Positions 1-63,818 are shown, counted from the whole stretch's first letter. The stretch: DNA of 63,818 nt, filler included, from Collodictyon triciliatum (GCA_043381765.1; 9 parts of 9 records of this genome joined end to end with filler, not necessarily neighbours in it); one strand, 5' to 3'. The notes: generated by a model from the sequence alone, not told the origin. Made by a program: numbers and translations.

Positions 1-46
<46 letters not shown>

Positions 47-79
47 CTCTTTTTTTTTTTTCTCTTTTTTTTTCCCTTG

Positions 80-540
80 CTGTGTCCGATCGAGCCACCA
101 GAGCCCACCATAATCGCATCCTGCGCAGCCGCGGACTCGCTGTGCATTCGGCAACCCCTCAAAAAATTACCCAACCCTCATTTTCCACTTTTGTGGATTT
201 CATTCGCTTCATAGACGGAATTGGTAAAAAGGCGTTAGATGTGCCGGGTTAGTGTCCTTAGCAAAAAAATAGACAGCCGTCGCCACGTGCCTTATGTCAT
301 TAATCTTATATAACCTATACATGTGCATACAAATAGATTATTATCTATTCAAAAACTATATAAGACCATTTAATTCATCTTAAAAACTATAGTAAGATAA
401 AATCCAATAATGTATAATAGACGTACGGATATTTCTCCACCAATATCTTTTTCTGGAATGCCACACTGGAATCGAATCGAATCGTTCTTTTTGCTGAGAT
501 CCAAGCCGCCGCTGCGAGGGAGCAGATCGAACGAAGCCAT
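80..540 (-). CDS. Hypothetical protein, 5' part, divergent from UFD1 and truncated at scaffold start
   Basis: ATG at 540 opens MASFDLLPRSGGLDLSKKNDSIRFQCGIPEKDIGGEIS, followed by a GTACG donor. Two further short AG/GT-bounded, GC-richer segments (DTNPAHLTPFYQF; LPNAQRVRGCAGCDLWWALV) splice in frame. No recognised domain. Confidence 0.3.
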
Positions 541-763
541 GCGCAACCACACAAGCCACAAGTCCCAAGTATCACGAGTCCCGCCGCCTTTTCAGCCAGC
601 AGCAAACCTCGAAGACATCCCCCACCCTTCTTTACCTTCCATTCAGATGCAGCGCACTTTCGCAGCTGTGACGATTACAATCCTTTATGCGTTAGGGTCG
701 AAAGAAGATCAAGGAAAGACAACGCACAGAAAAGAGAGAGAGCAGGATATCACAAAGAAGAAA

Positions 764-4440
<3,677 letters not shown>

Positions 4441-4629
4441 ATCTCGGATGATTGAATTAAAAAAAAAGAAGCACAAAGTTAGAGAGCAGAAAAATATGGC
4501 ATTATCTCCATTTTATAAATCGGCAAGATGTGGGTGGTCGTTTATTGGTGGTGAATTATCATTTCTCCTCCCTTTCAATCAAGTTATCAAAAACTCTAAG
4601 TATAGAACCTCATCCAAAGATAAGGATAA

Positions 4630-7107
4630 TCAGGATATTGGAGTGTATTTGGCCATGGCAGGGTTTGTTTTGATGACTTCGTATTTCCCCTCTGATGACC
4701 GGACTTCCTCTCGTGTCTTGCTTAAGTCATCTGTGTATTGGAGCTTCGCTTTCTGGTAATACGATTTCATAGGCATCACCTATTTGTTGCGTGCGATTGT
4801 TTTCAAGTTGTTAGTTGGTCGTTGGGAAAGGAAAAAAAAAAAAAAAAACTAATTAATAGGCAATGTGAAGTTTGCTGGGTAAAACACATGCAGGCCATAG
4901 TTGGATGTATATAGACCTATGACGGCAGAAGGATAATGAGGAGGGAAAAAAATAATGAAATAATCAGCGCACAAAACTCGAGCAAATATAAAGGTATTTA
5001 AAAAAAAAACCTTCAACGCCAGAAGGTCAACAATGGTCGCCGCAGTTGCAATGAGAGCCATTCCTGATACTAGTTGAACCAATAGGACTTGGAAACTGAA
5101 TCGGTGAATCACGCCTAAGTTTGTTTGAATGGAGAAGTAAGATGTATGACAAAACGACTCGGTCTGGTGATTTTTCTATTTCCCTCGCCTATTTCTTTAT
5201 CTATTTTTCTTTCTTCCTTTGGCTAGAGGACGCAAATGCTTATAATTCTCCTATATTCCAATGCTACCTGTCGGCAATACGATAAGTTTGATGCCATGAC
5301 GATTGTTGATAATTCGGTTGCGAACCTGTCCTGCATCATCATACAAAAGGATGGGTTCCTCAACCTAAATTTTGGTCCCACATCAAACCGGGAGATTATT
5401 GTCACACTTGGACTTTTATTTTTTTTTTTATTATTTATTTATTTAATATTATAATGAATAAGCCGATTGAAATATAAAGATAAAAAAGCATAAATAAATA
5501 AAAAACCTTATAACTGATTTGGGGTAGAATTGCAGGTCTGTATGTATAGCTAATAGTATAGTTCTTCGAGTCCTTGTTCGAGTAGTCGATGGACAGAGTA
5601 ATTACCAGGCCCTCACTTCTGGTTGTTTTCTTTAAGTCAACGGTGCTATTTGCTGCGCATATTAATGAAAGAATGAGAGAAAAAAAGAAAGAATAAATAG
5701 TTATATATAGAATCGTCTGGGGCTTTTGGTTGTATTCCCAGATATACCGTCTAAATCTCCGACCCTTGCTCCGTCCAGAAGAATCTTTTGTATGCAACAA
5801 TGTTAAACGGTACGAATTTAGAATATAACACAATACAGCAGAGCGATTAATACATACCTTCACAGGAATAACATCGACGGTAGAACTCCCGAAGCTACAA
5901 ATTTGTTTTCCTTCGACATCCACAAGATTACCTTTCATCACACTAACAAATAAAGATAATATTATAAATATATCTTCATTGATGATAATAGTCCAGCACT
6001 CATAATTATGAATATTTTTCCTTTACTAATTGCTAGCTGCGATATTGGATTGCTTGTATGGGTTTCCGTTGAAATCCCACTTTCCATCGGCAACCATTTC
6101 TGAGTAAAAAGCATTCGCTCTAACAGAATGGAACATCCCAATCTACAGACAATAGGCGAGATTAATATAAAGCCAGCAACTTAAAGGAAGGGATAAAAAT
6201 AAATAATACCCTCTTTGCTTCATAATTTATGAAAATTAAAAATAATCATAAAAAAATGGCGAGGCAAATAAATAATTGGGGAAAAAAACTTCACAGTAAA
6301 ATTTTCGATGTTTGCGATGTATATTTCTTCTTCGTCAACTGTGGCAAATTTGTAATAACATGGAGTTTCTTGGGGATCGCATTGTATGTTCTTTTAGGAG
6401 AATCAATTAAGTATTCTATAAGCTACACAAGTCTCTCAAATTTCAAATATTGAAACAAATACTATGAAAAATAGTTGTGGATGCAGTTGCTTATCTATGG
6501 ATTTTACATATCTCGATTACTATTATTTTTAACTTTATTATAAACATCATGTAAAGAAGGGCATCAGCCCAACACTTTGTCCCACAAACAAAAGTTCTCC
6601 TTCCCAATAGATATGGTTTATTAATTACCTGTGTGAGACGTGTATTGGATGTCGTGATAAACATGCTATCAGGTTGCTCAGCCGGGTAGCTTCGGCCAGT
6701 ATAATTTAGTCATTCGATTATTTAGTGGTTCTCTCTCTCTCTCTTTTTTTTTTTTGGAATACCGATTTGATCTAAATACAATTTGAAATACTAGAAAATA
6801 AATACATGACAGCCTGCCAGTCAGCATATTCACACTGTATCGGGCTTGGCGATGATGGATTTTGGGCGCAATAATCCATTTCCAGAATATTGGATCGACT
6901 TGCGTTGTATTTACACATGTTCAAACTGCGACTTAAACCCTCTGCAGATGGCTATGATCGCAAACATTATTATTATTTAAAAAGACAACACAGATTTTCA
7001 TTTGGTATCTTTAAATAATATCAAAATAGAGGAGTTCTTCAAACAAAGCTGTATTCCGTTATATCTCTTTCTCTTTTTATCTACCCGCAGTACCTTAAAA
7101 TTCTTTG

Positions 7108-7110
<3 letters not shown>
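4630..7110 (-). CDS. P2X: P2X receptor (ATP-gated cation channel), amoebozoan/algal type, 5'-truncated
   Basis: Spliced peptides CEYADWQAVIYPAEQPDSMFITTS, EEIYIANIENFTIGMFHSV, RSEGLVITLSIDYSN..YTYRP, NNRHGIKLIVLPTGVIHRFSFQVLLVQLVSGMALIATAATIVDLLAL (TM2), YYQKAK. Stop TGA at 4630-4632. Confidence 0.9.
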
Positions 7111-7138
<28 letters not shown>

Positions 7139-7238
7139 NNNNNNNNNNNNNNNNNNNNNNNNNNNNNNNNNNNNNNNNNNNNTTAATTAATTAANNNNNN
7201 NNNNNNNNNNNNNNNNNNNNNNNNNNNNNNNNNNNNNN
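7139..7238. other. Artificial scaffold linker (N-run, TTAATTAATTAA, N-run); repeated at about 14376-14475, 21612-21710, 28837-28936, 36063-36162, 43288-43387, 50515-50615, 57739-57838
   Basis: Identical six-frame-stop palindrome inside N runs at about 7.2-kb spacing. Genes are cut at each one. Confidence 0.98.
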
Positions 7239-7397
7239 TTTTTGTTTTTGTTTTTGTTTTTGTTTTTGTTTTTGTTTTTGTTTTTGTTTTTGTTTTTGTT
7301 TTTGTTTTTGTTTTTGTTTTTGTTTTTGTTTTTGTTGGTATAACTAAGGAAATAAAGAAAATAATGGAAATAAAACCGCAATATACATCCGATACAC

Positions 7398-10300
7398 CAT
7401 CAACAATCTTAATCCGCATAGCTCGGTCTGCTTCTCTGTGAGATGTGATGATTCCCTGTGCAAAGGGAGTTGACATGTGGATGTTAGTTTGAATTGACCG
7501 AAATAAAAAAAAAAACGAAGGGGCATGTGGAAAGGATTCTTTTCTGAACTTTAAAAAAGTTTCCCAGTAAATAAAAAACAAAATGTCAAAATCTAATAGA
7601 TCTTACTACATATGGTTGACACAGTCGACAAGATGAAGAAAGAAAACCTAACAGCAAAGTTTTACCGTAAAGTATACTATGTGTCCTTCGAGTATTCGGT
7701 AGAATTTGGAACATATGTATCCCTTGCATTCAAAGCCCACACTTCCTGACGAATCTCCCAAAATGCCGGTCGCTAGCTGATTTTCTCCTCGAGGACCCTA
7801 ATTCGAATGTAATTGTGAGAAAGATATAAATTTTTCCCCATATACATGTCGAAATAGTTCAAGATGTTGTGAGTAAAAAAAAAAAAAAAACTGATTTATC
7901 ATGCATTATTGTGGTAGTATTATATCGTAGATGTAATATTGGTAAGGTGCCGCATTTACCGTCAGTGATACTTGCTGTATTTTGCACAATAGTGAGAAAT
8001 TAACCATTCCGGCTCTAAGTTCTCTTACTATTGTGCGCTCATTTTTCGTTGTGCAGTCGATTGTATTCTAGGTATAGTAATATTAATTCTCCTTCCAAAC
8101 GACATTAGGCAAGTGTTGCTGTAATTGACTTTTAAAATGAAGCTATTGTGACGAACTTTAGTATTCCTTATCACAGAAGGCATTTCCTCGCGCTGGGTAG
8201 CGCCAGAAGACGGGCCATCGAACCCATAAATCTGGAGCAAATAAATAATGTCCGAATTTATCTATTTGTTCAAGATTCGGACCCTTCAATAGTCAAAAAT
8301 ACTCTTAAAAAAAGAAAGAAAAGGGGCCAAAAAGCAAAACACATGGATTACGAATTCGGCAGCAGTATCTTCGGAAATGTAATATATCATCGTGGCGCTC
8401 CCGTAGTATATATGAGAAACAACTGGCATTCCTGAGGCAAAGACTACATAGGGTCTTTCGATTGCGATAAAATCGCCCTGATTGCGTGAAATGGAATTTG
8501 TTAAATGTATTTGGTTTTGAGACATACTCGTATTATTAGAATTCAGTAACCTCAGTCAGGAATCCAGAGAAGGCGTCTACTTGGTTATCGAATAGGACTA
8601 AATCAATTCGAAAGCGAGGCGAGTCGATTGCATCTATCAATATGATATGCTGCTTTCTATGGTAAGATTCACCCTCAACTTCGAATGATTCTCCTATCTG
8701 TAACCATTTGCAAGAGAAAAAATCAGCCTTTAAATCATTTGGATTGATTATTTATTTATTTTGTTTATTAAAATTGTTATGGTTTGTATTAGAAATTATT
8801 TTATTTTTTTATTATTTTTTTTTTTTGCTTTCTCAGTTTCTGCCTTTTGTTTGTGATTTTATGCTGGAATATATCAATTAATATTTAACTTTGGTTTTTT
8901 TGCTCCAATTATTGCTTTAAAAATAAACATCTATATTGATATTCAAGATAAATACCTGGTCAATACGAACAAAAATACGAAGAGATTCAAAATCTGGTGT
9001 GGACATCCCTTCGCCAATTTTAATATCATCCTGGAAGTTCTGGAAAAGCTTGCGGATGTCCGCTTCATTCGGTATGAAGAGTAGAAATTCATTAGGAAGT
9101 ATCATTCTCTGATACAATTTAAAATGTCTCATCCTCATCTGAGCTCCCTAAATGTAATAACAGCTGTTGTGAGAAAGTCACGTGTTGATAATAGTAGAAA
9201 CCCGACAGAGGGAGGATAGAGAAGCAAATATTTGATATATATATAGGAATATTAAAGTAGAAAATAGACGAGCTTTAGAAAAATTATATATAAACGACCT
9301 TTGTAATAAAGTTGCAATCTTGAGAGAACATATGATTATATCTCGAATGCATGATCATATCAATGCTCGCCTCTGGTGATGACCCGGTAAGTGTGGCAAT
9401 GACTATGTTGTGAACCGCATTCAACACAAATACCTTTTACAAGAAAAGCCATAAAAATAAAAATTCATACACGACTTTCTCTCTTCTGACCATCTTATGT
9501 TATGGATTCGCCCTTGGATAATAGCTGCTTTCGATATTTTTCGGTCAACAGCAAGCACGTCTATGGGCAGAGGTCCTATAAGATAGAAAATTACTATAGA
9601 GAAAAGATTCCTTTGAAGCGATTCTTTATCTTTATTTTTATTTTCGATTTGTGCATAGCGATTCTAAATTTAATTTAGATAGCGAAAAAAATTAAATAAT
9701 AAGTGTCGTGGCTCATAGTAAATATATAAATATTTTCAATTACACTTACGACACCGTAGATATTCTGCATTTTTTGGAACCCTAGATAGATAATAAACTC
9801 CTTTGTTCTTCCATTGAGCCTGTACTTCTGATGCAATAACCTTTATGTAGGTAGATATAATGATATTAAGAGATTTTTTTTAACTCATGGCATCAAAATA
9901 TGGATAAATACATCAAAGTATATGGTTAAGTCACGATTCGACAAAGAAAAACCTCGTAAGTTACCCCGGTGGTGTACTTTTGTAGCACATTAATGGCTGT
10001 TTCGCAGACGTAAGACCTTGATTCATGGTTGAATAAGTTATCCTTTTACATGGCAATAAAAACCCTCTCACAGACTATTATCGATCGTAAATGCAGTTAT
10101 ACTTATAGTATAGATTTATGAAACGTAGCCAAGTCACAAAATAATAAAATGATGGTAAAAGATGCAGTCGAAGTACTGACCAAGGTAATTCTTCTTTGGA
10201 GTGTACACTGAAACAGCGCAGAGTGGTGTTCAATCAAGTGATTTTGTATGAGGCATGACATAATGTTTGTGGTTTACAGATGAAAGAAATAAGAAGTGCT

Positions 10301-10417
10301 TATAAAAAACGAAAAGAGATTGGAAGAAGTTTAAAAAAAAAAACGCGTTGTGAGCGATAGCTGAACGACTTGAAAGGAAAGGAACGATAGAAAGAGAGAC
10401 TGCAAAGGAAGAGAAAT

Positions 10418-10481
<64 letters not shown>

Positions 10482-10756
10482 AAAAAAGAAAATTGTGAAA
10501 GATAACAGTGAAGGATAAAAGAGTAACAAAATAGAACAAAAGGCAAGAAAACAAACAGGCCACATATGTGAAGTCTTGATTCCCGATCCACCTATTCAAC
10601 TTCAAAGCACCTTAGGTCGCGCTGCAGTTTCGTGACCAAATCGCCCCAGCTGTCCTCGTAGTTTGGCGTGGGTGGGACTTGCTCTTCGGCAGAGGAAATG
10701 GGCAAAGGTTCCTCCAGCACAGGGCTTGCGACTAGTATCGGTTCTTCTTCCTCCAT
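7398..10756 (-). CDS. Cdc24-type OB-fold nucleic-acid-binding protein (S. pombe Cdc24 / plant At3g17030-like), 3'-truncated
   Basis: ATG at 10756. Spliced peptides LPWSYVCETAINVLQKYTTGVT, IDMIMHSRYNHMF, RMILPNEFLLF, IDLVLFDNQ, GDFIAIERPYV..IYYGSATMIYYI, ATGILGDSSGSV parallel recalled family motifs (WSW..YSSGVT, LYLHRRY, RLLPTEYLV, ALDRP..EYGSAT). Confidence 0.7.
10421..10478 (+). repeat. (AG)n microsatellite in intron 1 of the OB-fold gene; a second (AG)n at 10869-10993
   Basis: Dinucleotide tandem repeats. Confidence 0.95.
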
Positions 10757-10891
10757 ACTTGCTCTGCCACTCCGGTCAAAAGAGACTGGAGATAAAGAGA
10801 GAAAAAAAATAGATAAAGATAAAGATAAAGATAAAGATAAAGATAAAAAGATGACCAGGAAGGCACTTGAGAGAGAGAATGAGAGAGAGAG

Positions 10892-10986
<95 letters not shown>

Positions 10987-11017
10987 GGAGAGAGCACCAT
11001 GATGAAAAGAAACATGT

Positions 11018-12962
11018 TTATTCGTGCTGGAGATGTGAATTCATTTGCTGTGTGGAATACTGTAAAGCCTGCATGATTTCTTGGTGCTGGCGATGCTGTG
11101 TCTCCCTGAGGGATATGACAGACTTTGTCAGATGCTCGATACTTTGGGTGAGGCGGCTTTGCGTTATGAAAAGAGCGCGATTTGTTTCATAGAGATGTTG
11201 GAGAAGCCTCTCTGTCTTGTGGCGCTTAGATACGCGGCTGCATTGCCCTTGCATCGAAGAGGCGCCTTCATGGTCCAAATCCTCGTTATCTGCCTCAATG
11301 GCCGTGTCTTCGAGTCCGATGGTATCGTCCATGTGGTGGTGTAGGAAGCCCAAGGGAATCGTCTGGTGGTATTCATCCTGTTCTTCGGCCTCGCTGCTAA
11401 AGTAGCGTAAAAAAAAAAAAGAAGAAGAAAAAGAAGGACGACGAGCGGCGAATTAAGTATTTAGGTATGTGTGAAAGATGGGCTTTTGAAGTAGAGGGAC
11501 GATGCATATCTCTGGATAAATGTGTTAATCAAATGTTTAAGAGATATGATTTGAAGAAAAGCTGAGCAGAAAGAAAGCACCTTGATTGAGAAGTTGCTGG
11601 AAGACTTCCTTGCAACATTTCCTTATTCTTCTGCATTCAGAAAAGAAATAAATAAATGAACAAGGATTAATTTATAGTAATTTCTGTTTGGTGGGCTTTG
11701 TGATTAAAATATAAATAGGGCACAAATGTATTTGTAATCTGATGAATACGCGTTTTTTCCTTTCTGGATGCTCTAGAATGATGCTGCTCTCATCTATAAT
11801 TTGGTGGGACAGTCCTGGTAACCCAGTAATCCCATCACTGTTTTTGAGTATTACTAATAAGTACTAATTATGGAGCATAATACACTCAGATTTTTTATCC
11901 TAGTTACTAAACCATTAACGGGAAAAATAGATAACTGATTTGTTTTGCTTTTTCGTTTTGCAATTTAGTTTACAAGATAATTTTAACCCATAAGAGGTTA
12001 TGTTTCCAATTTTCGATTCCTTAGAACATGACCAGGCATACTTTCAAAAAAATTCTTTAAAAAAAGAGATAAAAAAAAGAATAATTGTACCGTGAATAGC
12101 TCAAACCTAAGTTGGATACGATGTTCCATTCTCCCTGCTGAGCGGTCATGCAACTGAGGCTGGTGCGTAAGCATGCCCATATTTAATGTGTTCAACGGGA
12201 TGCTCTTCATGTCCACAACATTGGAATTAATCTTTTGGCTTTCTTTGTCGGAGTACATATCCAAGAGAATCTCGTAGACTGCCGGACTCATGATGCGGTT
12301 GATGACCGACCGGGGTGTCCCAGGGCCTTGGTCAAGTTCTCTTGCCCGCTTTATTTCGTATGGATGAGGGAAACAAAGGTCAAACAAATGACTCAAGTAT
12401 ATGCAAACTGCATCGAGGTATATTTTCATCGGCTAAGGCTTCTAATACCGAAAGAATGAGGTGCCAGAAGGAAACAAAAGTAAAAAGAGCTCTTACGTGG
12501 AAGCAAGACTTAAGATTGTTGATTTTGGTGTGAATCTGCTCCACAGATCGATCGATGTTGGCTATGAGAAGCTTCTGCCGAATGGCATTGCACCGGGGAC
12601 GGTCAGAGACAAACCGATCCTTCTTGCCCAGTGCCACATTCTCCAACCACATGTCACGATATATTTTGGCCAAACACACGGCGTCTTTCTCTGACCAGTT
12701 GCTGCGTATCTATAGCGAAGGAATAAGTTGAGTGACAAGATAGTGTTTCTATATCTCTCGTATTTTTGATGTAGATGAGTTGTTAATATTTAAATAATAA
12801 AGGGGAAAGAGAGAAGATAGACTTCTTTTTTTCTTTTTGCTTTGGTTTCAATCAACTGTCTAGGTACGGAGTGATAGTTCAAATACTGATGAGGAAATCA
12901 ATGACTGCCTTTGGAATGTGCTGCCTTTGTGTATTGAATCCTGGGTCGGCACCGATATCCAT
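11018..12962 (-). CDS. Myb/SANT-like (trihelix-type) DNA-binding protein with C-terminal acidic and coiled-coil region; start uncertain
   Basis: Exon at about 12490-12710 encodes IRSNWSEKDAVCLAKIYRD...NIDRSVEQIHTKINNLKSCFH, the W..E...L / RSxEQxxxKxxNLK pattern. Downstream exons AVYEILLDMY, MQKNKEML and ..RLTQSIEHLTKSVISLRETQ..HE*. Confidence 0.72.
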
Positions 12963-14563
12963 CGCAAGTCTGAATCGGTGCTGTGTCTAATTTCAGGAGA
13001 ATGAGGCGCTTAGCTAAATCCAACAAGGAAAAGTTCTGCGACTAAAACCCCAACCATCGAAGAACTGAAATATCTCAAGTTTTCAAGTGAAAAGAATTCA
13101 TAAATTTAAAAGCTCTATTCAATATGGGGAAATTGTTCAGCAGTATTCCCTATACTCAATCATAGGCGTTACATTCGACTTCAAATCGTAATTATCGTAA
13201 CCAGGGGATGAGATTGCATCCCAATTTTTTTGTCATGTGAATGGGTGATGAGCCCAGCGCCCTTTTCCATTTTGCATCCTTGCTTGTCAGTTTGTCAACT
13301 GATTTCGTAATCGATTTCTGGAAAATATTTTTATCTCCACAAACTCTGTTGTCTGGACAAAGGGATCTGTTATTGCGCCATTGGACATGTGCTATCAAGC
13401 TGAACTTTGCTGTTGACCGTTGAAGGCAGCTACCTGTGTCTCGGCAGTCGTTGCACACACGTAGTCCATAGCTCCTTTGGTTCATTCGTGTGTAGAAGGG
13501 TACAGAATACATAAGGCTGGGCTGTGGGCGACTTCTTTTGCAGCAAAGGATCGATCACACGGGTTTGGGAAAGTAAAAGACTTTGCGGACTTGATCGACT
13601 CGAAAGTTAGCAAGGACAGAAGCAGATCGATGCAAGTCAGCATCTAATCTGAGAGCTTGAATGGGAGATCAATAGACTCGGCTCCTCGCTCGTGCGGCCT
13701 TCGCCCCACATCCCAGCCAACAACACCAGCGGCTGATCGTTCTTGGCAGCTTGCGATCAGGAGGCGAGATCATTACGACATTCGTTACGAACACAATAAC
13801 AAGGTTGCTCACAAAGTTCGCTCGATACGGGCGGGGTGTTGAACAAGATACTGACGAAGTTTGTAGTTGCGCCTCGACTTAAGACAATGTACCAAAATAG
13901 GACTGTATTATTGAATATACATGGAAGATCTATAATTTGGTTGCTTTGCCCCAAATCCAACAATGGAAATATACTAGAATGGAATTTATAGATAAATATA
14001 TATTTTGGTTTATAATTAGCCTTTTGCAATCGCTTTATAGATACAGATTGCTTTAATTGCCTGAATTAGAGACATTTTGAATGCTAGAGTTTTGCTTTCT
14101 CTATTCTGCTAGATTCTCCAGAGTCTGCGTGCGCATGTTGACCTTGCGGAATAACCTGTCCAAGTCAAATAATTAAACAGAAAAAACAAAAGGACAAAAA
14201 ACCCCCCCAAAAAAAAAACACAAAAACACAAAAAAACAAAAACACAAAAACACAAAAACACAAAAACACAAAAAACACAAAAAACACAAAAAACACAAAA
14301 AACACAAAAAACACAAAAAACACAAAAAACACAAAAAACACAAAAAACACAAAAAACACAAAAAACACAAAAAACNNNNNNNNNNNNNNNNNNNNNNNNN
14401 NNNNNNNNNNNNNNNNNNNTTAATTAATTAANNNNNNNNNNNNNNNNNNNNNNNNNNNNNNNNNNNNNNNNNNNNTACATACATACATACATACATACAT
14501 ACATACATACATACATACATACATACATACATACATACATACATACATACATACATACATACA

Positions 14564-14596
<33 letters not shown>

Positions 14597-14795
14597 TCAC
14601 ACCAAAAATTCATATGTATTCGTGCCAAAGAGAATCAACTCAGGAAGAGTTGCGAGCAACAACACGCAAGACACTTTCGCGTGAGTCTCCCACCCGCTCG
14701 GTTGTGGATCCACGGTCGACTCATTTATCAGAACCGGGACACCTAAAAACTTGCGCTTGTTATTCTGGGTAGGTCTTTGGGGACGGTTTTTAGAA

Positions 14796-15673
14796 ATGAA
14801 AGTGAAGCGTTCGGCAGCGTTTGAACTTCTTTTCTGTCTCGTTCTCTGTGCGCTGTTGTTCCCACAGTCTTCTGCTTTCGATCAGAAGCCACCGAACCAA
14901 TACGCAAGCGATCCGACCATGGAGACCGAGCTGTTCTCCTCAGGTAGCCTGTCAGACTCTTCATCTTGACTCCCGATTCCTTCTCTTTCATCACGGGTCT
15001 CACGGGACCGTGTGCTTGCCCGGCCGCACGTATATTGCGATCGTCTCTCTCCTCTCAACACAGTTTTCTGTATAACCGCCTCCTAATGGTACAACGTGTA
15101 GAACTGAATACGCTGGAGTGCGATACCGGGACAATATTCAACCGATGTGTCATCACAAAGCAAAAGACACTGACCCAGAACACGACCATCATTCAGCGAG
15201 GTGCCACTCTGGAACTGTCAGGAGATGGGTCGATTGTGTGTGCGGCTGAGAATTGTTTTCTTGACTTTGCCTTCTCATCCATTAGTTTGCTACCAGGTTT
15301 TCGCGTACATCCGTTTTGAAACTATATCCATCATCAATATATGTCCTCGCATCTCTAAAAAGTTACCTTCAATTGCATGCACGCTTCCTTTCAATATTTA
15401 CTACAACTTTCGCTCAATTTAACTTCATGATTCCCTTCATAACCCCCAATTGTGTATAGGAACCTTCATAGAGTCGAACGGAATCATTCTCGATGCCCTG
15501 AATATAATTGTCAGCTCAAACGCATCCATCCGAACGGACAGTACATCCACTCTTGGACCTTCTCCAGAGCCGGGTGTTGGTGCAAGCCATGCCGGGTAAT
15601 TCCGCTTGTATGAAAGTTATACGATACGTCGTCCAGCAACTCAGTAGTTTTCATGATATCTTATTGATATTTT

Positions 15674-15720
<47 letters not shown>

Positions 15721-18700
15721 AAAAAAAGGGAAAAAAAGGGAAAAAAGACACACACATACAAACAGCCAAAACTGAATTCGTTTATTGATCTCCTCGCATC
15801 TAATCAAGATTCGGTGGGACTTGTTCTTTGGTCAGCTCTTCTTCTATTCCCTATGGAGTTGCAACGGGACTATGCACCATCTCTGAACAGGTTTTTTTTT
15901 TTTTTGTCGTTTCTCTGGTGCATTTTTATCTAAAGAGCTGTCACATCTTTCTGCCAGCAGGCGTCATTCAGCACTTTATTTGTAATTCACGGAAGAATAT
16001 TTCAATTGGCGTTTTGTACAGGGAAGTGTGGCAACCACTGGGGAAGAAAGTATGAAAGGAGGTGGATATATCTCCATAGTCACGTCCAACAGCATAACAA
16101 TATTTGGCAAAATCAGTTCTGATGGGCAGTCTGCTCGATTGTCAAATTCGGCGATTGGTGGAGGCTCTGGCGGATGTGTTCGTATAATAGCAAATGTTTG
16201 TTTTCATATACAACTTGTTCTATACTTTCTTTCCGCTTCTTTTCGTGATAGGAAATTCAAGTGTAATGCTCAAACGTCGCCAGAGCAGGCCAAACTTTCT
16301 TTGCTTTTCCTCACTTCTTTTTATTTAATAAATGCTCCTTTACCCTCATCATGATTGAAACCAGCAAATACTTGGAAATGGTACTGTGAGCGCCATTGGG
16401 GGAAATGGAAGCACACCCAGAGTTGAATTGCTTGATGGTGGAGGTGGTGGGAGTGGAGGTCGCGTGATGGTACGTTTTCAATAGAGCAATCAATTCCTTC
16501 CTTTTCTATATATTTTAATTCTTTTATGTATATGAAGTTAAATGGCACTTTTAGATAGACTCACAAGCGAACCTCATAAAAATACACATTAAATTTAATA
16601 AACTACAATTTTTTTTGTTTCCACCAACATATTATTCGAACGGAATTCTCTACAATTTATCCATGGGACTTAATAGTCATTTGTCGTTGAGAAAAATAAG
16701 CGTTACTTAAAAAAATGATTGATAGATTTACAAAGCATCCAAAGATGGCCTCGTCAATTTTGACGTTTCTGGAGGTATCTCCATGTGCGAAACGAAAGGA
16801 AGCGGAGCAGCCGGAACCTTGTTTACAACGAGCACAAAGACACTTGAAGTACAAGCAGGATAATTAAAACTTGATCTATTTTTATTAAAAATAGAATTTG
16901 ATGCAGTCAATGACTTCAATTAATTATAATTTGCAAATAACTTTAATCACTATCCAGGTCAATAACAACGAGAAACCAAATCCTACGCTCACATACTATG
17001 GAGAAGATGCGCAAACTGTTTCGTCTCTTGTTGTCAAGTTGAGAGCGAAGATAGCATCTTCATTTAGAAACAATCAAATCAATACTTTGAATTCCATAGT
17101 TGTTTCAGACTCATCAGAGGTAATTTTAGCAGCAGATTTGCGATTTTACAATTAAATATGAAAGTCAAATTACAATATCTTCTTTGTATGGCTGGCTATT
17201 CGGAGTACAGATATCCCCTTTTTCCTGCCATTATATCAAAAGATTGGTCTCTTCTTTAGATTACGGGAACAGACTACGTTAGTTTACATTCAGATTCCAT
17301 ATCCATTCGGAAATCTAGCTCTGTAAGTTTCATTTCTATGATTTATGTGACTTCTTTCGATTCGATTCAAACCTTTTGTTTAATATATTTTTCCCTTAAT
17401 ATTTCATTAAATTCGCACTTATTAATTTCTCAATAAAAAAAAATAATATCCCAGATTGATTGCAATACAATATCAATTCATGGTAAAGTTTTTACACTGG
17501 ATCGGTCATCCTCGATCGAAGAGAAGAGTGTATTTATCTTTGCATCTGAGCGTGTTGAAATAAGCGGATATTTAAGAACTGAAATAAAATTTTACGTGAC
17601 TCCTTTGCAGGTATGGCTGAATTTTCTCGCAATTTACATCAAAACAAGTGCATAATTAGCTTTTACTTTTTTCCTCTCTAATTTGGTTAAGTGATTAAAA
17701 AAATATATAAGGAATGGTAATATGATTCCTCGTGTTTCTAGCCTTACAACTTGGTTGTTAATATCACTGCGAGTGGTCTATTGACTTCGACAAGCATGAT
17801 GTTGAACTCATCGTTTATCTGGGTCGATGGCCGCTTATCAAATCTCGGTACTTTCTGCCCTGTATCCTGTGACCAAAACACTTTACCCAAGGTAATTTTT
17901 TTCACTCTTCTCTAAATATTCATAGAGTATTTCATTTGGGAAGATTCAGCTGTAACCATTCTGTCTAAAATATGTTGCAAGTATATCTATGTAGAAAATG
18001 CGATGCTCTTAGACAACCACCTTACTCTTACATTAGGATTATGGAATGAACTTTAATGCGCAAAATTACATCTATGTTGGGAAAAAGGGCAGCATCATCA
18101 GCGGATATATGTTTATGGAATCAAGCGAAGTGGTAATAACGATAAGGCCAGATGAATTGAATTTTTATTTGAAATATTTGTATAATTATCGTTCCGTCAT
18201 AAAAACAATAAAGCAATATTTTTCTGTTTCGCTATGATTTTCTTCATTCGAAACCTTATCTTGGTAGCTGAATTATGGATATATATCCGGAAGTGGGACT
18301 GGATGCACGAGCGATAAAGTTTGTTGTGGATTCTATTTACATTTTATCAATAGGGTTTTAATTGTTTTTTGTTTTGTTTTTATTCTCTCGACTAATTGCG
18401 ATAAGGCTGTAATACTTGATACCACCCATCACTATTTTATCGTACTATCGTAGGGACCTGGAAGTGGAATGGGTAATTTTCAGTCTGCAGGTGGAGGCGG
18501 GGGACATGGCGGAGGTGGTGGATATGGCTCGAATGGTATTTTGCAGGCATATTCGTTTTGACATACCTTTTTTATTTTAATTACTACTGTGGCATTAGAG
18601 TATTTTTGGAAATAATCATGTAACTCCTCCGATTTTTTTTCTCATGACTTTTCGATATTTTTAAAGATTTATGCTTGCCCTTTAATCTATTTAAGGACCA

Positions 18701-21343
18701 GATGGATCTGTAAATGAAGGAGGGCACTCTTATGATTTTCCCGAAAATCCTATTTGCCCAGGTTTTTTTTTTATTTTGTATCCTCGTTGTGTTCTTGTCT
18801 ATTTGTTTGCCCTTAGGTTTTCACAATTTTACGTACTGTCATATTTTTGTGTGTTGAATTTGTATTTTTCTTTCCTTTTTTCACAAAAATATCAAGGAGA
18901 TGGATACCCATACAAATATTCGATATAACCGTGTTATATAAATAAAATTCAAATTCTACTTCAGGAAGTGGCGGTGGAAGTACTTCAAAATACTCTGGTG
19001 GCTCAGGCGGTGGAGTACTCATTATTAAAGCGCATAAGAGAATTGTGAATGACAAGTTGGTTCTCCTTACTACTCCGTATTTTCAACTTTTTTCTTTCAT
19101 TGTAAAGGTTGAAAGTTATATCATTTTTTTCTCGTTTGTAATCTTTAGCTTCCTCATCTCTGATGGTCGCCCTGGCGCTACAGGGGAACAACCTGGAGGT
19201 GGAGGCGCTGGCGGATCAATCCAACTGCATACCCCAATCATTCAAGTGCGTTTATTTTTTATACTTTTATTTCTCGTTTTTTTTTTGTTTTGCTTTCTGT
19301 ACATATGGAGAAAAAAAAACTTTAGGAGTAACATTATGCATTAAAAACTACATACAAATGCCAAAAGATGGCACATACTTATCTTGAATATTTGCTATAT
19401 GCTGGCATTTTCTACGTTTATTTACCAGGGTATTGGAAGCATTACTGCATCAGGCGGGCCTGGGGCATCAAATAGTGGCGGTGGTGGAAGTGGTGGTCGC
19501 ATCAGACTTTACCTGGTTGACGAGGCTATAAACTCTTCTGCAAAATCTGATGTAATAATTTGTTCCATTATGGCGGGACTCTTCTATGTTTGTTTGTTTG
19601 TTTGTTTATTTGTTTGTTTGTTTGTTTGTTTGTTTGTTTGTTTGTTTGTTTGTTTGTTTGTTTGTTTGTTTTTTATTCCCTATGGTTTTAACATCTTCAA
19701 ACCTTTACATCTCCGGTAGATGGACTTTAGCTTTTCTGCTGAAAAAATAATTGTAAATGGGGCATCTGGTGCTGGGAAAGGTGACGATGGCACTGTTTTT
19801 TCGTCAAGTTGTCAATCGGGATACTATGGATTATTTTGCCTTCCTTGTCCCATCGGGTAATTTTTCTTCGTCTTGTTTATTTTCTTCATATCCTCCTTAT
19901 CTTTTTCCTGTCTTTCCCAGTTTTCTTCTTTTTCTTCTTTTTCTTCTTCAAAGAGTTGAATATGGAGCATTATAAAACCAACTCCCAATCAGCCGGGCTA
20001 GATTTATTTTCTATCGCCGCTTTACAGTTTGTATTCACGGAAATGAATGATTAAATATTATCAGAACCTATAAAGCCACCAATGGGAGCGACGGTTGTGT
20101 TCCATGCAATAATGCACCGCGACACTCAAAGTATACAAAAGATGCTGTGTTTGATGCAAGTTGCCCTTATGAATGCAAAGGAGACCGGAAGTATCCAGAT
20201 TGCTGTAAGAGTACTGATAGTTCGGATTGATTTAAAACCATGCAATTATACGTAAAACTAATCCATAATCGCACACCTAGCAACAATCTTTGATAATTTT
20301 GTCGATGACGCTGGAGGAACAATCGTACTCCTCATCATTCTTTGGATTCTTTTTTCAGCTGGTTTCTCTTACGTCTCAAAATATGTAATTAATTTCATAT
20401 AACCCATTTCATACTATTAATTAAATACGGTTCATGATAATGATAAAGCTCATACAGTCCGCTACTCTTATATCCTCCCATTTTTCTTGATACATATATC
20501 GTTCGACTTTATTTCTTTGATAAATGTGACTTTGAGAAGTTGAACATGTTTAAATACATTACATATATAACTCGCATTATGAAAACATATACCGTAGATA
20601 CACACAAAGATTTCCACACACAAGAACATTGTTTCTCTGTGGCAGACTTGGCACCACATAGCCAGAGCGGGAGATGAGAATTGGGGCGAGGCCAATACAC
20701 CTTCAAAGTCCCAAGGACAATGTTTCTTTTCTCTTCTATCAAGGGGCCATTATATCCCGCCATTTGCTTGCCTAGTTTTTTTCCCCGATTATTCTTTACT
20801 TCACGAGTAACTCATCCTCCAGCAATACTTTCTTAATTTATTTTTTGCATTTTTATTGGGTATTTTACAGCTGCACTTAAAGAGGAATCGGGTGGCTTTA
20901 TTCGATATGGAGAGTACGATGAATCACTGGCGGAGGACAAACCGATGGGGCCTATGGATATCAAACTCCACATAACGCGACTCTACTTCCGTGAAAACAA
21001 CACATATAGCGCTCCATGGAGACTTCAAACTCTAGAAAATCACGAACTGAAGGTTTCGTTTTGAAGAAAATATATCAAGAATACATAGATATTTTCATTC
21101 TAATCTTACCACTTGTAATCACGATGTTGTGATTGATTGAACAGAGGAGTTTATTTTTCTTCTCTTATCGAATTACAAGTCCTTACTTGTTTCATCACAG
21201 GGCAAAAGGGTTATTAATGAAGACGAATATTCACGCTTTACCCACCTATGTAATGAGCATGCTGCATGGAGAACTTGGGAAGGGCTTGTATATTTTATGC
21301 TTCTTTTTTGCTACCCACTGGCAAATATATTTCAATCGTGGAG
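14796..21343 (+). CDS. Large membrane protein with Gly-rich GGGSGG repeats, Cys-rich (TNFR/ephrin-receptor-like) module and TM region; At5g11700/At4g32920-like family; 3'-truncated
   Basis: Signal peptide MKVKRSAAFELLFCLVLCALLFPQSSA. Repeated GGGSGGCV / GGGGGSGGRV / GGGAGGSI / GGGGSGGRI. CQSGYYGLFCLPCPSGTYK..CVPCNNAP..CPYEC. TM TIVLLIIFWILFSAGFSYV. HITRLYFRENNTYSAPWRL and AAWRTWEGLVYFMLLFCYPLA match recalled family motifs (HVHRMYFMGPNTFSEPWHL, YQWWEG..YPLA). Confidence 0.82.
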
Positions 21344-22217
21344 GTAACACCAATCGAAAACACTTTGCTCTTTAGTAATTTGGCTATTCCGGGTACACTG
21401 ATTCTTTGTTTTTGTATCTTTGTTTGTTTCTTTGTTTATTTGTTTCTTTGTTTGTTTCTTTGTTTCTTTGTTTCTTTGTTTCTTTGTTTCTTTGTTTCTT
21501 TGTTTCTTTGTTTCTTTGTTTCTTTGTTTCTTTGTTTCTTTGTTTCTTTGTTTCTTTGTTTCTTTGTTTCTTTGTTTCTTTGTTTCTTTGTTTCTTTGTT
21601 TCTTTGTTTCTNNNNNNNNNNNNNNNNNNNNNNNNNNNNNNNNNNNNNNNNNNNNTTAATTAATTAANNNNNNNNNNNNNNNNNNNNNNNNNNNNNNNNN
21701 NNNNNNNNNNNATACATACATACATACATACATACATACATACATACATACATACATACATACATACATACATACATACATACATACATACATACATACA
21801 TACATACATACATACATACATACATACAAATAATATTCATTGAATATTGTTAGATAATTGGGAAAAGAACTACGTGAATTTCTTAGCGTATATTGCAATA
21901 CCGTCTTTGTCCTAAATATAACATAATAGCGTGATAAAAAGTAAACAAAGGGCATATTTCGCCTGAATAAAGATAAATTCAAATTCAGCTGTTTTATTAG
22001 TTGATGAAATTTGAAGGAGACGGATGGGGCAGTTTGAAACCCCCTCTATCAATCGTTTTCTGCAAGGTCATTTGTATAAGAGTATCAATGTGATATTATC
22101 TAAAAAAAAAAGTCACAACTTTGAATCGAATGAAGGATTTTTTTCAAAGTTACAAAAAGTGGAGACCGATGAATGGTTATAATATGCGTTTCCCCATAGT
22201 TTTAGTAAATAATTGTT

Positions 22218-25200
22218 TTATTCACCAAAGACAGGATGAATAGTATAATAGATGCGCGGGGCATCACGAGGACCAAAGATTTGAACTAAATCCCAATATT
22301 GGAGCTTCATCAAGTAATTCCCGTCCAAAATATCTGGAGTTGACTCTACTATTCGCTCAACAAAGATATTCAAGCTAATAAAAAGCTCTCGGATTTCCTC
22401 TTGGCTAGCAAGGGTGACGTCTATTTTTGAAGTTTTAGAAACAATAAAAAAAATTAATAAAAGTGGTAGCGTTATTTTGAGAAAATAGAAAAATAGGTCT
22501 ATCGATGAGTAATAAGTCTTGGTACCATTTATCTTCTTTATATGATGCTGAGGTTTTAGAGAATCGTCATTTTTTACGATCCATTCAATACTATCTCCTT
22601 TAATATCGGAAAATGTCCCGAAGGGCAAATCCATTGATTTAACAAGATCTTCTTGATATATCTTTTCTTTTTCTGCAATTGGATCCTTGTAACCTGAATA
22701 TTTAATGATGATTTTATACTTGGACTATCTGTTGGCTCCAAAAAATATAAAGCCAATATAAGAAATGGTAAATTAACAAAAACAAAACAATATGAACCAA
22801 AAGATTTAAGGATAAAATAAAAAAATCAAATGAATCAAAAAGTGATAAGGTTTTATGATAAATAATGAATGGGTAATATACTTACGCATATTATGGTAAA
22901 TCGTGGGAATTTTCTCCCTAGCAATCTGTTGGAGAAACATCGTGTTATGATCAAAAGATGAAAAAGCTCAATATTTAACACTGTGTGTGAATTGAAAAAA
23001 GGAATGTCTTCAGTGTGGCCATAAATTTGGCACTTTAAATTAAATATAGAAAATATCGATAGCCTACGAACCATAATCACAATTTTCAATTTCCCAAGTA
23101 ATCCATAGATTGACTTTAATAATAGAATAGCCATGGCAGTCATGTTTGCGATGGTAATAATTTCAGATGCAATTGAATTTGGACTTGGATCGAACACAGT
23201 TACACTTGATGCGATAATAGTGACAGTTTGGGCAAAAAAACATATTGATTCGACCTAAATAATAAAAATTTCGTAAAGGTGTAAAGACATTAAAAAGATC
23301 AAAAAATTCTATTAAAAGGAGAAAAATACATATATGATAATATAAATGCGATAAATATTAATTTTTACAATATTTTCTGATTCCTCATAAAACGGTCGTA
23401 TGTATGAAAATAAGCTGGCATGCATAAAGTATGCAGCTATAAGTCCACTGAATTGAGCCTTTGGATGTACTGTTTTAACTAAAAGGAGGCTTGCTATGAA
23501 TTTCTTGAGTATGTCCAAGAGCAATGCCAAGTAACCAAAGCGGAATCCCTATAAGATATTTTCATTCGATTATCTCTAATACCATCCAAAAATTAGTGAA
23601 TTGAGTAATTAAAGTTGTTGTTTTTATCTACATAAGAAGATGATTTCTTACTCTAGTTTCTATAAAGAAAGGTCCATAGCATTCGAATACTGAACTTGAC
23701 AGATGATTCCCTTTAACAAAGAATTCTAAGGACCTGTTTTCAAAGTCCGCTTTGTCAAGGTCTCTCACATGAACAAGTTGCCCAGACGGAAAAATTCCAA
23801 TCACCGCAGAAGGAGGAGCATTTGTATTAAATATATGTTTGGTCCTCACATAACTACATCAATTAACTCTCGTAAATGGGCAACTCGTAACTTAAATTTG
23901 AATATGATGTCTCACATTCAGATAAAAAGATAGAAGATACTTTAGTGATGTTTTTTTTTTGATTTGTTAATAAACTACATACCGTGAATATGGAGGATTA
24001 GGGTCATAAAGTTGCTCTATTATCATTTGTCGTCGATCTCTAAAATTTTGGTTCGGAAGTTCAAGTTCTTGAACCTCTGCAACAAGAATGGGAACCCCTT
24101 TGCCTCCATTAATGCTGTCAGAGTGCAAATAATTCGAAAAATACGGCACCCAAATAGGCATCGTTTCTTGTTCATCAGAATTTTCATCTGAAGCTGTTTT
24201 TGAAGTTCCCTTCAGGTTAAAATTTACTTCTGCCAGCTGCTCCACTGCTGCATCTTTCCTTGAATCACGGAAAGATTCTAGTTGGGACATGACTCGATTT
24301 GATGAATTTTTGTCATTTCCAACGTTTTGATCATCAATATCAGATGATTTTGATCCTTCAGCTGAAATAGTCTCATTTTCAAAGATCGATATGGTACTGC
24401 AAGATGAATGCAGAGACGCCTGGGAGGGAAGAGACATATTTTCATCGCCTGGAAATGGTGCATTATGCACCGAATCTGATTTCATAGATCTTTTTGAATC
24501 TAAATGAAAAATGTTTTCGGATTGAGCAGTTTCGAGCGTAATTCCAGACTCTAGATCTTCTGGAACATACTTTTTGCACATGTAAAATTTCCTTTCTTTG
24601 CTGGAAACAAAAAAGACGACTCTTTTTTCTAAATTGTAATCAAAGTATAGGACATATCCTATGAAAGCAACAGGATATAATATAATAACAAGTAAGGCAA
24701 GCTTGCTCGAGAAAGAGTCATCTGCGGATACAGCTAGAGATGCTGCCTTGGTTGTACCAAAATAGAAAACAAGCAATAAATAAATAAGTAGTTTCGGGGG
24801 TTCAAGGATTGGTGGTAATGGCTGCCTCTTAATTCTGAACCTGAATAAATGGATTGTCAAAGAAAACTTTAAACTCTAATATTTTACTTATTGAATAAAT
24901 TAACAGATGAATATATTAGATATTAATTATGTCTTATCAAACAAGAGTTACCATTTCACAGCTGTTAAGTAAACTAGGCACAATACCGTGCAACATACGA
25001 ATACCCAAAATATATTTCCGATAAACAAGATTGCATTCTGATTTTCTTCATTTTGAGAAGAGTCTTTCTGGTTTGATATATCAGAATTTTTGGACGATCT
25101 TATTTTGGATCCATTTTGGTGGATTCTTTCTAGGTTTGTTTCATTCAAAAAGTTCTGTGGAAAAAAAATGAATTGACTGAGTATAATAACAAAAATTTTA

Positions 25201-28200
25201 GGATAATATGATAAAAAAGAAAACTAGATTATTAGAGTATGAAAACTACTTGATTCAAAGGGCTTCTTGGTTTGTATTCAAAAGGTGGACTAAATTCCAT
25301 ATTTGCCCAACTTAATGAACTTGACAAACTTGTGGTTGATTCGGGCAAAGTTGCTCTTGTATTGGATATAACGTTTGTGAACTGTATCTGCCCAATCAAA
25401 GCCTGTTGGAAATTTTTTTGTATTATTTCAAAGGAATTAAATAACTGTAAAATTAATGGAGAACATAATTGATCGATACATATATATATATATCAGGAGG
25501 TAATATAGACTCCTTACTAAGACACCACTCGCACTAGCTACGCTACTTCCACCAGAACTTGCACCGGCAGTTGTCCCAACACTCGCCCCTACTGAACCTC
25601 CAACACTAACAGCCACCGTGCTACTCACAGAACTTGCAACGCTTGTAGCAACCGCAGTTGACACTGTAGCTATTACTGGGACAGAAAAAAATTATATCGA
25701 TTGCCTGAAAATTTATCTGAATAAAAAGCTACAATTAATACGCATTTTCTTTAAGTTAAATTTTATTTTAAGTTTATTTAATATCCCAGATACCTGCTGC
25801 GGTAATCGCATTTCCAAAAGAATTTGCAAATTGGGGTGATATTGCAACTTTTGATTCGCTTAATGGCTCCGTGATGATATCAAATGATACAGTAGATGAT
25901 AATTTCGACTAAAAATAATATTTTTAAGAATAGAAATTCTATATTTTATTTAATTATAATAATTTTCGATATTTCAGAGATGATATTGAATCATTACGTA
26001 TATTCCGATACAATATATGCCTGTGTAGTTAACATAATATTCATCATTCTCGAAAAATGTGAAATCTTTTTTTGGGAAATCAATCAAAATTGATTCAGGG
26101 AATCTGGATGAAAGGATGCTTAAATTCATCTGATATAAACTTAGTTCGGAATCGAATATTGCAGAGAAAAACTTGTCCTCCGAAAAAATGAGTATATCCT
26201 ACATTTTGAAAAGGTTGTTGAAATAAGTTTGCCAGCTAAAACATGAGTGCGAGAAAAGAAATGCATATATTATGATAATTATTCGATTTTTTCGATTAAA
26301 TGGATTAAAAACAAAAAAATTGAATAATTAATTATATTAAATTAGATAATAATCAAGTGAATTAGGAATTATTACAGGATAGGTATCAGATTTGTCTTTA
26401 GATCTAAATTTAAGCCTTGTTTTGGTTTCTTTTAAGTTGGACAATGAAAAAAATGCAGTCCACATAGAACCTAAAAATATTTTTAATTCCTTTCAATTAT
26501 ATTTTCTCATGAAACGACATTTTCTGTTATTTCTGTAGAGGCACAAATGAATAAAATTGTAAAAAGATGAAAAGATATAATCATCTTCTTTATTTAATCG
26601 ATAAAAATTGATATACCTCCATTAATTAATTGATTTGATATAGTAATCGTATCAGATGCTTGAAGCTGTAGTGGATATTCAAGTGTACCTGTGAAAAAAT
26701 AATTTTGAAAGTTAAAAATTGTGTCAAGTGCATACATTTAAAAAATGAAAATAACCTTTTCCTACTATGGATCCAGAATAACTTGCAAATAAATCCAAGG
26801 ATAGAAATGTTACGAAACCACGGTTTTTAGTGACAATCTTGCTATTAATTCTGTTTGATATTATAGTGTTAGCAATGATCGAAAAGCATATTGAAACATG
26901 TAAAATTGATGTTACTGTTGTAATTATTTGGTACCCAATTCTGGTAGAATTTGTCACCAGTAAGATGGAAATAGAGCATGATTCAAAGGATTTCAAATTC
27001 AGTCTACCATGTAATTCGGAATCATAAGACTCATACTAATAAGCACTATGTTTAGTATTTCAATTTACTTGTGTTACGTTTTGATCAGCATTCTATTTTA
27101 TGTCATAAAATGAGTATAATGCCTTACTTTCAATGGCTCATTCTCGACTATTTCAGGGATTTTTTCGATGTAAGGGATCACATCTCTAAATATTTGACCT
27201 TTATTGATAGAAAAATTCAATAATATTGGAGAGCCTGCTAAACCGACTGTTGATTTCGGGAATATAACTAGAGGATGCTCCATAAATGGTGAGATAAAAT
27301 GTCGCTTTTTGAATGAGCACCCGTCTGCAGTTATAGAATTATATTGACAAGTTGTATTCAAAGTAATGTCAAGAACCCCCTCCCAATTCTTTTCAGGTCG
27401 AAATAAAAAACTTTCAAAATCCTCTGTGTTTATAGAAAAAGCCATTTCAAAATTTTCTTTATAAAGTAAATTGGTAGAATTTGTCATAAACCCTGATATA
27501 TCTTCCACACCGAAAACAATAATTAAAGTTTTGCAAATGTTTTCTGAATTGTTAAAATTCTTTTCGAAGACCAAATTGAGTTTGAATTCTTGGTTTATCC
27601 ACGAAACTGTGCTCTCGTGACCATGATAGGTTCCACATTTTATGTCAGGAGTTATGGATATCTAGAAAGAGAAATTTAATGAGTCGAGGGGTTCTGAACT
27701 ACTTACATTATAAACTGAAACGATGCTATTTAGTCACGAATAATAACCTTATTGACGACTATTTCGCTAGTAACATTAACAGATGAGCACATTTGAACTG
27801 CTTGAGCGGTAAAGGAGAATAAACCGTAAGTCCCTCGCGGGTATTTAATAGCAATACCATTTTCATAATTGCCAATTTCATAGGTCGTATAATTTCCGAT
27901 TCTGAGAAATGTTCCGTTGATGGAAAAAAATGGTAATGGCAGAGTAATTTTGACGATGACGAGGCAATTCCTCTTGAAAAGAATATCAAGAGAGGGATAA
28001 TAGATGCAATTTCTGGATTCCAAACAGACTAAATCAGTAGAATAGAGTGCCAGACCTGAAATTTTTTTTTAATGCTGGTCAGTTTTGATTACGAAAAAAA
28101 AGTTATGGGAATCTAGTTACTTACGTTGCCTGATGGATGCCAGTAAATTGAGGCGAATAATTTATTAGTTAAAATTGCATAAAATAATTTGAAAAATAGT

Positions 28201-28836
28201 CAAAATATTTGATAGTTTTGTAAAGCATACCTTTGACTACTAGAATAAGACGACGTCATACTAGTGGCGAGGTTGTTTCCAGATTTCAGATATGATGATA
28301 AACTATTATAAAGGGCGTCAGATGACTTTATAAGAGATTTGCTGTGTGGAGATCTAGCGCTCAATATTTTACTGGGTATATTGCTAGTAAGATTAATAAT
28401 TGGTACTGAATTAAATGAATTCGATTTAGATACTACAATATGCTCAGATACAGACCGGGACTGTGATTGGGATTGGGAATTAGATTGGGATTGAGATTGG
28501 GATTGGGATTGGGATTGGGATTGAGATTGGGATTGAGATTGGGATTGGGATTGGGATTGGGATTGGGATTGGGATTGAGATTGAGATTGAGATTGAGATT
28601 GGGATTGAGATTGGGATTGAGATTGGGATTGGGATTGGGATTGGGATTGAGATTGGGATTGAGATTGAGATTGAGATTGAGATTGGGATTGAGATTGGGA
28701 TTGAGATTGGGATTGGGATTGGGATTGGGATTGGGATTGGGATTGGGATTGGGATTGGGATTGGGATTGGGATTGGGATTGAGACTGGGATTGGGATTGA
28801 GACTGAGATTGAGATTGAGACTGAGACTGGGATTGG
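22218..28836 (-). CDS. Large multipass membrane protein: (SQ)n stalk, beta-rich ectodomain, TRP/FLC-like TM block, C-terminal SAM-like domain; 5'-truncated
   Basis: [27 protein letters not shown] then [57 protein letters not shown] form a typical protist TRP_C-like TM series. Terminal exon ends [35 protein letters not shown]. Confidence 0.7.
28464..28836 (-). repeat. (CAATCC/CAATCT)n hexamer repeat encoding (Ser-Gln)n
   Basis: Reads QSQSQS in frame with the open exon [15 protein letters not shown] (donor near 28230). Unit variants are almost all third-position synonymous (TCC/TCT, CAA/CAG). Confidence 0.85.
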
Positions 28837-28936
28837 NNNNNNNNNNNNNNNNNNNNNNNNNNNNNNNNNNNNNNNNNNNNTTAATTAATTAANNNNNNNN
28901 NNNNNNNNNNNNNNNNNNNNNNNNNNNNNNNNNNNN

Positions 28937-29446
28937 TCACCACGGCCGTGTCTGTGAAGAAGCCTTTGTCCTTTTTGATCTCCACGTGGGTCGGTCTGAA
29001 CGGCTTCAGCTCCTCACGAAGGAGTTGCGGCCACACGTTCAGCAGTGGTTGGTACAGTATCACGGAGTCTGTTGGTCTACTTCTGCTGAAGCTGCTGAAA
29101 TATATCAAACTTACCTGCTTTAGCTCCAGAAGCTTTCGGGCGTTTTCTGCAGTGCGGAAGGCAATCAGGCAAAGGCCTTCACTGTCCGATAAGCGCAACT
29201 GGATGGACTCTTCCAAAGTTTGTTCGCTTCCAAGAAGGAGGCGAGCGCAACTGTAAGCCTGCGGGCCTTATTCTTGTTATAAACGACTTGCTTAACATCA
29301 TGCAAAAATACTGTCCGCTCAGACAGACTTGCAGGCGGCTTCCTTGCACGGGTCTTCCTGGACTTGCTTGCAACTCGGGGGTTTTCCGCACCAGTGTTGG
29401 AACTGGAAGCAGTGGTTGGTATATTAAATGCGCGCAAGTTAGTCAT
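28937..29446 (-). mobile_element. Probable non-LTR retrotransposon ORF1 (gag/RRM-like) 5' part, frameshifted
   Basis: Basic N-terminus, then GLCLIAFRTAENARKLL and SVILYQPLLNVWPQLLREELKPF..EIKKDKGFFTDTAVV, resembling L1-clade ORF1 RRM segments. One frameshift near 29265. No obvious long AT-rich introns. Confidence 0.4.
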
Positions 29447-30147
29447 GTGGTGTAATTATTGACGCCATCGAGAAATCGCATTTTAAATGAAACAAGCTCC
29501 AAAAAAAATTGCCTCATGGCTCCACTGCTAGAAGTTTCCATTCCAGCGAGTCTGTGTAGTTAAGCGACTGAATCATGGAATGTCCTGGAGTGTAAGCTTT
29601 CCGCCATTTGCTCAGTATTGTTTGCAGAGCCAGACAAACGGCGGGGCGGTTGAATTGTACATTGTAGCATCGCCAAGACTCACCACAAATGACTTCGTAA
29701 CAAGGTTGCTAAAAGACAAAGTAACAAACAAACTAACAAAAAAAAAACTGTAACCTGCATGACAACAGACACGAGGAAGTCTTTTTCCTCATTTTCATGC
29801 TAGCGACGCGTCGACGTGCGATTGAGAATCACCACTGCATGGGTCTGTACGAGCTTCATTGGTGGTACTTCAGGACATGATTCTCACTCTTCCTGACGCT
29901 CTTATGGCGCGGCACTTGCTCGCAAAATAATTCCTATCCTCCTTTTGATGTTTTTGCACGCCGTATTACTTTTCGTATCTCATGAGATATTTAAGAGACA
30001 ACCAGGCGAGGCCAACACCGATTGCATTTGTTTATTAGAGCTGGATATATGTGCTATCACGGTAAGAAGCGAGGTTTTTTCTGCATGTCGTGCGGGTCTT
30101 CTTCCTCCTTGAATTACGATTGCATGTCAAAGGAAAAAGCAGATGGG

Positions 30148-33100
30148 CTACTTGAAGCATCTGTCCATAAAGGCTGTGAAGCGAGCGGAATATGCGTCTG
30201 GAGAAACCACCGATATGGTAGACGAGTCTGCATCGCGGATGGTCGAGACACGGTACAGATGCTCCAGTTTCTTTTTAGCATCTGGTTTACGAGTGGATGT
30301 TTGATATAGCAATTAATATCATTAGATTCAGAATTATGATGATGCTACATATTCTCGCATAGTGGATGTATACTGCAAATGACTATGCATAATTTTAACT
30401 GTATTCTTGTAGGATGTCAATGACGCCAAAGTAGAGTATGATAGGGTCGCCAGCGCGAGTGAGAGCACAAATGCCACCATCATCTTTTTGGAAGAGGCTG
30501 TGGTGCTTACTGGATCAGAATGCAAATAGTCAGCAGGGCGGCACAAAATCACCCAAAAAAGTGACTCGCGGTTTTGTTGCATTATATTTGAGGAGAATAT
30601 GCAATTGAAAACGGGTACATATTTTAAATGTGACAGAAACAACCTCAAAGCATCAGAGCCAAACGCAACGGGCTTTCTTTCCTTGAAAACGGGAGTTTCA
30701 TGGTCATCGACTAGTTCAGCGGTTCATTAAGTACCAAAATACAAGTCGTCGTATTTAACTTCATAAATAATTAATTAATGAAATAGAAAATTTTAATTAG
30801 GAAAATATGACAGTGAGATGAAAATGGATTGCTAAGGGCAATACCTATGGCTAACTCGTAGTGGACCCCAAAGAAAAGGCTGTAATCCATGATACCCAGT
30901 CTCTCCAGAAACTATTGTATAAATGATTTTTTTGGTTCAAAATTCAGGAGGAAAAAGCGGGTTAGCAAATAAAGTACCGCCGCATCGCGCTGTAGTTGTT
31001 CCTGAAATTGTGGTTTAAGACCAAGAAGATTTATATCTGTATATGAAATGCAAACGCACCAAAATGTGAAAATCACATAGACCATCGGCAATAAACAATT
31101 AAATTGGAAAAAAAGGACATATGTAATGTTATTTAGTGATTGCTTGATATGACCTTCTTGCATCTCAACAAAATCGACGTCCTTAAATGTGACAGCATCT
31201 TTATCCCGATTCTCCAATGGCGTAAATCGCCCATACTTAGACCCCTGGATACATAAAAATTTTACAAAAAAATAAGTAAACTCTTCCACAATGAATTTGA
31301 ATCAAGCAAGAACAGAGCAAGAAAACAACAAGCCAAGTGCAATGGCTTAATGTCCAAACCTTCAAATCATATCGTTCGTGTATATCTTTCGATGTTTGTA
31401 AAATATTGTTCATAATGACCATACGAATACCTCTATGAATAAATACTAGTTAGTTCCAAAGAGTGAGATTTGAAGAAGAAGAAAAAGAAGGAATATATAT
31501 GGAAAAACAAGGATGAAAGTGATAGCAGTATTCATACGAGTTTTTTTTTATACACGATTCATATTTGTCTTTACCTTCCTTGTGTCGTGGTGATACGAAA
31601 ATGCCCGTAAAATCGAGTAAGGAGCAGATTCGGATTATTTGTGAAATGCTAATGTCAAGGCCAGTAAATACATACATATATATCATTCGAACGAAATATT
31701 GAGGCCTATGTATCTAAGTGACTCTCTTCAGTTGGTTCATGGACTGGAAAAGATTGATACCTGGTAATATTCCGGCATAATCATTCGCAAAAATTTAGAT
31801 TCTCTCTTGGATATTGTTTTTATGACAAATCGATTGTCCTGGGAAAGATAAAAGAGAGCACCACTCTTTCCTGGCGTTGGGAGCTCCCGCAAAGCATCGT
31901 TACCGCACAACGAAACCTGTTGGTTGATAAAACATTATTCATTTCATGCAGGCTCGTTATACTAGAAAGAAAAAGCATCGAAACCTACATTGTGATTAAA
32001 AAAAAAGTTCAGTTTAACGCCTCACCATGAAATCGCCAGCATCGATATTGAACTGCTTTCTAAATTGCTGAAAAGCAGCTGGATTGTAATCTTTCCACTT
32101 GAAATCTGTTGATGAATGTGCCGGGGTTTCGTTCGAACCTTGTCTATAATTAAAAAAGAAAAGCAAATGTAATTGTCTTGGGGCTTCTAATACAGAAAAA
32201 AATTATTATTTTCTATATTTATTCACATATAGATCATTTACATAGACCCACTTTGGAAATGTTCTCTTGATTGAATGATTTATATCTGCAACGGTTGTTG
32301 GTTGCGATTCGGTCTTAATTATTCTCCCAACCTACCATATCCAGAAGCGAGCACGAAAAATGATAAAAAAAATGATAAAAAAAATGATAAAAAAATGATA
32401 AAAAAATGATAAAAAAATGATAAAAAATGATAAAAAATGATAAAAAATGATAAAAAATGATAAAAAATGATAAAAAAATGATAAAAATAAAAATGATATT
32501 AATATCACTTGATTATGCATATCATAAACTCATCAGGACACATACAGTCGAAACTGTAAAGAAAATGAGAATATGTCAACTAAAAAGGACAAAATATCTT
32601 TGTTTAGAAGCGATCCACAAGGGAGACAATCACGATTATAAAAGTCGGCAGGCTAATAAATACGAGTTTCACAAGAAATGAAGCTGTACTGAATAGCGGA
32701 TGCCCAGTTGGATATTTGTCATGATATCGTAACTAGGATGCCCCTTGTAAATGGTGACTCCCTGGACTGTCTTGCGGTACTTGATTTTGCGCCGACTTGG
32801 CTGTCCACTATGTTCAGGCGGAGGAGTAGACTCATCTACTTGGTATACTTGGCGTAAGAAAACAAACAAACACAAACACAAACACAAAAACAAAAAACAA
32901 AAAACAAAAAACAAAAAACAAAAAACAAAAAACAAAAAACAAAAAACAAAACCAAAAAACAACCAAAAAAAAAAACAACAACCAAAAAACAAATGGAAAA
33001 ATAAAACTGCCTCTTAACAAGGAAAGACAAACATTCTAGCCCTGATAAACACGATAGCCATTCAAAAGCCACAAGTCATGAACAGTCAACACGCATGTGG

Positions 33101-33276
33101 GAGAGCGACAGCAGACGAAGAAAGCGCAAGAAAAAGAGAAAGGATAATACAGTGTTTCCAGGGCCTTACGAACCAAAGACAAAGCCGTTCAGAGACGCCC
33201 CCCTTGAAAATCTGCGGTAGCCATGCGGCAGCTTTGTTTCCTGCAACGTGGCATCGGTCTGATCATCTGAAGCCAT
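30148..33276 (-). CDS. PIP5K: Phosphatidylinositol-4-phosphate 5-kinase
   Basis: GVTIYKGHPSYDIMTNIQLGIRYSVG, DFKWKDYNPAAF, LRELPTPGKSGALFYLSQDNRFVIKT, LLTRFYG, MNNIL..IHERYDLKGS, FKDVDF, IMDYSL, LYFGVIDILQEY, KKLEH, ISVVSPDAYSARF; stop TAG 30148-30150. Start codon tentative. Confidence 0.95.
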
Positions 33277-33833
33277 CTTCCTTCTTTCCTGAGCAGCCGT
33301 TTAGTCGAACTTGCAATATCCTTTTTCCTTTATCCTTTTTTCTTTTTTTCTTCTTTTTGCTACAATTATTTTATTATGTTGTACATTTCAACGGGCCAAC
33401 GCCAGTTAGGGTTGCTGCTCCGTTTGCTTGTGTGTTGATGAGTTGCCCAGCATAAGAGCATCACAAAGGTAACTCGTTTGACCATTTGGCAGGAAAATGC
33501 TTGAAGCAAATTAAGATAATAGCAAATAACGAAAAAAAAAACTGAAAAAAAAGTAAGCAACATAGTCACAGAAGTGAGTGTTCTGTCACACTGTGCCATT
33601 TAATAAAATATGTCTGTTTGGTGCTTCGAGGAAGATAAAATAAAAATTGGCATCAACACAACCCAGCGATTCGTGGAAAATAGACTACTCTGGAATTTAT
33701 AGTTTATGCAAGCGTTGGCGACATAGGTTCTTACTTTCCCACCATAAAAGCAAAGAGGAAAAGAAAGAGAAGTGGGAACATGTCATACTTGAACCGAAGT
33801 TGCGTGTTTATCCCTGTGTCCTAGTCTTAAGCT

Positions 33834-35759
<1,926 letters not shown>

Positions 35760-36269
35760 TCAACAACCCTCGCAAATAGAATAGCACCTTGTAATAAATA
35801 TATGTAGAAAAACAAAACAAAACAAAACAAAACAAAACAAAACAAAACAAAACAAAACAAAACAAAACAAAACAAAACAAAACAAAACAAAAAACAAAAA
35901 CAAAAGACAAAAAGACGAAACAAAAACAAAAACAAAAACAAAAACAAAATAAAAAACAAAATAAAAAACAAAAAGACAAAAAAGACAAAAAGACGAAACA
36001 AAAACAAGACAAAAAGACGAAAAGACGAAAAGACAAAAAGACGAAAGTCAAAAACCAAACAANNNNNNNNNNNNNNNNNNNNNNNNNNNNNNNNNNNNNN
36101 NNNNNNTTAATTAATTAANNNNNNNNNNNNNNNNNNNNNNNNNNNNNNNNNNNNNNNNNNNNCCCTGAGTTGTCATGCTGTATTTGTCGAAAATATGATG
36201 TTAATAATATCATTGAAGAAAAATTTTATATACTTAGAATATATTAAGAGAAATAAATTGAAGGCTAAC

Positions 36270-37554
36270 GAACCAAAGTCAACCCCTCCTCCATCTTGTA
36301 CAAATTGAAAGGGAAAAACAAACAAACAAACAAACAAACAAACAAACAAACAAACAAACAAACAAACAAACAAACAAACAAACAAACAAACAAACAAACA
36401 AACAAACAAAAAAAAAGGACAAAAAGACAAAGAAAGACAAAGACAAAAAATAGGATACCTATTACCTATTACCATCCAAAATTAATGCTTCGAGCATATT
36501 AGGTTTCTGCAGCGCTTTTCCTATAATGATACCACCAATCTTACTAAGACCTGTGTGTCTTGCCTCCAAGTTCTTTTAAAACAGAAATGACTTAATCAGT
36601 AGCTCGGTAAGGGTATGTCTAAATATATTTTTTTTGTACCACAAAGCCAGGTGTTAAATAATTCGACAGTAATTTATATCATACAAATAATGAGACAATA
36701 CGAAATAAGAGTGTTAACTAATAACCTTTAAATTCGAAGGACTTTGAATGATGAAGGTAAAGAACGGAGCACCTCCATCCCCTATTTCATTCCTTGATAT
36801 AACTAAAGACTCAACAAACGACCGCATAATCGCCCTGCAAATCGACTCAAATCCTTGACAATCTGATATAGGGTACAACATAAGAGCTTATGCTATTTGA
36901 TTCCATATGCTATTATACAAACTTTACTACGTAAAAAAAATATAATTAAAATAACAAAGTAGGTATTCTCATGTAAATATGATATGAATAGCTGGCGATA
37001 CATCATATTTTTTTCCCGCTTCGAACATACCTATGCCATTGCTTCCCAAATCGATGTGGAGTAAAGAGGGGTTTTGATATATAGATTTTGCGATGGCTTC
37101 TGTTCCTTCGGTACTTATTCCATTCCCATTCAAGGAAAGGTACGTAAGTACCTGTTAATATTTCGCCAAATTCGAGACAAAATAAGGACGTATATGAGTA
37201 AAGTTAACATGTAGAACACTTTTAAATCCCAACTTGCAAAGTACATTGAATAAAATGAAAAGATTTTCTTGACAAATGACCCAAAGCAACAAGTTTTACA
37301 TCACTCTTTATTTTGTCCTCTCTCTCTCTTCCTCTGCTACAAACCTGATTTTTTGTCAACATTTCTGAGATGGCTTGTGCTCCACGAATACCGAGGTGAT
37401 TTCGGCCCATATTTCCAAGTAATCTGTGTTAATGGTTACATCTCTAAATTACGTATTGAATTCCAAATGATCACCATTATTCAAATAGAATATGATATTT
37501 GACAAACCAGAAATATATTAAAAGATAATAAAGATAATAAAGATAATAAAGATG

Positions 37555-37650
<96 letters not shown>

Positions 37651-39200
37651 GAAAACCCTAGGTCAATATGCGTCAAGGTTTTGTTAGATTTTATTGCTTC
37701 ACACAGAGATATTCCACCTTTTAGAATGATAATTGTGTTTTTTTTTTAAAAAAAAAATTAATAATTTTCTCAATATTTAGAAAGTTTCTTTTTGGAGACT
37801 TTATTTTGGGAAAAATAGTGTGCAATGAATTCATCATGAACTATGAATAAAATTATCTTGTTTACCATTTATACCGATGGCACAGCTTTTAAGGTCCAAT
37901 ATAACCAATGATCTGTTTGTCATCAACATGGATGCAATAGCTGATGCACCACGGTCTTTTATTTCATTAGAACTCCTAAATCGAATGAGTAGATATATTT
38001 GGAGTCAGTATTATGATGAAAATATTGCACTCATACCAAAGGGTATGATATTTTTGCAAATAGCATATATGAAGAAAAAGTGTTAGTCCCGTCAATTTTT
38101 GATATATATATATATATATATGAATACAAGATTCGTCTATGAAAAGAGCGTACATATCGAGTTGGATGATAAAATCGTCTGTGGCAAGCAGTTGTGCAAC
38201 TGCATAAGCAGACGTGGGGCCTTAAATAAAAGAAAAATGTATTGTCAATATCTGAGTAAATACACTGTTAGTTAGTGGGAAAAGTTTAGCATAAATCTGT
38301 TCAATTGATTGCCTAAAATAGAGTCCCTTAGATTCAATACAGATGTTTGAGCAGCCTCGATAAACATATCTTGGAATCTCTGTCTGCGAACTTCTGAAGC
38401 TCCAACATTCATATCCTGCAACATTCAAAATGTGATCATGAAATCTAGGAGTTTTGGATGATCATTTTTTGTGGATATGCAAGCAAATGAGAACATCATT
38501 AGAGTATAGTGTTATGACTCATGCGACATAGAAAATATACGAAAAGTGGTTATTGGGTTGACTTGTACCGTAATCTTAGCAGTGTACACATGTTGTGCCC
38601 ACAATTTCATGACCTCTTCAACATAAAGCTACAAGATAGCGAACAACATCAATAACACGAAGGCATTCCATTAGTTGCAAATACAAACGCAAGATATGCA
38701 GACCATGAGCTCCAAGCGGGAAAAAATGGAGTAATCAAGCTGCTTTTTTTTTTTTTTGCCAACCTACTTTATTATCGTTCCACGAAACTGTGGGTAGATC
38801 AGTAGGTATGAGAGAGAGGTTTTGCTCAGCTCCATCAGTCGCGAATGTCTGAACGAGTTTAATCAGGATGAAGTATTTCTCGATATAAATTCGGGGATTT
38901 GATTCGGGATTGCAGTCTCGAAAATGCATATGTATGCCAAAGAAACGCCACAGAATAAATCGGGTGTGTAGACAGAAGTAGGCACCCACGCGAAGGGATG
39001 CAGCTGACGAGAACGAGCGGAGGGAAATCGGCGGTGATATCGGGCGACTGCGATCGAGAGCGCTTTCGGACCATGTCTGGCGGTGAGTAGATACCAAAGT
39101 TTATATATGTATGTTCTTCCTTTCTATTTGTGCGAGAGTGTGGAGGTTTCGGCATTGGTTCGCTAGCCTTAGATATCGAAGCTTCTGGCGGGTGCCTCAT
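36270..39200 (-). CDS. Ribonuclease-inhibitor-type leucine-rich repeat protein, 3'-truncated
   Basis: Spliced ~28-aa LRRs: SSNEIKDRGASAIASMLMTNRSLVILDL, RNHLGIRGAQAISEMLTKNQVLTYLSLNGNGISTEGTEAIAKSIYQNPSLLHIDLGSNGI, SRNEIGDGG. Start tentative. Confidence 0.85.
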
Positions 39201-39459
39201 GTTTCGGCCGAACGTATGCAGCCGTCGTTGTGCAGGACGTTTTTTTAGGTCAATGCCTTTCAGTCTGTAAGCGACTCAAGGGGAATGAGAAGTTGGTGAC
39301 TAAGAAAGGATGTGGCATACGTAGCGAAAGGAGCCTGATCCGCCACCGGACTGGAGACGAATGCGCGAGGGTGTGATTGGCAGACGCTTAAGTGGTGGCG
39401 CAGTTGAGCGAGGAGGTGATCGGGCTTGGGACATTGTGCTATGGTGTTTGTGTATCGTA

Positions 39460-39566
<107 letters not shown>

Positions 39567-39599
39567 CCTGCGTGCAAATGTCTGTTTATTCGTAGTTGC

Positions 39600-42264
39600 T
39601 CACAGGTCGGAGACACTCTGGCCTTGGCGGGTGACCACGCAGAGCCTTCCGCTGGGACCGAAAGCCGCGCCACACAGCCCGCCAACCTCGCTTGTGGTTG
39701 CCAAGACGCCGTCCTGAGTGTAGACGGAGATGCGCTGGAGACTTGTGTCGGCTATCGCAAAGCCACCCTTTGAATCGCACGTGAGGGCTGCGCTGTCCTC
39801 GCGCGTCTTGTGCACGGCGATTTGCCGCAGAAAGCGGCCGTCCAGCGTGTGGACCATGACACAGTCGCTGCCCGTTGCCATGGCGTAAATCTCGCCCTTG
39901 GGGCTGATGCCCAGCGAATCGACGCGCCCAACAGGGTTTGCTGATGCCCTGTCTCCAATCAGCTGCACAAACCTGCCGTCCGGGGCGAACTTGTGGATCC
40001 GCTGGTTCGATGTGTCAGCGACGTAGATGTTGCCGTGTGCATCGCAGGCTACCGCGCGGGGAAGATTAAACTCGCCTTCGCCGACCCCGATCTGCCCAAT
40101 GGTACGCAGCTGCTCGCCGGCACAGTTGACCAGTTGTAGGCGGTTGGCCAGACGGTCAAGCACAGCCAGGGTGACTCCGTCTGCAGAGAATGCCAGGGCA
40201 CTCACCGACAGCACCTCTCCTCGCCCACTCCCGCGTTTGAGGATGGTTCTCTTAAGCACAAATGCCTTGGAAAACACCCTGATTCTCGCGTTGGTGGTGT
40301 CCCCCACATACATGTCGCCTGTCACTGGATGGACAGCTATGGGTGTGGCTGGTTGCTGGCAGTCCTCGGCTGGGTCGTGGCAGAAACCCCTGGATGCCTT
40401 ATATCCAATCGAGTCGATTATGTCTGGGCTGGCAGAGTCTTTGCTTCTCGACATTAATGAGGGTGTGAACGAGGACATGCTTTGCGTGACTGCGCTGATG
40501 GATGGCGCCTTTGGATTCGGGTGGTTTTGTCCGTGGGGAAGTTGTTGCGATTGTTGGGGCTGTGATTGAGGCTGGGGCTGTGATTGAGGCTGGGGCTGTG
40601 ATTGAGGCTGAGGCTGGGGCTGGGGCTGTCGATTCTTGGACAACTGGGGTTGGGTGTTTGATTTTACTCCAGTGGCGATGATGAATTGGTCGAAGCTAGT
40701 TCGTATGTTCTGGAGGTCTTGCTCTTTGGCGTGCAGATCGTTTTGAAGACAAAATATTGTCTGGTGCGCTTCATCGAGTCGACGCTGGAGGATGGTACTT
40801 TCTGTTCGAAAGAATTCCACGTCAAACTGCATGGACTTTTCGCGGATCAATACCTGCTCTGATGTAAGAAACGTTGGGAGTGGCTCCAAGAACCCTCGGC
40901 TAGGGTCCTTGAACTTTGGCACATCTCTTTGCAAATTGGACTCCAGGTAATCTCTGGCAGTAGGTAGCTGTGAAAGAGAGCGCTCCGTGAGAAAGTTGCT
41001 CACAGCATCAATACCAATCTGCAAGCCGTTGGCTAGCTGGCTATGGTAGGCAACCAAATCGTCGTTCTGTGCTTTGATATCCTGAAAAACGCTGGAGAAG
41101 TGATTGACAATCTAGAGACAGTAAGACCGATGATGTAATTTCATTTTGTTGTTTCGTTAATTAATTGCTCAATTATCTAATGACTAATTATTTTGTAAAC
41201 CTTTTCTTGGTATTCAGTCTCCATCTCAGCGATCGATTCTCTTAAAGCTGTGAAGTGTTCCTTTGCTCTTGATTGGACATCTTCCATGTACTCATAAGTC
41301 TAAAATTTTTTATTTTGATTATTTATTATTTTTTTTTAAAAAAAAAGAAGCTCTTCGACGCCCCGAAATATTAAATAAAATAAAAAATAGAACGATTGAT
41401 TAGTATGTTTATTCAATTTTCTTTCTTATTTTTTTTTCCGTACAGGGATAGGATAATGTGTGAATAAAAAAAAAAAAAAAAAAAAAAAAAAGAAGAGATG
41501 GCATATTTGCAAAAGGACGAAACCTTTGTGCGCGCTTGTGCGATGTCTTCTCTCGCTTTTTCAATTTCCTGGATTCTGGCAAGTGTGGTATGCTCCAAGA
41601 CGCCTAGCTTGTTGACAAGGCTCTTACAGCCCTCTTCAAAGGTGAGCAAGTCTTTCGTGACACCAGCAGCCTGGTTTTCCTTGGCACACTCAAGACACTG
41701 GAAGGGCTCCAGCTTGACGAGGCTACAGTAGTAGGTGAGCGGGGCGTTTGCATGCTTCGGACAAGAGTTGTCGATTTGGTTTGCAGAGACAATGAGATCG
41801 TCGAGCAGCGGCCTGTTTGCAGCGGAGCGGGTGAGCAGGAGGCTGGTAGCAGAAGCCAGGGGAAGAGCGGACAGAGAGGAGCAAAGGGAAAAGAAAAAGA
41901 AAAAGAAAAAGAAAAAGAAAAAGAAAAGAGAAAAGAAAAAGAGAAAAGAAAAAGAAAAAGAAAAAGACACGCACTCGCAGCGATGCTTCTTTGTGAACTT
42001 GCTCTTGGCGTGGTCTGCATAGCAGGTGTGGCAGAGCAGGCCGCAGAACTGGAGGCAGCGGTAGGAGGCGACGTTGCCGCACTTGCGGAGGGAGCAGGTG
42101 AGGGGGACGGCGCCGTCCAGGGTGTACTCGCGCAGCCACGAGCGGTACGGTTCGGGGGCGGCCTCGTCCAGCCAGTTGGGCCAGCGGGGGCTGTGGCCGG
42201 GCGGCGCGTCGGGCTGCCTCTTCCTTGCGGGGCCGGCCGGCGGATCGGCGGGGGCTGCGGCCAT
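39600..42264 (-). CDS. B-box / coiled-coil / NHL-repeat protein (RING-less TRIM-NHL-like), 4 exons
   Basis: ATG 42264. B-box-like C..C..YRCLQFCGLLCHTCYADH..H and CPKH..YYC..QCLEC; coiled coil; QP-rich linker; NHL repeats (MYVGDTTNARIRVF, GEGEFNLPRAVACDAHGNIYVADTSNQRIHKF). Confidence 0.88.
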
Positions 42265-42546
42265 GCGGCACGGTTCGGGGGCGTCCTGTCCTCTCTGTGT
42301 TTGCTTCGTCAGTCCTCCTCCCCTCTCCCACGCCCGCCCTCTGCTGCCCCTGGCTCGGAGGCCACGCCCCGTGTGTTCTGCCCGCCGCCTCCGCCCTGCT
42401 TGAGACGCCCAAGGCTCCCGCGGAAACGCCGTTGCAGAACGCGTTGGCCACAGCACAAACGTGGAAAATACGTCTGCCGCACGACACCACAGACAGAGGC
42501 CGAAGCGGTGGCAGAGGGCGAGACAGGAGCAGAGGCAGAGACGGAG

Positions 42547-43177
42547 ATGTTCAGACGGTTGTGGCGGCTCCAACAGGCGACGAGACATGGCGGGCGGGCA
42601 ACAGCAACAACAGCAGCAACAGCAACAGCAACAGCAACAACAACAGCAACTACAGCAACAGCAACTACAGCAGCAGCAACAGCAACAACAGCCGACGCGC
42701 GGGCGAACCTCGTGGGGCTGCGGCGGGCAGAGCTGCGTGCGGCGCTGGAGGCCAAGGGCGTGGAGGGCTTCCGCGCAGGCATCGTGTGGCACTGGGCGTA
42801 CCGGCACGGGGCGTCGGCGTTTGCGCAGATGAGGACGCTGTCCAAGGTAGTAGCAGCCGCCGCCCCGCCGTGCACACGCGCCGACCCGGCCTAACCGCCT
42901 GCCTCCCCCGCAGAAGGCCGCCTCCGCCCTCGACCGCTGCTTCCGCCTGGACTTCGGCGGCGTGGCTGCGCACCAGACGGCCGGCGACGGCACGGCAAAG
43001 CTGCTTGTCCGCTGCCCCGGCTCCCCGGCCGAGATCGAGACCGTCTTCATCCCCGACCGCCGCAGAGGCACCGTCTGCGTGTCCAGCCAGGTCGGCTGCA
43101 GCCTCGCCTGCTCCTTCTGCCACACCGGCACCCAGAAGTTTGTGCGCAACCTCACTGCCGCCGAAATCGTCTCTCAG
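42547..43177 (+). CDS. rlmN: RlmN-family radical-SAM RNA methyltransferase with probable mitochondrial presequence, 3'-truncated
   Basis: [17 protein letters not shown], Ala/Thr tract, [25 protein letters not shown], intron 42847-42913, then [36 protein letters not shown] (CxxxCxxC), [11 protein letters not shown]. Confidence 0.93.
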
Positions 43178-43429
43178 GTCCTCTTTTCTTTTCTCTCTTT
43201 TCTTTTCTCTCTTTTCTTTTCTCTCTTTTCTTTTCTCTCTTTTATCTTTCTCTCTTTTCTTTTCTCTCTTTTATCTTTCTCTCTTTTNNNNNNNNNNNNN
43301 NNNNNNNNNNNNNNNNNNNNNNNNNNNNNNNTTAATTAATTAANNNNNNNNNNNNNNNNNNNNNNNNNNNNNNNNNNNNNNNNNNNNAACAAGAACACAG
43401 GGATTTTCTTTATATTTGGTTATTTTGTA

Positions 43430-44150
43430 GTAGGTACAATCTTGCAATTATTCACAATTATACCAGAAAAATATCTGTAAGTTTAAGAAGTAATTTGTTT
43501 ATGGTTTTATGTCCTGTGCAAGGTATTTCATTAGCGATGATGTTTTGGTGGATTCCCCATTTTTTATTTGTTTTTTTTTGTTTACAGTTGTTATTTGTTA
43601 GGATAACTATATCTAAAGTTTTATGGCTCCATTTTTATATATACGCTTGTACTTTATGAGATGGGTTTCATATGCTTTGATTTCTTCGATTTATTTGTAA
43701 GATTAGCGTCCCAAGAAATATCATATGACAGTAACACAGCTCTCTTGGGTTTTATCTCGACTTTGTTTCTCTTCACGGTCTCATAACTACCAACGTTCTT
43801 TTGCTGATTTATATTAGTTTTCTGGCATCAAAATAATCATATCGATTATGTGTATGATTATTTAAATGCATCTAAACAATATATTACTATGTCAGGTCAA
43901 ACAATCGAGGGTTACACAAATTTAAAAAGAGAGAAAATAATAATATATAAAATCAAGCCTTTACGTCGTGGTCTGGACTTCGTGGTCAGCGTCACAGTCA
44001 GTGTGCATCATGGAGTATTGATTTATTAATAATTTTTAAGTGAACAACAGAATCGATATTCTAGTCTTACAGGGACTGTATTTTGATTATTCAGCGTATG
44101 ATGATTACATATACAAAGCCAACAATGCACTAGCCATGGCATATAATTAA
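43430..44150 (+). CDS. 3' exons of an unidentified, probably membrane, protein
   Basis: Series of short AG/GT-bounded segments (GTAAG donors near 43477 and 43696) with hydrophobic translations. Frame not resolved. Confidence 0.25.
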
Positions 44151-45430
44151 AAATATTTTGTATGAATATATTAAAAATGTATGCTGTTTTATTTGTTTCA
44201 TGACGTATTAATCTTGCTCCATAACCTGAATCATCACTTTACAACTAATATCTCATAGATGTAAGATAGTCTTGCACTGTTTGCATTTTTTATCGTTCGC
44301 ATGCTTATGAAAGCAATCAAATATTTATTTCATAATAATAAAAGAGTTCCTGACAGTATTAGCAGTATCCTGTTCAAATTGATTTATTACGAGAATTTTT
44401 TAATTCTTGATTGTACTTGATTAATTTTTTCATGAAAAAGTATATCGATATGTTGGTTGTAACATGTTGCTTATATACAGTATTCAAGTCCGAATGGGTA
44501 TTTAAAAGGTAAATCAGATTATACACCTATAAAATACTCGATACGAAGAAACCAATCTATCCATACAGTAAGCACCCTCCAAAAAGTCATATAAGTTAGC
44601 TGTCTATTAAAAATTTTAATGTTACTGTGTCTATACATATTGAAAACAATATTTAGTTATTAACCTATTCATCATTATAAACGTTAGCATCTGCATTAAT
44701 CAAAATAAAAAGTAAAAAACCCTTCAAAATTAGCCTGTGTAAAGGTTACGTGCCCGAAGGTAAAAACAGTTTCTACGGATTTGCTTTCCCGGCATAACAC
44801 TGTAGAAAAACACCAAATGAAAACGCGCGTAAATATGCATTGGTAAAAAAGGGCGGATAATAGCGTCAAACAAATATGAGCTCTATGACCTAAAAACAAG
44901 AGTAAAAAAGAAATGCAAGTGATTAGCGAAGAAGCGAAGCATATCAGACGTGTTTTTTTGGGGATTGCAAAGCAAAAGCAGAGTCAAATATTCTTATTTT
45001 TTGCTTTATTGTTATTTGCCCAGTCGCGTTGCACACAAATATTTATGATACAAAAAAGTAGAAAGTAAAAAAATATGGTATGTGTTTCCAGAAGCTTTAG
45101 ATTTATGAATATAATATAACTGTGTTCAATCCGTCTTGATGGAGCACACGACTGAATGGACGCCCCTGAATGCTACCTATCTCTGGACATATACCAAAAT
45201 ACATATTTTTGTTTTGGATATACACTACTAGGCGGGATGGCAAAACATACGACCCATGCTCGTTCATTTTTTTTTCACTTGCCGCAGTCATTAGAAAACA
45301 AAATATTATATGGTCGATATCATACAGAGTGAATCATTTGCTTTTTTTTATTTTTATTTTCTATGTTCTGGTTTGCATTTATTTTGTTTTGGCAGTGTTT
45401 TTGGCTGTTTTATGTCACCAATAGGGAGCT

Positions 45431-46070
45431 ATGGATAGGCACACACACGTGACAAAAGCTGGCAAAGTCTCCCAGCACTGCACACTTTGCAGCAACGGTG
45501 ATGAATCCATTGAGCACACATCTGTGCAATGTCCCGTCGCTCAAAACCTGCGCAAAACAGCTGGTGAGATTCTTCGACTGACACTCAAGACGGCTGCGGC
45601 TGTTGGCCCAATCCAGGCGATATTTGGGCTTCTGCAACAGCTGCGCCCAGATGCAAAAACATTCTGGGCAGTGACGCGAGGCCATTTGCTATGGACTATG
45701 TGTATAGCATGCATGTATTCACGTAAGGCAAGACTCAACAACCAGCCACCCATTCTTGATAATAGGCTGAATGACAGCAAACAAATCTCTTTCCTCAACA
45801 ACTTTCTTCGCCACCTGCACGTCCTCTACTACTCAGACCCTACGAGAAGAGACATGTGGAAAGAAGCTGATAAAGAGATTAAACCCCGCCTTGTATCTCT
45901 CATGTGAGCACAAGACTCAGGCTACAGGCCAAAGCGCAGGATGCAATTCCTGATTACCGACTACTTCTTCGCCACCCGGCCACCAAGTAGCGTTAGTGCA
46001 AAAGATGGATGGCACATTGGAGACAGGAACTTCATCTCCACACGCAAAGAAAAATAAACAAAATAAAAAT
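45431..46070 (+). mobile_element. 5'-truncated L1-like non-LTR retrotransposon: ORF2 C-terminal CCHC (zf-RVT) region, 3' UTR and A-rich tail
   Basis: Intronless ORF with HCTLCSNGDESIEHTSVQCPVA and downstream LLW..Y.R..R; stop 45907; 3' UTR homologous to two other loci; A-rich tail 46046-46070. Confidence 0.8.
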
Positions 46071-49000
46071 GGCAAAGAATGGCCCAGTAAGATGGGTTTA
46101 TTGGCGAAGTAAATTGGCTTTGACTTCGGCTTCGTGGGAAAAAATAAATATACGAATGCGATAAAAAATTTTGAACGGTGCACTTAAACAGAGCATTGCA
46201 TCAAACGGTGGAATGAGTTTACTCAGGAAATGGGTTTTAGTGGGTCAGCATAGTTCATATACATATATTTATCACGGGCTAAAGGCATTCAATCAAATAA
46301 CTATGCATAAAAATCAAATACAGCATTATATCCAAATTGAATATTCTTTTTTTTTAAAATAATATTATCGACTTTTACATGTTGCGTCTACTGGTTGCGC
46401 ATTCATTGTCTGATTTAAATTAGTCGCATCATTTGGACTTTGCCGGAAGCTAGGCCTCGGATTGAATCCAAGTCAGGCCTTCGGTAGTTACATCTATTAA
46501 GGATTGTATGAAAGTCGACCCACAATAGATATATATTTAGATGAGTCATGAATTTTGCTTCTATACTACAGCGACCTGCACATGAATCCAAAACGCGCTC
46601 GTGCTTTCAACCAAGGCGCAACAACTAGGGCGGGCTGTAGAATCATAACAAAACCCTTTCTTTAGACAAAATATATAAGGAAAAAAATCAATGAGCCACA
46701 TTGACCTTAGTGACAGTGTGATATCAGTAACTTACAAAAAAAAAGAGATTTCTAGCAGTGGTCTAATAAGTTATTATTTTTTACAGAATATCCAATAGTA
46801 TCATATATTTCTTTTGAAAAGTTAAAAAAAAGTAATATTATAGCATGAAACTTTGCTTTGTGTTGGGTTTTGTAAGCCAGTATAATGAGTCAATAAAGAT
46901 ACTCGAAAGGTGGTGTGCGTCACTTCACCCCGCATCAAATATCAGCCTTTTCAAAAAAAAAGATTCATTAAAAAAGAAACGTTATTCATCTATGGCGATG
47001 TGTTTGATCAATAAACTATTGAAAAAAAGAAAGAAAAGAAGGAAGAAGTAACAAGCTAGTAAACTAGACTTTGGATTCCAATAGCGAGATGCGCCTGCAG
47101 TGCTTTCAAGACCAACAACAATCAGCAGTGAAATGTATCAAAGTGCTTTGATTGACTGATTTTTTTTAGATCACGGACTGCATCCCTTTCCATCAGATAT
47201 CTGATTGGATAAGGTCGATGTGTGGGCCATTTGATGCGCACAATGTGCTTTTCTCTTCAGCTAATACAATGCGATGTTCTGGCGTTTTTGTTTTTTGCTA
47301 TGTGAAAATTAATGTTAATGTTAATGCGAGTATTCTTTCCATAGGTACGCATTTTATTATGTGCAGTTGCAATATTTCCCTCTGTTCAAAGGCCGTTACA
47401 AATAAAAAAAAAAGTATCAACCAAGAGTTGATAATGTGATGGAAGAGATGGATTGGGTTGCAGTATCAGAAAAAAATATATATCCCAGGCTATATTTACT
47501 CTGGAGACAATCATAACCCCACTTATTCAGTTAACCAAGACACTAACCCCATTTTTTCCCTTCGCTCCACCATTTTACCCTTGATTTTTTTCGTATTTTT
47601 ATTCGTGTGTGTTTGATGAAACAAAAAATCATAATAAGAAAATATTTACTCGTGTCTTTGTACTAATAAAATGTAAAATATTATCAATTCCATAACAAGA
47701 AAAATAGCTGACCAATATATAGCAGATCAACTCACAAACGCATTTCTACCGACTCTATCGACGAAAGCACACAGACAGCAAAGAACAAAAGCCAAAGACC
47801 AGCACAACAAAACTAATCTATTGAATCCCTTTTGCTTGGACACTTACTATTTTTAACTGAACACAAATAAAAAGCCACCGATCGACATAAGACCAAGCAA
47901 ACTGAATAATGCAACATGAAAATATACCTTTTTTTTTTTTACAAGAATCGAAGGTTTATACTTAAGTAAGTCTTTTACCTATATCAGAAAGTCAGAAGAC
48001 TTTATCGAGAATAGGGTAGTCTATCAACAGCTGACAAAATAAAAATAAAATAAAAGAAACAAGAACGGGCCAAAGATGAGTCCCTTCAGCAAAACTTCAT
48101 GTGATTGGCTCTAGTCTTGCCCAGCATAATCCCTGGGTTATGTTGCGCACCAACCGACCAAAACTCAAAACCCATGAAAACTTATCTACATACCCAAATG
48201 ACAATAAATTCAACTATTCTTCCTTCCTGCAAAGGTTTTAGGGCCCTCATTATTACAACAATTCACAAGCCAAGGAGAGCTGGTATCTTCCTGATTTCCG
48301 AGCCTTTCTGTCGCAAAGCATCGTTGGCCATGCTTCCACACTATATGAAATATCCTTGAATCTATTTTTATTTTTTATCGAAGCTTTAGCTGATTTGTCA
48401 TTTTGTTGTTACCAAGAATTTTAAGTGAATTATATTCCAATCTCATGCGGTTTGTGATGCATTCTAGGAGCTTCGCGGCGATTAAATCTCTGGTTGCTCT
48501 GCCCACAGTAAGTCACTTTGATGGAGATCCTTCAAACGTAGACTTTAAGAACATCTCTTAGATCTTGAATTTACTTTCAGGTTGGTTTTTGATCTGTTTG
48601 CTTTTCTCTTCTCTACTCGACCTTTTTCATGGGATTCGCCTATCGGTGGAGAAAAATAAATCCCTCGTTTATACATATTTTCTTTTATTCGATACAAGTG
48701 AATGAAGGAGTTTTAAAGAAAATTTACAGGACGCCGTAGTTGTTGCATCTTGGTTGAAAGCAGTGACACGTGTCGGTTAAGGGGTTCAGGCCAGCAGCGT
48801 ATGGAATCTGGATTTGTGGCTTATCAATATGCAATTGATAGAGTCGAGAATAGTTGCAACCTTTAAGAGTTGCGATTGCCAAGGACTCTGACTTCAATTT
48901 GATCGGAGGCCAAATTCTCCCTGGGGCGAAAGTGCACGCGACTACCCTGCTCTCCTTTCCGATCAGATTCCTTATATTCGTTCATTCTATTCGGCTCCAA

Positions 49001-49539
49001 ATTCAATACCCTTGACTTATATATGTCTAATATTTAACAGATAACATATAACAGCCGGCAAACCAGCACAACTTCTTCAGCATAGGAGTTAGCGGAACCG
49101 GCAAGAATATTGTAAATTATTTTTGCAGACTCTGAATAATATACCTTTATTTTTTATTGGCAACTACAGTATTACTAAAAATTTTGGAAACATAAATAAT
49201 GAATTATCCATTCTAATAGGCTGAAGACCGTCGTTCATTCAACTCGACTCCTTGAATCTCAAAATCATACTTTAATCAACCAGATTCAGTTTCATGACAC
49301 ATGTTTGGGATAATCTCTACAGGTATTTTTATGATTCCAAATAAACGGTAGATTCTGATACTTAACATCTCAGTTAATTTTTACCTTTACTTTTTATAAG
49401 GCGTAAATGATATTGAATGATGTATGAATTAAAAATAGCCAAGTTGGAAAAATCAATCATGAGTTAATTTCAACAATATTAAAGGGGGTTTCATTGATAC
49501 AAAAAAAATATCTATATGATTAATACAATATTTTCGACC

Positions 49540-49703
49540 TTTTTTTATTCTTCCATTCCATTTTGTGCAGGACGGTGGGGATGTTGGCTTTGGTTTGCTA
49601 GCCATCGTTTGCATGGACGCTACTTGGTTGCCGAGTGGCGGAGAAGTAGTCGGTAATCAGGAATTGCATCCTGCAGTTTGGCCTGTAGCCTGGGTCTTGT
49701 GCT
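49540..49703 (-). mobile_element. Short copy of the same retrotransposon 3' tail
   Basis: Reverse complement GCACAAGACCCAGGCTACAGGCC...CAGGATGCAATTCCTGATTACCGACTACTTCT...CCAAGTAGCGT aligns closely with 45908-45995. Confidence 0.85.
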
Positions 49704-50615
49704 TGGATAAGAAAAACCAGGACAAATTTTTCAACTCTTAAATTTTGATTATTTATCAGGATGAACTCAAAAAATCAATTTATCATAGCACTTCGCGAAC
49801 TTTCTGAAAGGGGTCATCTTTCATTCCATTTCATCGTACAAGGAACTCTGGAGCTCTCATTTTTTTTGGCGATAAACAAGTCACACAGTAAGTTGACCAA
49901 GCCAATTCATAGCATCGAAAGGAAATTTATTTATCTCAAGGTTTCAAGTACCATGAATCTAATTTTTATATAATAAATAAATAAACTCATGATGAAAACT
50001 TCGAGGGCATTACAAAGAATAGTGCAATCTTTGGGCCAGATTGACCAAGATTCTGACAGTAAAAAAGTATGATTCTTGTCTAATTTTCCCATCTAATCCT
50101 TTCATAAGTGAAAAGCACGAAAAAATTTAAATTTATACGACAGAAAATTTGTCACATGTTAGATATTCAACAGTAGAAAAACCAAATACGCACATTTTAA
50201 GTACATGTATGTATAAAGCCTAATTTTTAGCAGATTATCTATCAAACTTCATTCTTAATTTAGGTCTCGTTTTGATAAATGGTTCAATCTGACAACTTCA
50301 TGGAATAGCTGAAGAATCGCATTATTTCATTCAATATATCATATTAAGAATTAATTATTCATCTTCAATCGGAGATTGTTCAAACTAAAGTCATGGGCAA
50401 AACTCAGATACAGTTGCAAAATGAGAGGGACAAAAGACAAAATCCGTGGGAAAGGGAACTGTTTCGATCTACTACTTGGAGGAGGGGGGAGGGGTGGTGG
50501 ATCGGCGGCTCCTAGNNNNNNNNNNNNNNNNNNNNNNNNNNNNNNNNNNNNNNNNNNNNTTAATTAATTAANNNNNNNNNNNNNNNNNNNNNNNNNNNNN
50601 NNNNNNNNNNNNNNN

Positions 50616-50707
<92 letters not shown>

Positions 50708-51360
50708 TTTTTTTCTGTCCCTTGTTATTCGGCTTGGCAGAGCAACGACGCTGCAGCCCGCCGCGATGCTGCGCACACCACACACCCAACGAAATGTTTC
50801 GGCTGGCGATTTGTTGGTTCTTGAGCGTGCGGGTCTTGAATTGGATTACTACCAAAGCTGGATAATATAGTAAATTGCTTTTAATCAATCATAATGTGTA
50901 CTGATTGCGCTGAATATATGATATACCGTCATATTATAACATACATATATTATTATAAAGCAGAATTACACAAAATAAATATCCATTTCATGCCCTTGAT
51001 TCTTTGCTTTGCTGCACAAGCGCATATCTCCCTTTTTCTCAAGTGGAATAATCATGCAATAGGGCTCTTGTCTGCAATCTTACTAATTACACGAACACAA
51101 ATGCCACAGAACCCTGTTTTCTGTAATTACAGTTCCATATTGAGATTCTTCAGAAAGCCCAACTGACTTCATCTCATTTGTTCCCCTCCTAAAAAAAAAA
51201 AAAGGTAGGAGCCTTCATTCAAGTTGCCACTGAATCGTTCATATTGACTTTATTTAGTGAGCCGAATCTAAACATATAGAAATTTGCATAGTTAAAACGC
51301 GATTCGACCAGGCGCAACAAGGACATTTAGTCAACGACAGAAAATATAAAGCCCCTTTAG

Positions 51361-52055
51361 ATGGCACTTTGCGCCAGAGCTGCCGGAGCTTCGCCAAGAC
51401 ACCAACCCATTCGTTGGCATGATGGAAATATGGTGGAGATTGCATCAAAATTGCCCGATTAGTTGCATGTCACACTTTGAAGACCTCTTTCTCTATAACA
51501 TGGGAGTCATGGCCCTATCCAAGCAATGCGATACACTTTTCGATGGCACGACGTTCATGCGAAAAAAAAAAAACAAAAAAAAACAGCCCTTGGTGCTTTC
51601 ATGCAAGACTGCAATGGTATTTAAAATCAGGCCTAATTATATTCAATATATACATTGCATTTAATTATATAAACTGTTGCATAATCCCCTTTAGAAAGAA
51701 GGATGGTATCATTATTTGTTGGTGGTTGTAATCACCAGAAACGCGAGGGAATCCGTGATGGCTTTTCAGCACCGAAGTCGACTCGCCCCTTCTGATTATA
51801 TTAGAAGATACCATATATAGAACATAGACATCTAATGCTTATCTGGTAATTCCAGAGATGGCGATGTGATGCTCAGTGGCGGTGTGATTGGATCTGATCA
51901 TCACAAAAGCCAAACCACAAGCAAAGATAGAATCGATCGCCTAGGCAACACGCATATCAAACCTATTCTTTCCTTCCTCGATCCTACCGCCCGGCCAACT
52001 GGAAGGAAAAAATGCGGAAAGCCTTCCAGTTAAAAAGGAGTATTGGGGCATGTAA
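51361..52055 (+). CDS. Hypothetical spliced gene fragment
   Basis: Three acceptor-led open segments (WHFAPELPELRQDTNPFVGMMEIWWRLH..; RRMVSLFVGGCNH..; DGDVMLSGG..KKEYWGM*). Joins and start not resolved. Confidence 0.3.
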
Positions 52056-52525
52056 GTTACATTCAAGCTTTGGTTGATGGCACAACCCTGTGTTGAAAAG
52101 GAGACGAAACAGACACGTCAGTGCAAAAAAAAAAAAAAAAAAACAAAAGCAAAAGGAAAAGGAAAAGGATAGACGAATCACAATTAGACAAGTCTCTCCT
52201 GCAGTGGAGTTCGCGACAACACCCCTTTATATATTTGTCTGGCTCTTTTTTGCTCATAGCTTCGATATCTGTGAAGTTTTTCTGTATGAGCTGGAGCTGC
52301 GAATGTTCTTCTGACTCGATTATTTTATCTCCTTCGTTTCATTACCTGGCTCAGTTTTCTTCGAATAATATATTTGTGACGCTGCAATCGCTTTTCGATG
52401 ATTACTTTCGGTTTCATATCTAGAGACTTCTGTTTAGGTGTCCTTGAGTATTTACTTTGCATTTTCTTAATTATCATTAAAGAATTCATATCCTGGAAGT
52501 AAGCGGTAACAAATCTCTGAGGATA

Positions 52526-55500
52526 ATGAATTTTGAGGACAACCCAGTAAGTAATTTTGTTTTGTTTACATAATTGTCTCTGAAAATAAAATAATAAGTT
52601 TATGTATGAAGCTGCGCTTAAGACATTGAAAAGAGATTGTGGAGCCGTAGTTGTGATTCAATCGAACCAGTCTTCAGAATCGAACCCAACCAATTTACCA
52701 AATAATTTTATACATGTTCATCTGATGAAACAAACTAATGCTAGTATAATGAAATAAAATTAGGCCGATTCGCCGTTCTTCAGGTCCGACGTGGTTTCTA
52801 GTTCTTCGGATGTCCCGTCACTTGCACCAAATATTCCGGCTCATGATGAAAATCAACATGTCCTTTTTTCAAATCCGCAGAATACACCTAAAGACCTTTT
52901 TTCAACCCCACCAATTCCAGAAGCAACCCAAACAAACGAGCATGTTTCACATGCAGAGCCCAGCTTAAAAACGGTTCAAATCCTGTGTCAGGAAGGGAAA
53001 GAACAGAATGGAAATGAAAGGAACACAAAGACGAGTGAAATATCAAAAGAACTATTTTTGGTTTTAAATCCTGCACAGAATGAAACTACAGAGGAAAAGG
53101 ATATGAGTAAGTCACAAGTGGATACGCCTTCTAACGAGACCTACACAGATATTGTTTCTGATGGATATTTAAGAATGCAAGAATCAAACACAGTCCCTTT
53201 TAATGATCCAGTGACGCATGAAACCATTGAGCTGGATGAAACCTCAAACAATCATTCATTTTCAGGTCATTTGGCGTTTACGAATCAAGAGAGAATCCAA
53301 GATGAGGTTCAGACTACATCCACTTTTGATACAAGTGCAGATTTGGTTGATTCAAGAACTGCTGTAGAGGTGCCGCATCCATACGAGTCATATATCACTC
53401 ACGAATCTAAATCAGGTTCATCTCATATGAGACTGTTTAGGATATTTAATCTAATTTTATTTTATTGAACATGCTTCATCTTCAGTGATTTTTTATATAT
53501 ATAAATAATATAATATACTTTATCTTAAATATATGACTTATTTTAGATTTGGGTGTTGCTGCTCATGAGGTACCCTCTGCTTCTGTTCCCGAGGTTCCAG
53601 TAAATATATTTGTGGATGAATCATGTTTGTCCGACCAAGAGTTTGTTATTATACCGACGTCAGGTGTGCAATCTAGTCTGACGTCACCCGTCGAATTGCA
53701 GTCTCCAGAATTCTCCTCTGAGTCCCTGAGTAAACCAACTGGTCAAGGGACACCTATATTTAGTCCTATTGTGCAACCATCAACAGCGAATGTCCAAGAT
53801 ATATTACCTACTATTCCAGCAGGCCTGTTTGGAGATTCCTCTGATTTTGAAGCACCCTTATTGACAACGCCTTTTACACAGGAGGTATTGTCACATTTAC
53901 CACTCAACCTCTTCAGCTCTGTGGAGAATGAAGCGGCAACAAGCAGCCTTTTCTCCAACGAGCTATCACCGTTGAATATTGGAGCCCTTTCTCCCACAAA
54001 AAGTGAAAAATCAATAACCACCCCACGAGTCGTTGTCCCTGTTATTTCATCGAACTTTATACCATTCGGCGAAACCTCTGATGATTCATTCAATTTCATC
54101 AAACCAAGTATCGATATTTCTTCGACTCAAAGCTTTGTTCATGTTTCCCCATCAAAAGCCGTTATCTCAGAATTCGTCCCGTCATTTTCTAGCGAACCGT
54201 TTGTAGAGGCCGAAGATATGAAATTTTTCAGTTCATCACTGGTATCTAATGAAGTGGCGAACATCGTGATTACTCCAAAAGCCATTCAGCCGGTAATAGC
54301 AAGTGCCATTGAGTTTGGAGATGTCGAAGATGATGACTTTTTTATTTCAACACCCCAAGTGACAAATCTTTCTTCGTCTGCGTTGAATGCAGATAGTAAG
54401 ATAATTGCTCCATTCTCTCCAGCACCAGTTATCCAAGTGACCGAAGCCATCCCATTCTTTGAATCTACAGATGATTCGTATGAGTTCCCTTCCTTTGACG
54501 ATCCGATGCCGACTGCAAATTATTCTGTGAATAAAGCAAAGTCAGTCGATGTCACTGCCAATGCAGAGGGTTGCACTCGTGGCACTCTGGTCTCAAATAC
54601 TTCAGACCACTTCACAGCCATATCATATGCAAACCGAAGCAAAGAAAATCACACACTCCCGTTCTACCAGTCCTTGCCCCCTTCTGATGAGCATGCATCT
54701 CTCTTTCATGGTCAAACAACACGATACATTAGTACAGATAATACAATCCATCGAGATCTGGCAACAGAAATAACTGAAGAAACAAATAGCTACAGGGGCG
54801 CTCCAGCAAATATTCCGACTGGGATTCAAACGACTGAAGTTACTGCATTTACATTTGCAGGGGAAGCTGAAGACGAATTTTTCTCGAAGCTTTCAGAGTC
54901 TACAACCGATTTTGGACAAGCTGAAGCTAATATTTACACACAGCCGCTATCAACCACCGTAGCAAGTGAGCATCCCATACCACCCCCAATTACATATTAT
55001 GCTCCACCACCAACAAGTCCAGTAAAGACTGAAAAGGCAGTCCCACCTGCATACTTCCAACCACCTCCCTTAGCAAGCGTGCAAGAAACAAAATACCACT
55101 ACAACGCTCCAACAAATATTCCGATTGAGAGTCAGACGACTGAAGTTACTGCATTTACATTTGCAGGGGAAGCTGAAGACGAATTTTTCTCGAAGCTTTC
55201 AGATTCTACAACCGATTTTGGACAAGCTGAAGCTAATATTTACACACAGCCTCTGTCAACCACTGTAGCAAGTGAGCATCCCATACCACCCCCGATTACA
55301 TATTATGCTCCACCAAGAAGTCCAGTAAAGACTGAAAAGGCAGTCCCACCTGCATACTTCCAACCACCTCCCTTAGCAAGCGTGCAAGAAACAAAATACC
55401 ACTACAATGCTCCAACAAATATTCCGACTGGGATTCAAACAACCGGAGACACTGCATTTACTTTCACAGGAGAAACTGAAGACGAATTTTTCTCGAAAAT

Positions 55501-57620
55501 TGCAACCCCAGGCATGGTCCAAACACCACACAGACACCAAGAAGAAGATTTCCAGGAGCGCAGTGTGTCTTTCGAAGAAATTACGCATCATCCGGATTTC
55601 ACTGTAGGCACAAATCAGGGTGGCAACAACCAGTTCAGTCACACTTCAGACAAATCATACAACATCGCTGGATACGGAACTTCTGGCTTCGAAGAGGCGA
55701 CGTTCAATACCTCATCTCACAGCACCTTTGGAATGGTCGCTACAGACATCCCTGCTTCAGTAAAGGACTTTTACAGAACTGCAGATTTAAGGGACGCGAC
55801 TTATAGCAATACATATTCCTCTGATTTTGCAGTGCTGCCAGAAGCTAGTGATACTAATTTTGCGACATTTAGTATTCCTCCAGCATTTAATGATTTTGAG
55901 GGACAAGGTCAAAATGGATTCTCAGAATTTTCTCAATATAACACATATTCTGAGACACAGCCGACAGGTTTTGCGGCGGGCTATGCTCCTATGTATCAGC
56001 AACCGAATGAACGTTCGTATAGCATTTTCCAACCTGGGCATACTTCGACTTATCTACAAGAAGTTAATCATTATGTCGGTCAAACTATGGACTATACAAA
56101 CATTCGAAATGATTGGAAGGAGCCACATGCAGCTTGTAATCAATGATTTTAGCTTTTCCTTTGCTCATATTTTTGATTTCACGTTATTGAAATTTTGCGC
56201 TCCTAATTTGTCTTTTATATGTAAACCATGAGGAATTGCGTATCACCAGAGTAATTAAAATATTTGCAGTTTGCTTCGGATTCGGTGGCAGATTGCTGAC
56301 TATATTCCCTTCTCATATTATCAACCCTTTAAATGGAGAGGTTTCCATTTGCATATTGATGTTCTCCTTAAAACATGCAAATACATTATATTTCATTTAA
56401 GCTTTCATCTGAAGCACCTCCTGTCGTTTTGTTTAGTTTACTTTAGTTTTTTATATCAATTTTCCTTTGAAAAAGAAGAGGCACTTTTTCCTTTAATATT
56501 TTTTAGATTTTTTTTTTATTGTCGCCCACTCATCATTTCATGTTTTTATCATTACTAGGTCCACCGACAGCCCAGTTTAGCGACTATGAGCTCGGTAGAA
56601 TTTATAACAAGAATGACATATGCTTTTGTAAAATTTAGCCTCCTTCGTGCTAAAGATAAATTTTCGTGGTTGGTGCTTGGGTATGATTTGCTTAGATTCG
56701 CACGCTTCTCACCAACGACCCTGAGTCCAAGGAGCTGAGTCGGTATCCTGGGCCTTTATGTGTGCGTAGCACATTGAGAGAAAAAAACTGACATATTCTT
56801 TCTTTTTCTTTTATATGTATATCATCGAATCGTAATGAAGGCAATCTCTTGATATTTTTTTCTGGGATTTACCTGATTTATATATGTTATTAGAAAGAGA
56901 GCAAAGAGAACATTGAAAGACTGGTTAAGTCAAACATCGAGGAGATTGATAAGAGTGAAGATTATCTCGCCGCTGGTAGCGATTCTCTTTCTAATCATTT
57001 GCTTTTCTTGATTACTCATTCATCGTGTATTCTCAAAGAGTAAAGTAATATACCCACAAGAAACCCCTTCTCATATTTTCCCCCTCTGTTTGTTTAGATT
57101 CACAGAGACTATTGTGGGAAATAATGCACACTTTTTATTTGTCTGGAAGTAAGTTGGTCGCTAACTTGATTAGACTTATGATTTTTATTTGGAATTTATT
57201 TGTTTATTGACATAGAAAAAAAGAATATTGTTATTTTATAAATAATATCACCATAGAACATATTTAAAATATAATAATAATAATTGTAATAAATGTAGGT
57301 TCAAAGCTTCTTGATGTGAAACCTCCAGCTCAAGTTTATGGAAAATTACAGGTCCTTTCCAGAAAAAAAAGAAGCAACACTTCAGTTTTATCATATCGAC
57401 TTAATGTACTGCAAAATTGGCGATGGCACTTCGCTAAAATAGAACATGGTTTTTAATTAGGCATTGCTACAAGAAAGCATTTCCAGCGAAACGTTGGTCA
57501 ATTCAACCCCACATATCTTCGCCACAGGATACATGGAAGCGAATTTACCTAAGCAAGAGATGGAGAGACATGTGCTTCGGATTCAGGAATTGTTGTCGGC
57601 TGGCAAGAAGAACGAGGCAT
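52526..57620 (+). CDS. SEC16: COPII scaffold Sec16, long disordered N-terminus, 3'-truncated
   Basis: Low-complexity S/T/P/E region, then spliced EPHAAFCFGFGGRLLTIFP, YPGPL, RLLWEIM and RIQELLSAGKKNE, which are Sec16 mid/central domain hallmarks. Confidence 0.85.
54800..55500 (+). repeat. Coding tandem duplication, about 2.3 copies of a 303-306 nt unit in Sec16
   Basis: Units start at 54800, 55106 and 55409 (APxNIP..AFTFAGEAEDEFFSKL..QETKYHYN). Confidence 0.95.
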
Positions 57621-57964
57621 GTCTCTTTCTCTTTCTCTTTCTCTTTCTCTTTCTCTTTCTCTTTCTCTTTCTCTTTCTCTTTCTCTTTCTCTTTCTCTTT
57701 CTCTTTCTCTTTCTCTTTCTCTTTCTCTTTCTCTTTTTNNNNNNNNNNNNNNNNNNNNNNNNNNNNNNNNNNNNNNNNNNNNTTAATTAATTAANNNNNN
57801 NNNNNNNNNNNNNNNNNNNNNNNNNNNNNNNNNNNNNNTTATGTTTATGTTTATGTTTATGTTTATGTTTATGTTTATGTTTATGTTTATGTTTATGTTT
57901 ATGTTTATGTTTATGTTTATGTTTATGTTTATGTTTATTCTTTAATTAAGTTATCATTTAATAG

Positions 57965-59325
57965 ACACGAAAAAGCCCTGGAATACCACCACAAATCACT
58001 TGAAATTAAGCTGAAAGTATTTGGAGAAATACACCCAAATGTCGCCAATTCGTATGGAAATGTTGGAATAGTTTATCGCCAACTTGGAAAGTATGTTTTA
58101 TTTGACTACGCATTATGTTTATGGCTTAATTAACTCATTATTTAATAGACATGAGGAAGCTCTAGAATACTACCACAAATCACTAGAAATTCGACTCAAA
58201 TTGTATGGGGAATTGCACCCTGATGTTGCCAATTCATACATGGTAATCGGAATCGTTTACAAGAATATTGGAAAGTATATTTATTTGACTATGTATTGTT
58301 GTTTATCCCTTCATTAACTTATTATTTAATAGGCCAGAACTAGCACTGAATTTACACCTCAAATCACTTGAAATTCGACTGAGAGTTTTTGGAGAGATAC
58401 ATCCTGATGTTGCAAAGTCCTATGGAAATATTGGAATTGTTTATCATCAACTTGGAAAGTATATTTTATTTGATTATGAATTGTATTTTTTCATTCGTTG
58501 TCTTATCATTTCAACAGGTATGAAAAAGCTCTTGAAAACTACCACAAAGACGTTCAAATTACACTGAAAGTGTTTGGAGAAATGCACCCTGATGTTGCCG
58601 CTTCATATAATAATATTGGAATGGTTTACAAGAATCTTGGAAAGTATATTTTATTTGATTGTGCATGTGTGTTTAATATTTTCATGAAATAATTATTTAA
58701 TAGGTATAACGATGCCCTGGAATACTACCACAAATCACTTGAAATTCAACTGAAAGTGTTTGGAGAGATACACCCTGATATTGCTGGGTCGTACAATAAT
58801 ATGGGAAATGTTTACAAGAATATTGGAAAGTATGCTTGATTTGATTATATATGAATACCAGTTCATTAACTTATTATTGATTAGCCATGACAAAGCCCTG
58901 GAATACTATCACAAATCACTTCGAATTAAATTGAAAGTGTTTGGAGAGACACACCCCGATATTGCTGGGTCGTACAATAATATGGGAAATATTTACAAAA
59001 ATATTGGAAAGTATTTTCTGTACTATTATCACATTTTATTTTCTCCTTAATTGACTGATTATTAAATAGACATGAAAAAGCCCTGGAATACTATCAAAAA
59101 TCAATTGAAATCCGAATGGAAGTGCATAGAGAACTGCACCCTGATGTTGGGAATACATACTTCAATGTTGGCAATCTACTTATGAGCCAGGAGAAATACT
59201 ATGAAGCCTTCGACATGTACCAAAAAGCCAACACGATCTTCAAGACCGCCTATGGCGCAGACCATCCTCATGCAAAGCTTTCAGAAAAGCGAATGATGAG
59301 TGTACAGATGAAACTGACCCAATAA
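57965..59325 (+). CDS. TPR (42-aa, kinesin-light-chain/TPR_12-type) repeat protein, 3' part; one repeat per exon
   Basis: Exons 57965-58090, 58149-58274, 58333-58458, 58518-58643, 58704-58829, 58885-59010 (126 nt each) and 59070-59325. Consensus HEKALEYYHKSLEIxLKVFGExHPDVAxSYxNxGxVYKNxGK. Confidence 0.95.
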
Positions 59326-59783
59326 GTGGCTCGTCTGTTATCCACCCCACCCATCTAAACAACCAACCCCATCCCCATAATTATTTCCACAAAAACAAGT
59401 AAAAGTAAGCATTATCACGATGGCTGTCAAACTGAATGAATGCAGACCATTGCTAGCTTGTTTGCAGAGGCTGGATGAAAAGAACAAAAAATTTTACTTA
59501 ACCTTACCAGCAAATGCCGATAAGCGTGACACATCTCCTGTTTGTTTGAGAATCGACCTTGAATATGAAACGCAGCTTGAAAGAATAGTGGCGTGTTGAT
59601 TATCAATCTGCTGCTGAGACTATATACTTCCAGTTGATTTTTCATAAATTTTTTTTACTTGGTTAAAAGTCGCAATGTCAGCTTCATGAACACAATTTCT
59701 TTTTCTTTTATTTTTTTCTTTTTTTACGTATAATGGTGTGCTGTAACGCTACTTGCATCGCTTTGTGTGCCTTCATCCTGTCT

Positions 59784-59992
59784 TTTTTTTTTTTTATTGT
59801 TCCTTTCAATTTGCGCGACATAGTAAAGGAATTGGCTTTGGTTCTCCAACCATCGTTTGCATGGAAGCTACTTGGTCACTGAATGGCCAAAGAAGTAGGC
59901 AGTAATCAGGTCTTAAATCCTTTGTATTGGCCTGTAGCCTGAGTTTCGTGCTTATATGAGAGAGGAAAGGTGAGATTTTATCTCTTGGTTTT
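59784..59992 (-). mobile_element. Diverged third copy of the retrotransposon 3' end including the last ORF2 codons
   Basis: Reverse complement reads NQEIKSHLSSLI* (cf. DKEIKPRLVSLM*), then GCACGAAACTCAGGCTACAGGCC..CCTGATTAC..CTACTT..CCAAGTAG, then an A-rich tail. Confidence 0.8.
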
Positions 59993-61295
59993 TTTTATTC
60001 ATGGGAGATTTATTCTATACCAGGTTTCTATACATGCTTTGCTTCATGTGTATGTATCCCTGGGAATTAAGCATGCTGGTCTAATCTCAGTTTGTGGTGC
60101 ACAGCCAGCTTTATATCCTTCGCAGGTATCGGTGTTCAGTGATTCATTATATCCAACAGCACATATATTTGGTGGCATGCCTCATCGAGAGGTAAAGCTG
60201 TTCATTTATTTGAAAATTATTTGCATCCCTGCATATGTGTTTCTCTGTCTTTTACGAGTAATTTCTTTTCTCTCTATGTCACCCTCGCTATTTATATTTC
60301 TTCTTATTTATTTGACTTTTTTCTTTTATTTTTGTTTACTAATCACAATATCTGCACTCGCAAGAGCAAAGTTAACTACTTGTCTTCCTGACTGGGTTTC
60401 TTCCACAGCTCACACAGTTGTCTCCTCACAAACCTTTGCCAAAAACTAATGTACTATACTTAATCCCCCAGAATCATATGTCATTTGAAATATCTCATCA
60501 AAATGTGAATAACATTCTGATAATGCATGAGAGATTGGTTTTCTTGCACAAGTTCTTTATGCTAAATAGATTATTTGGTGAAGTGCAAGTCTTGATGCTC
60601 TATTTGAACGGCAATATCGAGGCTGTCCTCTACCCATTTGCCTCTATTTTTTTATTTATTTATTTTTTTTGCTTGGAACAGAAACAGATTTTTTTTTTAA
60701 TATTCGATCAGAGCAAGCATCACTTTCTTTCCTGATAATTGTGTATTAATATGAGATGTAAAGTGGAACGAATTCCCAGAAAAAAATAACTGTACATTCT
60801 CATTATCGTAATTGTGTCCGTAAGGATTGCGAATAAATACTGATTTTTTTACATTATTAAATTTGTCCCTCTATAATTTAGTGTGCATATGTCTTCATTT
60901 TATGTATATTTTTTTTTTCATCGTCGTGTTTCCCCTTTTTACTACCATATGTATTGAGCATTCAGCTATGATTGTCACAGATGATTACTTTAACCTCGTC
61001 GTGCTTTTTTAGATGGCTTCTGGTGAGTTAGTCTCTTTCTAATTATTGTCTTGCCTGATAACCTTCTTTTATCGCCTTCCACCACGATTTGGCTCCTTTT
61101 TTTTCATATTCATACCTTTCATACCTGTTAAAATAAGGCCTTACATAATCTAACAATTAAGCAAAATATAGTAAATGAATCTTTGATAAATATAGAAGCT
61201 ACAAGCTGTTCCCTATATGATGACAATCGCTACACCTTTCATGTCATTCTCTATCTTTTTTTCTTAACAAAAAATAATAAATATGGATACATAAT

Positions 61296-61391
61296 ACATA
61301 CATACATACATACATACATACATACATACATACATACATACATACATACATACATACATACATACATACATACATACATACATACATACAC

Positions 61392-61442
<51 letters not shown>

Positions 61443-61456
61443 GAGATAGATGATAG
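61296..61456 (+). repeat. Compound (TACA)n/(GATA)n microsatellite
   Basis: Tandem tetranucleotides. (TACA)n also opens the scaffolds at 14476 and 21711. Confidence 0.95.
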
Positions 61457-63818
61457 ACAATGGATATAGGTTATTTTTCATAATATTTCAATCTTTATTT
61501 TCATTTTTTACATGTTTTTACATTCAAATTTTATATATGAATGAATTAAGTAAATTTTCACCGGGCGTGAGTCCTGTTCGTTGCCCAGCAAGAGGTTGTC
61601 AGCTTGTGTACTCAAATTTAAAAAAAAAAAGATTGGTAAAGAAAACCATTCACCTTATCGGTTCTACCTTTAAGAGAATACAGTTGTGCTCTACGATGAT
61701 TCGTGTTTAAAGTCAAGACTAACAGCATATGCAATTTAACACAGTATTTCAAAAAATGAGGATATTGAAAGAAAAAGCGGAATGCTTTATTTATTAAAAA
61801 TATTCGAATAAAAAATTATGCATAAAAAGATGCTATGAAGTGAACCTTTCCTATCTGCCTAATAATCATACGAATAGTCGACTAGGGCATATACCTTCTC
61901 ACGATATCATCAGACTTGGCATTAAACCTAAACAAAACAAAACAATTGACTTATGACTATATACCTGGCATTTAGGACATATGTATAAAAGGAGAAAAGG
62001 TTATGCCTCTTCTATTGCGTCTAATACAATCTATTGAAGTGTTTCTCAATCCACCCATATCATTTCTTATATCCCCCACTTATAACTCAAATAACCAAGA
62101 AAAGTATTCCACTATTTTTTTGATTTGTTTTTCTTGTCATATGCCTATAACTTTTAATACACAGCCAACCGGAGGAAGCAAAACGAAAAAAAAAAGTTAC
62201 GTTCGTGCGATTCCTGCTCATCAATTAATGATAAAAAGACTGGTCAAGTGTGTTTTGCTTGTGTCGAGAATACTCATCGCGACTCTTCTTTTCGAGTTTA
62301 TGTTGATTAATAAAGGCTTTTCTGTCGATCTGCTTCGGCCTTTATGTTCTCGTCTGGGTGGTATTGAAGCTGAACGCCGCTGACTTGATTGACCGCATAT
62401 CATTTGTCATATATAATTGTACAGAAGATATTCTCCTACCACGGCGGACTGGCAATAAAGACAACTCTATGGATTGACCTTGCCTATTGTTTCCTCCGCA
62501 CGACACAACACCAAACACAAAACAATCGTGATTAGACAAAGGATTCGTATGTATATATATGTATCCTTTTTTTGCTTTTAATGACCTGCATATTGTGTTT
62601 TGATTGTGTTTTGATTGTTTGTTTGTTTTTTTATACTATTAGATGATTAAATATGAGTATTATAGCTTTTCAGACATGATGTAATATCTCGACATATTCC
62701 TCCTATTAACCATGTCACTATCGTATATTCACAAATATGATAATTATAGAGGTGTACCATTCACCGATCATTGATACCAGAGAAGGCTGGAGTAAAACAC
62801 ATTACCTAGCATGTTACAAACTGCCGCCCGCCGCTGCTCTTACAATTATGTAACGGCATCGCATAAGGATATATATCTGTGATATACCCCTAGTCGGCTA
62901 CATCTGTGAGCATATTATTGGGATATCTTAATAGATTAATTTTCAAATAAAAAGGACATTTTTGTTTATGGAAACAATTTCATTCTGCTGAATAATTATA
63001 TTCCACAGTCGCTCTTTTAAAACATGTAATTAAGTGAGCACAACTGCTCGCAGTGAAGCTCAAATAAACTGAGGTAGTTGGCCTAGCATGTTTGACTTTC
63101 ACCAAAGATTTTGGTATTTTCAAGTGGTACTATTCACGACAATCATTCTCTCATTCAATATTGTCGACTTAAGCGTAAGTCTATTTTGGATGAATAAGGC
63201 GATAGCAATTATTTCTTAAAGTTTAATCATGTCCCTCATCATTCAAGTATTGATGCGTATTTGTTATGTTCTGGTATGTGCATTAGAATATGGCCAAATG
63301 AATAGATTTACCCTAGATAAAGTGTAAATATGTTGAGCAAACTAAGTTATTTTTTACCTTATAATCAAACAGCAGTAATTAAACGAATAAATACCATGGT
63401 GGAGCACAAAGAAATCGAAAGATTAAGCAAGACAAAAATACCAAATTATGTATTCTAGTAAAAATAAAAAAACATAAAATGCATGGATCATTTAAACATA
63501 GACATAAAAAAATCTTGTCTGCAACATAAAATACCCACTGATAATAGCAATAAGACATTTCCATTGCCGTCAGAATACTAACGAGTCATACTTGCTCAAG
63601 CATAAATATATCAGGGCCAAATACTACAATAAAAAAATCATCAAAAATATTTATCCGCACTGCATGAACGTTTTCATTCTCTAATCTAGACATTTTGCTT
63701 TTTGAAGCTTAAAAACATCTCTCTTTTTTCTTTCTTTTTTTTTTTTTTTTTTTTTTATTTCTATTATTTTTTTTTTTTTAAAAAATTTTTTTTTACCCTT
63801 TTTTCCTTTCGGACAAAA

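Follow-up and report, generated by a model that had tools for sequence, protein, structure and literature searches.

A run of consecutive exons of one identical length, each carrying one period of a TPR repeat, raises two questions: how such an array was built, and whether it diversifies the recognition domain of a receptor. The run studied here lies near the end of a 63,818-nt stretch of DNA from Collodictyon triciliatum (GCA_043381765.1), referred to throughout as the window. The window is composed of nine unrelated contigs joined by linkers of the format N44-TTAATTAATTAA-N44, which appear as eight pairs of 44-N runs approximately 7.2 kb apart and leave nine pieces of 7123-7138 nt, the last one cut by the window end. 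A 230-N gap at 2041-2270 is separate from these linkers. Microsatellites are abundant on all of the contigs, and several pieces end in one. The linkers are located as follows.

7139-7238: first linker, N44-TTAATTAATTAA-N44
14376-14475: second linker, same format
21612-21711: third linker, same format
28837-28936: fourth linker, same format
36063-36162: fifth linker, same format
43288-43387: sixth linker, same format
50516-50615: seventh linker, same format
57739-57838: eighth linker, same format

The TPR gene is on the last piece (57839-63818), which opens with a (TTATGT)16.7 microsatellite, and the piece before it closes with (TCTCTT)19. As the pieces are separate contigs, no physical link is known between the TPR gene and the DNA upstream of 57739. 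The preceding contig was considered as the source of the missing 5′ part of the gene and rejected, since the window is made up of distinct contigs that differ little in length; Pfam found no family in the terminal open frames of that contig. It carries two long open frames of 234 and 869 residues (52764-56146, plus strand) that are rich in Ser, Thr and Pro and probably disordered; within their product a stretch of about 100 residues is repeated two to three times, and Pfam found no family for either frame. The following features make up the TPR gene.

57839-57964, plus strand: 3′ part of intron 0, cut by the contig start, recognised by its microsatellite and by alignment of its tail with introns 1-6
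57839-57938: (TTATGT)16.7 microsatellite in intron 0 (Tandem Repeats Finder)
57942-57964: match of intron 0 to the 3′ intron motif (motif search)
57965-58090, plus strand: TPR exon 1, 126 nt, phase 2-2 (Pfam TPR_12, 36 bits, cut-off 30.1)
58091-58148, plus strand: intron 1, 58 nt, GT..AG
58149-58274, plus strand: TPR exon 2, 126 nt
58275-58332, plus strand: intron 2, 58 nt
58333-58458, plus strand: TPR exon 3, 126 nt
58459-58517, plus strand: intron 3, 59 nt
58518-58643, plus strand: TPR exon 4, 126 nt
58644-58703, plus strand: intron 4, 60 nt, a multiple of 3, with an in-frame TAA on reading the sequence
58704-58829, plus strand: TPR exon 5, 126 nt (Pfam TPR_10, 34.3 bits, cut-off 27.5)
58830-58884, plus strand: intron 5, 55 nt
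58885-59010, plus strand: TPR exon 6, 126 nt, 89% identical to exon 5
59011-59069, plus strand: intron 6, 59 nt
59070-59325, plus strand: last exon, 256 nt, with stop codon TAA at 59323-59325 (Pfam TPR_12, 63.3 bits, cut-off 30.1)
59326-59471, plus strand: probable 3′ UTR, minimum extent, from a metatranscriptome contig

Tandem Repeats Finder reported this region as a single array at 57929-59160, with a period of 184, 6.7 copies, 73% matches and a score of 1006. Each of the six 126-nt exons is preceded by AG and ends in GGAAA|GTA. The predicted introns are all in phase 2, and the codon that they split is AA|A or AA|G (Lys) in five cases and AA|C (Asn) in one. When joined, the exons (all seven intact) form one open frame of 336 codons that closes at the TAA at 59323-59325. 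Within the last exon the first 126 nt form a seventh, diverged unit, with 58-66% nucleotide identity to the other exons, and are followed by one last pair of helices and the tail of the protein at its C-terminus. Judged from the sequence and the list of open reading frames, retention of an intron would lead to a frameshift or a stop. As the length of each unit is a multiple of three and its phase is 2-2, the gain, loss or skipping of a unit would be neutral to the frame.

The introns proved to be as much a part of the repeat as the exons. Their mean pairwise identity is 0.71, compared with 0.61 ± 0.009 (maximum 0.635) in a control of 200 shuffles in which intron interiors were permuted and the splice ends held fixed. 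A motif from the 5′ end of the introns, searched with up to three mismatches, matched six sites in the window where 0.6 were expected, four of these sites falling in the array, and a 3′ motif matched five sites, every one in the array and one of them in the truncated upstream intron, against 0.0 expected. The introns are thus homologous beyond chance, confirming that exon and intron were duplicated together, as a unit of 181-186 nt. The 3′ motif in the truncated intron further indicates that the array extends 5′ of the contig and, as the contig start falls within this homologous intron, that the N-terminus of the protein is missing. The microsatellite that breaks the assembly here is an expansion of a TTATGT motif that is also present in intron 1.

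Pfam and structure searches, run with single exons and with their alignment, identified the product as 42-residue TPRs of the kinesin light chain/NPHP3 type. The cut-offs of TPR_12 (PF13424) or TPR_10 (PF13374) were exceeded by the last exon (63.3 bits), exon 1 (36 bits) and exon 5 (34.3 bits), and the seven units align without gaps, with nine invariant columns and 44-83% residue identity to exon 5. In the 34-residue Pfam model of a TPR, residues 1-14 of an exon fall on positions 17-30 and residues 27-41 on positions 1-15, and comparison with the designed consensus TPR 7obi gives the order helix B, an 8-residue insert, a loop and helix A of the following repeat. The intron therefore falls in the turn between helices A and B, and an exon encodes helix B, the linker and the following helix A, so that removal or addition of a unit would leave the solenoid continuous. 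The fragment holds seven complete TPRs preceded by an orphan helix B, which implies an eighth TPR and a protein with at least eight. Among natural solved structures the nearest are kinesin light chain TPRs (7ai4, E 3.5e-13; 3nf1, 6e-13). In repeats 1-6, positions 29, 32, 36 and 39 are among those occupied by three or four different residues; they equate to helix-A positions 2, 5, 9 and 12 of the consensus TPR (7obi). These helix-A positions face the concave ligand-binding groove of TPRs, so that most of the variation among the repeats is at groove-facing positions, a pattern generic to TPR proteins.

Much of what the sequence-only reading had described is borne out by these results, and all the numbers in its observation hold. 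Six consecutive 126-nt exons that split the same codon are present at 57965-59010, each ending in GGAAA|GTA; the introns between them are 55-60 nt long (58, 58, 59, 60, 55 and 59 nt) and resemble one another; the period of 184, the intron homology and the motif matches all agree with a duplicated unit of exon plus intron of about 184 nt; since each unit has a length divisible by three and symmetric phase 2-2, an exon could be skipped, swapped or duplicated without a frameshift; and the N-terminus does lie beyond the scaffold break, the contig beginning at 57839 inside the upstream intron. Its description of one exon per repeat needs amendment, in that an exon is one 42-residue period and is not one structural TPR, its boundaries being in the turn between helices A and B.

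The divergence of the units shows how the array may have grown. Nucleotide identity between exon pairs ranges from 0.58 to 0.89 and is highest for exons 5 and 6 (0.89), followed by exons 1 and 3 (0.78) and exons 2 and 4 (0.76); the resemblance of exon 1 to exon 3 and of exon 2 to exon 4 suggests that two units were probably copied together in a single step. Pairwise NG86 estimates, made from seven short paralogous units, gave a dS of 0.18 for exons 5 and 6 and of 0.39-1.97 for the other pairs, a dN/dS of 0.12-0.94 over the 21 exon pairs, and means for exons 1-6 of 0.265 (dN) and 0.710 (dS). With dS mostly between 0.4 and 2, the array is old. Exon and intron similarities do not run in parallel: exons 5 and 6 are alike at 0.89, yet their flanking introns are alike only at 0.63-0.67, and introns 1 and 2 are alike at 0.83, yet the exons around them only at 0.66-0.70. 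In a third-by-third comparison the nearest neighbour of an exon also changed along its length. Simple duplication of units followed by neutral drift is insufficient to account for the mismatch between exons and introns, which needs conversion or recombination within the array; these contrasts, noisy and drawn from short segments, point to some such exchange among the units.

We therefore regard it as highly probable that the locus is the 3′ part of a eukaryotic TPR-solenoid gene that grew by tandem duplication of an exon plus its intron and whose repeats have since been under purifying selection. An ancestral single repeat would have gained an intron, in phase 2, at the turn that joins helices A and B, and the 184-nt unit so formed would have been duplicated in tandem by unequal crossing-over or replication slippage, probably with one step in which two units were copied together (giving the pairs 1/3 and 2/4). 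The frame neutrality of the units explains how the array could expand. A later homogenisation would have affected exons 5 and 6 only, and the repeats would have diverged since, with purifying selection acting to preserve the TPR scaffold. The C-terminal domain of the protein is predicted to be a solenoid of at least eight 42-residue TPRs acting as a scaffold for protein-protein interaction.

The relatives of the repeats bear on the origin of the intron. Searched with a profile of the seven units, a library of representative proteins returned 35,354 proteins at E ≤ 0.001. The best nine of the 35,354 by per-repeat score comprised two TPR-CHAT proteins, two with P-loop NTPase domains (one with AAA_16, the other with DUF4062 and AAA_22) and five with TPRs only. 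The repeat type is thus too widespread for the missing N-terminus to be inferred from the repeats. A search of named proteins with the last exon gave two matches among six candidates, and one protein with similar repeats (P0004) carries NB-ARC and NPHP3_N domains in precomputed Pfam annotation. The same exon found four distant matches (33-40% identity) in a scan of prokaryote genomes, and a protein atlas returned generic TPR clusters only. A metagenome scan yielded at least 77 loci with similar TPR repeats at 49-71% identity. None of the 77 loci has a period near 184 nt among the matches listed, nearly all having a period of 126 nt and hence being intronless; the most similar among the matches listed reach 71% over 38-41 residues and have the 42-residue period. 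Two of the loci (L001 and L004) look bacterial, with dense long open reading frames and with CHAT domains and T9SS sorting domains adjacent. Such bacterial-looking TPR_12 arrays, of TPR-CHAT and TPR-only kinds, share the 42-residue period and are the most similar among the matches listed; they differ in being continuous, intronless frames with a 126-nt period, with CHAT at the C-terminus where it is present. The absence of a period near 184 nt from the 77 listed loci makes a single origin of the intron likely, and the design of one intron per repeat is likely to be derived in this lineage, best explained by one gain followed by duplication of the unit.

The architecture of the locus is of a kind that has already been described, in other repeat families and in one other TPR family. 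In Tetrahymena, thousands of LRR genes consist of arrays of exons of exactly 90 bp with more than 98% of introns in phase 2, and young arrays have introns of about 257 bp that are associated with a retrotransposon; in the consulted parts of their paper the authors state that such uniformity was known to them from no other eukaryote (Xiong et al., 2019; PMC6564038). The marks of a uniform array in that account, namely three or more equal exons, phase-2 introns and a unit of exon plus intron, are all found in the present locus; the 90-bp LRR exons are not, the exons here being 126 nt and encoding TPRs. As far as that account goes, both cases have exons of exact length and one period, phase-2 introns and an exon-plus-intron unit that is detectable at the nucleotide level, and in both the pattern is read as a clonal origin followed by tandem expansion; the difference is between 90-bp LRR exons in thousands of genes there and 126-nt TPR exons, in old units at one locus, here.

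The closer counterpart is in Ectocarpus siliculosus, in which 13 of 24 NB-ARC genes have a TPR domain made of exons of 42 aa (126 nt), with inactivated TPR exons in introns, and for which exon shuffling was proposed (Zambounis et al., 2012; PMC3341825, in the sections consulted). The sequence-only reading had cited this precedent, and correctly so. The likeness, so far as those sections describe the algal genes, extends to the 42-residue GK-x-x-EA type of TPR and to frame-neutral, consecutive 126-nt exons, of which the present locus has six, plus a seventh unit in the last exon; the printed Ectocarpus motif begins with GKYxEA, which corresponds to the start of helix B, so that the register looks similar. 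By the same account the Ectocarpus genes form a family with NB-ARC domains and with introns that bear pseudo-exons, whereas here the introns of 55-60 nt are empty of inactivated or misplaced TPR exons and one locus is visible, in its 3′ part. If the printed motif marks the exon ends (Q|GKY), the Ectocarpus intron lies about 5 nt upstream of the position found here, where the Lys codon of the Gly-Lys pair is interrupted behind its second base, and this would indicate independent origins. In the open literature that we searched, no design of one TPR period per exon came to light outside brown algae, and a search for 126-bp or 126-nt exons returned nothing on TPRs.

In a third system, the brown-algal ROCO genes, the LRR exons are 72 bp long and in phase 2, and both alternative transcripts and sites under positive selection were reported, as set out in the consulted parts of Teng et al. 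(2024; PMC11378527), where alternative splicing of NB-ARC-TPR genes is cited as the subject of Teng et al. (2023, Plant J). The present array resembles the ROCO genes, as described there, in having one repeat per exon, phase 2 and frame-neutral units; it differs in repeat type, and the alternative transcripts and selected sites reported there are features of the ROCO genes, which have LRRs. In what these sources report, the Ectocarpus, Tetrahymena and ROCO genes became candidates for diversification through the size of their families, pseudo-exons, paralogues that differ from one another, splice variants and sites under selection; the data from the present locus show none of these.

Environmental reads were used to look at the locus in other samples. 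Thirteen sequencing runs matched (shares 0.05-0.09), four of which were examined in detail, and partial matches of 33-45 nt with unlike flanks, possibly from paralogues or bacterial TPRs, were left uncounted. In four studies, metagenome runs from freshwater and lakes contain parts of the TPR contig with few errors or none. The intervals 58822-59098 and 59151-59458 are each matched without error by 151-nt contigs of independent lake runs, and the locus is therefore real. In two lake metagenomes (X2 and X4) exon 6 is followed by intron 6 and then by exon 7, as in the window; X2 also includes the end of exon 5, and X4 differs from the window at six sites, four synonymous and two non-synonymous. 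A freshwater metatranscriptome contributed one 240-nt contig over 59232-59471 with one mismatch, by itself no proof of transcription. No splice joints were seen in the four runs, the sole contig from an RNA library lying within the last exon and its 3′ flank.

The same reads bear on whether the TPR contig belongs to another eukaryote in the sample, such as prey or a contaminant, in which case the anatomy would be unaffected and the taxonomic framing wrong. We consider this unlikely. The window is, to be sure, made of nine separate contigs of about 7.13 kb, and the sole taxonomic anchor found in it is one gene on a different contig, a GDP-L-fucose synthase at 33837-35660 (minus strand) with at least seven exons and introns of roughly 50-190 nt. 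The best matches of this gene are two Diphylleia rotans EukProt transcripts, and against the full-length one (P0171) it is 67-98% identical per tblastn segment (83-98% in the central segments); the next named matches are stramenopiles at 78-83% over one exon. The assembly thus probably derives from a diphyllatean (CRuMs) flagellate distinct from that D. rotans strain. The TPR introns have 22% GC, compared with about 34% for those of the fucose synthase gene, and no recognisable gene was found on the TPR contig besides the TPR gene. On the other side, the GC3 of the TPR gene (0.36) falls within the 0.30-0.64 spanned by the window's other frames, richness in microsatellites is common to all contigs, and the contig turns up again in metagenomes from freshwater and lakes, where Diphyllatea live according to the consulted part of PMC11603278. 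The at least 4.5 kb 3′ of the TPR gene (59326-63818) is AT-rich (33% GC) and includes a compound (ATAC)n(GATA)n microsatellite at 61286-61457.

More doubtful still is the proposal that the cassette is the variable recognition domain of NLR- or STAND-like receptors, diversified by exon shuffling between paralogues, by alternative skipping of symmetric exons or by both, as was proposed for the Ectocarpus NB-ARC-TPR genes; we give it only a small chance. Exon size (126 nt, 42 aa) and TPR type agree with the Ectocarpus genes, all the units are frame-neutral, STAND-type NTPase domains occur on some proteins with similar repeats (NB-ARC and NPHP3_N on P0004), and two of the nine best per-repeat matches scanned have P-loop NTPase domains. 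The shifting nearest neighbours and the discord between exons and introns are compatible with recombination among units. A contig from run X2 agrees with 45 nt spanning the boundary of exon 3 and intron 3 (58433-58477), with three mismatches, and then continues as unlike sequence; this match could be a paralogous exon-intron unit from the same or a related organism. Against these points, none of the 21 exon pairs reaches a dN/dS of 1, and a dS mostly of 0.4-2 argues against a recent burst. The locus has no inactivated or reverse-strand TPR exons, its introns being too short for any, and tblastn over the whole window (E < 1e-3) found no TPR match outside 57942-59322 or on the minus strand, and hence no second array within the 63.8 kb. 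Exon order is unchanged in two other samples, which show four synonymous and two non-synonymous differences only. An NTPase-type N-terminus is not implied either, since two of the nine best matches are TPR-CHAT proteins and five have no other domain. The diversifying recognition system that the sequence-only reading had suggested thus finds no support here, with no dN/dS above 1, an old dS, empty introns, a sole array in the window and the same order in the lakes; such evidence as there is, though scant, leans the other way.

An extension of this proposal would have a deep-branching freshwater protist of CRuMs or diphyllatean-like descent arrive, independently of the brown-algal NB-ARC-TPR genes, at the same 126-nt TPR cassette with one period per exon, serving as the expandable, alternatively spliced recognition arm of a STAND-type receptor family. 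This has a slimmer chance again; if true, modular exon-intron repeat cassettes would be a convergent path to receptor diversity in unicellular eukaryotes. That the gene is instead a housekeeping TPR protein with incidentally one intron per repeat, such as an orthologue of kinesin light chain, which has six TPRs after an N-terminal heptad coiled coil, is very improbable, for although kinesin light chains (3nf1, 7ai4, 3edt) share the 42-residue TPR type and provide the best natural solved-structure matches, their repeats are more differentiated than the at least eight, more uniform ones here, the fragment alone has seven complete TPRs and an implied eighth, the repeat identity of 44-83% is what a young or consensus-like array would show, whereas repeats of a conserved orthologue would have differentiated long ago, the matches are limited to profile positions 10-41 with a modest 47-52 bits for whole chains, and bacterial-looking intronless arrays are at least as similar (up to 71% among the matches listed).

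Taken as a TPR-solenoid gene grown by duplication of exon and intron together, the locus illustrates how a repeat domain can grow in an intron-bearing genome, a captured intron being copied along with the repeat; the outcome would be a run of symmetric exons able to expand or contract with the frame kept. As a second occurrence of this design in TPRs within the literature searched, probably independent and in a distant lineage, it is of modest comparative interest. Its import would be greater if the gene belonged to a family with NTPase or death-fold domains and exon skipping, to which the present data give no pointers.

Some observations were made elsewhere in the window. Rfam found no RNA family in it. 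A 503-residue open frame at 39603-41111 (minus strand, GC3 0.64) encodes an NHL-repeat or SGL-type beta-propeller with distant relatives only (24-43% identity), the named ones being annotated as bacterial-type lactonases; it adjoins a GC-rich stretch of low complexity at 41400-43350 in which several frames are open on both strands. On another contig, three plus-strand frames (15986-16351, 18946-19341 and 19345-19716) have in common a glycine-rich motif, a Gly/Ser run followed by a short hydrophobic, strand-like segment, and these frames may be repeated exons of another modular gene.
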